DNA of 64,000 nucleotides from Candidatus Fervidifonticultor sextus (GCA_031459875.1 JAVKHQ010000009.1:1-64000); one strand, 5' to 3'. Positions 1 to 64,000 are shown, counted from the first letter of the stretch. Made by a program: numbers and translations. Notes: generated by a model not told the origin, from the sequence alone.

Positions 1-330
1 GAACGCCTCGTCCAGTCCGAGCGACTCGACCCTCGCGCCGGTGTCGCGAAGGATCGCGTGCATCCGGTCTGAAACCTCCCGGTAGGCCGCAAAGTCCACC
101 GGGAGGAAGACCGCGTCCGGGCAGAGCCGGTACGCGGTGCGCAGCGGCATCGCCGAGTGGATCCCGAAGCGCCGGGCCTCGTAGGAGGCCGCAGACACCA
201 CGCCGCGTGTGCGCGGGTCGCCGTCGCCGCCGACCACCACGGGCCGGCCGCGCAGTTCGGGCCGCCGGAGTTGCTCGACGGCGGCGAAGAAGGCGTCCAT
301 GTCCACGTGCAGGATCGTGCGGGCGGCCAT
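1..330 (-). CDS. dinB: DNA polymerase IV (DinB), N-terminal part; runs off window start
   Basis: Manual reverse-strand translation from ATG at 330: MAARTILHVDMDAFFAAVEQ...GVVSAASYEARRFGIHSAMP...SLGLDEAF (Y-family HVDMDAF, SYEAR and DEAF motifs). Not in the ORF track. Confidence 0.95.
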   Translation of the reverse strand, partial: MAARTILHVDMDAFFAAVEQLRRPELRGRPVVVGGDGDPRTRGVVSAASYEARRFGIHSAMPLRTAYRLCPDAVFLPVDFAAYREVSDRMHAILRDTGARVESLGLDEAF

Positions 331-398
331 CGGCGGTCCCCCGGTGGTCTCGTTCGCGGCGTTCGGCAGTTCCATCCTACCAGGAGAGGACGACCACC

Positions 399-1175
399 AT
401 GATCAGGCTCGACGGCAAGGTGATACTGGTGACCGGGGGGACGTCGGGCATCGGCCTGGCCACCGCCCGTCTGGCGCATGCGTTGGGCGCGCGGGTCGCC
501 GTCAGCGGCCGACGGGAGGACCGGGGCCAGCAGGCCCTGGCGGTGCTGGGTCCAGAGGCGATCTTTGTCCGGGCCGACATCACGGCGGAAGACGACATCC
601 GGCGGATGATCGCCTCGGTCGTCGACCGCTACGGCCACCTGGACGTCCTGGTCAACAGCGCCGGGGCGATCCGCAGGGCGCCGGTGATGGAGGAGGATGC
701 GTCCGGCTGGGACCAGACCCTGGCCCTCCACCTGCGGGGGGTGTTCCTCTGCTGCAAGTACGCCCTGCCACACCTCATCGCCGCGCGGGGCACGATCGTG
801 AACGTCTCCTCGGTGCTGGCGTTCCGGACGCCGCAGGGCCGCACCCCGGCCTACGAGGCCGCCAAAGCCGGGGTGCTCGCCCTCACGCGGGCCATCGCCG
901 TCCACCACGGCCCCGACGGCGTGCGGGCCAACGCCGTCTGCCCCGGCTTCGTGCCCACGGAGTTGAACCGCAGTGTCTGGGAGGCCTGGACCGAGGCGCA
1001 GCGCGCGGCCATGATCGAAACGTATCCGCTGCGCCGCCTGGGCACGCCCGACGATGTGGCGTGGGCGATCGTGTTCCTCGCCTCGGACGCGGCCGGATGG
1101 ATCAGCGGACAGGCGCTGATGGTCGATGGAGGGCGGTCGGCGGCAGACCTCCGGCCGATCCCGCCGGGCGGGTGA
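399..1175 (+). CDS. SDR family NAD(P)-dependent oxidoreductase
   Basis: TGGTSGIG, VNSAG, YEAAK and NAVCPG motifs; AGGAGAGG RBS before ATG 399. Confidence 0.93.
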   Translation: MIRLDGKVILVTGGTSGIGLATARLAHALGARVAVSGRREDRGQQALAVLGPEAIFVRADITAEDDIRRMIASVVDRYGHLDVLVNSAGAIRRAPVMEEDASGWDQTLALHLRGVFLCCKYALPHLIAARGTIVNVSSVLAFRTPQGRTPAYEAAKAGVLALTRAIAVHHGPDGVRANAVCPGFVPTELNRSVWEAWTEAQRAAMIETYPLRRLGTPDDVAWAIVFLASDAAGWISGQALMVDGGRSAADLRPIPPGG

Positions 1176-1254
1176 CGGCGGCCGTCGCCCAGCGGTTGCC
1201 CGCCGGGGGGGCGCCGACTATACTGAGGGGTGGAAGGCCAACTTCATAGCGGTC

Positions 1255-1366
1255 CTCTGGGGGAGCTCGGGGAAGCCGGGCTGAGAGTGCGACCGGCCGC
1301 ATTGCCGGATGCGGCGCCGTCGCAGACTCCATGCACCCGATCCAGACAATGCTGGCGTGGGGAGTG
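1255..1366 (+). promoter_or_regulatory. TPP (THI-box) riboswitch
   Basis: GGGGAGC...GGCTGAGAG...AGACTCC-ATGCACCCGATCCAGACAATGCTGGCGTGGGGAG matches the TPP aptamer consensus; TATACT -10 just upstream; precedes thi genes. Confidence 0.92.
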
Positions 1367-1434
1367 AGGTCGTTGACGCAGCCGCCAGTCCGATGGACCG
1401 GGCGGCTGTTGCGTTTGGGAGGAGGACAGGACCG

Positions 1435-2385
1435 GTGTTGATCATCCAGAGGAGCAGGGCGTGCCTGCTCGTCGCATCGCTTCTGACGGTGCTGACCATG
1501 CTCGCGGCCTCGGGGGCCGGCCAGACCGCGCTGGTCCTGGCGTTCACACCGTCGTCGGATGCCCAGAAAGTGCTGGAGACCGGGAGCACGCTGGCCCGCA
1601 TGCTGGAGGTGGCGACCGGCTACCGGGTCCGGGCGCAGGTCCCGACCAGCTACGCAGCGACCATCGAGGCGCTGTGCGCAGCCCGCGTCGACGCGGCGTT
1701 CCTGCACCCATTTGCGTACGTGCTGGCCAGGCAGCGGTGCGGGGCGGATGTCCGCCTGGTCAATGTCAGGTTCGACATCCCATTCTACAAGTCGCAGATC
1801 CTCTACCGCAGTGGCCTGCCCGTCAGGGGGCTGGCCGACCTGCGTGGCCGGAGGTTCGCGTTTGTCGATCCGGTGTCGGCGTCCGGCTACCTGTTTCCGG
1901 CGGCGCTGCTCAAGCGCCACGGGATTGATCCCGACCGGTTCTTCAGCCAGGTGCTGTTCGCCGGCGGCCACGACAAGGTCGTGCTGGCCATCTACTCAGG
2001 GGCCGCCGATGCCGGAGCGACCTTCGGGGACGAGTTCGGCAATGATGCCCGCGACCGCGTGGTCCGGACCTACCCCGACGTGAAGGAGGTGGTGCGGGTG
2101 CTCCTCTACACCGATCCGATTCCCAACGACACCGTGTCGTTCCGCCGCGACCTGCCCGAGGAGGTCAAGGCCCGTACCGCCGGGGCGTTGATCCGGATTG
2201 CCCGGACCGCGCCGGGCCGGGAGACTTTGGACTCGCTGTACCGCATCCATGGCTTTGCGGACCTGGAGGCGCTGCAGACCACCTACAAGATGAAAATCAC
2301 GACGCTGGACGAGTACTTCCGACCCGTCCGCGAGGCGGCGCGGCTGTTGGGGCTCAATCTGGAGGAACTCGTCCGCTCCCAGTGA
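1435..2385 (+). CDS. PhnD/PtxB-family (phosphate/phosphite/phosphonate) substrate-binding protein
   Basis: Signal peptide; PTSYAATIEAL, FVDPVSASGYLFP, GGHDKV and PIPND motifs; GGAGG RBS. Confidence 0.85.
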   Translation: MLIIQRSRACLLVASLLTVLTMLAASGAGQTALVLAFTPSSDAQKVLETGSTLARMLEVATGYRVRAQVPTSYAATIEALCAARVDAAFLHPFAYVLARQRCGADVRLVNVRFDIPFYKSQILYRSGLPVRGLADLRGRRFAFVDPVSASGYLFPAALLKRHGIDPDRFFSQVLFAGGHDKVVLAIYSGAADAGATFGDEFGNDARDRVVRTYPDVKEVVRVLLYTDPIPNDTVSFRRDLPEEVKARTAGALIRIARTAPGRETLDSLYRIHGFADLEALQTTYKMKITTLDEYFRPVREAARLLGLNLEELVRSQ

Positions 2386-2423
2386 CGCGGGAGCCTGCGT
2401 GGGACACCCGGGAGGAGAGCGGG

Positions 2424-3884
2424 ATGGAGAGCGGAGGATTGATGGCAGGCGTCGCGGTGGCCGCGCTGGCGTTCGCCCTCCTCGGGCTCCTGCACGCCCG
2501 CAGCCGGCGCTGGTCCGTGGAAGACTACGTCAGCGCCCGCTATTCGGCGGGGACCTCGGCCACGGTGGCGACGCTGGTGGCCTCGGCCATCGGCGCCTGG
2601 GTGCTCTTCAGCCCGGCCGAGGCCGGGACCTGGGGGGGAGTCACCGCCCTCCTCGGGTACGGGCTGGGCAGCGCCGCGCCGTTCTTGGCGCTCATCCCCC
2701 TGGGCAGGCGGATGCGCGCCCTCGTCCCCGGAGAACACGCTCTGACGGAGTATCTCTGGTGGCGCTACGGGCCGGGCATGTACGCCCTCGGGCTGGCGAT
2801 CATGGTGTTCTACATGTTCATCTTCCTGACCGCTGAGGTGACCGGGATTGCCCTGGCCGTCAATCTCGTCGCGAAGACGCCACTGCCGCTGACCGCCGCG
2901 CTGGTCGGGCTGGCCACCGTGGCCTACACCGCCTACGGCGGGCTGCCCTCCACCGTGTTCACCGACCGGATTCAGTTCGCGGTGATCCTCCCGCTGCTGG
3001 TCATCACCTTCGCCGGCGCCATCGTGGGGCTGGGCGGGGCCGGCGCCGTGGTGGCCCAGGTGCGATCCGGCGATCCGGCGCTGCTGGCCCTCGACCACCG
3101 ACCAGGCCTCGAGGCGGCGGCGACGTTCGTCATCGCCATCCTGGCGGCCAACCTCCTCCACCAGGGCTACTGGCAGCGCGTCTACCTTGCCCGCGACCAG
3201 CGGGTGCTGCAGCGCGCATTCCTAATCGCCGCGGGCCTGGCGGCCCCCATCGTGATCCTCCCGGGCCTGCTGGGGATTGTCGCGAAGGCCCAAGGACGCG
3301 CGGACGTGCCCTCGGTGGCCTTCTTCGGACTCCTGCTGGGACTTGCCCCGGACTGGCTCCTGCTCGCAGTCCTCGTGCTGGCCGTCGCGCTGGCCATGAG
3401 CAGCATCGACACGCTGCTCAACGGTCTGGCAGCGGTCTTCACCGCCGACCTGGCGCGGCTGCGGCCGGCTGCCCGCGCCGGGCAGCTGCTCCAATCGTCG
3501 CGCCTGATCACGGTCGCCCTCGCGGTATTCGCCATCCTGATCGCCTCGCGCGGCTACAGCGTGCTCTACCTGTTCCTGGTGGCCGACCTGGTGTGCGCCG
3601 CGGCGATGGTCCCGGTGTTCCTGGGGCTCTACGTGCCCCGCCTGGCCGGATGGGCCGCTGCCGTGAGCACGCTGGCCGGCATCGCGGCCGGCGCGGCGTT
3701 CTTCCCGGACCCCGGCTTCACGCGGGGTCACCTCCTGACCGCCTTCGTCCTGGCCGCCGCCGTTCCGGCCGGGCTGGCGTCCCTTCTGGCGCTGGCCGGC
3801 CGTCCGACCGACCTCGGCCGGCTGGCCGCGGGCATCCACCCGCTGGCCGAGCCCGTCGAGGGACCGATCTCCGACGTGAGGTGA
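2424..3884 (+). CDS. Sodium:solute symporter family transporter (probable thiamine-precursor uptake)
   Basis: ~13 hydrophobic segments; YTAYGGL, FTDRIQ, QGYWQR and MSSIDT motifs of the SSS family; alternative GTG start at 2382. Confidence 0.85.
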   Translation: MESGGLMAGVAVAALAFALLGLLHARSRRWSVEDYVSARYSAGTSATVATLVASAIGAWVLFSPAEAGTWGGVTALLGYGLGSAAPFLALIPLGRRMRALVPGEHALTEYLWWRYGPGMYALGLAIMVFYMFIFLTAEVTGIALAVNLVAKTPLPLTAALVGLATVAYTAYGGLPSTVFTDRIQFAVILPLLVITFAGAIVGLGGAGAVVAQVRSGDPALLALDHRPGLEAAATFVIAILAANLLHQGYWQRVYLARDQRVLQRAFLIAAGLAAPIVILPGLLGIVAKAQGRADVPSVAFFGLLLGLAPDWLLLAVLVLAVALAMSSIDTLLNGLAAVFTADLARLRPAARAGQLLQSSRLITVALAVFAILIASRGYSVLYLFLVADLVCAAAMVPVFLGLYVPRLAGWAAAVSTLAGIAAGAAFFPDPGFTRGHLLTAFVLAAAVPAGLASLLALAGRPTDLGRLAAGIHPLAEPVEGPISDVR

Positions 3885-3888
3885 TGGC

Positions 3889-4392
3889 ATGCACACGCGA
3901 ACACTCGTCCTGGCTGCGCTCTTCGCCGCCATCCCGGTGGTGCTCTCGTACGTGCCGGGTGCGATTCCGGTCGCCGGCGCCAAACTGCTGCCCTGGCAGC
4001 ATATGGTGAATGCCATGGCCGGAGTCCTGCTGGGGCCGTGGTACGCGACGCTGGCCGCCACCGTCGCGGCGATCCTCCGCAATGCCCTTGGGGTAGGCAC
4101 GCTGCTGGCGTTTCCCGGCGGCATCCCCGGGGCTCTCGTCGTCGGGTTCGCCTACCGCCTCTGGCAGCGGCCCTGGGTGGGGCTGCTCGAACCGCTGGGC
4201 ACCGGGCCGGTCGGGGCCGTCATCGGGTCGTGGCTCGTGGCGCCGGCGCTGATGGGGAAGGCGATTCCGCTGGCGACGCTGCTGCCGCTCTTCCTGGCAA
4301 GCAGCGTGCCCGGCGCCGTCCTGGGCGTGCTGGTCCTCAGGCTGCTTGCGCGGGCCGGCGTGCCGATGGTGGCGGGCCAGCCCAGCCGGTAG
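3889..4392 (+). CDS. thiW: ECF transporter S component ThiW (thiazole)
   Basis: PWQHMVNAMAGVLLGP, LRNALGVGTLLAFPG and EPLGTG motifs. Confidence 0.9.
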   Translation: MHTRTLVLAALFAAIPVVLSYVPGAIPVAGAKLLPWQHMVNAMAGVLLGPWYATLAATVAAILRNALGVGTLLAFPGGIPGALVVGFAYRLWQRPWVGLLEPLGTGPVGAVIGSWLVAPALMGKAIPLATLLPLFLASSVPGAVLGVLVLRLLARAGVPMVAGQPSR

Positions 4393-4410
4393 GCTCGCTG
4401 CGAGACCCGG

Positions 4411-5253
4411 ATGGCTCTCGACGTCGCCGGACATGCCGCGTCCCTGCTGGAACGCCTCCGCGCGCGCCGGCCGCTGGTCCACCACCTGGCCAACTTCGTG
4501 ACCATGCAGGCCGTGGCCAGCGTCACCAGGGCACTCGGCGCGCTGCCGGTGATGGCGATGGCGCGCGGCGATGCCGAAGAGGCAGCGGGGACGGCCGACG
4601 CGCTCGTCCTCAGCCTGGGGACGCCGACGCCGGAGCGGCTGGAGGCCATGGTGGCGGCGGGCCGGGTCGCCGTGGACCGGCGCATCCCCATCGTGTTCGA
4701 TCCGGTCGGCGCTGGCGCGACCCGGTACCGCCATGACGCGGCGCGGCGCCTGCTCGACGGCGTCCGGGTCACGGTCGTGCGGGCGAACGCCGGGGAGGCG
4801 GCGGCGCTGCTGGGTCGGTCTGGCCTGGTCCGAGGCGTGGAGTCGGTGGCCGAGGCCGAGACCTCCGACCCGCCGCGCCTGGCGCCTGAAGCGGCGCGTG
4901 CGCTCGGGTGCGTGGTCGCGGTCACCGGACCGCGCGATGCCGTCGCCGACGCGCACCACACCTTCATCATCGAAGACGGCCATCCCTGGCTGCCGGCGAT
5001 CTCCGGTTCGGGCTGCATGGCCACGGCCGTGGTGGGCAGTTTCTGTGCCGTCGCCGCGGACGGCGAGGACGACGCCGTGGCCGCAGACTACGCGGTGGCC
5101 GCGGCAGCGGGTCTCGCGTGCTTCCGCGTGGCAGCGGCCCTCGCGGCGAAGGAGGCGCGCGGCCCGGGTTCCCTCGGCTCGGCCCTGCTGGACGCGCTCT
5201 ACCACCTGACCCCGGACCAGGCGCAGCAGGCCGCTCGCATCCGGGTCGTCTGA
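4411..5253 (+). CDS. thiM: Hydroxyethylthiazole kinase
   Basis: PLVHHLANFV, DPVGAGA, RANAGE, ISGSGC and GPGS motifs. Confidence 0.93.
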   Translation: MALDVAGHAASLLERLRARRPLVHHLANFVTMQAVASVTRALGALPVMAMARGDAEEAAGTADALVLSLGTPTPERLEAMVAAGRVAVDRRIPIVFDPVGAGATRYRHDAARRLLDGVRVTVVRANAGEAAALLGRSGLVRGVESVAEAETSDPPRLAPEAARALGCVVAVTGPRDAVADAHHTFIIEDGHPWLPAISGSGCMATAVVGSFCAVAADGEDDAVAADYAVAAAAGLACFRVAAALAAKEARGPGSLGSALLDALYHLTPDQAQQAARIRVV

Positions 5254-5891
5254 TGCGATTCGATCCGGCAGTCTACGTGATCACCGACCGCGAGATCGGG
5301 AAGGGCCGCCCCCTGGAGGACCTCGTGGCCGCGGCGGTTCGGGGCGGCGCGACCATGATTCAGTTGCGCGAGAAGACCCAGCCGGCGCGCCGGCTGCTGG
5401 AGGCCGGCCGCCGGTTGCTGGCCATCACGCGGCCGGCCGGGGTGCCGCTGGTCGTCAACGACCGGGTGGATCTCGCGCTGGTCCTGGAGGCCGACGGCGT
5501 CCACCTCGGGCAGGACGACCTCCCGGTCCCGGATGCCCGACGCCTGCTCGGGCCGGAGAAGATCGTGGGCGCATCGGCCGCGACGGTCGAAGAGGCGCGC
5601 CGCGCCGAGGCCGAGGGCGCCGACTACGTGGGTGTCGGTAGCGTCTTCCCGACCACCTCCAAGCCCGACGCCGGGGACGCCATCGGCCCGCAGGCCCTGA
5701 CGCCGATTCGCGCGGCCGTCCGCATCCCGGTCGTGGCGATCGGCGGGATCACGCACGCCAACGCGGCCGAGGCGATCCGTGCGGGCGCAGATGGGGTGGC
5801 GGTCATCTCGGCGGTGGTGGGCGCCGATGACGTGGAGGAGGCGGCGCGACGCCTGCTGGCCGTGGTGCGGGCCGCGCAGGGTCGGCCGTGA
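5253..5891 (+). CDS. thiE: Thiamine-phosphate synthase
   Basis: YVITD, QLREK, VNDRVD, HLGQDD, PTTSK and AIGGI motifs; ATG overlaps the thiM stop (TGATG). Confidence 0.95.
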   Translation: MRFDPAVYVITDREIGKGRPLEDLVAAAVRGGATMIQLREKTQPARRLLEAGRRLLAITRPAGVPLVVNDRVDLALVLEADGVHLGQDDLPVPDARRLLGPEKIVGASAATVEEARRAEAEGADYVGVGSVFPTTSKPDAGDAIGPQALTPIRAAVRIPVVAIGGITHANAAEAIRAGADGVAVISAVVGADDVEEAARRLLAVVRAAQGRP

Positions 5892-5940
5892 GGGAGACCG
5901 TGCGGACGCCGGCCGTCCCGCCGGATGCGCCAGGACCACC

Positions 5941-7020
5941 ATGACGCGCGTGGCCGATGTGGGCGAACTGGCTTTGCTGGCCCGGATCGACGCCCGCATC
6001 GGGCCCGCATCCGGTGACGTGGTGATCGGCGTTGGCGACGATACGGCCGCGCTGCGCTGGCCCGCCGGCCGTCTGGTCCTGATGACGACCGACGCGCTGG
6101 TCGAGGATGTCCACTTCCGTCGGGCCACGGGCGAACCGGCCGACGTGGGTTGGAAGGCACTGGCGATCAACGCCAGCGACATTGCGGCGATGGGTGGGAG
6201 GCCGACCCATGCCGTCGTCTCGCTGATGCTGCCGGGCGACCTCGATGTGGACTGGGTGGACGGCCTGTACGAGGGCCTCCTGGAGATGGCGCGCGGCGCC
6301 GGCATCGCCCTGGTCGGCGGGAATCTGGCCCAGGCGCCGGCGATCATCGTGGACGTGGCGCTGCTGGGAGAGGTCGACCCCCAGGTCGTGGTCCGCCGGT
6401 CGGGCGCGCGGCCCGGGGACCTGGTGGTCGTTACGGGAACGCTGGGACGCGCGGCCGCCGGCCTGCTGGCGCTCGAGGACGGCGGCAATGCCGGGGTAGG
6501 TGCCCGGCCTCGCGCGGCTCCCGGGGCCGTGGCGCCCAGCGGCGCGGCGCCCGGCGGCACCGCGCTGGAGTGGGTGCTCGCCGCACAGCGCCGCCCCCGG
6601 CCGCGCCTGGCCGAGGGACGCGCCCTGGCCGCGAGCCGCGTCGTCCGGGCGATGATCGACCTCTCCGACGGCTTGGCGATGGACCTCTGGCGGGTGTGCG
6701 AGGCCAGCGGGGTGGGCGTGCGCCTTGACGGCGACCGACTGCCCGTGGATGCCAGCGCCGCCGAGATCGCCGGCGCCGCGGGCCGCGATCCGCTGGACGT
6801 GGCCCTCTTCGGAGGGGAGGACTACGAGCTGCTCTTCGCCGTGGCGCCGCAGGACGCCGACCGGGCCCTGAGGCTGCTCTCCGAGGAGGTCGGGACGCCA
6901 GGAACCGTCATCGGGACCTTCGTGCCGGTGTCGGCCGGCCGGACCATTGTTGTCGGCGGCAGACCCCGGCCGCTGGAACCCGGGGGCTGGACGCATTTTC
7001 GCCACACGCCGGCCCGTTGA
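5941..7020 (+). CDS. thiL: Thiamine-monophosphate kinase
   Basis: GVGDDTA, NASDIAAMGG, IDLSDGL, GGEDYEL and GWTHF motifs. Confidence 0.95.
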   Translation: MTRVADVGELALLARIDARIGPASGDVVIGVGDDTAALRWPAGRLVLMTTDALVEDVHFRRATGEPADVGWKALAINASDIAAMGGRPTHAVVSLMLPGDLDVDWVDGLYEGLLEMARGAGIALVGGNLAQAPAIIVDVALLGEVDPQVVVRRSGARPGDLVVVTGTLGRAAAGLLALEDGGNAGVGARPRAAPGAVAPSGAAPGGTALEWVLAAQRRPRPRLAEGRALAASRVVRAMIDLSDGLAMDLWRVCEASGVGVRLDGDRLPVDASAAEIAGAAGRDPLDVALFGGEDYELLFAVAPQDADRALRLLSEEVGTPGTVIGTFVPVSAGRTIVVGGRPRPLEPGGWTHFRHTPAR

Positions 7021-7063
7021 CGGGCAGGTGGGCCGTGCGGCTGTGGAGGATGGAGGCGATCCT

Positions 7064-7885
7064 GTGACGATCCGCCGGGCCATGACCATCGCGGGCTCCG
7101 ACTCGGGCGGCGGGGCCGGCATCCAAGCCGACCTGAAGACCTTCACCGTCCTCGGCGTGTTCGGGACCTCGGCGATCACCGCCCTGACCGCGCAGAACAC
7201 CACGGGCGTGACCGGTGTCGTGGAGATGCCCCCGGAGTTCGTCGTCGAGCAGATCGACGCCATCATGCGCGACATCGGAACCGACGCCGCCAAGACCGGC
7301 ATGCTGTCCAATGCGGGAATCATCGAGGCGGTGGCCGGCGCGGTGAGGCGATGGGAGATCACCCGGCTGGTGGTCGATCCCGTCATGATCGCCAAGAGCG
7401 GTGCGCCCTTGCTGCGACCCGAGGCCACCGAGGCGCTCCGCCGCGTGCTGCTGCCGGTGGCGCTGGTCGTCACGCCGAACCTGCACGAAGCCGGCGCGCT
7501 GGTCGGCTGGCCGGTCCGGACCCCAGACGACATGCGGGAGGCAGCCCGCAAGATCCACGCCATGGGGCCGCGCCACGTGGTGGTGAAGGGCGGCCACCTG
7601 GAGGGCACCGATCAGGCCGTCGACATCCTCTTCGACGGGGTGACCTTCCAGGAGTTCGCAGCGCCCCGGGCGGAGACGAAGCACACGCACGGCACGGGGT
7701 GCGTGTTCTCAGCGGCGATCGCCGCGGGCCTGGCCAAGGGACTCGAGGTACCCGAGGCCGTGGAGCAGGCGAAAGCGGTCATCACCGCGGCGATCGCCGC
7801 GGGCCTGCCGCTCGGCCAGGGCCACGGCCCCGCCGACCCGACGGCGGCGCTGCACCTGCCGTCCGGCCGTTGTGCCGGTGGGTAG
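7064..7885 (+). CDS. thiD: Hydroxymethylpyrimidine/phosphomethylpyrimidine kinase
   Basis: TIAGSDSGGGAGIQADLKT, KTGML, TPNLHEA and HGTGC motifs. Confidence 0.96.
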   Translation: MTIRRAMTIAGSDSGGGAGIQADLKTFTVLGVFGTSAITALTAQNTTGVTGVVEMPPEFVVEQIDAIMRDIGTDAAKTGMLSNAGIIEAVAGAVRRWEITRLVVDPVMIAKSGAPLLRPEATEALRRVLLPVALVVTPNLHEAGALVGWPVRTPDDMREAARKIHAMGPRHVVVKGGHLEGTDQAVDILFDGVTFQEFAAPRAETKHTHGTGCVFSAAIAAGLAKGLEVPEAVEQAKAVITAAIAAGLPLGQGHGPADPTAALHLPSGRCAGG

Positions 7886-8744
7886 CCGGCGCAGGTGACG
7901 GCGTGGATCCTCCCCCTTCTGATCCCACTCCATCAGGTATGCCTGCCCGCAGGTGCCTGGCCGCCCATTCCTCACGACCGCCAATCCGCACCCGGTCCAG
8001 TCCCGCCTGCCGGGCCGCCTGCTCTACCAGGCGCGGGCTCCACCCAAAGGTGGCCATGATCTCCTCGTCGGGTGAAGCACCCACGATCCCCAGGTATCGT
8101 TCCAGGACCTTCGCCGCCGCCACGACCGTGGTCAGGCGCGAAGCCTGTGCCACGACCTCCGGCATCCACCGGTGGAAGGCGTCCCAGATGAACCCGTGTC
8201 GCCACTCCTCTTCCTCGGCCACCTTGGCCACTAGGAGGCGCTCCTGGAGATCGTCCAGCGCGCGATGGAAGCGGGCTCCGCGCTCCCCCCGCGGCACGAA
8301 CCGGCGCCGCAGGGTCCAGGTCGACACCGGTCCCTCGGCCAGGATCGCCTCGTAGACCGTCCTGGCCATGAGGCTCAGCCGGCCTTCGCAGTAGGCCTGC
8401 AGGTGGTCGTCGGGCTCGCCGACGTTGCCCGAGAGGGCATAGAATGCCGGCAGCAACGCCAGCGAGATGTAGGAAGGCTTGCGTCGGATGACCTTGCCAT
8501 AGTACGCCCAGCGCCCTGTCGCCAGGTCGTCCTTCCACTGCCACGCCCAGGACCACATCCGGTCACTGCTGCGCGTGGCCAGGACGTCGAACAGCCCCGG
8601 CAGGCCGCCGGGCCCTCCGGTGAAGGCGTAGCAGAAGCCAAGGGCGTCGATGAAGCGCAGGGCTGCTCGCCGGGTCCGCACCCGATGCGCTCGGAGCACG
8701 GCGCGGCGATACCGTCGAACGGCCGCAGGCGTCAGCACCCGCAT
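7782..8744 (-). CDS. AlkZ/YcaQ-like winged-helix protein (DNA crosslink repair glycosylase-related)
   Basis: ALRFIDALGFC, WQWKDDL...YYGKV.RRKPSYIS and wH-like GPVSTWTLRR; C-terminal tail overlaps the thiD end. Confidence 0.55.
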   Translation of the reverse strand: MRVLTPAAVRRYRRAVLRAHRVRTRRAALRFIDALGFCYAFTGGPGGLPGLFDVLATRSSDRMWSWAWQWKDDLATGRWAYYGKVIRRKPSYISLALLPAFYALSGNVGEPDDHLQAYCEGRLSLMARTVYEAILAEGPVSTWTLRRRFVPRGERGARFHRALDDLQERLLVAKVAEEEEWRHGFIWDAFHRWMPEVVAQASRLTTVVAAAKVLERYLGIVGASPDEEIMATFGWSPRLVEQAARQAGLDRVRIGGREEWAARHLRAGIPDGVGSEGGGSTPSPAPATHRHNGRTAGAAPPSGRRGRGPGRAAGPRRSPR

Positions 8745-8916
8745 CCCCTGGGGGATACGCGGTCGCGGCGGGCCCCTCCTCGCTGACATCCCACCTGGGT
8801 GGGGGAGGGGAGCGCCGCGCCGGAGACGAACCTACGACGGGTTGCCGCACGCCAGCCGTCCGGACCGTGCCGCCAGGGAAGATCGCAGCCCGGGAAAAGG
8901 GGGGGCGGGCCGACGA

Positions 8917-10257
8917 GTGACTGATCGCATGCAGGAGGTCTTGGCGTCCACGCTCCCCAACGGGCTCCGGGTCCTGATCCAGGAGTCGCACACGGCGCCT
9001 GTGGCCACGTTCTGGATGTGGTATCGCGTGGGAAGCCGCAACGAGATGCCCGGGCTCACCGGCATCTCCCACTGGGTCGAGCACCTGTTGTTCAAGGGGA
9101 CGCCCAGGCATCCCGCGGGCATGCTCACCCGCCTCATCGACCGGCTCGGCGGCCGGTGGAACGCCTTCACCTGGAAGGACTACACGGCCTACTTCGAGGT
9201 GCTCCCGGCCGAACACCTCGAGACCGCCATCCGGCTGGAGGCGGACCGCATGCAGAACACCGTCTTCGACCCGGAGGTCGTCGCCAGCGAGCGCACCGTC
9301 ATCATCTCGGAGCGGGAGGGCGCGGAGAACTTCCCCAGCTACCTCCTGGGGGAAGAGGTGGAGGCGCTGGCCTTCAAGGTCCATCCCTACCGCCACCCGG
9401 TCATCGGGTGGAAGGAGGACCTGCGCGCGATCACGCACGACGACCTCTACCGTCACTACCGGACCCACTACCACCCGAACAACGCGGTGGCCCTGGCTGT
9501 GGGCGACTTCGAGCCCGAGGGCGTGCTGCGGATGATCGAGGAGGCCTTTGGTCCGATCCCGCCCGGCGACCCCCCGCCGCCGGTGCGATCGGTCGAGCCC
9601 GAGCAGTCGGGGGAGCGCCGGGTGATCCTCCGGCGCCCGGGCGGCGGGACCGCTTATCTCCACTTGGCCTTCCACGTTCCGCCAGCGGCCCACCCGGACC
9701 TGCCGGCGCTCATGGTCACCGACGGCCTCCTCACGGGCTTCAAGGGGGTCGGCTCCTTCAACGGGACCGGCAGCGGGCGCAGCAGCCGTCTCTACCGGGC
9801 CCTCGTGGACGGCGGGCTGGCCGCCACCGTGGGATCGTCGATCACGCCCAGCATCGACCCCACGCTCTTCCGGATCACGGCGACCGTCCGCAGCGGCGTC
9901 GAGGTGGCCGCGGTGGAAGCGGCGGTGGCCGCCGAAATCGCGCGGCTGCACGACGAGCCGGTGGAGGAGGCCGAACTTGCCAGGGTCAAGCGGCAGGCCC
10001 GCGCGCAGTTCGTCTACCTGCGCGACGGCGTCTTTCCTCTGGCGCGGGCGCTGGGCGCCATGACCGTGGTGGATCGGCCCGAGGCCCTGCCCGCCCTGGC
10101 CGAGGCCATCGAACGGACGACGGCGGAGGACGTCGCCCGCGTGGCGCGGACCTACCTCACAGAGCGGCGCCGGACGGTCGGCTGGTACGTCCCGGACGAC
10201 AGCCGTCCCGGGCAGGCTGGGGGACGCCGGTGCGCGACCCGGGAGGGCGCGGCATGA
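8917..10257 (+). CDS. M16 family zinc peptidase, catalytic subunit
   Basis: TLPNGL, VGSRNE and HWVEH (HxxEH) LLFKGT motifs. Confidence 0.92.
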   Translation: MTDRMQEVLASTLPNGLRVLIQESHTAPVATFWMWYRVGSRNEMPGLTGISHWVEHLLFKGTPRHPAGMLTRLIDRLGGRWNAFTWKDYTAYFEVLPAEHLETAIRLEADRMQNTVFDPEVVASERTVIISEREGAENFPSYLLGEEVEALAFKVHPYRHPVIGWKEDLRAITHDDLYRHYRTHYHPNNAVALAVGDFEPEGVLRMIEEAFGPIPPGDPPPPVRSVEPEQSGERRVILRRPGGGTAYLHLAFHVPPAAHPDLPALMVTDGLLTGFKGVGSFNGTGSGRSSRLYRALVDGGLAATVGSSITPSIDPTLFRITATVRSGVEVAAVEAAVAAEIARLHDEPVEEAELARVKRQARAQFVYLRDGVFPLARALGAMTVVDRPEALPALAEAIERTTAEDVARVARTYLTERRRTVGWYVPDDSRPGQAGGRRCATREGAA

Positions 10258-11519
10258 CCGTCCCGATCGCCGCCGCCCAGGTCGCGCGGACCGTCCTGCC
10301 CAACGGCCTGACCTGCCTCGTACGGCCGTTTCCCGAGACCGGCGTGGCGACGATTCACGGGTATGTGAAGGCCGGCGGGATCTTCGATGGCGCGCGGCCG
10401 GGGCTGGCGCGTTTTGTCGGCTCGATGCTCATCCGCGGCACGCACCGGCGGTCTGCCCGGGACCTGGCCGAAGACCTCGACGCCATGGGGGCCGTCCTCG
10501 CCGTCTCGCCCGGCACCGAGACCACGGTGATCACCGGCCGGGCGCTTGCTGACGATCTCCCCAGACTCCTGGCCGCAGCCGCCGAGATCCTCACCGAGCC
10601 CGCCTTTCCCGTCGACGAGGTCGAGAAGGTGCGCGGCGAACTCCTCACCGCCCTGCGCGTCAACAGCCTGGACACGCGCCAGGTCGCGGAACGGATCTTC
10701 CGCCGGCTCACGTATCCCGAGGGCCATCCCCACAGCCGTCATCCCGACGGCGAGGAGGCGGTCCTTGAGGCGTTGCAGCCGGATGACCTGCGCGCCTTCC
10801 ACGCCCGGCACTTCCTGCCCGGGGCCACGGTGATCGCCGTGGTGGGCGATGTGGACCCCGGGCAGGCGACCGACCAGTTGGCCAGGGCGTTCGGCGAGTG
10901 GGCTTGCGGTCCGTGGCGAATACCGGCGTTCCCTCCCCCCGCCGGGTCTGTCGTCCGCCGGCAGGAGGAGGCGGTCGTCCCGGGCAAGACCCAGTCGGAC
11001 CTGGTCCTCGGAGGTCCCGGCGTGGCCCGGACCGATCCCGACTACTACGGGGTCATGATGGCCAACCTGCTCCTGGGACAACTGGGGATGATGGGCCGCA
11101 TCGGCCGGGCCGTCCGTGAGCAGCAGGGGATGGCGTACTACGCGTTCAGCGAACTGCGGGCCGGGCTGCTGGCCGGGCCCTGGTGGGTGCGGGCCGGGGT
11201 CAATCCGGTCAACGTGGAGCGCGCCGTCGCCGCGGTCCTCCGCGAGGTCGCCGACCTCCAGGCCCACGGACCGGCCCCAGACGAGCTCGCCGACGCCCGG
11301 ACGTTCCTGGTCGGCTCCCTGGCGGTCCGTCTGGAGTCCAGCGCCGGTATCGCGCAGACGCTGGCCGACATCGAACTCTACGACCTGGGCCTGGACCACC
11401 TGGAACGCTACCCGTCCATCATCGCCGGGGTAAGCCGGGACGACGTCGTGGCCGCCATCCGACGGTTCCCCACCGACGGTGCCGTCCTGGCAATTGCCGG
11501 CCCCGAGCGTCAGCCGTGA
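10254..11519 (+). CDS. M16 family peptidase, non-catalytic partner subunit
   Basis: LPNGL and VREQQGMAYY motifs; HxxEH replaced by RFVGS; 4-bp overlap with the previous gene. Confidence 0.88.
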   Translation: MTVPIAAAQVARTVLPNGLTCLVRPFPETGVATIHGYVKAGGIFDGARPGLARFVGSMLIRGTHRRSARDLAEDLDAMGAVLAVSPGTETTVITGRALADDLPRLLAAAAEILTEPAFPVDEVEKVRGELLTALRVNSLDTRQVAERIFRRLTYPEGHPHSRHPDGEEAVLEALQPDDLRAFHARHFLPGATVIAVVGDVDPGQATDQLARAFGEWACGPWRIPAFPPPAGSVVRRQEEAVVPGKTQSDLVLGGPGVARTDPDYYGVMMANLLLGQLGMMGRIGRAVREQQGMAYYAFSELRAGLLAGPWWVRAGVNPVNVERAVAAVLREVADLQAHGPAPDELADARTFLVGSLAVRLESSAGIAQTLADIELYDLGLDHLERYPSIIAGVSRDDVVAAIRRFPTDGAVLAIAGPERQP

Positions 11520-12202
11520 GTCCCTCCGCCGCCCAGGCGCGGCCGACGCCGGAGACCATCGCGATCCTGGGCGGGACGGGCAATCTGGGGCTCGGTCTGT
11601 CCGCCCGGCTGTGCGCGGCGGGATACGACGTCGTCATCGGATCCCGGGACGCCGCGCGGGGAGCGGAGGCTGCCCGGCGGCTCAGTCGGCCCAACGCGCG
11701 CGGGGCGACCAACGCCGAGGCGGCCCGGGCGGCCTCGATCGTGGTCGTGGCGTGCCCGGCCGAAGGGCATGCCGCATTGGTCTCCGGCCTGGCCGGCCTG
11801 CTGGCGGGCCGGATCGTCGTGGACGCCACGGTCCCCATGGCTGCGGGGTACGTCTATGCGCCGCCGGCGGCGGGGTCAGCCGCCGCGGAGACCCGGGCGC
11901 TGGCCCCGGGTGCGCGCGTGGTGGCCGCGTTCCACACTCTGTCGGCGCGGCTGCTCGCGGACCTCTCGCGGCCGCTCGACCAGGACGTGCTGGTCTGCGG
12001 CGATGACCCCGAGGCGCGAGCGCGGATCATCGACCTGGCCGATGCGATCGGCGCCCGCGGGGTGGATGCCGGGAACCTGGCCGCCGCCGCCACCATCGAG
12101 GCCCTGGCCGTGCTCGTCATCGGGCTCAACATCCGCTACCGCCGCCGCGATCTCGGCATCCGGATTGCCCACCTCCCGGCCCACGCCCGGCCGCGCCCCT
12201 GA
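11516..12202 (+). CDS. npdG: NADPH-dependent F420 reductase
   Basis: IAILGGTGNLG, IGSRD, SAAAE, AAFHTLSA and VCGDD motifs. Confidence 0.88.
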   Translation: MSPSAAQARPTPETIAILGGTGNLGLGLSARLCAAGYDVVIGSRDAARGAEAARRLSRPNARGATNAEAARAASIVVVACPAEGHAALVSGLAGLLAGRIVVDATVPMAAGYVYAPPAAGSAAAETRALAPGARVVAAFHTLSARLLADLSRPLDQDVLVCGDDPEARARIIDLADAIGARGVDAGNLAAAATIEALAVLVIGLNIRYRRRDLGIRIAHLPAHARPRP

Positions 12203-12233
12203 TGCGCGCAGAAGCCGGCCGGGCGCGACCTCG

Positions 12234-12989
12234 ATGAAGACCCTGATCGCCTGGGCACCGGAACCGTTCCCGGAGATCCGTCCCGGCGATGATCTCACCG
12301 GCGCGATTGCCGCCGCGCTGCGCGGCGCGGGTCTTATCCCCGAGCCGGGGGACGTGGTCGTGGTGGCCCACAAGATCGTCTCCAAGGCGGAGGGCAGCGT
12401 CGTGGATCTCCGCCGCATCACCCCCGGCCCTGAGGCTGCGGCGCTGGCGGAGCAGGCGCGCAGGGATCCGCGCCTCGTCGAGGTCATCCTGCGCGAATCC
12501 CGCGCCGTGCGCCGGGTGCGGCCCGGCCTGATCATCGCCGAGCACCGGCTGGGATTCGTCTGTGCCAATGCGGGGGTGGACCACTCCAACGTCGGCCTGG
12601 GCGACGACGTGGTCGTGACGCTGCCGCGCGACCCCGACGCCTCTGCGGAACGCATCCGGGCCGGGCTGCGCCAGGCGTTCGGTGCCGATGTGGGCGTGAT
12701 CATCAACGACAGCCACGGCCGGCCCTTCCGCCAGGGGACCACCGGGGCCGCCATCGGCGCCGCCGGCCTTCGGGTCCTGCGCTCGTATGTGGGGGAAGCG
12801 GACCGCTACGGCTACATCCTGCGGGTCTCGGTGGAGGCCGTCGCCGACGAGTTCGCGGCGCTGGCGAACCTGCTCCAGGGTCAGGCCGCCGAGGGCAGGC
12901 CGGTGGTACTGGTCCGGGGAGTTGACCATGCGGGGACGGGTCATGCCTCCGATCTGGTGCGGTCCGAGGAAGAGGACCTGTTCAGGTAG
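12234..12989 (+). CDS. cofE: Coenzyme F420-0:L-glutamate ligase
   Basis: PEIRPGDDL, KIVSKAEG, CANAGVDHSN, LPRDPDASA and DSHGRPFR motifs. Confidence 0.93.
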   Translation: MKTLIAWAPEPFPEIRPGDDLTGAIAAALRGAGLIPEPGDVVVVAHKIVSKAEGSVVDLRRITPGPEAAALAEQARRDPRLVEVILRESRAVRRVRPGLIIAEHRLGFVCANAGVDHSNVGLGDDVVVTLPRDPDASAERIRAGLRQAFGADVGVIINDSHGRPFRQGTTGAAIGAAGLRVLRSYVGEADRYGYILRVSVEAVADEFAALANLLQGQAAEGRPVVLVRGVDHAGTGHASDLVRSEEEDLFR

Positions 12990-13028
12990 AAGTCTGCGGC
13001 TTGGCGGACAAGCCTTTCCGAGGCCTGG

Positions 13029-13202
13029 GTGACCGAAGCCGACTGCGGCAGGGGCCGAGATATCAGCCAGAGGCATCGAGACCAGAGCTACACGCTGACT
13101 GATGCCATGTCATTTGGGATCGTGGAACGGCTCCGCGTACGCCTCGCCTTCACGTTTGACACCCACTTCGACCAGTACGGATTCCAGCCGCTCCTCCCCT
13201 GA
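13029..13202 (+). pseudogene. C-terminal remnant of a PIN-domain (VapC-like) toxin
   Basis: Translates to VTEADCGRGRDISQRHRDQSYTLTDAMSFGIVERLRVRLAFTFDTHFDQYGFQPLLP*, matching the VapC C-terminal pattern D..YSLTD..SF..M.......AFTFD.HF...GF; N-terminal half absent. Confidence 0.75.
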
Positions 13203-13214
13203 CGAGGCGCAGCG

Positions 13215-14531
13215 ATGATCGTCATCGCCACCGGCATCTCCGGCAGCGGCAAACTCAGCGAGGCCGGCGGCGGACCGGGCTACCTCGTCCGGCTCATCGA
13301 AGAGGGCACAGCTCGCATCGCCGCCGCCCAGCGGGAGGGCCGGTGGACCTCGCCGATCCGGCGCCTGCGCTACATCGACATGGGGGGCCTCATGCTGTCG
13401 CGGGCGCGCGACCTGGGCATGGACGTGCGCACGGAGACGATCCTGGACATGGCGCCGGAGGCCCTCCAGGAACTGCGCGCCATCGCGTTCACCGAGGTCG
13501 TCAACGACCCGGCGCTGTGGGAGCCCGACCTGTGCACGATCCTGGTGACCCACGCGTGCTTCTGGTGGAAGGGGTACCTGATCCCGGGCCTCGACACCCA
13601 CTACCTCAAACTGCTCTTTGACGAGACGCGCCGGCGCATGCCGCCCCAGGACGTGCGGGCCGTCCAGGAGACCCTGCCGGGCCTGCGCCTGGCCCCGCCG
13701 GTCCGTCCCGAGGGGATCTTCTACGTGACGATCGTCGACGGCATCTACCAGATCCAGCGCCGGCTGGACGCCACCGAGCAGTGGCGGGGTCGGCTGACCC
13801 CCAACGAGCTCATCGCCTGGCAGGAGCAGGAAGTCTTCATTTCCAAGATGTTCGCCGCCTACGAGCGCGTGCCGCACTACCTGATCGCCCACGACGAGCC
13901 CACCAGGACGCTGTTCGACCTCATCTGCTTGAAAAGGCCCCTGATCTACCTGGGCTACCCCATCACCAACCTGCGCCGTGAAGGGCAGACGCGGCTGATT
14001 GAGATGGCGCGCGAGTTCGGGGAACGTCTGCGCGAGCACTTCGTCGTCTTCGACCCGCTGTCGGTCAAAGACGAGGAAGCGGCGGCCTTTGCGAAGATCG
14101 GTGAGGAGGAGTTCCAGCAGCAGTTCTCCCCCGCGCAGCGGGCCGAGATCGAGGCCTGGGCCGGCTCCCTGGAGGCGCTGCGCGAGTGGGCCCGCTCCCT
14201 GGACGAGCGGACACGGCTGCAGTTGGGACGCGCCACCGTGGTGCGCGATCTCCGTCTCATCGACCAGGCAGACCTCAACGTGGTTTTCTACCCCACCAGC
14301 CAGATGTCGTTTGGAGTCCTCTCGGAGATGATCCACGCCCACACGACGGGCAAGAAGGTCTACATCGTGTACCCGTTCCGCAGCCTCTCACCGTTTTTGG
14401 AGTTCTACGCCACCCGGGTCTACAATCCGGGCCCTGGAGAACCGGACCCCCAGACCCCCGCGGACATCGAAGCGTTCATGGGACGGGCCGCTGCCCGGCT
14501 GCTTGAGGATCTCCTGGCCCAGACTGGCTGA
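13215..14531 (+). CDS. Archaeal-type adenylate-kinase-like P-loop domain fused to a nucleoside 2-deoxyribosyltransferase/Rcl-like N-glycosidase domain
   Basis: N-terminal IVIATGISGSGK and ILVTHACFWWKGYLIPGL; C-terminal IYLGYPI, VRDLRLIDQAD and SFGVLSEMIHAHTTGKKVY. Confidence 0.7.
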   Translation: MIVIATGISGSGKLSEAGGGPGYLVRLIEEGTARIAAAQREGRWTSPIRRLRYIDMGGLMLSRARDLGMDVRTETILDMAPEALQELRAIAFTEVVNDPALWEPDLCTILVTHACFWWKGYLIPGLDTHYLKLLFDETRRRMPPQDVRAVQETLPGLRLAPPVRPEGIFYVTIVDGIYQIQRRLDATEQWRGRLTPNELIAWQEQEVFISKMFAAYERVPHYLIAHDEPTRTLFDLICLKRPLIYLGYPITNLRREGQTRLIEMAREFGERLREHFVVFDPLSVKDEEAAAFAKIGEEEFQQQFSPAQRAEIEAWAGSLEALREWARSLDERTRLQLGRATVVRDLRLIDQADLNVVFYPTSQMSFGVLSEMIHAHTTGKKVYIVYPFRSLSPFLEFYATRVYNPGPGEPDPQTPADIEAFMGRAAARLLEDLLAQTG

Positions 14532-14539
14532 GGGACGGC

Positions 14540-14971
14540 ATGCAGGTGGAGACGGTGCTCTCCGGACGGCCGATCGAGAGTGCCTCGGCCCTGGTCCACG
14601 CCATGTTCGCAGCCGAGCTGGACAGCCCCGTGCTGACCTCCGGGCACGACCTCGGGGCGCTGGCCGGCCCGTTGCGGGTGGACGTGGCCCGGGACGCTGA
14701 GGTCTACACGAAGATTTCGGGGAAGGAGCAGCGGCTGTCTGCCGGGGACATGGTCGTCCGCGACGGGGGAGGGGTCATCGCTTCTGTGGTTTACGGGCCG
14801 GACTTCCGTACGCGCATACGGTTGGAATCCAGCGCCGCGCTCTTTGGGGCGTGGGGGCCGGTGGGGCTCACGACGGACGTCGTCGCCGCGCACCTCGACC
14901 GGCTCGCGGGCCTGGTGCGGGAGGAGTGGCCGGACGCGGCGGTCGAGCCCCCTCGGCTCTTCATGGGATGA
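14540..14971 (+). CDS. B3/B4 (PheRS-beta-like, tRNA editing) domain protein, probably N-terminally truncated
   Basis: SALVHAMFAAEL, TSGHDL, GDMVVRD..GVIASVVYGPDFRTRI; shorter than typical standalone B3/4 proteins. Confidence 0.65.
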   Translation: MQVETVLSGRPIESASALVHAMFAAELDSPVLTSGHDLGALAGPLRVDVARDAEVYTKISGKEQRLSAGDMVVRDGGGVIASVVYGPDFRTRIRLESSAALFGAWGPVGLTTDVVAAHLDRLAGLVREEWPDAAVEPPRLFMG

Positions 14972-15006
14972 CCTGATTTGCCCTTTGCTACAATGCTGCT
15001 GCAGCC

Positions 15007-15984
15007 ATGCCTGCGAACCTAACACCCGAATACCTGGCCGCAGACCGCAAGTTCAAGGAAGCCACCACACCCCAGGACAAGCTGGCGGCGCTCGAAGAGA
15101 TGCTGGCCGTTATCCCCAAGCACAAGGGGACCGAGAAGATGCAGGCCGACCTCAAGCGCCGCATCGCCAAGCTGCGGACGGAGATGCAGCGCCGCAAGGG
15201 CGCGGCCCGGGCCCGGCCCTTCTACCACGTAGAGCGGGAAGGCGCCGGCCAGATCGTCCTGGTCGGCGCCCCCAACGCTGGCAAGTCGTCGATCCTTGCG
15301 GCGCTCACCAACGCCACGCCCGAGATCGCCCCCTACCCGTTTACGACCCGCGTACCCCTGGCCGGGATGGCGGCCTACGAGGACGTGCAGATCCAGCTCG
15401 TGGACCTGCCGCCGGTCAGCCAGGAGTCGGCGGAAGGCTGGCTCTTCGCCCTCATCCGCGGCGCCGACGGCGCGCTGGTGATCGTGGACCTGGCCGACCA
15501 GGACCTGCTGGCGTCTACAGAACAACTCCTGACCCTCCTGACGTCTGCCCGCGTGACGCTGATCCCGCCGGGGGGGCCGCGCGGCGCCGGTGAGGTGCCG
15601 GCCATCTTCGTGGCGGCCAAGCTCGACGCGCCGGGCGCCCGCGATACCCTTGAAGTCTTCAAGGAGTTCTACGGGTCCCGCCTCCCGGTGCTCCCCATCT
15701 CGGCGGAGCAGGACGTCAATCTCGGCCCGCTGCGCCGGGCGATGTTCGAGATGCTGGGCATCATCCGGGTTTACAGCAAGAAGCCCGGCAAGAAGCCCGA
15801 CCTGCAGGTCCCCTACATCCTGCGGCGCGGGACCACGGTGCTGGACGCCGCCGCGGTGGTCCACAAGGACTTCGCGGAGCGGCTGCGGTACGCGCGCCTG
15901 TGGCGGCGGGGGGAAATCGAAGGGATGATGGTCGGCCGCGACCACCTGCTGCAGGACAGCGACATCCTCGAACTGCACGCCTGA
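15007..15984 (+). CDS. DRG/Obg-family GTPase with TGS domain
   Basis: MPANL, PKHKGTEK, GAPNAGKS, YPFTT, DLP and C-terminal TGS (VHKDF...LQDSDILELH). Confidence 0.92.
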   Translation: MPANLTPEYLAADRKFKEATTPQDKLAALEEMLAVIPKHKGTEKMQADLKRRIAKLRTEMQRRKGAARARPFYHVEREGAGQIVLVGAPNAGKSSILAALTNATPEIAPYPFTTRVPLAGMAAYEDVQIQLVDLPPVSQESAEGWLFALIRGADGALVIVDLADQDLLASTEQLLTLLTSARVTLIPPGGPRGAGEVPAIFVAAKLDAPGARDTLEVFKEFYGSRLPVLPISAEQDVNLGPLRRAMFEMLGIIRVYSKKPGKKPDLQVPYILRRGTTVLDAAAVVHKDFAERLRYARLWRRGEIEGMMVGRDHLLQDSDILELHA

Positions 15985-15990
15985 CCGCGA

Positions 15991-16172
15991 CCACCCATGT
16001 TCGGGACCTCGCTCCTGGGCTTGAGGACCTTCCCCCGCGCCCTCCGGATCGCCTGGAGCGTCGTGTCGACATCCTCCACGTCGATGTAGGCCTGAACGGC
16101 CGGCTTCGTCGGCACCTTCTTCACCTTGTTGAACCCGACGCGGGCGCCCTCTCCTGGTGGCCGGAGAAGACC
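15991..16172 (-). pseudogene. Internal remnant of a VOC/glyoxalase family gene
   Basis: Translates to ...PPGEGARVGFNKVKKVPTKPAVQAYIDVEDVDTTLQAIRRARGKVLKPRSEVPNMG (VOC YI.V.DVD...GGKV..P..EVP.MG pattern); both ends missing. Confidence 0.65.
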
Positions 16173-16814
16173 CTACCGTGCCAGCGTCGCGCGGAGCCGC
16201 TGGATCATAACCACGATCAGTCCGGCGGACAGGCCCACCAGGGCCAGGCAGACCACCCCGACGCCCAGCCCGGCCAGCATGAACAGGGCATCCCGGTTCA
16301 GCAGCCCCATCCCGATGAGCATGACGGCGATCGCCGGGAGCGTGTTCAGGAAGGGCAGGGGGCTCAGCAGGATCACGCCCATCAGGAACACCATGACACC
16401 GGCCGCCCGGAGCACGACCCGCTCGGGCACCACGGCCCAGCGGGGTCGGGAGAGCCGTTCGAGCCTCCGGATCCACGGCACTCCGCGCTCCCGCAGTGCG
16501 CGGACGGCCCTGGCGCCAAGGACCATCTCCCGGAGGCGCACGGGCACCCAGGGCCGGGGCTGGCCCAGCAGCATCTGGACGGCGAAGACCGCGTAGATGG
16601 GTCCGACGACTGTCGAGGACCCGGGGGGCAGGACTGGAATGAGCATGGGGAGCCCGAGGACGATCATCCACAGGCCGTACCCTCGCTCGGCTGTCCGGTC
16701 AATCAGTTCCCCGAAGCGAACCGGTCGGGTCTGGGCCTCGTCGAGGAACGCCTCGATCAGGGCGGACAGGCGGACCTGCCGCTCGTCCTGGCCCGCCTGC
16801 GGAGATGCCACCAT
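16173..16814 (-). CDS. exoD: ExoD-family membrane protein
   Basis: ERGYGL, LP..IP, QMLLG...PWVP, PLPFLNTLPA and GLLNRDA motifs. Confidence 0.85.
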   Translation of the reverse strand: MVASPQAGQDERQVRLSALIEAFLDEAQTRPVRFGELIDRTAERGYGLWMIVLGLPMLIPVLPPGSSTVVGPIYAVFAVQMLLGQPRPWVPVRLREMVLGARAVRALRERGVPWIRRLERLSRPRWAVVPERVVLRAAGVMVFLMGVILLSPLPFLNTLPAIAVMLIGMGLLNRDALFMLAGLGVGVVCLALVGLSAGLIVVMIQRLRATLAR

Positions 16815-16826
16815 CTGCAGCCCGCA

Positions 16827-17675
16827 TCACCCCAGCTTCATGCGGGGGTCGAGCGCGTCCCGGAGGCCGTCGCCCAGCAGGTTGAACGCCATGACCGACA
16901 GGAAGATGGCCAGGCCGGGGAACGTGGCGATGTACCAGGAGGAGAACAGGTACGTCTGTCCCTCCCCCAGCATCGTCCCCCACTCCGGGGTCGGTGGCCG
17001 CACGCCCAGTCCCAAAAACCCGAGGCCGGCCGCGGTCAGGATGGCCGTGCCCAACTGCAGGGTGGACTGGACGATGACCGGCGGCAGCGAGTTGGGCAGC
17101 ACATGGCGGCCGATGATCCGGGCCTCCGGGACGCCGACGGCCCGCGCGGCCTCGATGTAGATCTGAGACCGGATGGACAGGGCGACCCCCCGCACGAGCC
17201 GGATGTAGACCGGCGCCGTCGCCAGCCCCACGGACACCACGACGTTGGTCACGCCCACGCCCAGCACCGCGATCAGCGTCAACGCCAGCAGGAATCCCGG
17301 AAAGGCCAGCAGGAGATCCACCACCCGCTGGACCGCCAGGTCGACCACCCCTCCGTAGTATCCGGAGACCAGCCCGACCGGCACGCCCAGCGCGGCGCTG
17401 AGGCCCACCGCCAGAATTCCGATCAGGAACGAGACGCGGGCACCGTACACGATGCGCGCCAGCAGGTTGCGGCCCAGCTGATCGGTGCCGAGCGGGTACG
17501 CCCGCGACGGCGGCTGGAGGACCCGGTCGAAGTTGACCTCGTTGGGGTCCTCGACGAAGAGCACCGGCGCCAGCAGCGAGGCCGCCAGGAACGCGGCCAG
17601 CACCGCCAGGCCCACGACGGCGGTACGGTGACGGCGCAGGCGCCGCCAGACGCCCGGTCGCGCCCGGACCTCCAC
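16827..17675 (-). CDS. Peptide/nickel ABC transporter permease (DppC/OppC)
   Basis: PLGTDQLGR, YIEAARAVG, HVLPN and GLGVRPPTPEWG motifs; start (GTG 17675) uncertain. Confidence 0.9.
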   Translation of the reverse strand: MEVRARPGVWRRLRRHRTAVVGLAVLAAFLAASLLAPVLFVEDPNEVNFDRVLQPPSRAYPLGTDQLGRNLLARIVYGARVSFLIGILAVGLSAALGVPVGLVSGYYGGVVDLAVQRVVDLLLAFPGFLLALTLIAVLGVGVTNVVVSVGLATAPVYIRLVRGVALSIRSQIYIEAARAVGVPEARIIGRHVLPNSLPPVIVQSTLQLGTAILTAAGLGFLGLGVRPPTPEWGTMLGEGQTYLFSSWYIATFPGLAIFLSVMAFNLLGDGLRDALDPRMKLG

Positions 17676-17691
17676 CGCGGCAGGTATCCAT

Positions 17692-18624
17692 CTAACCGTA
17701 GTGGATGCGCGGATCGACATAGGCGTAGAGGAGGTCGACGGCCAGGTTGACCAGGGTGAACAGCGCCGCAAAGACCAGCACGACCCCCTGGACCACGGCG
17801 TAGTCGCGGGCGGTGATGGCGCCGACCAGCAGCCGGCCCATGCCGGGCCAGGCGAAGACCGTTTCGGTGAGAATGGCGCCGCCCAGCAACGTGCCGAACT
17901 GCAGCCCGATGACGGTGATGACTGGGATCAGGGCGTTCTTCAGCGCGTGGCGCACGATCACGACGCGCTGGCGCAGGCCCTTGGCGTGGGCGGTGCGCAC
18001 GTAGTCCTGGTTGAGCGCCTCCAGCAGGCTGCTGCGGGTCATGCGGGCGATGATGGCCACGGAGAAGGCGGCCAGCGCGACCGCGGGGAGGACCAGGTGC
18101 GCGAAGGTGCCGTAGCCGCCGGCCGGCAGCCACTTCAGGTACACCGAGAAGAGCAGCATGAGCATCAGGCCCAGCCAGAAGACCGGCAGTGAGACCCCGA
18201 ACAACGCCACGGTCATCACCAGGTAGTCGAGGGCGGAGTACTGTCGGGTGGCGGAGATCACCCCCGCCGTCATGCCGCCCAGCGCAGCCACCGTGATGCT
18301 GGCGACCGCCAGCTGCACGGTGGCCGGCAGGCGGTGGGTGATCTCGCCAAGGACAGGCTCGCGGGTCACGGCCGAGCGGCCCAGGTCGCCGCGGACCAGC
18401 CGGCCGAAGAACCGTGCGTACTGGACGTACAGCGGCCTGTCCAGTCCCAGTTCGATGCGCAGCCGCTGGACCTCGTCCTCGGAGGCCTGCAGCCCCAGGA
18501 TGAGGCGGGCCGGATCGCCCGGGATGAGCCGGATGAGGGCGAACACGATGATCGTCACGCCGACGAGCGTCGGCACGGCGAGGCCCAGGCGTCGCAGGAG
18601 GTAGGTACCCAGCGAGGAGGACAT
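17692..18624 (-). CDS. Peptide/nickel ABC transporter permease (DppB/OppB)
   Basis: LIPGDPA, GDLGRS, DYVRTAHAKGL, ETVFAWPGMG and DPRI motifs. Confidence 0.93.
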   Translation of the reverse strand: MSSSLGTYLLRRLGLAVPTLVGVTIIVFALIRLIPGDPARLILGLQASEDEVQRLRIELGLDRPLYVQYARFFGRLVRGDLGRSAVTREPVLGEITHRLPATVQLAVASITVAALGGMTAGVISATRQYSALDYLVMTVALFGVSLPVFWLGLMLMLLFSVYLKWLPAGGYGTFAHLVLPAVALAAFSVAIIARMTRSSLLEALNQDYVRTAHAKGLRQRVVIVRHALKNALIPVITVIGLQFGTLLGGAILTETVFAWPGMGRLLVGAITARDYAVVQGVVLVFAALFTLVNLAVDLLYAYVDPRIHYG

Positions 18625-18688
18625 CAGGAGGCCGCAGGCCAGGCCCCGGAGCGGGCGACCGCGCGCGGCCGCCCGCTCCGGGCGGCGC

Positions 18689-20287
18689 TCACTTCCAGGT
18701 CACGCAATGGTGTCCGACCGCAGGCGCCTCCGGCTCGCACAGGGCCGTCCACTTCTCGATGGGGTGGATGCGGACGCCCTCCAGGTTCCTGGCGGTGACG
18801 ACGTACCACTTCTGGCTCCACAGCCAGATCCAGGGCGCGTCATTCCAGATGATCTGCTGGGCCTCCTTCAGCAGGGCCTTGCGCTTCTCGACATTGGGCT
18901 CCTGCCGCTCCTGGTCCAGCAACTGGTCCACCCTGGGGTTGTGGTAGTAGGCCGGCCCCAGGCCCCTGGGGGGGTGGTTGGAGGAGTGGAACTGGCCGTA
19001 GAGGACGCCGTCGCAGTCCAGCACCGGCCAGGCCCATCCCAGGACGATCATCTGGACCCTGGTGCGCTCCAGCGGGGTCTGGATCATCGCCACGTACGAC
19101 GGCCAGTCCATGGTCCCGACGTTGGCCCGAACGTTGACGTTGCGCAGCTGCGCCGCGACGGCCTGGGCGAACTGGAAGTCCTGGATGTACCGGCCGGTCG
19201 GCGAGAAGAAGTTCACCTCGAACCCGTCCTTGTAGCCGGCCTCGGCCAGCAGTTGCTTGGCCCTGACCGGGTTGAAGGGCCACCCCCCTTCCTGCACCGG
19301 GGAGTACCCGAACATCATGGACGGGCAGGGGGAATGCACCACCGTCCCCAGATCGAACAGCACGCTGGCCAGAATGGCCTTCTTGTTGACGGCGTAGTTG
19401 AGCGCCTGGCGGACCCGCACGTCCCGCAACGGCCCCCACTGGGTGTTCAGGACGATGAAGATGACCCGGTCGCTGGGTGCCTCCACCACCGTGACCCGGG
19501 GGTTGCGCCGCAGGCCCTTGACGTCCGGGGCCGGAGGCAGCATGGCCTGGTGGACGTCGCCCGCCAGGACCTGCGTGAGGCGCGTGCCGGCATCGGGGAC
19601 CACCCGGAAGAGGAGTTCCTCAAACGGGCCTTTCTTGCCCCAGTAGGCGGGGTTGCGTTCCAGCAGGATGGCGTCGCCCCGCCGCCACTCCTTGAACACA
19701 TACGGCCCGGTTCCGCCGCCCACCGGCGCCGCCCGCCACCGGTCGCCGGCCCGCTCGACCGCCGCCGGCGAGACGATGGCGAACTGGGTGGTGGTGAGGT
19801 CGGCCAGGAACGTGGGGGTGACCTTGCTGAGCGTGATCCGGACCGTATCGTCCCCGACGGCCTCCACGCTCTTGATGGGGGTCACCAGGAACCGCAGCGC
19901 CACCGCGATCCGCGGGTCCTGGAGCCGCTCCAGGGTGAACTTCACAGCGTGCGCGTTGAAGGGGGTCCCGTCGTGAAAGGTGACCCCCCGGCGCAGCGTG
20001 AAGGTATAGGTCAGGCCATCGCGCGAGACCTGCCAGCGCGTGGCCAGCCGCGGCACAATCTCGTTTTTCACCGGATGCAGGTCCACCAGCGTCTCGAACA
20101 TGTAGTCGACGATGTTGGCGATGGTGGTGGTGGTCTGCTCGGCCGGATCGAGCCGGTCGGCATCGATGCCGATGGCGATGCGTAACTGCCTGGGCACCGC
20201 CTGCGCGCCGGCCGGCCCGCCCTGCCAGGAAAACACCACGGCGGCCAGCGCTGCGACGCTCAAAAGTCGCTTGAAAGTACTGCCCAC
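18689..20287 (-). CDS. Peptide/glutathione ABC transporter substrate-binding protein (family 5)
   Basis: Signal peptide; LDP, PRLATRW, YTFTLRRGVTFHDGTPF, GTGPY and DVRVRQALNYA motifs. Confidence 0.92.
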   Translation of the reverse strand: MGSTFKRLLSVAALAAVVFSWQGGPAGAQAVPRQLRIAIGIDADRLDPAEQTTTTIANIVDYMFETLVDLHPVKNEIVPRLATRWQVSRDGLTYTFTLRRGVTFHDGTPFNAHAVKFTLERLQDPRIAVALRFLVTPIKSVEAVGDDTVRITLSKVTPTFLADLTTTQFAIVSPAAVERAGDRWRAAPVGGGTGPYVFKEWRRGDAILLERNPAYWGKKGPFEELLFRVVPDAGTRLTQVLAGDVHQAMLPPAPDVKGLRRNPRVTVVEAPSDRVIFIVLNTQWGPLRDVRVRQALNYAVNKKAILASVLFDLGTVVHSPCPSMMFGYSPVQEGGWPFNPVRAKQLLAEAGYKDGFEVNFFSPTGRYIQDFQFAQAVAAQLRNVNVRANVGTMDWPSYVAMIQTPLERTRVQMIVLGWAWPVLDCDGVLYGQFHSSNHPPRGLGPAYYHNPRVDQLLDQERQEPNVEKRKALLKEAQQIIWNDAPWIWLWSQKWYVVTARNLEGVRIHPIEKWTALCEPEAPAVGHHCVTWK

Positions 20288-20420
20288 TGCCCTCCCCCCC
20301 CCTTCCATCTCCTTCCCACCCATTCCCACCCATGGCGGTTGCGGGAACACTACGGCGTCATGCCCCGGTTCCCTGCCGGGGATGGCAGGGACGGCGGGGG
20401 GCGCCCGCGAACGACCGGAT

Positions 20421-20807
20421 ATGGCGCGGACCCTCGTCGCCGCTGCGCTGGCCGTCCTGTTGCCGGTCCTCGCGGTTAGGGCCGACGATACCGCCGGTCT
20501 CGCCCGGAACCTGGCGGAGAACATCCTGGGCAAGGGGCTGGTGAGGTCCAGCCGCCTCATCGAGGGCGGGCGGACGGTGGACATGGTGTGGGAGTCGGCC
20601 ACCTACAGGTCGTCCAACTCCACGGCGTTCACCCGCGAACTGCTCCAGGTGGAGGCGCAGTTCGCCTCGGAGGCGATCTTCCGCGTGCTGCACGATGTGC
20701 GGGCCCTCCAGTTTCAGATCGTCCTGGGCAAGCGCTCCCTGTGCTCCGGCCGGGCCAGCCGCGACAGGCCGATCCAGATCACCTACACCAGAGACCTGGG
20801 AGGATAG
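20421..20807 (+). CDS. Hypothetical secreted protein
   Basis: Signal peptide MARTLVAAALAVLLPVLAVRA; coding-like codon usage. Confidence 0.6.
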   Translation: MARTLVAAALAVLLPVLAVRADDTAGLARNLAENILGKGLVRSSRLIEGGRTVDMVWESATYRSSNSTAFTRELLQVEAQFASEAIFRVLHDVRALQFQIVLGKRSLCSGRASRDRPIQITYTRDLGG

Positions 20808-20894
20808 CGGACCGATCCCCCGTCGTCCGTGCACACAACGCGGAGGGCGGCCCGTCGTGGCCGCCCTCCGGTCCCTCATCCCCCGTCGGTCAAC

Positions 20895-21329
20895 CTAGGG
20901 CGATCCGGCCGGCTGGACGAAGAGCATGCCGGTCTGCCCGTTGATCGCGTGGTTGAACAGGGCGCAGATGAAGGCGTACGAGCCCCGCCCCTGGGCGACG
21001 AACTCGAATTCAGCCTGCTTTCCGGCTTCGACGGTGACGAACTTCCTGCCCTCATTGATCCCCTGCTGAGCGTCGCCCCTGACGGTCAGCGGAATGTTGA
21101 GCAGGTAGGCCGAGGCGACCTGGTGCGGACGCCCGAACGGGTCGATGTTCCTGAGCCTGATCACCACGGTGTCGCCTTCGTTGAAGCGCAGTTGATTCGG
21201 CTCGAACTTGAACGAGGTCATCGCGACCTCGAAGACCTTCCGCGTGGACGTCTGGGCTGGTGCGGACGTGGAGAGTCCGAGGAGGATCCCCGCCATCAGG
21301 AGTGCTGCCCACAGGTGCCGGGCTCTCAT
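20895..21329 (-). CDS. Secreted cupredoxin-domain (blue copper) protein
   Basis: Signal peptide; FKFEPNQL, GDTV, PHQ and YAFICALFNHAINGQTG (His...Cys-x4-His-x4-Gln). Confidence 0.8.
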   Translation of the reverse strand: MRARHLWAALLMAGILLGLSTSAPAQTSTRKVFEVAMTSFKFEPNQLRFNEGDTVVIRLRNIDPFGRPHQVASAYLLNIPLTVRGDAQQGINEGRKFVTVEAGKQAEFEFVAQGRGSYAFICALFNHAINGQTGMLFVQPAGSP

Positions 21330-21469
21330 ATTATCTGTCCCTCCTCTGCAGGGGTCGTGGCGAATCCGACGCCCCGTGATGCTCTCTCGGTACCAGGGGA
21401 ATGTAAAGACTGTGTCACCGAGGATTCGAGGGACGTCCCTGGCGCAGAGGATGGCCCGGGCGATTGTCC

Positions 21470-22408
21470 CTACGGCGCCACGATTCGATTCCGCAGGACC
21501 CCGATCCTTTCGATCTCGGCCTCGACCACATCCCCCGGTACGAGCCAGGGAGGCGGCGTCCGCCCCATCGCGACGCCCTCGGGGGTCCCCGTCGCCAGGA
21601 TGTCGCCGGGTTCGAGGGTCATGCCAGCCGACAGGGTCGCGATCAACTGGGCGACGGGGAAGATCATGGCCCGCGTTGAAGCGTCCTGGCGGACCCCGCC
21701 GTTTACGCGCAGCCGCAGCCGCAGGTCCTGGGGATCGGGGATGGCCGACCGGTGGACGATCGCCGGTCCCATCGGGCCGAAGGTGTCCAGCGACTTGCCC
21801 TTGAACCACTGCTCGTGCCGGCGCTGCAGGTCGCGGGCGGTGACGTCGTTCATGACGGTGTACCCGAAGACGTAGTCCAGCGCCCGGTCGGCCGGGATGT
21901 CCCGGCCCCGCCGCCCGATGACCACCGCCAGTTCCACCTCGTAGTCCAGGGCCTGGGTGACCGCATGGTGCACCACGGCCGCCTCAGGGCCGATCACGCA
22001 GGTGGGCGGTTTGGTGAAGAACACCGGCACCGTCGGCACCGCGCTGCCGCTTTCCCTCGCGTGTTCCGCATAGTTGCGGCCGACGCAGACGATGTTCTTC
22101 CGGGGCCGGGGGATCGGCGCCAGCAGCCGGACCTTCGAGAGGGGGATGATGAGATCCCGCGCGCGGCCGTCGCGCAGCAGGCGGCGGCCGTAAGCGAGCG
22201 CCAAGCGCGCCTGCGACAGGGCGCCGCGCTCGATGAACGACAGCATGTCGTCAGGCATCTCTCCCGACACCCGCCCGCGGCGGGGGGCCGTCCCCCGGGC
22301 CCGCTCCTTGGCCGCCAGCCGGGCCAGGGGCGCCAGGAGGAAGATATGTCCGTCCTCCAGCACGCCCAGGCGCTGGCGGCCGCCGGCGTCGACGGTGACA
22401 AACCGCAT
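21470..22408 (-). CDS. Fumarylacetoacetate hydrolase family protein
   Basis: CVGRNY.EH, DYEVEL, NDVTARD, GKSLDTF and GDILATGTPEGV motifs. Confidence 0.93.
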   Translation of the reverse strand: MRFVTVDAGGRQRLGVLEDGHIFLLAPLARLAAKERARGTAPRRGRVSGEMPDDMLSFIERGALSQARLALAYGRRLLRDGRARDLIIPLSKVRLLAPIPRPRKNIVCVGRNYAEHARESGSAVPTVPVFFTKPPTCVIGPEAAVVHHAVTQALDYEVELAVVIGRRGRDIPADRALDYVFGYTVMNDVTARDLQRRHEQWFKGKSLDTFGPMGPAIVHRSAIPDPQDLRLRLRVNGGVRQDASTRAMIFPVAQLIATLSAGMTLEPGDILATGTPEGVAMGRTPPPWLVPGDVVEAEIERIGVLRNRIVAP

Positions 22409-22713
22409 GACGGCACCTCCGACAGTGTGGATCTCGTAGACACGGTTCACGGTCTACCCGCGGTCTCCTGTCGTCGCCTGACGGTTGGCACCCGCGGCTC
22501 CCCGAATGAGATCCCCAGCTATCCTCCGCACATGCGCGAGGCGTGGATCTCGTATGAGGCGGGCGCGCGAGGCGTGTGGTGGTATGAGGCGTATGGTTTG
22601 CAGGCCTCCTTCCTAGTCCAGCGTCCCAGAGGGCATCAGGCCTGACGCTCGGGTGGAGGTCATACGTGGACAGTGGGCCCGGCGCCGGGCTCCTCGCGGC
22701 AGGCGCCTACCCC

Positions 22714-24243
22714 TTAAGGCCCGGCTGTGGTCGGGACCTCCTCGGGACGGGCGGCCACCGCGCTGAAGAACCGGGCCTGGAGGTCGGCGGCCGAGGGCGG
22801 CTCGTCGCCAAAGCGGATGTGGGCTACCAGCGCCGGGTGTACCGCCCGCACCGCCTCGTAGAGCAGCAGCGCGATGCGCCGGTAGGAGAAGTGGCCGCTC
22901 TCACGCGCCCGCAGGGGCACCACGCTGTAGAGCTCCCGGAGGTTCATGGTGGCCAGGAAGCGGCGGTTGTGGGCGTTGGTGACCAGGTAGGCGGCCTCGC
23001 GGGGGAAGTCGCGGGCGATGGTGTGGTAGGCGGCGGTGGCCCGCTCGATGGCGTCCCGGTAGCGGGAGCCGAGGCCGGCCTCGTCGACGGCGCGCGGGAC
23101 GGCGTAGCCCAGGTCCACCGTGGGCGCCTGCGGGCTCTGGGTCATCATCCGGTGGCGCTTGAGGTCGAAGTAGGCCCCCTGGTCGCAGACGATGTCGAAG
23201 GTGTAGGCGATGTGCTCCAACTCCCGGATCGGGCTGTCGTGGCGCTGCAGGCGGGCCAGGGCCTGCTGGATGATCCCCAGCCGATCGGACGGGCTCATCG
23301 TCTGCGCCCGCGCCCACGCCTGGGCATACGGGGCGCGGCCGTGCCGGTAGAGGCAGGCGGCCACCAAGCGGAGCTCGGCGTCGCGGTCGTAGTGGACCAG
23401 GTGGACGCCGGCGCTCCCGTCCCCGCCGGGGTCGGAGCCCGACGGCCAGGACCCATCCGGGGCCGCCATCGCGTCCCGGGCGGCCGCTTCCAGGGCCCCG
23501 GTGGTTTCGATAAGATACCGGTTGGGCCCGGCGTACTTGAGCAGGGTCGGGACCTCGGCCTGGGCGACGCGCCGGATCTCCGCACCGATGGCACGGACCT
23601 CCTCCAGAGGCGCCGACAGCATCTTGGTGATGGTGTGCTCGAGGGCCCGGGCGTTGGCCGTCATCCCCACGTTGGCCACCGTCGCGCACGGCAGCAGGAA
23701 CCGGCAGACGTCCACGTACCTGGATCGGATCCGGGCATGGAAGGCCCGGTCGGTTTCGTCGTCCCGCCGCGGATACCAGGCCTCGATGACCCGGCGCACG
23801 GGTTCGAGGCTCGCCTGGTAGGTCTCGAAGAGATCCCGGCAGGTGGCCACGTAGCGGTCGGCGTGGGCCGACGCCGCGATCGCAGGCGGGACGTAGAACG
23901 TGTCGAAGATCTGGTAGCGCGTGGACTTCTCTGTGTACGAGCAGAGCCGGTTCGACTCCAGGCACTCGATCGCCAGCCGCGAGAGGTTCTCCAGGGCCAG
24001 GTGCAGCACGGCGTGCTCGGCGACCGAGGCATGGCCGTAGCCGACCACCCATTTCTCATGGAATTCGCTGGAGGAGGCCTCGGTGAGTTCGGCGGCGATC
24101 TCGCGGAAGGGCTTCGGGCTCCGCGAGGTCTTCGCAAACGCCACAGCAATGACCTCAGGAGGAAGGAGCCTGGGGCTGAGGAGGTAGATTTGGCGTTGGC
24201 GCTGCGATGGCGTTCCGTCTGCGGAGGCGAACTGTGGGTACAT
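22714..24243 (-). CDS. thyX: FAD-dependent thymidylate synthase, tandem-domain ThyX
   Basis: GYGHASVAEHA, EKSTRY, RFLLP and NARALEH; second repeat RELEH, DLKRHR and NLREL. Confidence 0.85.
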   Translation of the reverse strand: MYPQFASADGTPSQRQRQIYLLSPRLLPPEVIAVAFAKTSRSPKPFREIAAELTEASSSEFHEKWVVGYGHASVAEHAVLHLALENLSRLAIECLESNRLCSYTEKSTRYQIFDTFYVPPAIAASAHADRYVATCRDLFETYQASLEPVRRVIEAWYPRRDDETDRAFHARIRSRYVDVCRFLLPCATVANVGMTANARALEHTITKMLSAPLEEVRAIGAEIRRVAQAEVPTLLKYAGPNRYLIETTGALEAAARDAMAAPDGSWPSGSDPGGDGSAGVHLVHYDRDAELRLVAACLYRHGRAPYAQAWARAQTMSPSDRLGIIQQALARLQRHDSPIRELEHIAYTFDIVCDQGAYFDLKRHRMMTQSPQAPTVDLGYAVPRAVDEAGLGSRYRDAIERATAAYHTIARDFPREAAYLVTNAHNRRFLATMNLRELYSVVPLRARESGHFSYRRIALLLYEAVRAVHPALVAHIRFGDEPPSAADLQARFFSAVAARPEEVPTTAGP

Positions 24244-24356
24244 GGCCTTCCTCCCGGGGTCAGGGTATGATTCACCGTCCGGGGGGCAAACTCCTGCTTT
24301 TCAGCACAGGATCTTGTGGCCGTGGGGCGATGATCCCCTAAATGTTGTGGCGGCAT

Positions 24357-24929
24357 ATGGCTGAAGATCTCCTGCAGACCCTGAAGAGCCGGCTGGCGGC
24401 AAACCGGGCCCGGGATCTCCCTCCCCACCACCACCGGCGCGCGGCGGTCCTGGTGCCCGTCCTCGAGCCGGACGGGGTCCCACACCTCCTGTTCACCCGG
24501 CGGACGGAGACCGTCGAACACCACAAGGGCCAGATTTCCTTCCCCGGCGGCGGTGAGGAGCCCGGGGACGAGAGCCTGCTGGACACCGCGTTGCGCGAGA
24601 CCTACGAAGAACTCGGGATCCCCCCATCCGCGGTGGAGGTATGGGGCCGCCTGGACGAGGCCGAGGCTGTAGTCTCGGGGTTCGCCATCACGCCGTACGT
24701 CGGGTGGATTCCCTGGCCGATCGACCTGCGGCCGAACCCCAACGAGATCGCCGAGGTGGTCGCGGTGCCGCTGGCAGTCTTCCTGGACCCCGCCAACCTG
24801 CGCACGGAGCAGGTGGAGCGCGACGGCCGCCGGCGCGAACTCCTCTTCTACGACTACCCGCCGCATGTCATCTGGGGCGTGACGGCCCGCATCGTGAGGA
24901 GCCTGACCGAACTGCTGGCGGAGCCCTAG
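24357..24929 (+). CDS. Nudix CoA pyrophosphatase
   Basis: AAVLVP, LLFTRR...HKGQISFPGG, ALRETYEELG and IWGVTA motifs. Confidence 0.9.
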   Translation: MAEDLLQTLKSRLAANRARDLPPHHHRRAAVLVPVLEPDGVPHLLFTRRTETVEHHKGQISFPGGGEEPGDESLLDTALRETYEELGIPPSAVEVWGRLDEAEAVVSGFAITPYVGWIPWPIDLRPNPNEIAEVVAVPLAVFLDPANLRTEQVERDGRRRELLFYDYPPHVIWGVTARIVRSLTELLAEP

Positions 24930-24954
24930 AGGCGCCGACTTCCGGGATCCCCGC

Positions 24955-26166
24955 CTACGGGGCGAACACGTAGACGGCGCCGCCGTGGTGGACGACGTTG
25001 AGTTCGCCGTCCTGGTCCTCTCCGAACGAGCTGATGTTGAGCCCCGAATGCAACAGCAGCGCCATGACCCACCGCCCCGGCGACGTCTCGGTGAGGGTCC
25101 AGATCCGTCCGCTGCAGTAGTCCCCGAAGATGTACTTCCCCGCGAGTTCGGGTACCGCGGAACCCCGATAGACGTACCCACCGGTCACCGAGCAGCCCTG
25201 GGTGTGGTCGTACTCGGCGATGGGGAGCACAAGGTCCCCGACGCTGCAGGGCGTCCCGGGCGGGTAGCAGTGCGCGCCCTCCATGATATTCCACCCGTAG
25301 TTGTTGCCCTGCTCGATGATATTGATCTCCTCCCAGGTGTTCTGGCCCACGTCGGCCAGGAACAGCCGATGGGTGACGCGGTCGAAGGAGAACCGCCACG
25401 GGTTGCGCAGGCCGTAGGCGTAGATCTCGCGGCGGACGCCGGCGATGCGGATGAACGGATTGTCCCGCGGGATCCCATACGGGGTCCCCCGGTCCACGTC
25501 GATGCGCAGCACCTTACCGAGCAGCACATCCAGCCGCTGCCCGTTGCCCTGGGGATCGCCAGCCCCGCCGCCGTCGCCCAGGCCGATGTAGAGGGTGCCG
25601 TCGGGGCCGAACAGGTTGAGGCCGCCGTTGTGGTTGCGAAACGGCTGAGGGATCTCCAGCAGCACCCGCTCGGCGGGATCGGCCACATCGGGATTGGTGG
25701 GAGAGACCCGGTACTCGGCGATCACCGAGCGCCGGCCGCCGGTCTCCGTCGTGTAGTTCACGAAGAACCGGCCGTTGACCGCGTAGCGGGGGTGAAACGC
25801 CACGCTGAGCAGGCCCATCTCCCCGCAGCAGGTGACCCGGCTGCGGATGTCCAGGTAGGGCGTGGGGAGCAGCGCGCCGTTGCGGAAGATGCGGACCAGC
25901 CCGGCCTGCTCGACGATGAACAGGCGGCCTGAGCCGTCCCCGGCATGCGTGACGTAGACGGGTTGGCTCAGTCCGCTCACCACCGGCCTCAGGACCGCCT
26001 GGCGGACCGGGCCCGGCCGCCGGGCCGGGGCCGGAGGCCGGGAGGGGGTCAGGACGGATAGCTGCGGTAGCGCCGCAGGCGGCGCGCCGACGTCCGACGA
26101 CGCGTGCGCCACCAGGAGCAGCGCGCAGACCGCGGCCGCGGGCGGGAACCGGATCAGGGGGCGCAA
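24955..26166 (-). CDS. PQQ-dependent sugar (glucose/sorbosone) dehydrogenase family protein
   Basis: GEMGLLSVAFHP, NHNGG, GLGDGG, YGLRNPWRFSFD and SSFGED motifs. Confidence 0.9.
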   Translation of the reverse strand: MRPLIRFPPAAAVCALLLVAHASSDVGAPPAALPQLSVLTPSRPPAPARRPGPVRQAVLRPVVSGLSQPVYVTHAGDGSGRLFIVEQAGLVRIFRNGALLPTPYLDIRSRVTCCGEMGLLSVAFHPRYAVNGRFFVNYTTETGGRRSVIAEYRVSPTNPDVADPAERVLLEIPQPFRNHNGGLNLFGPDGTLYIGLGDGGGAGDPQGNGQRLDVLLGKVLRIDVDRGTPYGIPRDNPFIRIAGVRREIYAYGLRNPWRFSFDRVTHRLFLADVGQNTWEEINIIEQGNNYGWNIMEGAHCYPPGTPCSVGDLVLPIAEYDHTQGCSVTGGYVYRGSAVPELAGKYIFGDYCSGRIWTLTETSPGRWVMALLLHSGLNISSFGEDQDGELNVVHHGGAVYVFAP

Positions 26167-26179
26167 GGCCGCCGGTCCT

Positions 26180-27304
26180 TCATCGGACCGTCACGCGGAT
26201 GACGCGGTCGTCGTCCGGTGCCGGGGTCCCCCGCCGGTCCCGGTTGCTGGTCAGGATGTAGAGGGCCCCATCGGGCCCCTCGGCCACATCGCGCAACCGG
26301 CCGAACTGCCGCTCGAACAGCGCCTCGAAGTGGAGGACGCGGCGGGGGTCGGCGGCATCAACGACGAGGCGGTAGAGCGCCTGACCGCGCAGGCCCGTAA
26401 AGAGCATCGAGCCCGCCCATGGCCCCCTGGTGACGAAGGCCGCGCCCGCCGGGGCCCAGGTGGTGGTCTCGCCGCTGTGGAGGACCGGCGGGACCATCCC
26501 GTCGCGCTGCTGGTCTCCGCTGACGGACGGCCAGCCGTAGTTCTTCCCAGGCTCGATGTAGTTGACCTCGTCGCGGCAGCACCCCTGGGGTCCGCTGGGG
26601 CCGTGCTCGGTGGCGTAGAGCCGGCGCGTCTGCGGCTGCCAGGCCAGCCCCTGGGGATTGCGATGTCCGTACGAGTACACAGGCGAGTTGGGGAACGGGT
26701 TGTCGGCGGGGGCGGTCCCGTCGAGGTTGAGCCGCAGGATCTTGCCATTGAGCGACGAGCGGTCCTGGGCCAGGTCGGGCACCTGCGCGTCGCCCATGGT
26801 CCAGTAGAGCTTGCCGTCCGGCCCCACCTTGACGCGCCCGCCGTCGTGGTTCGGCGCGCCGGCGACGTCGTCGACCAGGACCCGGTCCAGCACACCCCGG
26901 CCGCCAGCCGGATCGTCCCGCAGCCGGACCAGGCGGTTGACCAGCCGGCCGCCAGGCCCCCGGTAGGTGTAGGCCACGTAGACGAAGCGGCTCTGCGCGA
27001 ACTGGGGGTCGAGCGCCAGGCCCAGCAGGCCGGCCTCGCTCACATCTGCAACGTCGATGGTCATCCAGGGTGCGGCCTGCACCTGACCGTCCCTGACGAC
27101 GCGGATCCGGCCCGGCCGCTCGGTGAGGAAGATGCGGCCGTCCGGCGCGAAGTCGATCGCCCAGGGCACCTCCAGCCCGCGGATGATGGTCTCGACGGTG
27201 GGCACGCCCGCCTGGGCCGCCAGGCCGGGCCCCGGAGAGGCAAGCGACGCAACGACCGCGCCGCCGCAGACCAGCAGGACCAATGTCCTCATACCCCACC
27301 TCAT
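26180..27304 (-). CDS. PQQ-dependent aldose sugar dehydrogenase (YliI-like)
   Basis: PWAIDFAPDG, GLLGLALDP, HDGGR, GHRNPQG, EHGP and GRLRDV motifs. Confidence 0.9.
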   Translation of the reverse strand: MRWGMRTLVLLVCGGAVVASLASPGPGLAAQAGVPTVETIIRGLEVPWAIDFAPDGRIFLTERPGRIRVVRDGQVQAAPWMTIDVADVSEAGLLGLALDPQFAQSRFVYVAYTYRGPGGRLVNRLVRLRDDPAGGRGVLDRVLVDDVAGAPNHDGGRVKVGPDGKLYWTMGDAQVPDLAQDRSSLNGKILRLNLDGTAPADNPFPNSPVYSYGHRNPQGLAWQPQTRRLYATEHGPSGPQGCCRDEVNYIEPGKNYGWPSVSGDQQRDGMVPPVLHSGETTTWAPAGAAFVTRGPWAGSMLFTGLRGQALYRLVVDAADPRRVLHFEALFERQFGRLRDVAEGPDGALYILTSNRDRRGTPAPDDDRVIRVTVR

Positions 27305-27414
27305 CTGGAAGACGACATTCTTCTGTATCTTATTAGGTATCTTACCCGCTCCCGGATCGACCGTCAGGCCCCACCAAGCGGCAGACCCGTCCGTGGCGTA
27401 TAATGACAGTCGGT

Positions 27415-28599
<1,185 letters not shown>

Positions 28600-28634
28600 A
28601 GGCGCCTCCGGTTGAACCTTCCTGTTGACTCGCC

Positions 28635-28978
28635 GTGGTCGACTACCTCCCCGTCCTCATTCACTTCGTGCTGGTCGTCGGGCTCACGGTCACCCTGCTG
28701 GGTGCCCATGCCCTGCTGGGTGGGAGCCGGCCCCTGCCGCCGAAGCAGGAACCCTACGAGTCCGGCGTGTGGTCCGTCGGGTCGGCGCGCGAGCGCGTGC
28801 CGATCCGCTATTACCTGATCGCCATGCTCTTCATTCTCTTCGATCTCGAGGTCGTCTTCCTGTTCCCGTGGGCGGTCGTGTTCCGGCAGCTGGGCGCCTA
28901 TGGCCTGGGCGCCATGCTGGTCTTCCTGGGCGTGCTCGGCATCGGCCTGATCTACGCCTGGAAGCGGGGAGCGCTCGA

Positions 28979-28988
<10 letters not shown>
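28635..28988 (+). CDS. nuoA: NADH-quinone oxidoreductase subunit A
   Basis: PYESG, FILFDLE and GALEW motifs. Confidence 0.95.
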
Positions 28989-29471
<483 letters not shown>

Positions 29472-29488
<17 letters not shown>

Positions 29489-29999
29489 CCGGGCCGCCCT
29501 GGTCGCCCGCCGCCTGGGCGAGGCGGACGTGATCATCGAGGAGTTCCGCGGCGAGGTCACGGCGGTGGTGCCCGCGGAGCGCATCCTGGAGGCGCTGCGC
29601 GTGTTGCGCGACGCGCCTGAGGGGACGCCGGTGCTCACCGACCTGACCGCCCTCGACCGCTATCCGGCCGAGCCGCGCTTCGAGGTCGTCTACCTCCTCA
29701 CCTGGTATGCGCCGCCGGCCCGCCTCCGGGTGAAGGCCCGGCTTTCAGGCGGCGCGCCCACGATCGCCAGCGCCACATCCCTCTGGCCGGCGGCCAACTG
29801 GCTGGAGCGCGAAGCCTACGACATGTTCGGCATCCGGTTCGAGGGGCACCCGAACCTGACGCGGATCCTGATGCCCGACGACTGGGAAGGGCATCCGCTC
29901 CGCAAAGACTTCCCGCTGACGGAGGAACCGGTGCAGTTCATCGGCCACGTGCCGAAGACGCCCAGCACGATCATTCCCAAGGCGCCGCCGCGTGGGTAG
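29472..29999 (+). CDS. nuoC: NADH-quinone oxidoreductase subunit C
   Basis: [14 protein letters not shown] and HPLRKDFP motifs. Confidence 0.95.
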
Positions 30000-31167
30000 C
30001 CGGACCGAGACCCTGACCCTCAACATGGGCCCGCAGCACCCATCCACCCACGGGGTGCTGCGGTTGATCCTCGAGCTGGAGGGCGAGGTCATCCTGGGCG
30101 CCTCGCCGGTGATCGGCTACCTGCACACCGGGTTCGAGAAGGAAATGGAGCACCGGACCTACCACCAGAACATCGTCTTCCCGGCCCGGATCGAGTACCT
30201 GGCGACCTTCATCGAGGAGGCCGCCTACGTGCTGGCGGTGGAGAAACTGCTGGGCATCACCCCGCCGCCGCGGGCCCAGGCGGCCCGGGTCATCCTCTCG
30301 GAGCTCTCCCGCATCGCCAGCCACCTGGTGTGGCTGGGCACCAGCGCCCTCGATCTCCAGGTCACCAGCGTCTTCATCTACTGCATGCAGGACCGCGAGG
30401 AGATCCTCGACATCCTGGAGATGGTGTCCGGCCAGCGCATGATGCACGGCTTCCTCCGGATCGGCGGCATGCAGTGGGACCTGCCTGAGGGATTCGAGGC
30501 GCGCGTGCGCCGGCTGATGGACCGCCTGCCCTCCCGGATCGACGAGTACGATCGGTTGCTGACCGAGAACCTCATCTGGCGGAAGCGCACGGAGGGGATT
30601 GCGGTCCTGTCCCCGGATGACGCCCTGCGCTACGGCTGCACCGGTCCGATCCTGCGGGGGTCGGGCGTCCCCTATGACGTCCGCAAGGCCTTTCCCTACA
30701 GCGGGTACGAGCAGTACCAGTTCGACGTGCCGCTGGGGAAGCACGGGGACGCCTTCGACCGGTACCTGATCCGGCTCGAGGAGATGCGCCAGAGCCGGCG
30801 CATCATCCTCCAGGCGCTCGATCGCCTGCCCGACGGTCCCTGGATCACAGACGACCGCAAGGTGGCGCTGCCGCCTCGAGCCGAGCTAGTGCGCAGCATG
30901 GAGGCGGTCATCCACCAGTTCAAGCTGGTGAGCGAAGGCCTCCACCCTCCGGTCGGCGAGGTCTATGCGGCCGTGGAATCCCCCCGGGGCGAGAAAGGCT
31001 ACTACATCGTCAGCGACGGGAGCAACCGGCCTGCACGGGTCCGCGTCCGCGCCCCGTCGTTCAACAACCTGCAGGCGCTGCCGGTGATGCTCTACCGCGG
31101 CTACGTAGCCGACTGCGTGGTGGCCATCGCCAGCATCGACATCGTCCTGGGAGACGTGGACCGCTGA
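29992..31167 (+). CDS. nuoD: NADH-quinone oxidoreductase subunit D
   Basis: NMGPQHPSTHGVLR, ESPRGE and GDVDR motifs. Confidence 0.96.
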   Translation: MGSRTETLTLNMGPQHPSTHGVLRLILELEGEVILGASPVIGYLHTGFEKEMEHRTYHQNIVFPARIEYLATFIEEAAYVLAVEKLLGITPPPRAQAARVILSELSRIASHLVWLGTSALDLQVTSVFIYCMQDREEILDILEMVSGQRMMHGFLRIGGMQWDLPEGFEARVRRLMDRLPSRIDEYDRLLTENLIWRKRTEGIAVLSPDDALRYGCTGPILRGSGVPYDVRKAFPYSGYEQYQFDVPLGKHGDAFDRYLIRLEEMRQSRRIILQALDRLPDGPWITDDRKVALPPRAELVRSMEAVIHQFKLVSEGLHPPVGEVYAAVESPRGEKGYYIVSDGSNRPARVRVRAPSFNNLQALPVMLYRGYVADCVVAIASIDIVLGDVDR

Positions 31168-31652
31168 TGGCCGTCCCTCCTGCCCCCACCCTCAGCGAGG
31201 CGGCGCGGGCGGAGATCCGCCGGCTGGCGGGGCGCTACGAGCACCGGCAGTCGGCGCTGCTGCCGGCGCTGTTTGTCGCGCAGGAGGAGGTGGGGTACCT
31301 GCCGCCGGAGGTGCTGGCGGCGGTGGCGGAGACGCTGGACCTGCCGCTGTCGGAGGTCGTGTCGGTGGCGTCGTTCTACCATCTGTTCCACCTGGAGCCG
31401 ATCGGGCGGCACCTGGTGCAGGTCTGCACCAACCTCTCGTGCCTGCTGAATGGATGCCGTCAGGTCGTGCGGCGGTTGGAGGAGCACCTGGGGGTGGCGG
31501 CGGGCCAGACCACCGCGGACGGCCGGTTCACGTGGCGGGCGGTGGAATGCCTGGCGGCGTGCGAGGAGGCGCCGGTGGTGCTGGTGGACGAGGACCGGTG
31601 GCCGAAGGTCGCCCCCGAGGATGTGGCGGGGATCCTGGAGCGCTATCCGTGA
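31167..31652 (+). CDS. nuoE: NADH-quinone oxidoreductase subunit E
   Basis: CTNLSC...CLAAC 2Fe-2S ligands. Confidence 0.94.
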   Translation: MAVPPAPTLSEAARAEIRRLAGRYEHRQSALLPALFVAQEEVGYLPPEVLAAVAETLDLPLSEVVSVASFYHLFHLEPIGRHLVQVCTNLSCLLNGCRQVVRRLEEHLGVAAGQTTADGRFTWRAVECLAACEEAPVVLVDEDRWPKVAPEDVAGILERYP

Positions 31653-31662
31653 GGGGCGGCTG

Positions 31663-32913
31663 ATGCGGGAGTCGATCATCCTGAAGTGGGCGCAGACGCC
31701 GGGGATGGGAGACCTGGAGGCCTACCGGTCAGCCGGGGGCTACGAGGCCGCGCGCCGGGTGGCGGTGGGAGCGCTGACGCCGGACCAGGTGATCGAGATG
31801 CTGACAGCGTCGGGGCTGCGGGGCAAGGGCGGGGCGGGCTTCCCCACCGGGCAGAAGTGGAAGTTCATCCCCCGCCAGGCGCCGACCACGTACGTGGTGG
31901 TGAACGCGGACGAGGGGGAACCGGGGACCTTCAAGGACCGGACGCTCCTGGAAGGCTGCCCGCACCTGTTGATCGAGGGGATCCTGATCGCGGCGATGAC
32001 GGTGGGCGCGAAGAAGGCCTACATCTACCTGCGGCGGGAGTTCCACCGGGCGCGGCGGGGGCTGGAGGCGGCGCTGGCGCAGGCCCGGGCGGCGGGGGTG
32101 GTGGGCGAGCGGGTCTTTGGGACCGGGCAGGCGGTGGAGATCGTGGTGCACACGGGGGCGGGGGCGTACATTGCGGGGGAGGAGTCGGCGCTGCTGGAGT
32201 CGCTGGAGGGGCGCCGGGCGCTGCCGAGGCTGCGGCCGCCGTTCCCGGCGCAGGCCGGGCTGTACGGGCAGCCGACGCTGGTCAACAACGTGGAGACGCT
32301 GTGCCACGTGCCGGTGATCCTCACCCTGGGGCCGGAGCGCTACCGCGGTTACGGCCCGCCGGCCCTGTTCTCCGTGAGCGGGTGCGTGGTGCGGCCGGGG
32401 GTCTACGAGGCGCCGCTGGGGGTGACGCTGCGGGCGCTGGTGTTCGAGTATGCCGGGGGGCTGCGGCCGGGGCGGCGGTTTGTGGCGGCGTTTCCCGGGG
32501 GGTCCTCGTCGATGCTCCTGACCGCAGAGCACCTGGATGTCCCGATGGACTACGACAGCCTGCGGCAGGTGGGCTCGATGCTGGGGTCGGCGGCGGTGAT
32601 CGTCCTCGACGATACCGCGGATCTCGTGGAGGTCATCGCCCGCGCCGTGGCGTTCTACCGCGACGAGTCCTGCGGCAAGTGCACGCCCTGCCGGGAGGGC
32701 ACGGTCTGGCTCAGCCAGATCTTCGACCGCATCCTGGGGGGCCGCGGCCGGATGGAGGACCTGCACCTCCTGGAAAGCATCGCCCAGGGCATGACCGGGA
32801 CATGCTTCTGCCCGCTGGGCGAGAGCGTCCCGCCCAGCCTGATCGCCTCGCTCCGCCACTTCCGCGGCGCCTATGAGCGGCACATCGCCCGGGCGGTGGT
32901 CCATGGCCGCTGA
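31663..32913 (+). CDS. nuoF: NADH-quinone oxidoreductase subunit F
   Basis: GKGGAGFPTG, NADEGEPG, GEES and ESCGKCTPCREG motifs. Confidence 0.95.
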   Translation: MRESIILKWAQTPGMGDLEAYRSAGGYEAARRVAVGALTPDQVIEMLTASGLRGKGGAGFPTGQKWKFIPRQAPTTYVVVNADEGEPGTFKDRTLLEGCPHLLIEGILIAAMTVGAKKAYIYLRREFHRARRGLEAALAQARAAGVVGERVFGTGQAVEIVVHTGAGAYIAGEESALLESLEGRRALPRLRPPFPAQAGLYGQPTLVNNVETLCHVPVILTLGPERYRGYGPPALFSVSGCVVRPGVYEAPLGVTLRALVFEYAGGLRPGRRFVAAFPGGSSSMLLTAEHLDVPMDYDSLRQVGSMLGSAAVIVLDDTADLVEVIARAVAFYRDESCGKCTPCREGTVWLSQIFDRILGGRGRMEDLHLLESIAQGMTGTCFCPLGESVPPSLIASLRHFRGAYERHIARAVVHGR

Positions 32914-35302
32914 GGTCGGGGCCCGGACGGTCACCCTGACCATTGACGGCCGGCAGGTGACCGTGCCAGAGGGGACGACCGTCTACCAGGCCGCCCGGGC
33001 CGCCGGCGTCGAGATTCCCATCTTCTGCTACCACGACCGCATGCCGCCGCTGGGCGCGTGCCGCATGTGCCTGGTCAAGGTAGAGAAGATGCCGAAGCTG
33101 CAGGCCTCCTGCACCCTGCCGGCCGCCGACGGCATGGTGGTCGACACGCAGGGCCCCGAGGTCCGGGCCGGACAGGAGGCTATCCTCGAGTTCCTGCTGA
33201 TCAACCACCCGCTGGACTGCCCGATCTGCGACAAGGGCGGCGAGTGCCCGCTGCAGGACCAGACCTTCCGGTGGGGCCCCGGCCGCAGCCGGTTCATCGA
33301 GCCCAAGCGCGACTTCGCCAAGCCCGTCTCGCTGGGTCCGGTGCTGACCCTCGACCGCGAGCGGTGCATCCTCTGCTGGCGCTGCGTGCGCTTCGGCGAG
33401 ATCATCGCGGGCGACGATGCCCTCAAGGGCTTCCAGCGGGGATTTGCCAGCGAGATCAACACCGCGTTCACGCAGCCGGTGGCCTCCAAGTTCATCGGCA
33501 ACACCATCGCGATCTGCCCTGTGGGGGCGCTCACCAGCCGGCCCTACCGGTTCCGCGCCCGGCCGTGGGACAACCGGCCGGTGCCGTCTGCCTGCACCCA
33601 CTGCGGCCTGGGCTGCGCGGTCTGGCTGGACGTGCGGGACAACCAGATCCTCCGCACCCGCGCGCGGGAGGAACCGGCGGTCAACGACATCTGGCTGTGC
33701 GACCGCGGCTTCTTCGGGCACGACTACGTGAGCGCGAAGGATCGGCTGACCACCCCCCTGGTGCGGCGCCACGGCCGGCTCGAAGAGACGTCCTGGGGTG
33801 AGGCCCTCGACCTGGTCGCCTCCCGCCTGCGCGCCTCGAGGACGCACGGGCCCGGGCGGGTGGCGTTCCTGGGGGGCGCGCGCCTGTCCAACGAGGAGGC
33901 GTGGGTGGCCTCCCGGTTCTTCCGCCAGGTGGTGGGCACGCCGCACCTGGACCATCGGGTGGACGCCCCGCCGGGCGGCGCCAGCCTGCGCGTCCCCTGG
34001 GGCCTGCGCGCGCCCATCGAGGAGATCGGCCGCGCCGACGTGCTGGTGCTCATCGGCTGCGACGTCACCGAAGAGTACCCGGTGCTGTGGCTGCGGATGA
34101 AGCAGGCGGCCGACCGGGGCGCGACCCTCGTCGTCGTCCACGCCAAGCGCCTGGAGATCCACCGGTTCGTCCGGCACGAGCACTTGGTCCGCCATGACCG
34201 GCTGGCCGCCACGGTGGAGGACCTGGCCAGGGGTGCGGAGGCCACCGACGCGACGGTGGTCCGCACGGCCGCGTCGATCGCGGCAGGGGCCCGGGTCCAC
34301 ATCCTGGTCGGGCGGGGAGCCCTCGATGCCCCGGGCGGCCCGGCCCTGCTGCGGGCGGCGGCGCGCCTGGCGGCGCGGGTGAAGGGCACGCTCCACATCG
34401 CCCGCGGCAGGGGGAACGAGATCGGCGCCCAGCGCTTCGGCCTGATCCCGTCGGATGGCGGCTGGAGCGCGCCCGAGATCCTGGAGGCGGCGGCCGACGG
34501 GAGGCTCGATGTGCTCTACGTGGCCGGCAGCGATCCGGCGACGGCGGTCACCGACCGCGCCGCCTGGGAGGCTGCCCGGCGGGGCGTGGGCTTCCTGGTG
34601 GTGCACGAGGCGTTCCTCTCGGCGACGGCCCGGTCGGCGGATGTGGTCCTGCCGGCGCTGGTGCTCCCCGAGAAGTCCGGCACCGTGACCAACCTGGAGG
34701 GCCGTACCCTCCCGCTGGCCGCGGCGGTGGTGGGCCCGGGCCAGGCCCGGGCCGATGACGCGATCTTCGCCTCCCTGGCCGCGGCCCTGGGCGTGACGTT
34801 CTCGTACGGCACCAGCGAGGAGCTCCTGGAGGAGATGCGCGCAGCCGTCCCCGACTTCCGCCCGGGGGCCCTCTCGCCGATTCCGCCGGTCAGCGTCCAG
34901 GCCGGCGCCCTCCGGAGGCCGGAGGCGCGCCCCGACGAGGAACCGGGGCGGACGGAGGCGTCCGGCCTGCATCTGGTGCTCACCGAGCAGCTCTTCACGC
35001 AGGGGGTCATGACAGGACGGTGCCGGGGCATCACGGACCTGGCGGGCGCCCCGCACTGCCTGATCCATCCCGACGATGCCAACCGGCTCGGCATCCGGGA
35101 TCGGTCGTTGGTCGAACTGGCGACCGCGCACGGCGCCGTCGTGCTGCAGGCGCGCACCAGCGATGTGACCCTACCCGGGCAGGTCCTGGTGCCCCGCGGC
35201 TACGACGCCGTCCCGGTGCACACGCTGGTCCGCTGGCCCCACCCCGCCGCCGCGGTCGCGGTGCGACCGATCCTGCCGGCGGCGGCCGGAGGTGGCGCGT
35301 GA
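32903..35302 (+). CDS. nuoG: NADH-quinone oxidoreductase subunit G
   Basis: FCYH..., GACRMC, HPLDCPICDKGGEC, CILCWRC and CTHCGLGC motifs. Confidence 0.95.
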   Translation: MAAEVGARTVTLTIDGRQVTVPEGTTVYQAARAAGVEIPIFCYHDRMPPLGACRMCLVKVEKMPKLQASCTLPAADGMVVDTQGPEVRAGQEAILEFLLINHPLDCPICDKGGECPLQDQTFRWGPGRSRFIEPKRDFAKPVSLGPVLTLDRERCILCWRCVRFGEIIAGDDALKGFQRGFASEINTAFTQPVASKFIGNTIAICPVGALTSRPYRFRARPWDNRPVPSACTHCGLGCAVWLDVRDNQILRTRAREEPAVNDIWLCDRGFFGHDYVSAKDRLTTPLVRRHGRLEETSWGEALDLVASRLRASRTHGPGRVAFLGGARLSNEEAWVASRFFRQVVGTPHLDHRVDAPPGGASLRVPWGLRAPIEEIGRADVLVLIGCDVTEEYPVLWLRMKQAADRGATLVVVHAKRLEIHRFVRHEHLVRHDRLAATVEDLARGAEATDATVVRTAASIAAGARVHILVGRGALDAPGGPALLRAAARLAARVKGTLHIARGRGNEIGAQRFGLIPSDGGWSAPEILEAAADGRLDVLYVAGSDPATAVTDRAAWEAARRGVGFLVVHEAFLSATARSADVVLPALVLPEKSGTVTNLEGRTLPLAAAVVGPGQARADDAIFASLAAALGVTFSYGTSEELLEEMRAAVPDFRPGALSPIPPVSVQAGALRRPEARPDEEPGRTEASGLHLVLTEQLFTQGVMTGRCRGITDLAGAPHCLIHPDDANRLGIRDRSLVELATAHGAVVLQARTSDVTLPGQVLVPRGYDAVPVHTLVRWPHPAAAVAVRPILPAAAGGGA

Positions 35303-35315
35303 TTCCCGCCGGGGG

Positions 35316-36320
35316 ATGCATCGGGTGGGCCCCGTGAGCGCCATCCTGGTCGAGGCCACGGTCAAGAGCGCCGTCCTTTTGGTCCTGCTGCTGACGGCCT
35401 TCGCCTACATGACCCTGCTCGAACGCCGGCTGATCGCCCGCTTCCAACTGCGCTATGGACCGAACCGGGTCGGCCCCCTGGGCCTGCTCCAGCCGCTGGC
35501 CGACGGGATCAAACTCATCTTCAAGGAGAGCTTCATCCCCGCCCGCGCCGACGTGCTGGTGTACTGGATCGCGCCGGCTGTCTCGATGATCGCGGCCCTG
35601 TTCGTCTACGCCGTGATCCCCATTGGGCCGGAGGTCCAGATCTTCGGCCGCAGGGTGGCCCTGTACCTGGCCGATGTCAACATCGGGATCCTGCTGGTGC
35701 TCGGCGCCTCGTCGATCGGCGTCTACGGCATCATCCTCGGCGGCTGGTCGGCCAACAACAAGTACGCGCTGCTGGGCAGCCTGCGCTCCTCGGCCCAGGT
35801 CATCAGCTACGAACTGGTCATCGGACTGGCGGTGGCCTCGGTGGTGCTCAGCGCGGGGTCGTTGAGCCTGGTGGACATCGTGAACGCGCAGCAGCGGCTC
35901 TGGTTCGTGGTCACCCAGCCGGTCGCGTTTCTCCTGTTCCTCATCGGGGGCGTCGCCGAGACCAACCGCGCCCCCTTCGACCTCCCCGAGGCCGAGCAGG
36001 AGCTGATCGCCGGCTTCCACACCGAGTACGGCGGGTTCAAGTTTGCCATGTTCTACGCCGGGGAGTACCTCGGCATTGTGACGATGAGCCTGCTGACCGC
36101 CACGCTCTTCCTGGGCGGCTGGCACGGGCCGGTCCTGCCCGGGGTGGTCTGGGTCGCGCTGAAGACGTTCGCCTTCGTCTTCCTGTTCATCTGGCTGCGC
36201 GCCACGTTCCCGCGGGTGCGCCACGACCAGTTGATGGGGCTGAGCTGGAAGGTGCTGATCGAGATCGGATTCGCCAACGTCGTGGTGACGGCGGCGGTCC
36301 TGACGCTGCTGGGACGATAA
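35316..36320 (+). CDS. nuoH: NADH-quinone oxidoreductase subunit H
   Basis: GPNRVGP.GLLQP.ADG.K and [13 protein letters not shown] motifs; start approximate. Confidence 0.95.
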
Positions 36321-36322
36321 CC

Positions 36323-36796
36323 ATGGCGTCGCTGCTCAGGCAATCGCTGGCGCTGCTGCGCGGCCTGCTCATCGTCGGGCGGTATCTCTTCCGCCCGCGG
36401 GTCACCACCGCTTATCCCGACGTCAAGACCCGGGTCGAGGCGCGGTTCAAGGGGCGCCACTGGCTGACCCGCTACGAGGACGGGATGGAGCGGTGCGTGG
36501 GGTGCGAGCTGTGCGTCATCGTCTGCCCGTCCCAGGCGATCTACGTCAAGGCGGCCGAGAACACCCCGGAACGCCAGGTGAGCAAGGGCGAGCGGTACGC
36601 CGAGGACTTCCAGATCAACATGCTCCGGTGCATCTTCTGCGGGTTCTGCGAGGAAGCCTGTCCGACCGGGGCCATCGTGCTGGGGCGCGACTACGAGCTC
36701 TCCGGGTACACCCGCGAGTCGCTCATCTACACGAAGGCGATGTTGACCGAACCGTATCCCGGAGCGTCGGGCCGCGACCCGCGGCGGGAGGTGTAG
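36323..36796 (+). CDS. nuoI: NADH-quinone oxidoreductase subunit I
   Basis: Two CxxCxxCxxxCP motifs. Confidence 0.95.
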   Translation: MASLLRQSLALLRGLLIVGRYLFRPRVTTAYPDVKTRVEARFKGRHWLTRYEDGMERCVGCELCVIVCPSQAIYVKAAENTPERQVSKGERYAEDFQINMLRCIFCGFCEEACPTGAIVLGRDYELSGYTRESLIYTKAMLTEPYPGASGRDPRREV

Positions 36797-36799
36797 GCG

Positions 36800-37306
36800 G
36801 TGGAATGGGTCGTCTTCATCCCGGCCGCCGCCCTGGCCCTCGCCGGCGGCGTGGGTGTCGTCGCCGCCCGGCAGCCCGTCCACAGCGCCATCGCCCTGCT
36901 GGTGGTGCTGGCCGCGCTGGCGGTGACCTACCTGCTGCTGGCCGCGCAGTTCATCGCCGTCCTCCAGGTGATCATCTACGCCGGCGCCATCGTCGTGTTG
37001 TTCCTCTTCGTCATCATGCTGTTGCACGCGCGCTCGGGCGAAGGGCCGGTCCCCAAGCTGCCCCGACAACGGGGGACCGCGGCGGTCGCGGCGGCCCTCT
37101 ACCTGGCCGCACTCCTGGTGGCCGTGCTGGCCGCCTCCGGACCGTTCCCCCCGGCCCCCGAGGGCTTCGGGGAAGCCCGGCAGATCGGCGCGGCGCTGTT
37201 TGCAGGGTTCCTGCTGCCCTTTCAGCTGGCGGCGATCATCCTGCTGGTCGGGATCGTGGCCGCCGTGATCCTGGGCCGCCGCCCCGAGGGCGAGGAGGAG
37301 CGCTAG
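36800..37306 (+). CDS. nuoJ: NADH-quinone oxidoreductase subunit J
   Basis: QVIIYAGAIVVLFLFVIML motif. Confidence 0.94.
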   Translation: MEWVVFIPAAALALAGGVGVVAARQPVHSAIALLVVLAALAVTYLLLAAQFIAVLQVIIYAGAIVVLFLFVIMLLHARSGEGPVPKLPRQRGTAAVAAALYLAALLVAVLAASGPFPPAPEGFGEARQIGAALFAGFLLPFQLAAIILLVGIVAAVILGRRPEGEEER

Positions 37307-37309
37307 ACC

Positions 37310-37612
37310 GTGGTCCCCTCGTCCGCCTATCTGGCCCTGAGCGCGGCGCTGTTCACCCTCGGCGCCGTCGGCGTCCTCGTTCGCCGCAGTGCGCTCATCA
37401 TCTTCATGTCCGTGGAGTTGATGCTCAACTCCGTGAACCTGGCGTTCGTGACCTTTGCCCGGATGCACCGGTCTATCGAGGGCCAGGTGGTGGTCTTCTT
37501 CGTCCTGGTGGTGGCCGCGGTTGAGGTGGTCGTCGGCCTGGCCCTGATCGTGGACATCTTCCGCTCCCGCGAGAGCGTGGACATCGACGACGTGGACCTC
37601 CTGCGAGGCTAG
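37310..37612 (+). CDS. nuoK: NADH-quinone oxidoreductase subunit K
   Basis: MSVELMLN and [10 protein letters not shown] motifs. Confidence 0.95.
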
Positions 37613-37615
37613 ACG

Positions 37616-39517
37616 ATGGACGACGTGGTCATCAGAGTCGGCTGGCCGTTGATGCTGGTCTGGCCGCTGCTGGGCTGGCTGGCCAACGGCCTGCTGGGCG
37701 GTCGGCTGCCCCGGACGGCCTCGGGGGTCATCGCCAGCGCCTCCGCCGGCGCCAGTTTCGCCACCGCGCTGCTGGTCGCCTCAGCCTACCGCGCGGTTGC
37801 CGCGGCGGACGCGGCGGTCTCGCTCCCGATCCCGCTGTTTGACTGGCTGGGCGCCGGGCGCCTGACGGTGGAGGCGAGCCTGCTGGTCGACCCGCTGGCG
37901 CTGGTCATGGCGCTGGTGGTGGGTGGCGTCGGGTTCCTCATCCACGTGTACTCGATCGGGTACATGGCCGACGACCCCCATCCGTCGCGCTACTTCGCCT
38001 ACCTCAACCTCTTTGTCTTTGCCATGCTCCTGCTGGTCTCGGCCGGCAACCTGCTGCTCCTCTTCGTCGGCTGGGAACTCGTCGGCCTCTGCTCCTACCT
38101 GCTGATCGGGTACTGGTTCGACCGCCCGGCCGCGGCGGCCGCCGGCCGCAAGGCCTTCGTCGTGAACCGCATCGGGGATGCCGCGTTCCTGCTGGGGGTG
38201 TTCCTCCTCTTCGTGACCCTGGGGACGCTGGACATCCTGGAGATCCGCGAGGGCGTGGCGACCCTCTCGAAGGAGGAGCGCCTGCTGGCCGCGCTGCTTC
38301 TGTTCGCGGGCGCCACCGGCAAGTCCGCGCAACTGCCGCTGCACATCTGGCTGCCGGACGCCATGGAGGGCCCGACGCCGGTCTCGGCGCTGATTCATGC
38401 CGCCACGATGGTCACCGCCGGCGTTTTCATGATCGCGCGGCTGGATCGGCTATACCTCGCCGCGCCTGAGGCCCTGATGGTCGTGGCGACCGTCGGCGCG
38501 CTGACCGCATTCTTCGCCGCGACGGTGGCGCTCCGCCAGCACGATCTGAAGCGTGTGCTGGCCTACTCCACCATCAGCCAGCTCGGGTACATGTTCGTGG
38601 GGATGGGTGTCGCGGCCCCCTCAGCCGGGATCTTCCACCTGGTCACCCACGCCTTCTTCAAGGCGCTGCTGTTCCTGGCCGCCGGCAGCGTCATGCATGC
38701 GATGCACGGGGTCATCGACATGCGCCGCCTGGGCGGGTTGGCCCGGCCGCTGCGGCAGACCGCCGGCGGGTTCACGATCGGTGCACTGGCCCTGGCCGGC
38801 GTGCCGCCCTTTGCGGGCTTCTTCAGCAAGGACCTGATCCTCGAGCACGCCTTCGCGTTCGGGATCCGCACCGGCAACTACCTCCCCTACGCGCTGGGCC
38901 TGGTGACGGCCGCCGTGACGGCCGTCTACATCACGCGCGCCGTCCTGCTCACCTTCTCGGGGCCGCCCGCCGAGCCGGGCGCGCACCCGCACGAGGCGCC
39001 GCCGGTCATGCGGTGGCCGATGGCCGCCCTGGCCATCCTCTCGGTCGCCGGCGGCCTGCTGGGCGCCTCCGTCGCCGGCGCGCCGCTGCTGCGGTTCCTC
39101 GACGGGCTGCTCGGCGTGGTGGAGTCCGGCCCCGAGGCCGCGCCGCACCCGCCGGCCGGCCTGCTGCGTTGGCTCTCGGTGGCGGCCGCCCTGGCCGGGG
39201 TGCTGGTCGGGTGGCGCGCCCACCGCGGACGCCGCGAGCCGGTGCTGGGGCGGGTGGGCGTCTTCCTGGAGCAGCGCTGGTACATCGACGCGCTGTACGA
39301 CCGCGCCATCGTGGGCCCCGGCCACACGCTGGCGCGCTGGCTCGCCGGGCCGTTCGATCTGGGCGTCATCGACGGCGCGGTGAACCTGGTGGGCCGGGGG
39401 CTGGGGGCGCTCGGCGGGCAGGCGCGGCGGTTGCAGACCGGCTATGCCCGCCAGTACGCGCTGGGCGTGCTGATCGGGACCGTGCTCATCCTGGGTTACT
39501 GGATGCTGAGGTGGTGA
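37616..39517 (+). CDS. nuoL: NADH-quinone oxidoreductase subunit L
   Basis: GKSAQLPLHIWLPDAMEGPTPVSALIHAATMV and THAFFKA motifs. Confidence 0.96.
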   Translation: MDDVVIRVGWPLMLVWPLLGWLANGLLGGRLPRTASGVIASASAGASFATALLVASAYRAVAAADAAVSLPIPLFDWLGAGRLTVEASLLVDPLALVMALVVGGVGFLIHVYSIGYMADDPHPSRYFAYLNLFVFAMLLLVSAGNLLLLFVGWELVGLCSYLLIGYWFDRPAAAAAGRKAFVVNRIGDAAFLLGVFLLFVTLGTLDILEIREGVATLSKEERLLAALLLFAGATGKSAQLPLHIWLPDAMEGPTPVSALIHAATMVTAGVFMIARLDRLYLAAPEALMVVATVGALTAFFAATVALRQHDLKRVLAYSTISQLGYMFVGMGVAAPSAGIFHLVTHAFFKALLFLAAGSVMHAMHGVIDMRRLGGLARPLRQTAGGFTIGALALAGVPPFAGFFSKDLILEHAFAFGIRTGNYLPYALGLVTAAVTAVYITRAVLLTFSGPPAEPGAHPHEAPPVMRWPMAALAILSVAGGLLGASVAGAPLLRFLDGLLGVVESGPEAAPHPPAGLLRWLSVAAALAGVLVGWRAHRGRREPVLGRVGVFLEQRWYIDALYDRAIVGPGHTLARWLAGPFDLGVIDGAVNLVGRGLGALGGQARRLQTGYARQYALGVLIGTVLILGYWMLRW

Positions 39518-39550
39518 CGGTGCCGGCATCCGGGGAGCGGAGGTAGCAGG

Positions 39551-41053
39551 ATGCTCTCGGTGCTCATCGTGCTTCCGCTGGCCGGCGCCCTGCTCGTGGC
39601 GCTGATCCCGCGCGAGCGCGAAGAGACGATCCGGCGGGCGGGGTTGGCCGTCAGCCTGGCCACGCTGGCAGTCGCCGCCTGGCTCTTCCGGGTCTTCGAC
39701 CCCGCCTCCGGCGCGATGCAGTTTGCCGTGCGGGTGCCGTGGATCCCCGCCCTGGGCATCGGGTACGCCGTCGGCGTGGACGGCATTTCGCTGCTGCTGG
39801 TGGGCCTGACCGCCGTCATCTTCCCCCTGGCGTTGCTGGGGTCGTGGGACTCGATCACCGAGCAGGTCAAGTGGTTCACCGTGGCCATGCTGGGCCTGGA
39901 GGGCGCGGTGCTCGGGACGTTTCTGGCCCTCGACCTGATTCTCTTCTACGTGTTCTGGGAAGCGGTCCTGATCCCCATGGCCTTTCTCATCGCGCTGTGG
40001 GGCGGGCCGGCCAGGCGGTACGCGGCCATCAAGTTCTTCCTGTATACGATGGCGGCCAGCGTGGTGATGCTGGTGGCGATTTTGGCCCTCCACGTGCTGG
40101 GCAGGAGCCTCCTGGGGGAGCGGACGTTCGACCTGGAGGTGCTCGCGGCCATGGTGCTGCCCCCCGGGGTGCAGGCGTGGCTGTTCGCGGCGTTCGCCCT
40201 GGCCTTTGCGGTCAAAGTGCCGGTGTGGCCGCTGCACACCTGGCTGCCCGACGCCCACACCGAAGCGCCCACCGCCGGCAGCGTGATCCTGGCCGCGCTG
40301 CTGTTGAAGATGGGTACCTACGGCTTCGTGCGCTTCGGGCCCATGCTGTTCCCCCAGGCGCTCCCGGCGTCGGCGCCGCTGCTGGCGGCGCTGGCGATCG
40401 TCGGCATCCTCTACGGGGCGGTGGTGTCCTGGGCGCAGACCGATCTCAAACGCCTCATCGCGTTCAGCAGCGTCAGCCACCTGGGGTTCGTCATGCTGGG
40501 GATCGCGTCGCTCACCGAGCAGGGCCTCCAGGGCAGCCTGATCCAGATGGTCAACCACGGGATCAGCACCGGCGCGCTCTTCCTGATTGTGGGGGTGCTC
40601 TACGACCGGACCCACTCGCGCCAGATCGCCGACTACGGCGGGGTGGCCTCGCTCATGCCGCGGTTCGCCGCGATCTTCACCATTGTCATGCTGTCATCGG
40701 TGGCGCTGCCCGGCACCAACGGGTTCGTCGGCGAGTTCCTGATCCTGCTCGGCGCCTTCCAGACCTCGACGTGGTGGGCGGTCCTGGGGGTGGGGGGCGT
40801 GATCCTCTCCGCCGTCTACCTCCTCTGGGCCTACCAGCAGGTGATGCACGGACCGCAGGCCGCGAAGCATCCCGAGCGGCTGGTCGAGGTGACGCGCCGC
40901 GAGGTCCTGGTGTTCGCGCCCCTGGTGGCGCTGATCTTCTTCATCGGGGTCTACCCGAAGCCGCTGCTGGACCGCTCCGAGGCCGCGGTCCAGGCGGCGC
41001 TGGACCGGCTGGACCGCCCGGCGATGGCGGAGCCCTTCAGGAGGCACCGGTGA
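39551..41053 (+). CDS. nuoM: NADH-quinone oxidoreductase subunit M
   Basis: KVPVWPLHTWLPDAH and LPGTNGFVGE motifs. Confidence 0.96.
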   Translation: MLSVLIVLPLAGALLVALIPREREETIRRAGLAVSLATLAVAAWLFRVFDPASGAMQFAVRVPWIPALGIGYAVGVDGISLLLVGLTAVIFPLALLGSWDSITEQVKWFTVAMLGLEGAVLGTFLALDLILFYVFWEAVLIPMAFLIALWGGPARRYAAIKFFLYTMAASVVMLVAILALHVLGRSLLGERTFDLEVLAAMVLPPGVQAWLFAAFALAFAVKVPVWPLHTWLPDAHTEAPTAGSVILAALLLKMGTYGFVRFGPMLFPQALPASAPLLAALAIVGILYGAVVSWAQTDLKRLIAFSSVSHLGFVMLGIASLTEQGLQGSLIQMVNHGISTGALFLIVGVLYDRTHSRQIADYGGVASLMPRFAAIFTIVMLSSVALPGTNGFVGEFLILLGAFQTSTWWAVLGVGGVILSAVYLLWAYQQVMHGPQAAKHPERLVEVTRREVLVFAPLVALIFFIGVYPKPLLDRSEAAVQAALDRLDRPAMAEPFRRHR

Positions 41054-42543
41054 TCGGACGCCCGCCGGTCCCGATCCTGCTGATCGCCCCTGAGGTCGCC
41101 GTCCTGACCACGGCCATGGTCGTGCTCCTGGCCGACCTCTGGGTGCGGCCGAAGCGCCGCGGCCTGCTGGTCGGCATGAGCGTGTTCGGCGTGGTGCTGG
41201 CCGCCCTGGTGGGGGTGACCCTCCCCGACGGGGTCGGGTTCGCCGACATGTATGTGCGCGATGGGCTCACCCGGGTGGGCCAGACCCTGGCCCTGGCCGC
41301 CGTCGCCCTGGGCGTCCTGGTGGCCCCGGAGTACCTGCGGCGCCTCAGGATGGAGCGCGGCGAGTACTATGCCCTGGTGCTGATCGCCGGCGTCGGCGCG
41401 ATGCTCATGGCGGCCAGCGGCGACCTGTTGCTGCTCTTCCTGGCCCTGGAGACGCTCTCGATCCCGCTCTACGTGCTGGCGGCATTCCGCCGCGGCAGCG
41501 TCCGGAGCCAGGAAGCCGGCATGAAGTACTTCCTGCTCGGCGCCTTCGCCAGCGCCTTCTTCCTCTACGGCATCGCGCTGCTCTACGGCGCCGCAGGCAC
41601 GACCCGGCTTTCGGGTCTGGCTGACTTCCTCTCGCGGGGGCCGTCGAGCCTGGCGGCGGCCGCCGGGGTCGGCCTGCTGGTCATCGGCCTTGGTTTTAAG
41701 GCAGCCCTCGTCCCGTTCCACACCTGGGCGCCAGACGTCTACGAGGGCGCGCCCGTACCCGCGGCCGCGTTCATGTCGGTGGTGGCGAAGATCGCCGCGT
41801 TCGCGGCGCTGGTTCGGGTGTTCCCGCTCACCTTGGGGGCGCTGGCCGGGCAGTGGACGGTGCTGCTCGGCGCCCTGGCGGCGGTCACCATGATCGTTGG
41901 CAACCTGGCCGCCCTGGCGCAGACGAACTACAAGCGCCTGCTGGCCTACTCCAGCATCGCGCACGCGGGGTACCTCCTGGTCGGGGTGGCCACGGCGACG
42001 CCGGATGCGGCCTCGGCGGTCATGACCTACCTGGCGGTCTACGCGGCGATGGGCATCGGGGCCTTCGCGGTGGCGGTGGCCCTGGAGCGGGGCGGGCAGG
42101 AGGCCGACCGGATCGAGGACTACGCCGGGCTCGCCGAGCGCGCGCCGCTGCTGGCCGCCGCCACCGCGCTGTTCATGATCTCGCTGGCGGGCCTGCCGCC
42201 CACAGGAGGGTTCATCGCCAAGTTGGGGATCTTCGCCGCGGCGGTCGAGGGGGGAGGGCGGGGCGGCCTCGCGCTGGCGCTGATCGGGGTGCTGACCAGC
42301 GTCGTCTCTGTGTACTACTATCTACGCATCCCATACGTCATGTACGCGGACCGGCCCGGTCCCGCGGTCCCCTCCGGCGGGATCTCCTCCAGCGCCGGTG
42401 AGCCAGGCGGTGCGGTACGCCTGCATCCCAGCCCGATGGTGAACCTGGTGCTGCTGCTGACGGCGGCCGCGGTGCTGCAGATGGGGTTCCTGCCGCGGAC
42501 GATCATCGCGTTCGCGCAGCAGGTGGGCGCGCTGCTGCGGTGA
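41050..42543 (+). CDS. nuoN: NADH-quinone oxidoreductase subunit N
   Basis: EAGMKYF, PFHTWAPDVYEG and KRLLAYSSIAH motifs. Confidence 0.95.
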   Translation: MIGRPPVPILLIAPEVAVLTTAMVVLLADLWVRPKRRGLLVGMSVFGVVLAALVGVTLPDGVGFADMYVRDGLTRVGQTLALAAVALGVLVAPEYLRRLRMERGEYYALVLIAGVGAMLMAASGDLLLLFLALETLSIPLYVLAAFRRGSVRSQEAGMKYFLLGAFASAFFLYGIALLYGAAGTTRLSGLADFLSRGPSSLAAAAGVGLLVIGLGFKAALVPFHTWAPDVYEGAPVPAAAFMSVVAKIAAFAALVRVFPLTLGALAGQWTVLLGALAAVTMIVGNLAALAQTNYKRLLAYSSIAHAGYLLVGVATATPDAASAVMTYLAVYAAMGIGAFAVAVALERGGQEADRIEDYAGLAERAPLLAAATALFMISLAGLPPTGGFIAKLGIFAAAVEGGGRGGLALALIGVLTSVVSVYYYLRIPYVMYADRPGPAVPSGGISSSAGEPGGAVRLHPSPMVNLVLLLTAAAVLQMGFLPRTIIAFAQQVGALLR

Positions 42544-42932
42544 GCCGCACGCTACGCACGGCCCCAGCCAAGCCCTGGCTGGCCTGGGGCGATGCCGCCA
42601 GCCTGCTCCTGTTCACCGTGCTGGGGCTGCGGTTCCACAAGGTCGCGGTGACCCTCGGCGAAGTGCTGCAGACCGCGGTGCCGCTTTGGGCGGCGTGGTT
42701 CGCCGTGGCGGCCCTGCTGAAGACGTACCGCCGTCCCGGCGCTGGGGTGTTCCTCGCGAACTGGATCGTGGCGGTGCCGCCGGCGCTCCTCGCCAGGCAC
42801 CTCTGGCTGGGGAGGCCGTTCGGCCAGGGGTTCCTGGTCTTCCTGGGGGTGGCGCTTGCCCTCACGCTCGTCTTCCTGGGCGCCTGGCGGATCGGGGCAT
42901 TCCTGGCGGAACGCGCAGGGAGACGGTCCTGA
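42540..42932 (+). CDS. DUF3054-like membrane protein
   Basis: GD....LF..LG..FH and TAVP..AAW pattern; four hydrophobic helices. Confidence 0.7.
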   Translation: MSRTLRTAPAKPWLAWGDAASLLLFTVLGLRFHKVAVTLGEVLQTAVPLWAAWFAVAALLKTYRRPGAGVFLANWIVAVPPALLARHLWLGRPFGQGFLVFLGVALALTLVFLGAWRIGAFLAERAGRRS

Positions 42933-43007
42933 CCCGATGTTCCCGGCCGGCGTCAACCGCCGCCTGGAGCGGGAGGGCGTTCGCCTGTCCCGCGGCGGGG
43001 CTGGCTG

Positions 43008-43754
43008 TCACCCTGCAGGGCGTGGCCCCACGTGCGTCCCCCGGCGGAGCGCCCATACCCCCCAGATGATCAGGACCATCGCCGGAATCTGCCCCAGCGT
43101 CAGGGGGCCCAGCGCCCGCAGGTCGCTGCGCAGCATGTCCAGGAACAGGCGGCCGATCGAGGTGGGCACCACGATGCCCCAGAAGACCTGGCCGTCGAAC
43201 CTCCGGGTTGCCGCCACCCTCCGCGCGTAGAGCAGGATGCCCGCGGCGAAGAGCATCTCGTAGATCTGCAGGGGATGGCGTGGCACATCGGGCGCCGTTG
43301 CGAACCGGACGCCCCACGGCAGCGTGGTCGGATCGCCGTAGAGCTCCCCGTTGATGAAGTTGCCGAGGCGGACGAAGATGTTGCCGATGGGAATCGCCCA
43401 GCCGAATGCGTCCGCGAAGGTCCACATGGAGATGCCGCTGCGCCGGGAGGCCCAGGCCACGTAGAGCAGGCCGGCGGCGATGGCGCCGTGGGAGGTCAGC
43501 CCGCCCTGGTCCACCCGGACGACGTCGATCAGGTGGCGGAACTCGCCCGGGTGGGAGAGGACATAGCCCACCCTGGCGCCCACCAGGGCCGCGAGCGTGA
43601 ACCCGACGGTGGTGCGGTCGAGGACCGCCGGGGGAATCCCGATGCGGGGTCCGTAGCGGTAGGCGACCACCATGCTGAGCGCAATGGTGGTCGCCAGCAG
43701 GAGGCCGTACCACCGCACGGCCAGGGGGCCGATCTGGATGATCACGGGGTCCAC
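43008..43754 (-). CDS. lgt: Prolipoprotein diacylglyceryl transferase
   Basis: VRWYG, GARVGYV, RLGNFINGELYG and RHPLQIYE motifs. Confidence 0.95.
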   Translation of the reverse strand: MDPVIIQIGPLAVRWYGLLLATTIALSMVVAYRYGPRIGIPPAVLDRTTVGFTLAALVGARVGYVLSHPGEFRHLIDVVRVDQGGLTSHGAIAAGLLYVAWASRRSGISMWTFADAFGWAIPIGNIFVRLGNFINGELYGDPTTLPWGVRFATAPDVPRHPLQIYEMLFAAGILLYARRVAATRRFDGQVFWGIVVPTSIGRLFLDMLRSDLRALGPLTLGQIPAMVLIIWGVWALRRGTHVGPRPAG

Positions 43755-43802
43755 AGCCGGGGTCAGTCTAGCACCGGCTGTCCGGGCCGCTCAAGGTGCC
43801 AG

Positions 43803-43930
43803 GGGGGTACTTGATAAGAAGCCTGAAACGTCACCCCCTCCATATTACGGTGTCAAGAAGGCAGGGCATCCTGGCCGTGGGCGTTCCCTCTGGGGCTGCT
43901 TCCCGGGGTCCAACGTATGGGCCGCCTCCA
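43803..43930 (+). repeat. Left terminal inverted repeat
   Basis: GGGGGTACTTGATAAGAAGCCTGAAACGTCA...GGGCCGCCTCCA; roughly 89% identical (by hand) to the reverse complement of 46596-46724. Confidence 0.9.
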
Positions 43931-44062
43931 GGATCGGCGGTGGTTGTTTGGGGTGCACCTGAATATTGTCCGGGAAGAGAACGCCGTCTCCGTAGGAGCT
44001 CCTGGCCGCGCGAGAGAGGTCAAGTGTCAGATTTCCTGTAAAAGTTTCGGGCCTGGGTCATG

Positions 44063-45352
44063 CTACTTCACCTTCCTCCCCAGCCTGGTCACACGGTGCG
44101 GTCTCGCATGACGCAGTACGCTGATCCCCAACTCCTGGCGGAGCTGCCGCAGCTGCTCACGGTGCCGATCGATCATCGGGATCCGGTGCCCGCGCTGGCT
44201 CGCCCGGACCAGGGTGGCGTAGACGAGCTTCAAGCAACTGCGCTCATCAAAGAAGCGCGGGATGATCTTCGTCCGTCGGCGCTCCTCCAGAAAGCTGCGC
44301 TCGATGAGGTTCGTGGTGCGGACGTGCTTGCGGTGCGCGGCGGGCAACCGCAGGTGCGCCAGCGTGGCGTCTGGGTCATCCGCCAGCGACGCCATGGCGG
44401 CAGGAAACTCCCACTCAAAGCGCGCCCGCGTGGCTTGCAGGGCCTGCTGGCCGGCCTCGTACGTCGGGGCATCCCGCACGCCCACCAGGTGCGCCTTCAC
44501 CTCGGCGCGGGCATACTCGGGCACTTTGGCCAGGACGTTGCGCATCTTGTGGACCCAGCAGCGCAGCCGCAGACTCTTCGGCCAGATGTCCCTGATCGCC
44601 GCACCAGCCCCGGCGCCCCGTCGCTGGTGACCCTCACCGGCGTGCGCAGCCCGCGGCGCACCAGGTTCCGCAGCATCGCCAGCCAGGCCCCGTAGCTCTC
44701 CTGATTGCCCAGGGGCAGGTGCAGCAGCACCTTGCGCCCATCGGCCAGGATCGCCCCAGCGCACCGCAGCGCCTCGGCCGGGCCGCCCTGCAGCCGCAGC
44801 GACTCGTAAATCGCATCCAGGAAGCGGTACTCGACCGCGAAGCCCGACAGGTCCCGCTTGGTGAACGCTTCGTAGTCTTCCCACAGGCGGTCCGTCAGTT
44901 CGCTCACCGCGCTGGCGCTCACCAGACAGCGGCCCGTGCCGTCCCGGAGCGCGTCCTCAATGTCGCGCGTGCTCAGGCCCCGCGCATCCATCTCCGCGAC
45001 CAGCCGCTGCAGCACATCGGTGTGCCCCCGCAGGAAGGTCAGGAGCTTCGATTGGAAGGGTTCCGGCGTCTGCCGGACTTGCGGGAGCTGCGGGGATCTC
45101 GCCTTCCGCCGTGCGCCCGCGCCCCGGTTCGTACCCGGTGCGGTACCCACGGTGCGGCTGGCCTCCGCGGTGGCGGACGTAGCGTTCCCGACCCAGGAAG
45201 TCCGTCACCTCCTCTTCCAGCAGCTCCTGAGCCAGCCGCTGGGCGCCCAGGCGGAGCAGGGTGCTGGTCACCTCAGCCCTGCCATCGACTCCGTCTCTGA
45301 GGCCGCGATCAATCTCTTCCCGACCACGCCGGCTTGGTGCTACCTTGGGCAT
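44063..45352 (-). pseudogene. IS256-family transposase, frameshifted in two places
   Basis: Split over three frames: LLEEEVTDFLGRERY..GYRTGY; GLSTRDI..FLDAIY..VTSDGAPGL; RCWVHKMRN..RTTNLIER. Frameshifts near 45085 and 44605. IS256-like end AGTGTCAGATTTCCTGTAAAAG at ~44023-44044. Confidence 0.9.
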
Positions 45353-45396
45353 AGGTCTGGGCTCCGCGCCGGGATCTGAGGAGTGTAACTGTCCCA

Positions 45397-46110
45397 TCGC
45401 TATTCGAAGACGCGCCTGAGGACGGTGTCTGTTCAAGGAGAAGGCTCGATGACTTCCGCACCGAGGCGGACGTCCGCAATCTTCTCGGCACCCTCTACAG
45501 AGCGGTCCGTGACGCCAAGCGCACCTACGGCGTGGTGCACTTGTTGCTGTCGGGCGGTCGAAAGGTCATGAGCGTGGCAGCGATGGTGGTGGCGCAGCTT
45601 CTGTTCGGACCCGAGGATCGCGCCTGGCACCTTCTGAGTGAGGGTTGGGCGCCCGGAGCACCGCGGAAGATGCACCTGGAGCTCGGCGACGTCGTGCACC
45701 TCGTACCGATCCCCGTCCTGCGGTGGACCGACTCAGGGGTAATGCTGGCAGCACTCGCAGTGCTCGACGATCCCTTGGAGGCTATCCGTCGCTACGAGGA
45801 GATCGTCCGAGGCGAGCGTATGCGGAGCCGGCGTGGATTCGTCGGGCGGTGGCTTACCCTTGCGGAAGGGGACGTGGCGCGTCTGGCCTGCCGGGGGCTC
45901 GACAACGCCGCGATTGCCCGTCGCCTGGGCCGCAGTCCCAGGACCGTGGCCAACCAGCTTACCGCCATATGCGACAAGCTGGAAGACTGGCTTGGCTTCC
46001 AGGGCCCCCGGCTGACCGGGCCCTGCTGCTGGCTGAACTCGCCCCGTATTTCGAGCTCGAGAACGTGTCTAGAACGGAGGACGGGAACAGGTCCCCAAGC
46101 AGAAGGGTAA
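45397..46110 (+). pseudogene. CRISPR-associated CARF (Csx14/NE0113-like) protein with C-terminal LuxR-type HTH, 5'-truncated and frameshifted
   Basis: LDDFRTEADVRNLLGTLYRAV...VHLLLSGGRKVMS..AQLLFGPEDRAWHL (CARF GGRK motif), then LTLAEGDVARLACRGLDNAAIARRLGRSPRTVANQL (LuxR HTH). Confidence 0.7.
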
Positions 46111-46181
46111 ACGCTTCTCATGCGCGGTGGGCCAAGGGCGGCTAATCTCCTCCCGAAGACATCGTCGGGGAGTGCGAGGAA

Positions 46182-46345
46182 GTGCGGTACCGGGCCTTGT
46201 TGCAGGAGGTAAGTGCCTTCGAGGTCGGGCGCTACAAGGTCCGGTGGGTATCGGATGCCGGTGGGCGCTTGCCGTGCTTCCTCGGCCCTACCTTCAGAGG
46301 AGGTTTGGGCCATGTGCTACGCCGCACGGCCTGCCCCCTGGGCAG
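46182..46345 (+). pseudogene. cas6: N-terminal fragment of Cas6 (RAMP) endoribonuclease
   Basis: LPCFLGPTFRGGLGHVLRRTACP matches the Cas6 N-terminal LP.FLG.T.RG..G..LR...C motif; remainder missing. Confidence 0.65.
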
Positions 46346-46417
46346 CCGTGGCAGCTGGAAAAACCGAGACCCGAATTGCCACTGGGCCCGGTCAGATGCG
46401 CTAGGCGGACCGTTGGG

Positions 46418-46575
46418 GTGAAGCGAATCGGGCTTTCCCCAGACAAGCTGGCCTTCTACGACGCGCTGGCCGAAAGCCAAAGGCCTCCAGGCACTGCTCG
46501 TTGCTGGACAGGCAAGAGAAAGCGACGCTGACCGTTCTCGAGCAGGTAGAGACCCTTGCTGAGCTTTGGGTACGA
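46418..46575 (+). pseudogene. hsdR: C-terminal fragments of type I restriction endonuclease HsdR (DUF3387 region)
   Basis: IGLSPDKLAFYDALAES followed, in another frame, by DRQEKATLTVLEQVETLAELW; both are typical HsdR tail motifs, with the intervening segment deleted. Confidence 0.7.
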
Positions 46576-46595
46576 GCGGTCCAAAGGCTCCTGTT

Positions 46596-46724
46596 TGGAG
46601 GCGGCCCACACATTGGACCCCGGGAAGCAGCCCCGGAGGGAACCCCCACGGCCAGGGTGCCCTGCGTTCTGGACACCGTAAATGGAAGGGGTTTGACGTT
46701 TCTGACTTCTCATCAAGTACCCCC
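46596..46724 (-). repeat. Right terminal inverted repeat
   Basis: Reverse complement GGGGGTACTTGATGAGAAGTCAGAAACGTCA...GGGCCGCCTCCA. Confidence 0.9.
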
Positions 46725-46799
46725 TCAAGGTCCCAGAGGTCTGCAGGGTGGCGGCCAGGTCGAGAGGAAGTCTGGCATCCAGAAGGGAGGGGCACGGTC

Positions 46800-47366
46800 G
46801 TGAGCACGCCGCCGTCGGATCCGATCCTGCTCCTGGGCGACCCCCGACTGCGGATCGTCTGCGCGCCGGTGGCCGACCTCCGCGATCCCGTCTTCCGGAA
46901 CCGGGCCGCCCGGCTCCAGGCCGCGCTGGCGCGGTTCCGCGCCGAGCACGGCTTCGGCCGGGCCATCGCCGCCCCCCAGATCGGCATTCCGAGCCGCTTC
47001 GTGGCCATGGATCTGGGTTCCGGCCCCATGCTCCTCGTCAATCCCGAGATCACCTGGACCAGCGAGGAGACCTTTACCATGTGGGACGACTGCATGTGCT
47101 TCCCGTGGATGCTGGTCCGCGTCCGCCGGCACCGCTCGATCTCGGTGCGGTTCGCCGACGGGGAGGGCCATCTCCACGAGTGGCCGCGGCTCGACCCGGC
47201 CACCTCGGAGTTGCTCCAGCACGAACTCGACCACCTGGACGGCATCTTGGCCATCGACCGGGCGCTGGACCGCGAGGCCATCGTCAGCCGCGCCGTCTTC
47301 GAAGCGGACCCCGGGAGGTTCCGCTCCCAGGTGGACTACGTGGTCGATTCGAAATCCACCGAGTGA
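46800..47366 (+). CDS. def: Peptide deformylase family protein (divergent)
   Basis: LGDPRLR, GRAIAAPQIG, VNPEI, WDDCMCFP and QHELDHLDG motifs. Confidence 0.82.
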   Translation: MSTPPSDPILLLGDPRLRIVCAPVADLRDPVFRNRAARLQAALARFRAEHGFGRAIAAPQIGIPSRFVAMDLGSGPMLLVNPEITWTSEETFTMWDDCMCFPWMLVRVRRHRSISVRFADGEGHLHEWPRLDPATSELLQHELDHLDGILAIDRALDREAIVSRAVFEADPGRFRSQVDYVVDSKSTE

Positions 47367-47394
47367 AATCTTCCATCCCACCAGAGGACGTGCT

Positions 47395-48234
47395 GTGAAC
47401 CCGCTCGTCTTCGTTGCCGCTGTGGCCGTCATTGGGGTGGGGGCCGGGATCGCCGGCGCGTTGTTTGGGCTCGGCGGGGGCATCTTCCTGGTCCCGGCCC
47501 TGACGCTGCTCTTTCACGTCAATATCAAGTACGCCATCGGCGCCAGCATCGTCTCGGTGATCGCCACCAGCAGCGGCGCGGCCGCCGCCTACGTCCGCGA
47601 CCGGCTGACCAATGTCCGAGTCGGCATGCTGCTGGAGATCGCCACGGTAACCGGGGCCCTGTCGGGGGCCTATCTCACGGGGCTGCTGGCGCCCCGCTGG
47701 CTGTATGTGATCTTTGGGACCCTGCTCCTCTACTCGATCGTCCCGATGGTCGTCCGCCGCGGCATCGACCTGCCGCCGCCGGGCCCCGCTGATCCTCTGA
47801 CGGTGCGCCTGGGTCTGGCGGGGGTCTACCACGATGCTGCAACCGGTCGGGAGGTGGCATACGCCCCCCGCCGCGTGTCTGCCGGCGCCGGCATGATGTA
47901 CGTCGCCGGGCTCATCTCAGGCCTCCTGGGGATCGGCAGCGGCATCTTCAAGGTCCTGGCCATGGACGTCGTGATGCGGCTGCCGCTCAAGGTCTCCACC
48001 GCCACCAGCAACTTCATGATCGGGGTGACGGCTGCCGCCAGCGCCAGCGTGTATTTCGCCCGGGGGGACATCAACCCGCTGGTGGCCGCCCCGGTCGCCC
48101 TCGGAGTGCTGGGTGGAGCCTGGATCGGCACCCGGCTCATGCTGCGCGCACACCCCCAGACCCTGCGCGTCCTCTTCATCCCGATCCTGGCCTACATTGG
48201 TGTGACCATGATCGTCCGGGGGCTCGGCCTGTGA
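47395..48234 (+). CDS. TauE/SafE (TSUP) family sulfur-compound transporter
   Basis: GLGGGIFLVP, SVIATSS, SGLLGIGSG and KVSTATSNFMIGVTAA motifs. Confidence 0.9.
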   Translation: MNPLVFVAAVAVIGVGAGIAGALFGLGGGIFLVPALTLLFHVNIKYAIGASIVSVIATSSGAAAAYVRDRLTNVRVGMLLEIATVTGALSGAYLTGLLAPRWLYVIFGTLLLYSIVPMVVRRGIDLPPPGPADPLTVRLGLAGVYHDAATGREVAYAPRRVSAGAGMMYVAGLISGLLGIGSGIFKVLAMDVVMRLPLKVSTATSNFMIGVTAAASASVYFARGDINPLVAAPVALGVLGGAWIGTRLMLRAHPQTLRVLFIPILAYIGVTMIVRGLGL

Positions 48235-48623
48235 ACCGTCCCAGAGACTCCCTTGAGGATGTCGTGAGCGGCATCCTGCTGGCGGGCGTGGCGACCTCGG
48301 CGCTGGTCGTCGCGATCGGCCTGATCCTGCTGATTCCCGCCGGGACGGGCAAGAGGCTGCTGCTGGAGCAGTTGACGTCCGAGCACGAAGTCTACATTGC
48401 GGGGCTGCCGCACACGTTGGGCGCGGTGCTGGCAGGTGCCGTGCAAGGTCGGCCGGTGGCCGTGATCCTCCTCGGCCTGCTCCTGTTGATCGCCACGCCG
48501 ATCGTGCGGGTCCTGGTGGCTGCAGCCTATTTTGCCTTCACCGGGGATTGCCGGTACGCCCTCATCTCCACCGGTGTGCTGCTCCTGCTCCTGCTGGGGT
48601 TCGTCCTCGGCAGGGCCACCTGA
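48231..48623 (+). CDS. DUF1634 membrane protein
   Basis: LGLLLLIATPIVRV motif; usual partner of TauE; 4-bp overlap. Confidence 0.85.
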   Translation: MNRPRDSLEDVVSGILLAGVATSALVVAIGLILLIPAGTGKRLLLEQLTSEHEVYIAGLPHTLGAVLAGAVQGRPVAVILLGLLLLIATPIVRVLVAAAYFAFTGDCRYALISTGVLLLLLLGFVLGRAT

Positions 48624-48743
48624 CCGCACCAGGCCCGAGGCCCCAGGCCCCTCAACCGCGGGCTCGATACGGTCCGGAGCCGATGCCCACCGCAACCCGT
48701 CCGGTGCACACTGGGGCCGAAGGAGGCGCTTCTATTGAGCAGC

Positions 48744-48884
48744 ATGGGCAGGGTGGCTTTCTTGCGGTCGCTCAACGGCCTGCGGCAGTACGTGGCCGAG
48801 GTGACCACCCGGCAGTTCCCGCAGCCCGAGCACTGGTTTGGGATCGACGACGGGCAACTGATGGAACCGAAGAAGACCGCCTGA
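48744..48884 (+). pseudogene. Possible C-terminal remnant of ketopantoate hydroxymethyltransferase (PanB)
   Basis: GLRQYVAEVTTRQFPQPEHWFGIDD resembles the PanB tail Y..EV....FP..EH.F. Confidence 0.5.
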
Positions 48885-48906
48885 ACGCACGAGGCGGCAT
48901 AGGGGA

Positions 48907-49959
48907 GTGGTCCCCGACCACGTGAGGTCAGCCTTCCGGCCCGAGTTCCGGGCGACGGCGGTGGGGAGCCTGCCCCACACCGACCCGGTGGTCGCCTGCG
49001 ACCTGATCGCCCAGTATCTCCCGGATATCCCCGCCTGGCCGCAGCTGCCCAGGCGCGACCCCCGCGAGAGCATGTACGTGCAGTACAGCCAGGGATTTCC
49101 CGGGATCGTCTTCGAGCACGGACGGATCTATGTGGACCGCCGGCGCGATCTGGAGGCCGGCCTGGAGCACCTGTACCTGCGCTACCTGAACGCCGACGCA
49201 GGCGCGTCGGCCACCAGCCCCGACCACGCGGCGGGGCTCGCGCAGTTTCTGACCCGGCCCTGGGAGTCGATCGCGGCCGTCAAAGGCCAGATCGTGGGAC
49301 CGGTGAGCTGGGGGCTGACCGTCACCGACCAGGACCGGCGGGCCATCCTTTACGATGACCTGCTGGCCGACGCGGCGGCGAAACACCTGCGGCTGGCCGC
49401 GGTCTGGCAGGAGCGCGAACTCCGCCGCCTGGCCCCGCACACCATCATCGTCGTGGACGAGCCCTATCTGGCCTCGGTCGGCTCGGCGTTCGTGGCCGTC
49501 GAGCGCCACGAGGTCGTCGCGCTGCTCGAGGAGGTCTTCGCCGGCCTGCAGGGCCTCAAAGGCGTCCACTGCTGCGGCAACACCGACTGGTCGCTGATCC
49601 TGGAGACCTCGGCTGATGTCCTCAGCTTCGACGCCTACGGCTTCGCCGCACCGCTCTCCCTCTATCCCCGGGCCCTGCGGGCGTTTTTGGACCGCGGTGG
49701 CATCATCGCCTGGGGGATCGTCCCGACCTTGGACGATGCCACGGTGATGGCGGAATCGGCCGAGAGCCTGACCGACCGCCTCTGGAGCGCGCTGAGGCTC
49801 GTCGCCTCCAAGGGCATCCCGCTGGACGACCTGCTCGCCGCCTCGTTGGTCACCCCGTCCTGCGGGATGGCGACCCTCTCGGAGCCGGCGGCGGTGCGGG
49901 CGCTGGAGTTGCTGGCCGGGGTCGCGGCGAGGATGCGACATGACGTTCTGGGACGGTGA
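48907..49959 (+). CDS. Core (single-barrel) cobalamin-independent methionine synthase-like protein (MesB-like)
   Basis: TAVGSLPH, WPQLP, KGQIVGP, DEP, GVHCCG and TPSCG (Zn ligands); 350 aa with no N-terminal folate-binding barrel. Confidence 0.75.
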   Translation: MVPDHVRSAFRPEFRATAVGSLPHTDPVVACDLIAQYLPDIPAWPQLPRRDPRESMYVQYSQGFPGIVFEHGRIYVDRRRDLEAGLEHLYLRYLNADAGASATSPDHAAGLAQFLTRPWESIAAVKGQIVGPVSWGLTVTDQDRRAILYDDLLADAAAKHLRLAAVWQERELRRLAPHTIIVVDEPYLASVGSAFVAVERHEVVALLEEVFAGLQGLKGVHCCGNTDWSLILETSADVLSFDAYGFAAPLSLYPRALRAFLDRGGIIAWGIVPTLDDATVMAESAESLTDRLWSALRLVASKGIPLDDLLAASLVTPSCGMATLSEPAAVRALELLAGVAARMRHDVLGR

Positions 49960-50249
49960 CCCCACCCCAACCTGGCTTGACTGCACCAACGGGGGGAGGA
50001 ACTCCATACGTGATCAACCGCAAGGTGGGGTTCAACTTCGGCAACTCCGCGAACAACCAGACTATCGAAATGTGCGCCGAGGTGCGCCGGGCGATGGACG
50101 CGGAGACCATCCTCCGCTTCGAGCACCCCTCCGGTGTGCTGGACCGGCCGGCGGGGCGCGGGCCCACGGCCGGTGCCGGGCCTGTGCTGGCCGGTGCCTG
50201 TTGACGGATGCAGGCCCGTGTGCTAGTCTTACGATCAACTGAATAGCTT

Positions 50250-50350
50250 CTCTTATCAAGAGTGGGTGAGGGACGGGCCCGATGACCCCCGGCAACCTGC
50301 CAGTGCGGTAAGGTGCCAACCCCCGCGGATCCAGTTCCGGCGGATAAGAG
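50250..50350 (+). promoter_or_regulatory. SAM-I (S-box) riboswitch
   Basis: CTCTTATCAAGAG..GAGGGAC.GGCCC.ATGA.CCC.GGCAACC...AAGGTGCCAA...GATAAGAG with P1 pairing CTCTTATC/GATAAGAG. Confidence 0.95.
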
Positions 50351-50356
50351 GGTGGG

Positions 50357-50392
50357 ATCCCCTCCAGAGGCAGGAAGTGGAGGGGATTTTTG
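50357..50392 (+). terminator. Intrinsic terminator of the SAM riboswitch expression platform
   Basis: ATCCCCTCCA...TGGAGGGGAT stem followed by a T-tract. Confidence 0.85.
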
Positions 50393-50410
50393 TATCCTGC
50401 GGAGGCGTCT

Positions 50411-51310
50411 GTGGGCATCCCATCCGAGCGCGTGCGCGTCAGCGTCCCGGCGTCGGTCGCCAACCTGGGCGCGGGATTCGACTGCCTGGCGGCCGCCGTC
50501 GGCATCCGTGCCGAGATCGCCCTGGCGCGGGCCGCATCCCCGGCGGTCGCCGTCACAGGCGTGGCCGTCCCCCAGGATGAGACCAACCTGATCTACCGGA
50601 GCGCGGCCGCGGTGGCAGAGCGCGTCGGCTACGCCGGCGCCTTCGAACTGCGGGCCTCCTTCCCCATTCCGCTCCGGGGCGGGCTGGGCAGCAGCGCCGC
50701 CGCGATCGTCGGTGGGGCGGTGGCCGCGACCCGGCTGCTGGAGGCGCCGCTGGACGCCGACGCGCTGCTGGAGTTGGCGACCTCGTTCGAAGGCCACCCC
50801 GACAACGTGGCGGCGGCCCTGCTGGGCGGCGTGGTGATCGTGGCGCAGAACAGCGCGGCCATCCGGTGGACCCGGATCGTGCCTCCCGGATCGCCAGCGG
50901 TGGTCCTCGCCATCCCCGCGCTGGAGGTCGAGACGGCGAAGGCGCGTCAGGTGCTGCCCGACCGGGTCAGCCGGGAGGACGCGGTCTTCAACCTGGGCCA
51001 CACCGCCCTGCTGGTGGCCGCGCTGGCGCAGGGCCGGAAAGACCTGCTGCGGGTCGCCCTGCACGACCGCCTGCACCAGCCCTACCGCGCCCCGCTGGTC
51101 CCGGGCTTCGGGGCGGTGGTGGACGCCGCGCAACGGGCCGGGGCCTACGGGGCCGTGCTCAGCGGGTCGGGTCCGACGGTGGCCGCGCTGGCGCCGCCGG
51201 AGGCAGCGCCGTCGGTCGGCGAGGCGATGCGCAGGGCGTTCGGGCAGGCCGGGGTGGAGAGCCGCGTGGTGGTGACGGAGATCGACCCGCGCGGGGCACT
51301 CGACGGCTGA
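50411..51310 (+). CDS. thrB: Homoserine kinase
   Basis: VPASVANLGAGFDCL, GLGSSAAA, EGHPDNV and SGSGPT motifs. Confidence 0.95.
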   Translation: MGIPSERVRVSVPASVANLGAGFDCLAAAVGIRAEIALARAASPAVAVTGVAVPQDETNLIYRSAAAVAERVGYAGAFELRASFPIPLRGGLGSSAAAIVGGAVAATRLLEAPLDADALLELATSFEGHPDNVAAALLGGVVIVAQNSAAIRWTRIVPPGSPAVVLAIPALEVETAKARQVLPDRVSREDAVFNLGHTALLVAALAQGRKDLLRVALHDRLHQPYRAPLVPGFGAVVDAAQRAGAYGAVLSGSGPTVAALAPPEAAPSVGEAMRRAFGQAGVESRVVVTEIDPRGALDG

Positions 51311-51366
51311 TGGGGGAACTCGCTCGGGCACCGAGGCGGTGCCGGGCAGACGGAGGAGGCGATGCG

Positions 51367-52596
51367 ATGCCAGTGGAGCGGTTGCGGTGTCGGGAGTGCG
51401 GGACCGAGGTGCCGGTTGGGCCCGAGTACGTGTGCGAGCAGTGCTTCGGCCCGCTGGAGGTCGTCTACGACGTGGAGGCGATGCGTCGCCTGCCGCTGCG
51501 CGAGCGCATCGAGGCCGGGCCCCGCTCCATCTGGCGCTACGCCGACCTGCTGCCGGTGCCCTACGATCCCGCCGTGGACCTCGCCGCCGGGTTCACGCCG
51601 CTGTTGCCCGCGCCGCGCCTGGGGGCGGCGCTGGGCCTGCGCCGGCTCTTCCTCAAGAACGACTCCACCAACCCGACCTGGTCGTTCAAGGACCGCGCGG
51701 TCGAGATCGGAACCGCCGCGGCGCGACGGTTCGGGTTTACCGTGCTGGCCTGCGCCTCCACCGGCAACCTGGCCAACTCCGTCGCGGCGCATGCGGCGCG
51801 GGCGGGCATGCGCGCCTTCGTCTTCGTGCCCGCCGGCATCGAGCGCGGCAAGGTGGTGCAGTCGGCCATCTACGGCCCCACGGTCATCGAGGTCGAGGGC
51901 GGCTACGACGAGGTCAACCGGCTGTGCGCGGAGATCGGGGAAGAGCACCACTGGGCGTTTCTCAACGTGAACCTGCGGCCGTTCTACAGCGAGGGCGGCA
52001 AGACGCTGGCCTTTGAGGTCGCGGAGCAACTGGGCTGGCAGGCGCCGGATGACATCGTGGTCCCCATCGCATCGGGTAACCTGCTGGTCAAGATCCACAA
52101 GGGCTTCCACGAACTGGCCGCCCTCGGGCTGATCCCGAGCGCGTCCACGCGGATCCACGGCGCGCAGGCCGACGGATGCGCGCCGGTGGCAGCCGCCTTC
52201 AAAGACGGCGGGGAGATCCGGCCGGTGCGTCCGCAGACCATCGCCCATTCCCTGGCGATCGGGACCCCCGCCGACGGCCGCTACGCCATCGCCGCCGTGC
52301 GCGGCAGCGGCGGGCGGATCGAGGCGGTCACCGACGACGAAATCCTGGAGGGGATGACGGTGCTGGCACAGACCGAGGGAATCTTCACCGAGACGGCCGG
52401 CGGGGTGACCGTCGCCTCCCTGAAGAAACTGGCGGCCTGCGGCGCGGTGGATCCCGACGGCGTCACCGTCGCCTGCATTACCGGCATGGGCCTGAAAACC
52501 CAGGAGGCGGCGGCCGGGGCGGTTGCCGCCTCCGTGCGTATCCGGCCCACCCTGCGCGCGTTCGAGCAGGCCGCCCTGGCCGCCGCGCCCGTCTAA
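51367..52596 (+). CDS. Threonine synthase-like PLP enzyme (probable O-phosphohomoserine:sulfur-carrier sulfhydrylase)
   Basis: N-terminal CxxC..CxxC, NPTWSFKDR, ASTGNLA and NVNLRPFYSEGGKT motifs; lies under a SAM riboswitch next to a MoaD/ThiS protein. Confidence 0.85.
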   Translation: MPVERLRCRECGTEVPVGPEYVCEQCFGPLEVVYDVEAMRRLPLRERIEAGPRSIWRYADLLPVPYDPAVDLAAGFTPLLPAPRLGAALGLRRLFLKNDSTNPTWSFKDRAVEIGTAAARRFGFTVLACASTGNLANSVAAHAARAGMRAFVFVPAGIERGKVVQSAIYGPTVIEVEGGYDEVNRLCAEIGEEHHWAFLNVNLRPFYSEGGKTLAFEVAEQLGWQAPDDIVVPIASGNLLVKIHKGFHELAALGLIPSASTRIHGAQADGCAPVAAAFKDGGEIRPVRPQTIAHSLAIGTPADGRYAIAAVRGSGGRIEAVTDDEILEGMTVLAQTEGIFTETAGGVTVASLKKLAACGAVDPDGVTVACITGMGLKTQEAAAGAVAASVRIRPTLRAFEQAALAAAPV

Positions 52597-52627
52597 AGGA
52601 CCCCACAGGACCAGAGAGGGAGGCACG

Positions 52628-52900
52628 ATGGCGACCATCAGGATTCCCACCCCGTTGCGGCGCTACACCAACGGCGAGCGGCAGATCACGGTCACCGCGG
52701 ACACGGTGGCATCGGCGATCGCCGAGCTCGACCGGCGGTTCCCGGGGGTGCGCTCGCGCCTGCTGGATGCCGACGGGCAGATCCACCGCTTCGTCACCAT
52801 TTTCGTGGGGGAGCAGGACGTCCGGCTCCTGGCCGGCCTCGCCACGCCGCTGGACGAGCAGGCGGAGGTCTCCATCATCCCCGCCATGGCCGGCGGCTGA
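52628..52900 (+). CDS. MoaD/ThiS/CysO-like sulfur carrier protein
   Basis: IRIPTPLR...IIPAMAGG with C-terminal Gly-Gly. Confidence 0.92.
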   Translation: MATIRIPTPLRRYTNGERQITVTADTVASAIAELDRRFPGVRSRLLDADGQIHRFVTIFVGEQDVRLLAGLATPLDEQAEVSIIPAMAGG

Positions 52901-52964
52901 TCCGCCTCCGATCGTGCTATGGTTAGGGTGGAGTGCAGGCCACACGGCCGCTGTCGGGCCCTGA

Positions 52965-54983
<2,019 letters not shown>

Positions 54984-54993
54984 GGGCGCACTG

Positions 54994-55503
54994 ATGCGGC
55001 GGGCGCTGCTCTGGCTGGCGGTGTTGGGCCTGGCCGCCGTCCTGATCTGGTGGACGCAGGTCCGGCCGCAGCCGGTGGTGGTGCGGATCTACTTCGTGAC
55101 CTCCACCGACGGCGCCGCGACGGTCGCCCCGGTGGAACGCACCGTCGTGGGCGGGCGCGCCCCCGAGATCCTCCGCGGCGCCCTGGAGGCGCTGCTGGCT
55201 GGGCCGTCGGCGGCCGAGCGCGCCCGCGGTCTGGTCACCGAGATTCCCGCCGGAACGCGGCTGCGGGGCGTCACGGTGCAGGACGGCGTGGCCGTGATCG
55301 ACCTGACGGAGGCGGTCACCTCGGGCGGGGGCTCGTCGAGCATGCTGGGCCGCCTCTGGCAGATCGTCTACACGGGCACGGAGGTGCGGGGGATCGCGCA
55401 GGTGCGGATCCTGATCGAGGGTGCCGAGCGTCCCGGTCTGGGCGGGGAAGGGGTGCTAATCGACCGGCCCCTCGGCCGTCCTGCGGCGTTCCCGCGGTTC
55501 TGA
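54994..55503 (+). CDS. GerMN domain protein
   Basis: ALLAGP, TEIP.GTRL, GGGSS and QIVYT.T motifs. Confidence 0.85.
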   Translation: MRRALLWLAVLGLAAVLIWWTQVRPQPVVVRIYFVTSTDGAATVAPVERTVVGGRAPEILRGALEALLAGPSAAERARGLVTEIPAGTRLRGVTVQDGVAVIDLTEAVTSGGGSSSMLGRLWQIVYTGTEVRGIAQVRILIEGAERPGLGGEGVLIDRPLGRPAAFPRF

Positions 55504-55577
55504 GGTCCCGGGCAGGAGAGGTCTTCGCACCCGCAGAACAACGTGCACGGCCACCACGCGGAGGACGGAGCCTGCCG

Positions 55578-56747
55578 TTGCCCAGAGAGGTCTTTGCCGA
55601 GGAGATCGAGGAGTTCCTCGAACGGCTGGACGCCGTCGCCGCGGCCCGGGTCGTCGCCAACGACGCCGGCGAGATCGACCGGATCTACATCACCACCGAA
55701 TCCACCCGCGACGACCTCGCCATCCGCCGCGCCATCACGTCGGCGCTGATGAGCCAGTACAGCCTCCCGGTCGACGGCTGGCGGGTGCAGATCGCCCACC
55801 TGGAGCCAGCCGCCCCGCCCGAGCCGGTGCCGGAGTGCCACCTGGCCCGGCTGGAAGAGACGGTCACCGAGACCATGACCCGGGTGGTCGTGGAGCTGCG
55901 CTACGAGCGGGACGGCGTGCAGAAGACGGTGTCCGGATCGGCGCAGGCTCCGGCGGGCCAGGTGCACCGGCTGCGCACGGTGGCGCTGGCCACGGTGGAC
56001 GCCCTGCGCCCGCTGGCGGATCGGGCGGGGGGGCGGCCGCAGTTGGAGGGGCTGACCATGATGCCGTTTGCGGGCGTCACGGTGGTGCTGGCGGCGGTCT
56101 CCCTGGTCGGTGAGCGCGGGAGCCTCATGCGGGTGGGGGCCGAGACGGTCTTTGCCAGCGAGGCGGAAGCCGCCGTCGGGGCCGTGCTCGATGCGATGCG
56201 GAAGCCGATCCGGCCGGCGGCCCAGCCGGCCGGAATCCGGACCGACCGGCGGCGTCAGTTCGAGGGGCTGCGCCGGCACTACGAGCGGCTGATCCGGATG
56301 GAAGCCCCGGTGCGGCCTCCGGCCCCGCTGGAGTCGGCTCCACCCCCCCCGGAGGCGGGCGGCACTGGAGAGGTGCGGGCCGCCGGGGAGGTCCCGCACC
56401 CTGCGGATGTGATTCAGGCCATGACCGAGATTCGTCCCGAACCTGAGGGAGGTGCGCCAACCGCGATGCGCGAGGACATCCGAAGCGAGGGCGCCGCCGG
56501 GGTCAAGCCGGGCCCGCGCTATTCCATGGAAGACGCCTTCTACCGCCGGCTGGTCTCAGCCGGCCTGCCCGTCCACATCCGGTGTCGGGACGGCTACGAG
56601 ATCCCCACGGCGATCGTGCGGGACTTCGGCACCTACAGCCTGATGGTGGAAGTCAACGGGGTCCAGGAACTCGTGTTCAAGCACGGGATCATCGCCATCC
56701 GGCCCTACGGCCCGCTGCCGCCCGAGACGGCGCCGCCTCCGTCGTAG
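55578..56747 (+). CDS. Multi-domain protein with C-terminal Hfq/Sm-like domain
   Basis: C-terminus [25 protein letters not shown]...[28 protein letters not shown] resembles Hfq Sm1/Sm2 ([Y/F]KHA/G); TTG start after GGAG. Confidence 0.7.
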
Positions 56748-56752
56748 CCTGC

Positions 56753-58300
56753 GTGGCGCCCGACCGGCTGGAGGAACTGCGCCGCCGCCGCGAGCGCGTG
56801 CTGGCCATGGGCGGCGAGGATCGCGTCCGCCGCCAGCACGAGGCCGGGAAACTCACCGCCCGCGAGCGGTTGGACCTGCTGCTGGATCCCGGGTCCTTCG
56901 TCGAACTCGACCCGTTCGTCACCCCGCGCGGCCGCGAGTTCGGCCTGGACAAGGTGGAGGGCCCCGCCGACGGCGTGGTGACCGGCTGGGGCACGATCGA
57001 CGGCCGGCCGGTCCACGTCTTCTCGCAGGACTTCACGGTGCTGGGCGGCTCGCTGGGCGAAGGGCACGCCGCGAAGATCTGCAAGGTCATGGACCTGGCC
57101 CTGCGCACCGGCACGCCGGTGGTCGGGCTCAACGACTCGGGAGGCGCGCGGATCCAGGAGGGGGTCGCCAGCCTCGGCGGCTACGCCGACATCTTCCTGC
57201 GCAACACCCTGGCCAGCGGCGTCGTCCCGCAGATCTCGGCGATCATGGGGCCGTGCGCCGGCGGCGCGGTCTACTCGCCGGCGATCACCGACTTCACCAT
57301 CATGGTCCGCGGCACCGCGTACATGTTCGTCACCGGGCCGCAGGTCGTCCGGGCCGTGACGCGCGAGGAGGTCGCCTTCGAGGAGCTCGGGGGCGCCGAC
57401 GTCCACGCCACGAAGAGCGGCATCGCCCACTTCACCGCCGCCGACGACGAGGAGTGCCTCCTGCTGGTCCGACGCCTGCTGGGCTTCCTGCCGTCCAACA
57501 ACCTGGAGGACCCGCCGCGGCGGACGCCGACCGACGACCCCGCCCGGGCCGACCCTGCGCTGGACGGCCTGGTCCCCGACGATCCCACGAAGCCCTACGA
57601 CATGCATGACGTCATCCGGCGCATCGTCGACGACGGCGACTTCCTCGAGGTCCACGCGGCCTTCGCCCGCAACCTGGTCGTCGGCTTTGCCCGCCTGCAC
57701 GGCCGGCCGGTCGGCATCGTCGCCCAGCAGCCGCAGGTCCTCGCCGGGGCGCTGGACATCGACGCGTCGGCCAAGGGCGCGCGCTTCGTGCGCTTCTGCG
57801 ACGCGTTCAACATCCCCCTGGTGACCTTCGTGGACGTCCCGGGGTTCCTGCCCGGCGTGGCGCAGGAGCACGGCGGCATCATCCGCCACGGGGCCAAGTT
57901 GCTCTACGCCTACTGCGAGGCCACCGTGCCGAAGCTGACGGTGATCACCCGCAAGGCCTACGGGGGAGCCTACGACGTCATGTCCAGCAAGCACATCCGC
58001 GGCGACCTGAACCTGGCCTGGCCGACGGCGGAGATCGCCGTCATGGGCCCGGAAGGCGCCATCGACATCATCTTCCGCAGGGAACTCGCCCAGGCTGCCG
58101 ATCCCGAGGCGCGGCGCCGGGAACTGGTGGCCGAGTACCGCTCGCAGTTTGCCAACCCCTATGTGGCGGCCGCCCGCGGCTTCATCGACGACGTCATCGC
58201 CCCGCGCGAGACGCGGCGGCGCCTGATCGCGGCCCTGGAGGTCCTCCACCGCAAGCGCGAGGCCACCCCCCGCCGCAAACACGGCAACATCCCCCTGTAG
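56753..58300 (+). CDS. pccB: Acyl-CoA (propionyl-CoA) carboxylase carboxyltransferase subunit
   Basis: [35 protein letters not shown] and RKHGNIPL motifs. Confidence 0.93.
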
Positions 58301-58405
58301 GCTCTTCCCTGCGGTCTTGGGGTGGTCGAGGCGGACGAGGGCGAGGAATCGGTGCGCCGCAGGTGGAATTCTGATTGGGAGATCCCCGATCGTGGCTGAT
58401 GGCCT

Positions 58406-58885
58406 ATGCACCTGCAACCCGTCACCCCAGGCGATCCCCGCTTCCGTGACTGGCTGCGCCGATACCGCGAAGAGATCACCGGGGAGCCGCCGTCCGAGGC
58501 GTGGCTGGACAAGTACCTGGAGTCCCTCTTCGCCGAGCAGGGCACCCACCGGTTCATCTGGTGGGCCGTCGAGAATGGCCGCAGGATCGGGTTCGCCGTC
58601 GCGGTCCTGACCAGACACTGGGCGAACAAGGCGCGCAAGCAGGGCGTCATCGGCGAGTTCTTCGTGTATCCCGAATACCGCCGCGAGGGCCACGGCCGGC
58701 GCATGGCGCAGGCGGTGATCCAGTTCCTTAAGGACCACGGCGCCGAAGAGATCCAGTCCGGCGTGATCGCCGGCAACGTGCGCGGCCTGCGTTTCTGGGA
58801 GGCGGTCGGCTTCCAGATCGCCCGGTACGCCCTGGTCTACCGCCCCGACCGACCCCGCGAGCCCGAGGAAGACGAGGGCGAGTAG
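58406..58885 (+). CDS. GNAT family N-acetyltransferase
   Basis: EFFVYPEYRREGHG (motif A) and N..GLRFWEAVGF (motif B). Confidence 0.88.
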   Translation: MHLQPVTPGDPRFRDWLRRYREEITGEPPSEAWLDKYLESLFAEQGTHRFIWWAVENGRRIGFAVAVLTRHWANKARKQGVIGEFFVYPEYRREGHGRRMAQAVIQFLKDHGAEEIQSGVIAGNVRGLRFWEAVGFQIARYALVYRPDRPREPEEDEGE

Positions 58886-58894
58886 CCCCCCGCA

Positions 58895-60373
58895 ATGCCG
58901 CCGCTGCGCCGGCTGCTCATCGCCAACCGCGGGGAGATCGCCGTCCGCGTCGTGCGCGCCTGTCGCGACCTGGGCGTCTCGCCGGTGGCGGTGTACGCGC
59001 CGATCGACGCCGACAGCCCTCACGTCCGTCTGGCCGACGACGCCTTCGCCCTTCCCGGCGATGCCCCGCACGAGGGCTACCTGAACGCGCCCCTGCTGGT
59101 GGACCTGGCCAGGCGCGCGGGCGCCTCGGCCATCCATCCGGGGTACGGATTCCTGGCCGAGAACCCCGCCTTCGCGGCGGCGTGCGAGGCCGCAGGAATC
59201 GCGTTCGTCGGCCCGCCCGCCGAGGTCCTGGCGCGGTGTGGGGACAAGGCCGCCGCACGCGCCGCGGTGGCCGCAGCCGGCGTGCCGGTGCTGCCCGGCA
59301 CGGACGCCGTGGGGGACGACGAGGCGGCCCGGGCCGCCCGGGACGTTGGGTTCCCGTTGCTGATCAAAGCGGTGGGAGGCGGCGGGGGCAAGGGGATCCA
59401 CCTGGTCCGGGCGATGGAGGAGTTGCCCGCCCAGCTCCGGCTGGCCCGCGGGGAGGCGCAGACGGCGTTCGGCGACCCCCGCGTCTACCTCGAGCGCTGG
59501 CTGGAGCGATCCCGACACGTCGAGGTCCAGATCCTGGCCGACCAGCGGGGGCGCGCCATCCACCTGGGAGAGCGCGCCTGCTCGGTCCAGCGCCGCCACC
59601 AGAAGCTGATCGAGGAGGCTCCGGCCCCGGGCCTCGACCCGGGGGTGCGCGAGGCCTTGACCGACGCGGCGGTGCGCGTGGCCACGGCGCTGGGCTACCG
59701 CAACGCCGGCACCATCGAGTTCCTCGTCGACGGCCGCGCCTTCTACTTTCTCGAGGTGAACGCGCGGATCCAGGTCGAGCATCCGGTCACCGAGGCGACG
59801 ACCGGTGTGGACCTGGTCGCCGCGCAACTCCTGATCGCCGCCGGCGAACCGCTGCCATTCCGCCAGGAGGATGTGCGCGCCAGCGGGTGGGCCATCGAGT
59901 GCCGCATCAGCGCCGAGGACCCCCACGGCGGCTTCCTCCCGTCGCTGGGCCGCATCGACGGCGTCGTCGAACCTGCGGGTCCCGGAATTCGCGTGGACAG
60001 CGGCCTGTGGGTGGGCCAGACGGTGTCCCGCCACTTCGACCCCCTGCTGGCCAAGGTGATCGCCAGCGGGCCGACGCGCGAGGCGGCCATCGCGCGCGTG
60101 CGCCGGGCCCTGGCCGAATTCGCCATCTCGGGCGTGGACACCACGATCCCCTTCCACCTGTGGGCCCTGGAGCAGCCCGCCTTCGTGCAGGGCACCTACG
60201 ACGTGCGTTTCGCGGAGCAGTGGGGAGGGGGACCCACCTCGCCGGAGGCCGAGCGGCTGGCCGTCCTGGCGGCGGCGGCGTGGTTCCACCGGACACGGCA
60301 CCGGCCCTCGCTGCCCGCCGATGGCGCCTCCCCGGCGTGGGTCGCCGCGGCCCGGCAGGAGGCCCTCCGATGA
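58895..60373 (+). CDS. Biotin carboxylase subunit
   Basis: LIANRGEIA, HPGYGFLAEN, GGGGKG, QRRHQK and EVNARIQVEH motifs. Confidence 0.95.
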   Translation: MPPLRRLLIANRGEIAVRVVRACRDLGVSPVAVYAPIDADSPHVRLADDAFALPGDAPHEGYLNAPLLVDLARRAGASAIHPGYGFLAENPAFAAACEAAGIAFVGPPAEVLARCGDKAAARAAVAAAGVPVLPGTDAVGDDEAARAARDVGFPLLIKAVGGGGGKGIHLVRAMEELPAQLRLARGEAQTAFGDPRVYLERWLERSRHVEVQILADQRGRAIHLGERACSVQRRHQKLIEEAPAPGLDPGVREALTDAAVRVATALGYRNAGTIEFLVDGRAFYFLEVNARIQVEHPVTEATTGVDLVAAQLLIAAGEPLPFRQEDVRASGWAIECRISAEDPHGGFLPSLGRIDGVVEPAGPGIRVDSGLWVGQTVSRHFDPLLAKVIASGPTREAAIARVRRALAEFAISGVDTTIPFHLWALEQPAFVQGTYDVRFAEQWGGGPTSPEAERLAVLAAAAWFHRTRHRPSLPADGASPAWVAAARQEALR

Positions 60374-60948
60374 CTGCCCCGGGAGAGGACGGCCCCTCCA
60401 TCGCCTTCGAGGTCACTGCGGGCGGCCGCCGGCATGGGGTAAAAGTCACACCGTCGAACGACGCTCTGACGGTCACCGTAGAAGGACAGCCGACGGTGGT
60501 GCGGCTCGATCCTGCGGCGGGGTCGGAGTGCTGGCGGCTGTGGGTGGAGGGCCGGGCGGTGCCGGTACGCGTGCGCGAGGTGGCCGGCGGGTTGCTGGTC
60601 GGCGTCGGTGCCGCCTGCGTCCAAGTCAGCGTGCGGCGGGCGCTGCCGATTCCAATCCGCCGGGCATCGGCAGCGACGAGCGACGATCGCCTCGAGGTGC
60701 GGGCGCCGATGCCGGGGCTCGTCGTGAGCCTCCCGGTCGGAGCCGGCGAACTGGTCGCCGAGGGAGGCACGGTTGCGGTGGTCGAGGCCATGAAGATGCA
60801 GATGGACGTGTCCTCGCCGGCCTCCGGCCGCATCGAGGAGATCCGCGTCCGACCGGGCCAGGAGGTCACCGGCGGCCAGGTGCTCGCCGTGGTCCGGCCG
60901 GTGCGTGCGGGTGAGGACGACACATCGGGGGGAGGGTCCGGGGCGTGA
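60370..60948 (+). CDS. Biotin carboxyl carrier protein
   Basis: APMPG and EAMKM motifs. Confidence 0.92.
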
Positions 60949-62540
60949 GGGAGCAGCGGACGCCCGAGGTGGTCACGGCAGACGGCATTCCGGTGGAGGT
61001 GGTCTACGGGCCGCAGCACGTGCGGGAGGACTACCTGCGCGATCTGGGCGCCCCCGGGGAGTTCCCCTACACCCGCGGCATCTACCCCACGATGTACCGC
61101 GGCCGCCTGTGGACGATGCGGCAGTACGCCGGCTACGGGGGTGCCGAGGAGTCAAACCGGCGGTACCGCTACCTCCTGGAGCAGGGTCAGACCGGGCTCT
61201 CGATCGCCTTTGATCTCCCGACCCAGATGGGGTACGACTCCGACCATCCGGAGGCGCTGGCCGAGGTCGGCAAGGTCGGCGTGGCCATCGACACGCTGGC
61301 CGACATGGAGATCCTCTTCGGCGGCATCCCCCTCGACCGTGTCTCGACCTCCATGACGATCAACGCCACGGCGGCAGTCCTGTTGGCCATGTACGTCGCC
61401 GTGGCGGAGAAGCAGGGCGTGCCGCCCGACCGTCTCGACGGCACGACGCAGAACGACATCCTCAAGGAATACATCGCCCGCCGCACCTACATCTACCCGC
61501 CGGGGCCGTCGCTGCGCCTGGTCACCGACACCTTCGCCTTCTGCGCACGGCACCTGCCCCGGTGGAACCCGATCAGCATCAGCGGTTACCACATGCGGGA
61601 AGCCGGCGCAACGGCGGTTCAGGAGGTGGCCTTCACCATCGCCAACGGCCTGACCTACCTCCAGGCGGCGATCGACGCCGGCCTCGAGGTGGACCAGATC
61701 GCGCCTCGGCTCTCGTTCTTCTTCGCGGCGCAGATGCACCTGCTGGAGGAGGTCGCCAAGTTCCGGGCGGCGCGCCGGCTGTGGGCGCGGCTGGTCTGCG
61801 ACCGCTTCCGGCCAAAGGACCCGCGCTCGACGATGCTCCGGTTCCACACCCAGACGGCTGGCGCCGCGCTCACCGCCCAGCAGCCGGACAACAACGTGGT
61901 CCGGGTGACGATCCAGGCTCTGGCCGCGGTGCTGGGCGGCACCCAGTCGCTGCACACCAACGCGCGGGACGAGGCCCTGGCACTACCCAGCGAGGCCTCG
62001 GCGCTGCTGGCGCTGCGGACCCAGCAGATCATCGCCTACGAGAGCGATGTGGCCGCCACCGCCGATCCGCTGGGCGGCGCGTACTTCATCGAGCACCTGA
62101 CCGACGAGATCGAGCAGCGGGCGGCGGGGCTGATCTCGCAGATCGAAGCCACCGGCGGGGTGCTGCGGGCCATCGAGAACGGCTGGATCGAGCGTGAGAT
62201 CGCCGAGAGCGCCTACCGGGAGGCGCAGGCGGTCGAGCGGGGCGAGCAGGTCGTCGTTGGCGTCAACCGGTTCGCAAGCGGTGCGCCCGCGCGCATCGAC
62301 CTCCAGCGCATCGACCCCGAGGTCGTTGACCGGCAGCTCGAGCGCCTCAGGCGCGTGCGGGCCGGGCGCGACGGGGCCGCGGTGGCGCGGGCGCTGGAGC
62401 GCCTGGGCGACGCGGCGCGCGGCCCCGACAACCTCCTCCCTCCGATCCTGGAGGCGGTGCGCGCCTACGCCACTATCGGGGAGATCTGCGACGTGCTACG
62501 GGGAGCCTTCAGCCGCTACCGGCCGCCGATCGTGGTCTAG
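60945..62540 (+). CDS. Methylmalonyl-CoA mutase, catalytic (large) subunit lacking the B12-binding domain
   Basis: [31 protein letters not shown] and GGTQSLHTN motifs; RQY Tyr is consistent with methylmalonyl-CoA specificity. Confidence 0.92.
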
Positions 62541-62555
62541 ATCCCCGGGGGAGCC

Positions 62556-63353
62556 GTGCCGCTTCGGTCCGGCGTCGAGCACGAGGTCACGCTGGTCATC
62601 GCCTCGGATGTCCCCGAGGCGGTGGCGGAGCGCCTCGCCGATCTCACGGACCTCGCAGGCTACCGGCTCCTGGCGCCCCAGACCCACGCGATCCGAGACG
62701 TCCACTTCGACACGCCCGACCGAGCCCTGGAGGCCCGGGACCTGGCGCTGCGCCTGAGGGAGATCGACGGCCAGCGGTGGATCTCCGTGAAAGGCCCCGC
62801 GCGCCCGCTGCCCGGCGGCGGCGTGGCGCGGCCGGAGTTTGAACGGCCCTGGTCCCCCGAAGCCGTTGTGGCGGCACTCGACGAACTGGCCCGTGCCGGC
62901 GTCACGCTTCCGGCGGTCGGGCCTGCGCCGGCCGGTCTTGGCGCCCGCGAGGGCATGCTGGCCGCGGGCCTGGAGGTGATCCAGGACCGCGAGACGCGCA
63001 GGGTGGTCCGGGCCGTCGTGACGGAGAAGGGGGAACCGTCTCTGGCCCAGCTGGCCGTGGACGCCGTGGTCTTCCACCTGCGGGGCGTCGATGTCCGCCA
63101 CCATGAGGTGGAGATCGAGGCTGCCTCCGAAGCCGGACGGGAGGTCCTCCCCCTTCTGGCGGGGACCCTCCTCCGGCAGTTCGGGCCGGCGCTGCGCGTG
63201 GGTCTCCAGAGCAAACTCGCGATCGGCAGGGCCCTGGAGTGCCTGCTGCGGCAGGGGGTCCTCTGGGGTGTCCTGGATAGGCGTGGGAATCTGACGCCCG
63301 CCGGCTACGACCGCCTCGTGGCCTGCGGACCAATTCCCCACAACCGCGGATGA
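62556..63353 (+). CDS. CYTH (triphosphate tunnel metalloenzyme) domain protein
   Basis: EHE, DVHFDTPD, LALRLRE, ISVKGP, EVEIE and SKL motifs. Confidence 0.82.
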   Translation: MPLRSGVEHEVTLVIASDVPEAVAERLADLTDLAGYRLLAPQTHAIRDVHFDTPDRALEARDLALRLREIDGQRWISVKGPARPLPGGGVARPEFERPWSPEAVVAALDELARAGVTLPAVGPAPAGLGAREGMLAAGLEVIQDRETRRVVRAVVTEKGEPSLAQLAVDAVVFHLRGVDVRHHEVEIEAASEAGREVLPLLAGTLLRQFGPALRVGLQSKLAIGRALECLLRQGVLWGVLDRRGNLTPAGYDRLVACGPIPHNRG

Positions 63354-63414
63354 GGCGCTGGCAGCCTTCCCGGCAGGTGGAGTCGGTGGCGCCGACCTGC
63401 TATCCTGGCACCAG

Positions 63415-64000
63415 ATGCGCCGCCATGAACTGCCGCAACTCGTCTCCGAGGTCGTCGCCGGCTCACCCCTGGCGGCGGGCCGCCTGATCTCCCTGCTGGA
63501 GAACGACGGCGAGCAGGCTGCCGACATCCTGCAGGGACTCCTTCCCCACGCCGGCCGGGCTCACGTGGTCGGGATCACCGGCCCCCCTGGCTCCGGCAAG
63601 AGCACGCTGGTCAACGCCGCGATCCGGGGCCTGCGGGCGCAGGGCCGGCGGGTCGGTGTGGTCGCCGTGGACCCGACCAGCCCCTTCACCGGCGGCGCGC
63701 TGCTTGGGGACCGCATCCGGATGCAGGACCACAGCACCGACCCCGACGTCTTCATCCGCTCCATGGCGACGCGCGGCAGCCTGGGCGGGCTGGCGCCGGC
63801 TGCAGGGCAGGCCGTCACGGTCCTGGATGCCTGGGGAGCGGCGGTGGTCTTCGTGGAGACCGTCGGCACCGGGCAGGCCGAGGTGGACGTCGTGGCCGCC
63901 GCCGACACCGTCGTGGTGATTACCGCGCCGGGGCTGGGTGACAGCATCCAGACCCTCAAGGCCGGCATCATGGAAATCGGTGACATCTTCGTGGTCAACA
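63415..64000 (+). CDS. meaB: MeaB/ArgK GTPase chaperone of methylmalonyl-CoA mutase (runs off window end)
   Basis: Manual translation: GITGPPGSGKST, VAVDPTSPFTGGALLGDRIRM, RSMATRG, ETVGTGQAE and KAGIMEIGD. Confidence 0.95.
   Translation, partial: MRRHELPQLVSEVVAGSPLAAGRLISLLENDGEQAADILQGLLPHAGRAHVVGITGPPGSGKSTLVNAAIRGLRAQGRRVGVVAVDPTSPFTGGALLGDRIRMQDHSTDPDVFIRSMATRGSLGGLAPAAGQAVTVLDAWGAAVVFVETVGTGQAEVDVVAAADTVVVITAPGLGDSIQTLKAGIMEIGDIFVVN

Follow-up and report, generated by a model that had tools for sequence, protein, structure and literature searches.

Casposons and related Cas1-driven transposons are the closest described systems to the locus analyzed here. The available passages of Krupovic 2014 (PMC4046053) give terminal inverted repeats (TIRs) of 25-602 nt and a median target site duplication (TSD) of 15, and mention insertion sequences nested inside some elements. 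AceAut-C1 has a TIR of 602 nt, given as GGGATAGTAG, and the direct repeat CGTCAATTCTGGCAG, while the TIR of StrAlb-C1 is 116 nt long. Among the four family-3 direct repeats in those passages, GTCAA occurs in that of AceAut-C1 and is not found in those of NitAL212-C1, StrAlb-C1 and HenMar-C1. Since the TIRs given there start with GGGA, GGGT, GGGG, GAGG or CCCC, the statement in a first-pass annotation of our locus that casposons have GGGG-terminated long TIRs was too strong. From hot springs, the available text of Salgado et al. 2022 (PMC9755687) describes 'family 5' casposases and polymerase-less Cas1-solo contigs with highly variable neighbourhoods from which PolB is mostly absent; some contigs have TIRs, one of which could be aligned to that of AceAut-C1.

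We analyzed a 64,000-nt stretch of DNA from Candidatus Fervidifonticultor sextus (JAVKHQ010000009.1:1-64000), referred to here as the window. The spacer between lgt (minus strand; PF01790, E 4e-53) and def (plus strand; PF01327, E 1.5e-32) holds a 2.9-kb insert bounded by two inverted repeats of approximately 128 bp that are 89% identical. In the repeat search the arms, at 43803-43930 and 46596-46724, align collinearly over 36 nt (86%) and, beyond a 1-nt indel, over 96 nt (89%); both open with GGGGGTACTTGAT in a MAFFT alignment, and the two match each other with an E-value of 4e-42 in a BLAST search within the genome. No strong sub-repeats were found within the arms, and an Rfam search returned no match. 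A direct repeat flanks them, with TCAAGGTGCCAG at 43791-43802 and TCAAGGTCCCAG at 46725-46736, identical at 11 of 12 positions. The empty site is present in the same-genus genome G002, where the left and right flanks match contig C2 at 94% and 93%, respectively, with a 19-nt overlap between these matches, and where TCAAGGTGCCAG is present in a single copy. The insertion into the lgt/def spacer with TIRs and a TSD, which the first-pass annotation had described, is thus real, and the empty site with one copy of the 12-mer that it proposed to look for in relatives exists.

Across the 3.05-Mb assembly, contig ends included, the two arms are the sole copies of the repeat, which rules out the dispersed MITE- or REP-like element that had been named as a refuting observation. 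We also examined contigs from four public metagenome runs of a single study, and this DNA may derive from one of these runs. The filled site is seen in runs X1 and X2, in which the arms have the same or almost the same depth as the one contig carrying them. In the four runs, there was no contig joining across the insert among the contigs listed, and no loose end at the TIR boundaries among the loose ends listed.

The length of the TSD can be read in two ways. The unambiguous part of the duplication is 12 bp, a reading that leaves symmetric G5 ends; the comparators described below have 14-15 bp. In a 14-bp reading both element ends are GGGGTAC and the copies agree at 12 of 14 positions, which needs two substitutions, each copy being one base off the uninterrupted target in G002, CTCAAGGTGCCAGA. 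The span of 43790-46737 originally assigned to the element corresponds exactly to this reading. We infer the longer of the two lengths, 14 bp, and Table 1 uses this register.

Table 1. Coordinates of the insert, its components and the adjoining putative promoter in the window.
Feature	Position	Strand	Remarks
Left TSD	43790..43803	.	CTCAAGGTGCCAGG, 14-bp reading; certain 12-bp core 43791-43802; register fits seven Cas1-solo junctions
Left TIR	43804..43930	+	Starts GGGGTACTTGAT; A-rich motif at ~22-27 nt, C-run at 31-35 nt
88 bp between left TIR and IS256 end	43931..44018	.	
Nested IS256-family element	44019..45426	-	Intact left end GGTCAAGTGTCAGATTTCC...; frameshifted transposase, ATG 45353; right IR missing
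Csx14-type CARF + LuxR-HTH gene	45427..46145	+	~First 70 profile positions missing; frameshift near 46020
cas6, first ~50 codons, then unrelated sequence	46182..46340	+	
Two probable hsdR C-terminus scraps, two frames	46425..46575	+	Weakly supported
Terminator-like hairpin	46564..46586	+	9 nt inside right TIR; consensus match only
Right TIR	46596..46723	-	89% identical to left arm
Right TSD	46724..46737	.	CTCAAGGTCCCAGA; 12-bp core 46725-46736
Putative lgt promoter	43765..43794	-	-35 TTGAGC (43794-43789), 18-nt spacer, -10 TAGACT (43770-43765)

A genome of the same GTDB family, G012, contains an element (C1:1955.5-1968.3 kb) that encodes a 592-aa Cas1 homolog (PF01867, E 1.6e-36). The protein matches PDB chain 6opm_A, listed simply as Cas1 and corresponding to the casposase of M. 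mazei, with an E-value of 2e-18. Inverted repeats that open with GGGATAAGAGCC delimit the element, together with an exact 14-bp repeat, GTCAAACGGCGAGG. In G020 there is a second site, where GTCAACGCCACCGG precedes GGGATAAGAGCC. Full-length homologs of the G012 Cas1 (38-43% identity) were found in 5 of 401 sampled genomes from another phylum, that of G094; viral_contigs held no relatives of this Cas1. TIR pairs span the Cas1 gene in five of the seven loci recovered in that phylum; no TIR pair was found at G127_C17 or G253_C10. Two loci with a weak Cas1 match, G059:C45 and G053:C8, also yielded no usable TIRs. In all six bounded Acidobacteriota elements, which represent five independent sites, the TSD is 14-15 bp long and opens with GTCAA, and the ends start with GGG(G)[AT][AT]. 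Searches of the Cas1-bearing comparators for PolB gave no PF00136 match in any of five genomes and likewise none for PF03175, for which the control was silent. The comparators, lacking a detectable PolB, are therefore not casposons in the strict self-synthesizing sense. A 990-aa ORF in the G479_C37 element had no Pfam or PDB match.

The seven insertion sites (G012, G020 and the five from Acidobacteriota) and AceAut-C1 yield a junction rule: the first bases of a TSD of approximately 14 bp are xTCAA, corresponding to TTGAC of a -35 box read in reverse; a hexamer resembling a -10 box is found at a distance of 17-18 nt; and GGG(G)[AT][AT] forms the first bases of the element. All seven junctions have TTGAC[CA] where the window has TTGAGC, and the -10-like hexamer could be read at that distance in six of them, none being identified at G470_C2. 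The G012 and G020 junctions have TTGACC and TACAAT in the same register. The G088 junction departs from the rule, with TCAA at N6 and no clear -10. The window combines TTGAGC-N18-TAGACT with GGGGTAC in the register of all seven comparators, and differs at the first TSD base, which is C in the window and G in all seven. The junction geometry is common to the window and the Cas1-bearing elements. We did not find this rule in a non-exhaustive search of listings and passages of the casposon literature.

The -35 and -10 hexamers at the left end form a putative promoter of lgt, an essential gene whose start codon, GTG, lies at 43754. The two hexamers are also conserved in G002; a strict sigma-70 consensus scan returned no promoter in this region. 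In this genome TCAA has a background of 0.0017 per position per strand, the pattern TTGA[CG]N-N16-18-TANANT occurs 51 times, and the junction pattern [CG]TCAA-N9-GGG[GAT][AT][AT] 14 times, counting both strands of the 3.05 Mb (6.1 million positions).

Similarity between the TIRs themselves is weak. Anchored alignment of the first 40 nt gave p=0.002 for the left arm against G264_C1, and p=0.008 and 0.015 for the left and right arms against G253_C27; of the 14 tests (seven comparators by two arms), six had p<0.05, none of them with four of the comparators. Local alignment against the G012 TIR gave p~0.02 for the left arm, with which the word GATAAGA(A)GCCT is all that it has in common, and p~0.5 for the right arm. 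The G012 and G020 elements resemble the insert in GTDB family, in their G-run terminus and, in the 14-bp reading of the window, in a 14-bp TSD, which starts GTCAA where the window has CTCAA, at a TTGACC-N18-TACAAT promoter. The G012 element also has defence-like genes and signs of decay or tandem stubs, but it encodes Cas1 and contains no CRISPR effector genes. AceAut-C1, as far as the available passages describe it (PMC4046053), resembles the insert in its long TIRs (602 nt, compared with 128 nt for the insert, a value within the casposon range), in their start (GGGATAG, compared with GGGGTAC) and in its TSD of (C)GTCAATTCTGGCAG, compared with CTCAAGGTGCCAGA, both being xTCAA-N9 directly before the G-run; intergenic insertion is shared as well. 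Unlike AceAut-C1, the window element has no Cas1, PolB or HNH gene, has C and not G as the first TSD base, and has TIRs that BLAST does not align to those of AceAut-C1. The elements in the available text of Salgado et al. (PMC9755687) come, like the window, from a hot-spring habitat, but keep Cas1, and promoter targets are not mentioned in that text.

Searches for intact copies of the TIRs, as the first-pass annotation had suggested, were negative. BLAST of 93 other genomes of the phylum (the same set as for the order) found no relatives of the arms, as in the genome itself outside the insert; among 60 relatives there were only chance matches of 19-58 nt at inner positions; and blastn against plasmids (72,556) and phages gave no match to the outer TIRs. 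Exact TIR patterns had no relatives in viral_contigs and five matches in genome_contigs, none extending past the pattern. In metagenome_contigs a 22-mer had no matches and the terminal 18 specified bases had 18, without extension, most of them in one conserved coding sequence. Because these pattern scans need exact matches, diverged TIR copies would be missed.

The expected loss of the integrase was borne out. PF01867 was not found in the insert ORFs or anywhere in the 96%-complete genome, in a search whose control matched in 7 of 14 genomes, and tblastn of the insert with the G012 Cas1 gave a best E-value of 0.14. With 13 proteins of the G012 element the best E-value was 0.005, inside the CARF gene, and no polymerase domain was found in the insert. 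Cas1 is thus absent from both the insert and the genome and, with no polymerase in the insert, the element is a non-autonomous relic. We infer that the window copy can no longer move in its genome.

The interior consists of fragments. The transposase pseudogene of IS256 type (Transposase_mut, PF00872) is read in two shifted frames, and the end of its element at 44019 was defined from a fragment in G005 and a full copy in G041 with IRs of ~27 bp and an 8-bp TSD. A search for the right IR and the TSD of the nested copy found neither; with the IR missing, its right boundary is a deletion junction. CARF homology begins at or before 45427. The CARF-HTH gene matches the Cas_NE0113/CARF domain (PF09623, E 2.7e-25, profile 67-198), with the N-terminus missing, and PADLOC CARF3 (E 3e-73, profile 73-259 of 279); it is 71% identical to P0001 residues 142-341, its best homologs reach 78-82%, and those in relatives are annotated 'CRISPR-associated ring nuclease'. 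The cas6 fragment (PADLOC Cas6 PDLC01477, E 3.2e-7, profile 2-49 of 296) aligns to the gene directly 3' of the CARF-HTH gene in G042 and G040, and the order CARF-HTH to cas6 is the same as in intact type III loci of relatives. The nested IS256 pseudogene and the CARF-HTH and cas6 fragments reported earlier are therefore confirmed. The hsdR tail fared less well: PF11867 does match, with an E-value of only 0.11, and there is no PADLOC or NCBIfam match; community contigs match only 46446-46479 and 46515-46574 of this region and are unlike it on both sides beyond. The 88-bp segment on the left had no blastn match in the CARF/type III regions of four relatives and no other copy in the genome, and was rejected, for want of similarity, as the missing CARF N-terminus.

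Several known families can be set aside as the mover of the whole insert. Members of the Tn3 family have GGGG ends, ~38-bp IRs, a 5-bp TSD and TnpA, and IS1071 has IRs of ~110 bp. The G-run termini, and the long IRs of rare members, recall the insert, but a TSD of at least 12 bp, 128-bp arms and the absence of TnpA, as well as of a resolvase, rule this family out. Tn7-like elements, with TGT...ACA ends, a 5-bp TSD and TnsB sites, are ruled out by the GGGG(G)TAC ends, a TSD of at least 12 bp and arms without strong sub-repeats. In the available passages of Guerillot et al. 2014 (PMC3942029), IS256 and prokaryotic Mutator-like elements have IRs of 18-39 bp and direct repeats of 8-9 bp, and some of these Mutator-like families target the upstream edge of sigma-A promoters. 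The IS256-type element here has its own ends within the outer TIRs, its end at 44019 lying 88 bp inside the left arm, and with outer arms of 128 bp and a TSD of at least 12 bp it is excluded as the mover. The ends and the 8-bp TSD that belong to the IS itself also led us to reject a bacterial 'Pack-MULE' mobilised through the internal Mutator-type transposase.

Taken together, the junctions suggest that the insert is probably a non-autonomous, decayed remnant of a Cas1-driven, casposon-like transposon from a bacterial lineage that includes AceAut-C1, with a casposase as the probable agent of integration. The suggestion of a casposon derivative thus gains support from the fit to the seven Cas1-solo sites and AceAut-C1, and the undescribed transposon family that had been offered beside it is now the less likely reading. 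In that form, the insert would be the relic of a DDE-type family with 12-bp duplications and long G-ended TIRs, whose likeness to Cas1 junctions is a coincidence helped by a promoter-rich spacer. The IS4, IS481 and ISA1214 groups have TSDs of up to 10-15 bp, and the certain 12-bp duplication with its G5 ends, the lack of any Cas1 remnant, PolB or other casposon core gene in the insert and the weak TIR similarity to Cas1 elements would all suit such a relic. Nevertheless we consider it improbable: the sole transposase is that of the nested IS256, with its own ~27-bp ends and 8-bp TSD, plasmids and phages contain no match to the outer TIRs, and both the TCAA register with the GGGG[T][A] start and the -35/-10 context coincide with 7 of 7 Cas1 junctions (the -10 being read at six), and the junction pattern is rare in the genome, as given above. 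Far less probable still is that a site-specific recombinase of the tyrosine or serine type installed the insert as an integrative island, the 12-mer then being the att core. Direct repeats do flank the insert, the empty site has one copy, and among the Acidobacteriota Cas1 elements there is one with a serine recombinase gene; but the 128-bp inverted repeats directly abut both repeat copies, which is a signature of transposition rather than of attL/attR, the insert contains neither a recombinase gene nor a fragment of one, and the comparable elements occupy different sites with different 14-mers that have only GTCAA in common.

The role of the defence genes is a separate question. The idea that the insert is the shell of a larger, defence-carrying element deprived of its integrase agrees with the TIRs, the TSD and the missing integrase, and the CARF-to-cas6 order of intact type III loci fits a cargo role; however, the searches turned up no intact Cas1 element with a locus of this kind, and these genes are putative cargo. 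In its full form, which we put forward only tentatively, the proposal is that the shell remains from a Cas1-driven transposon in which a complete type III effector locus (headed by Csx14-type CARF-HTH and cas6) and a type I restriction system travelled together as a unit, with promoter -35 boxes as its targets. Alternatively, a casposase may have integrated a shell whose defence fragments were never functional cargo, either a junk-filled derivative mobilised in trans or one to which scraps were added later by IS256-linked recombination, an account that we hold with similarly little confidence. The IS256 without a right end adjoins the truncated CARF gene, marking a rearrangement junction, and no long inverted repeats were found within 80-100 kb around the type III loci of G042, G012 and G045. 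Moreover, the flanks of the insert have diverged by only ~6% from G002, which lacks it, so that there was little time for many deletions to accumulate. Against this, the fragments keep the order and strand of the intact locus, so that deletion of a once contiguous locus fits better than piecemeal capture; the G012 Cas1 element does carry defence-like genes (N6/N4 methylase, PLD-like nuclease); and no second copy of IS256 or of the defence-gene fragments, which could have served as recombination partner, was found in the assembly.

For the Cas1-driven remnant that we favour, the following history can be proposed. A casposase from the element itself or from a sister copy would have joined both GGGG-ended termini to the lgt-def spacer at positions staggered by 14 bp, one of the cuts falling within the -35 box in front of lgt. 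Repair of the gaps would then have duplicated CTCAAGGTGCCAGA, so that the promoter was rebuilt beside the left end. IS256 may subsequently have landed inside the element, and a series of deletions, one or more of which ended at the IS, would have removed the integrase and nearly everything else, leaving the 5'-truncated Csx14-type CARF-HTH gene, the start of cas6 and the hsdR scraps.

If this assignment is correct, an orphan TIR/TSD relic with neither an enzyme nor sequence relatives can still be assigned to its integration machinery by junction geometry alone, and the rule reaches a hot-spring phylum and polymerase-less Cas1 elements. Under the rule, Cas1 transposons would cut inside a -35 box, duplicate 14 bp and leave the host promoter intact. 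Should the CRISPR type III and restriction fragments have been cargo, Cas1 transposons could ferry CRISPR effector loci, which bears on how adaptation and effector modules joined; such a natural union of a casposase transposon with a CRISPR effector module would be an intermediate of the kind postulated by the casposon-origin scenario. Since the insert is a dead, single copy, its own biological effect is probably nil.

Two minor observations concern the neighbourhood of the insert ends. The consensus scan that identified the terminator-like hairpin found three such hairpins, compared with 1.5 expected in shuffles. The insert sets the lgt and def promoter regions 2.9 kb apart.

The 2.9-kb insert between lgt and def is a genuine insertion. 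Repeat search, MAFFT alignment and BLAST agree on the architecture described in the first-pass annotation, in which two imperfect inverted repeats of ~128 bp are flanked by a direct repeat (table). In the repeat search of the window the two arms pair over two collinear stretches, one of 36 nt (86%) and the other of 96 nt (89%), with a 1-nt indel between them; in the MAFFT alignment both start with GGGGGTACTTGAT and their likeness stops after about 128 nt. The insert is neighboured by lgt on the left (minus strand) and def on the right (plus strand), essential genes that are both intact as open frames. The empty lgt-def site with a single repeat copy that the annotation had proposed to look for in relatives is present in G002, one of five same-genus genomes. 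Its contig matches the left flank at 94% and the right flank at 93%, the matches overlap by 19 nt, and the aligned site, ...GGCCGCTCAAGGTGCCAGAGGTCTGC..., is uninterrupted and contains the repeated word just once. The remaining four genus members match lgt alone (about 75%) and are uninformative on the insertion site. Filled junctions were seen in X1, possibly the source sample, and X2, on contigs of public hot-spring runs from one study; among the contigs listed for these runs, none joins the flanks across the insert.

Coordinates of the insert features and of the G012 Cas1-solo element
Feature	Position	Strand	Details
Left direct repeat	43791-43802		TCAAGGTGCCAG
Left inverted arm	43803-43930		window
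Nested IS256-type element	44019 to about 45426	minus	PF00872 in two shifted frames
Csx14-type CARF + LuxR-HTH gene	after IS256		lacks about the first 70 profile positions; frameshift near 46020
cas6 start	46182 to about 46340		first ~50 codons; PADLOC, E 3.2e-7
hsdR scraps	46425-46575		two short pieces, read as C-terminus of type I restriction R subunit
Right inverted arm	46596-46724		window
Right direct repeat	46725-46736		TCAAGGTCCCAG
G012 Cas1-solo element	L105 (G012:C1:1953000-1971000), 2508-15363		12.8 kb

No sequence relative of the arms was found in the collections searched. In the 3.05-Mb assembly (67 contigs) their only match is to each other (BLAST, E 4e-42), and a short-word BLAST for partial copies at contig ends returned just 12-23-nt chance matches. 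The intact copies that the first-pass annotation hoped to recover by BLASTN with the TIR were found neither in the element's own genome nor in the 93 other genomes of the order, the whole phylum set examined. Nothing above chance was obtained from these 93 genomes, from 60 related genomes, or from 72,556 plasmids and 50,697 phage records. Exact-pattern scans, which diverged copies escape, gave nothing above chance in viral contigs, five matches in species-representative genomes (none extending beyond the pattern) and, in JGI metagenome contigs, no match to the inner 22-mer and 18 to the terminal pattern, none extending. Read depth over the arms in X1 and X2 equals, or nearly equals, that of the single arm-bearing contig.

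The interior of the insert consists of gene fragments. The left end of the nested IS256-type element, GGTCAAGTGTCAGATTTCC..., was set by a 185-bp fragment in G005 and a full copy in G041, whose inverted repeats are ~27 bp and whose duplication is 8 bp. Its second inverted repeat was looked for in the window and not found, and homology to the CARF gene can be traced back to 45427 or further, some 30 bp ahead of the expected IS256 end, so the IS256/CARF boundary is read as a deletion junction. The CARF-HTH gene is matched by PF09623 over profile positions 67-198 and by PADLOC CARF3 over positions 73-259 of 279 (E 3e-73), and is 71% identical to residues 142-341 of the CARF homolog P0001. Full-length relatives (283-318 aa, 78-82% identical) include several annotated by their sources as 'CRISPR-associated ring nuclease' or Csx14, and a homolog occurs in 8 of the 93 other phylum genomes. 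In G042 and G040 the CARF-HTH gene is immediately followed by a cas6-like homolog, and in G042 an HD-domain frame read as putative cas10 comes next. Given these same neighbours, gene order and strand in the window are still those of a type III locus head. The hsdR scraps gave a weak PF11867 match (E 0.11) and no NCBIfam or PADLOC match; contigs of the hot-spring runs match this region at 46446-46479 and 46515-46574 only, and are unlike it on both sides.

Each interior piece is single-copy in the genome. The 96%-complete assembly contains no Cas1 (PF01867), and the CRISPR-related fragments of the insert are thus without a resident adaptation module. A 276-aa ORF without a Pfam family, beside a rhomboid protease gene (G000:C59:6192-7022, L028), is 44% identical to the insert's cas6 N-terminal fragment over 39 aa.

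Of the 93 other genomes of the phylum, 16 carry PF01867; most of the proteins score like CRISPR Cas1, and a few score lower. One low scorer, from the same-family genome G012, is 592 aa long, has its Cas1 domain at residues 98-368 and matches PDB chain 6opm_A (E 2e-18), tabulated as Cas1 and which we take to be the M. mazei casposase. The element that carries it begins at each end with GGGATAAGAGCC; its inverted repeats are near-identical for about 50-66 nt, weaker to about 370 nt, and bordered on both sides by an identical 14-bp word, GTCAAACGGCGAGG. Besides Cas1 it has genes for an N6/N4 methylase, a ParB-N/HTH protein and a PLD-like protein, and no polymerase domain was found in it. At a different site in G020, GTCAACGCCACCGG is followed by GGGATAAGAGCC. 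A further ~69-nt TIR start past the right repeat copy of the G012 element (L105 15364-15430) is apparently a tandem stub; same-site tandem insertion followed by decay would account for it, and the layout is CRISPR-array-like.

An independent set came from Acidobacteriota, the phylum of G094, where 5 of 401 sampled genomes contain full-length homologs of the G012 Cas1 (38-43% identity, E about 1e-98 to 1e-51). Inverted-repeat pairs span the Cas1 gene at five of seven loci; none was found at G127_C17, where 1.3 kb of contig remains beyond Cas1, or at G253_C10. In each of the six bounded elements (5.3-16.4 kb, one of them a tandem neighbour, at five independent sites) the duplication is perfect, 14 bp long (15 bp in G479_C4) and opens with GTCAA, and the element ends open with GGG(G)[AT][AT]. 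In G253:C27:205646-227442 (L141, L142) a 16.4-kb element with Cas1 and a different one of 5.3 kb, both TIR-bounded, stand head to tail, with the middle copy of a single 14-bp TSD, GTCAAACGGATCAC, common to both; the first has 127-nt TIRs, almost the length of the window arms. The Cas1-solo element of G479:C37:142033-156582 (L139, L140) also has genes for a large serine recombinase and a trypsin-TPR protein, as well as for a 990-aa protein that matched nothing in Pfam or PDB and could be an unrecognised replication enzyme. Comparator searches for PolB were negative with PF00136 (0/5 genomes, control worked) and PF03175 (0/5, control silent). With no detectable PolB, the comparators are better described as Cas1-solo TIR/TSD transposons than as casposons proven to be self-synthesizing. 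Hot-spring casposase contigs are mostly without PolB in the passages of Salgado et al. 2022 (PMC9755687), where one TIR is alignable to AceAut-C1.

Read on the opposite strand, all seven comparator junctions (G012, G020 and the five Acidobacteriota sites) place TTGAC[CA] in one register, and in six of them a -10-like hexamer follows 17-18 nt on (TACAAT, TACAAT, TAAACT, TAAGAT, TAAACT, TACACT; G470_C2 is unclear). Counted as 14 bp, the window duplication has CTCAAGGTGCCAGG as its left copy and CTCAAGGTCCCAGA as its right copy, each one change from the G002 target CTCAAGGTGCCAGA, and both element ends are GGGGTACTTGAT; the unambiguous duplication is 12 bp, and base 1 of the 14-mer is C, versus G in all comparators. 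The flank on the lgt strand reads TTGAGC, 18 nt, TAGACT, then the lgt GTG 10 nt on; a strict consensus scan called no sigma-70 promoter beside the insert. This 10-nt gap (43765-43754) would make lgt nearly leaderless, if the putative promoter and start codon are real. In this genome (70% G+C), TCAA occurs at 0.0017 per position per strand, [CG]TCAA-N9-GGG[GAT][AT][AT] 14 times in about 6.1 million positions and TTGA[CG]N-N16-18-TANANT 51 times; the patterns were taken from other elements and not the window, yet were picked after the data were seen, and the rates are rough guides, not formal probabilities.

The likeness of the window termini to the comparator termini is modest. Anchored alignment of the first 40 nt gave p=0.002 for the left arm against G264_C1, 0.008 (left) and 0.015 (right) against G253_C27, and 0.03-0.04 against G020; the other four comparators were not significant. 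An A-rich word at about 22-27 nt, then a C-run at about 31-35 nt, is common to the window, G253_C27 and G264_C1. In the passages of Krupovic et al. 2014 (PMC4046053) that give casposon ends, AceAut-C1, from a thermophile (DR CGTCAATTCTGGCAG, TIR GGGATAGTAG...), and NitAL212-C1 (TIR GGGGTATG...) have a similar A-rich word at about 20-28 nt. Against the junction rule, GTCAA is absent from three of the four family-3 casposon DRs compared from that source. No report of -35 targeting by casposons was found among the titles, abstracts and passages searched, and the word 'promoter' does not occur in the main text of Krupovic et al. 2014; here the -35 junction rule was checked across two phyla and on a gutted copy.

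Other identities were considered for the insert. An outer element of IS256/Mutator type fails against the IRs of 18-39 bp and DRs of 8-9 bp given for that group in the relevant passages of PMC3942029. Tn3 and Tn7 identities were tested and rejected, as was a MITE, the arms being the only two copies in the genome. The first-pass annotation had raised a collapsed casposon derivative. Of the structural features of casposons, the insert has the TIRs and conforms to the junction rule, with 12 bp of the TSD unambiguous; the casposon-defining genes are absent. Neither Cas1 nor any other protein of the G012 element left traces in the insert (tblastn best E 0.005, within the CARF gene). The most fitting label for the insert is a non-autonomous relic, probably the product of an integrase of casposon type.

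We consider it probable that a casposase bound G-ended termini and a target containing a -35 hexamer, and joined the ends to that target 14 bp apart. Repair would then duplicate the 14-mer and leave an intact -35/-10 pair beside the left end; IS256 would have inserted later, and deletions would have cost the element its integrase and most of what it held. The conserved CARF-to-cas6 order favours an origin of the putative type III fragments in a once-contiguous locus. No intact Cas1 element with type III or restriction cargo was found, and no long inverted repeats bound the type III loci of three relatives.

G088 is a counterpoint to the junction rule: a decayed Cas1 fragment there lies beside a GGGGGTAAAG end at which TCAA is shifted by one base from the shared register and a clear -10 is lacking. 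The fragment (L128, G088:C323, about 2866-3810) is C-terminal, 49% identical to the G012 Cas1-solo protein and about 540 nt inside the terminus; it looks like another decayed element of the Cas1-solo lineage in the same phylum. Beside the intact CARF-HTH gene of G012 are 45-bp direct repeats, 93% identical and 9 kb apart (G012:C1:113448-113492 and 122414-122456), and at about 98.3, 100.3 and 151.8 kb of the same contig there are three further pairs, each of 35-37-nt direct repeats spaced about 70-80 nt. We read these as CRISPR arrays.
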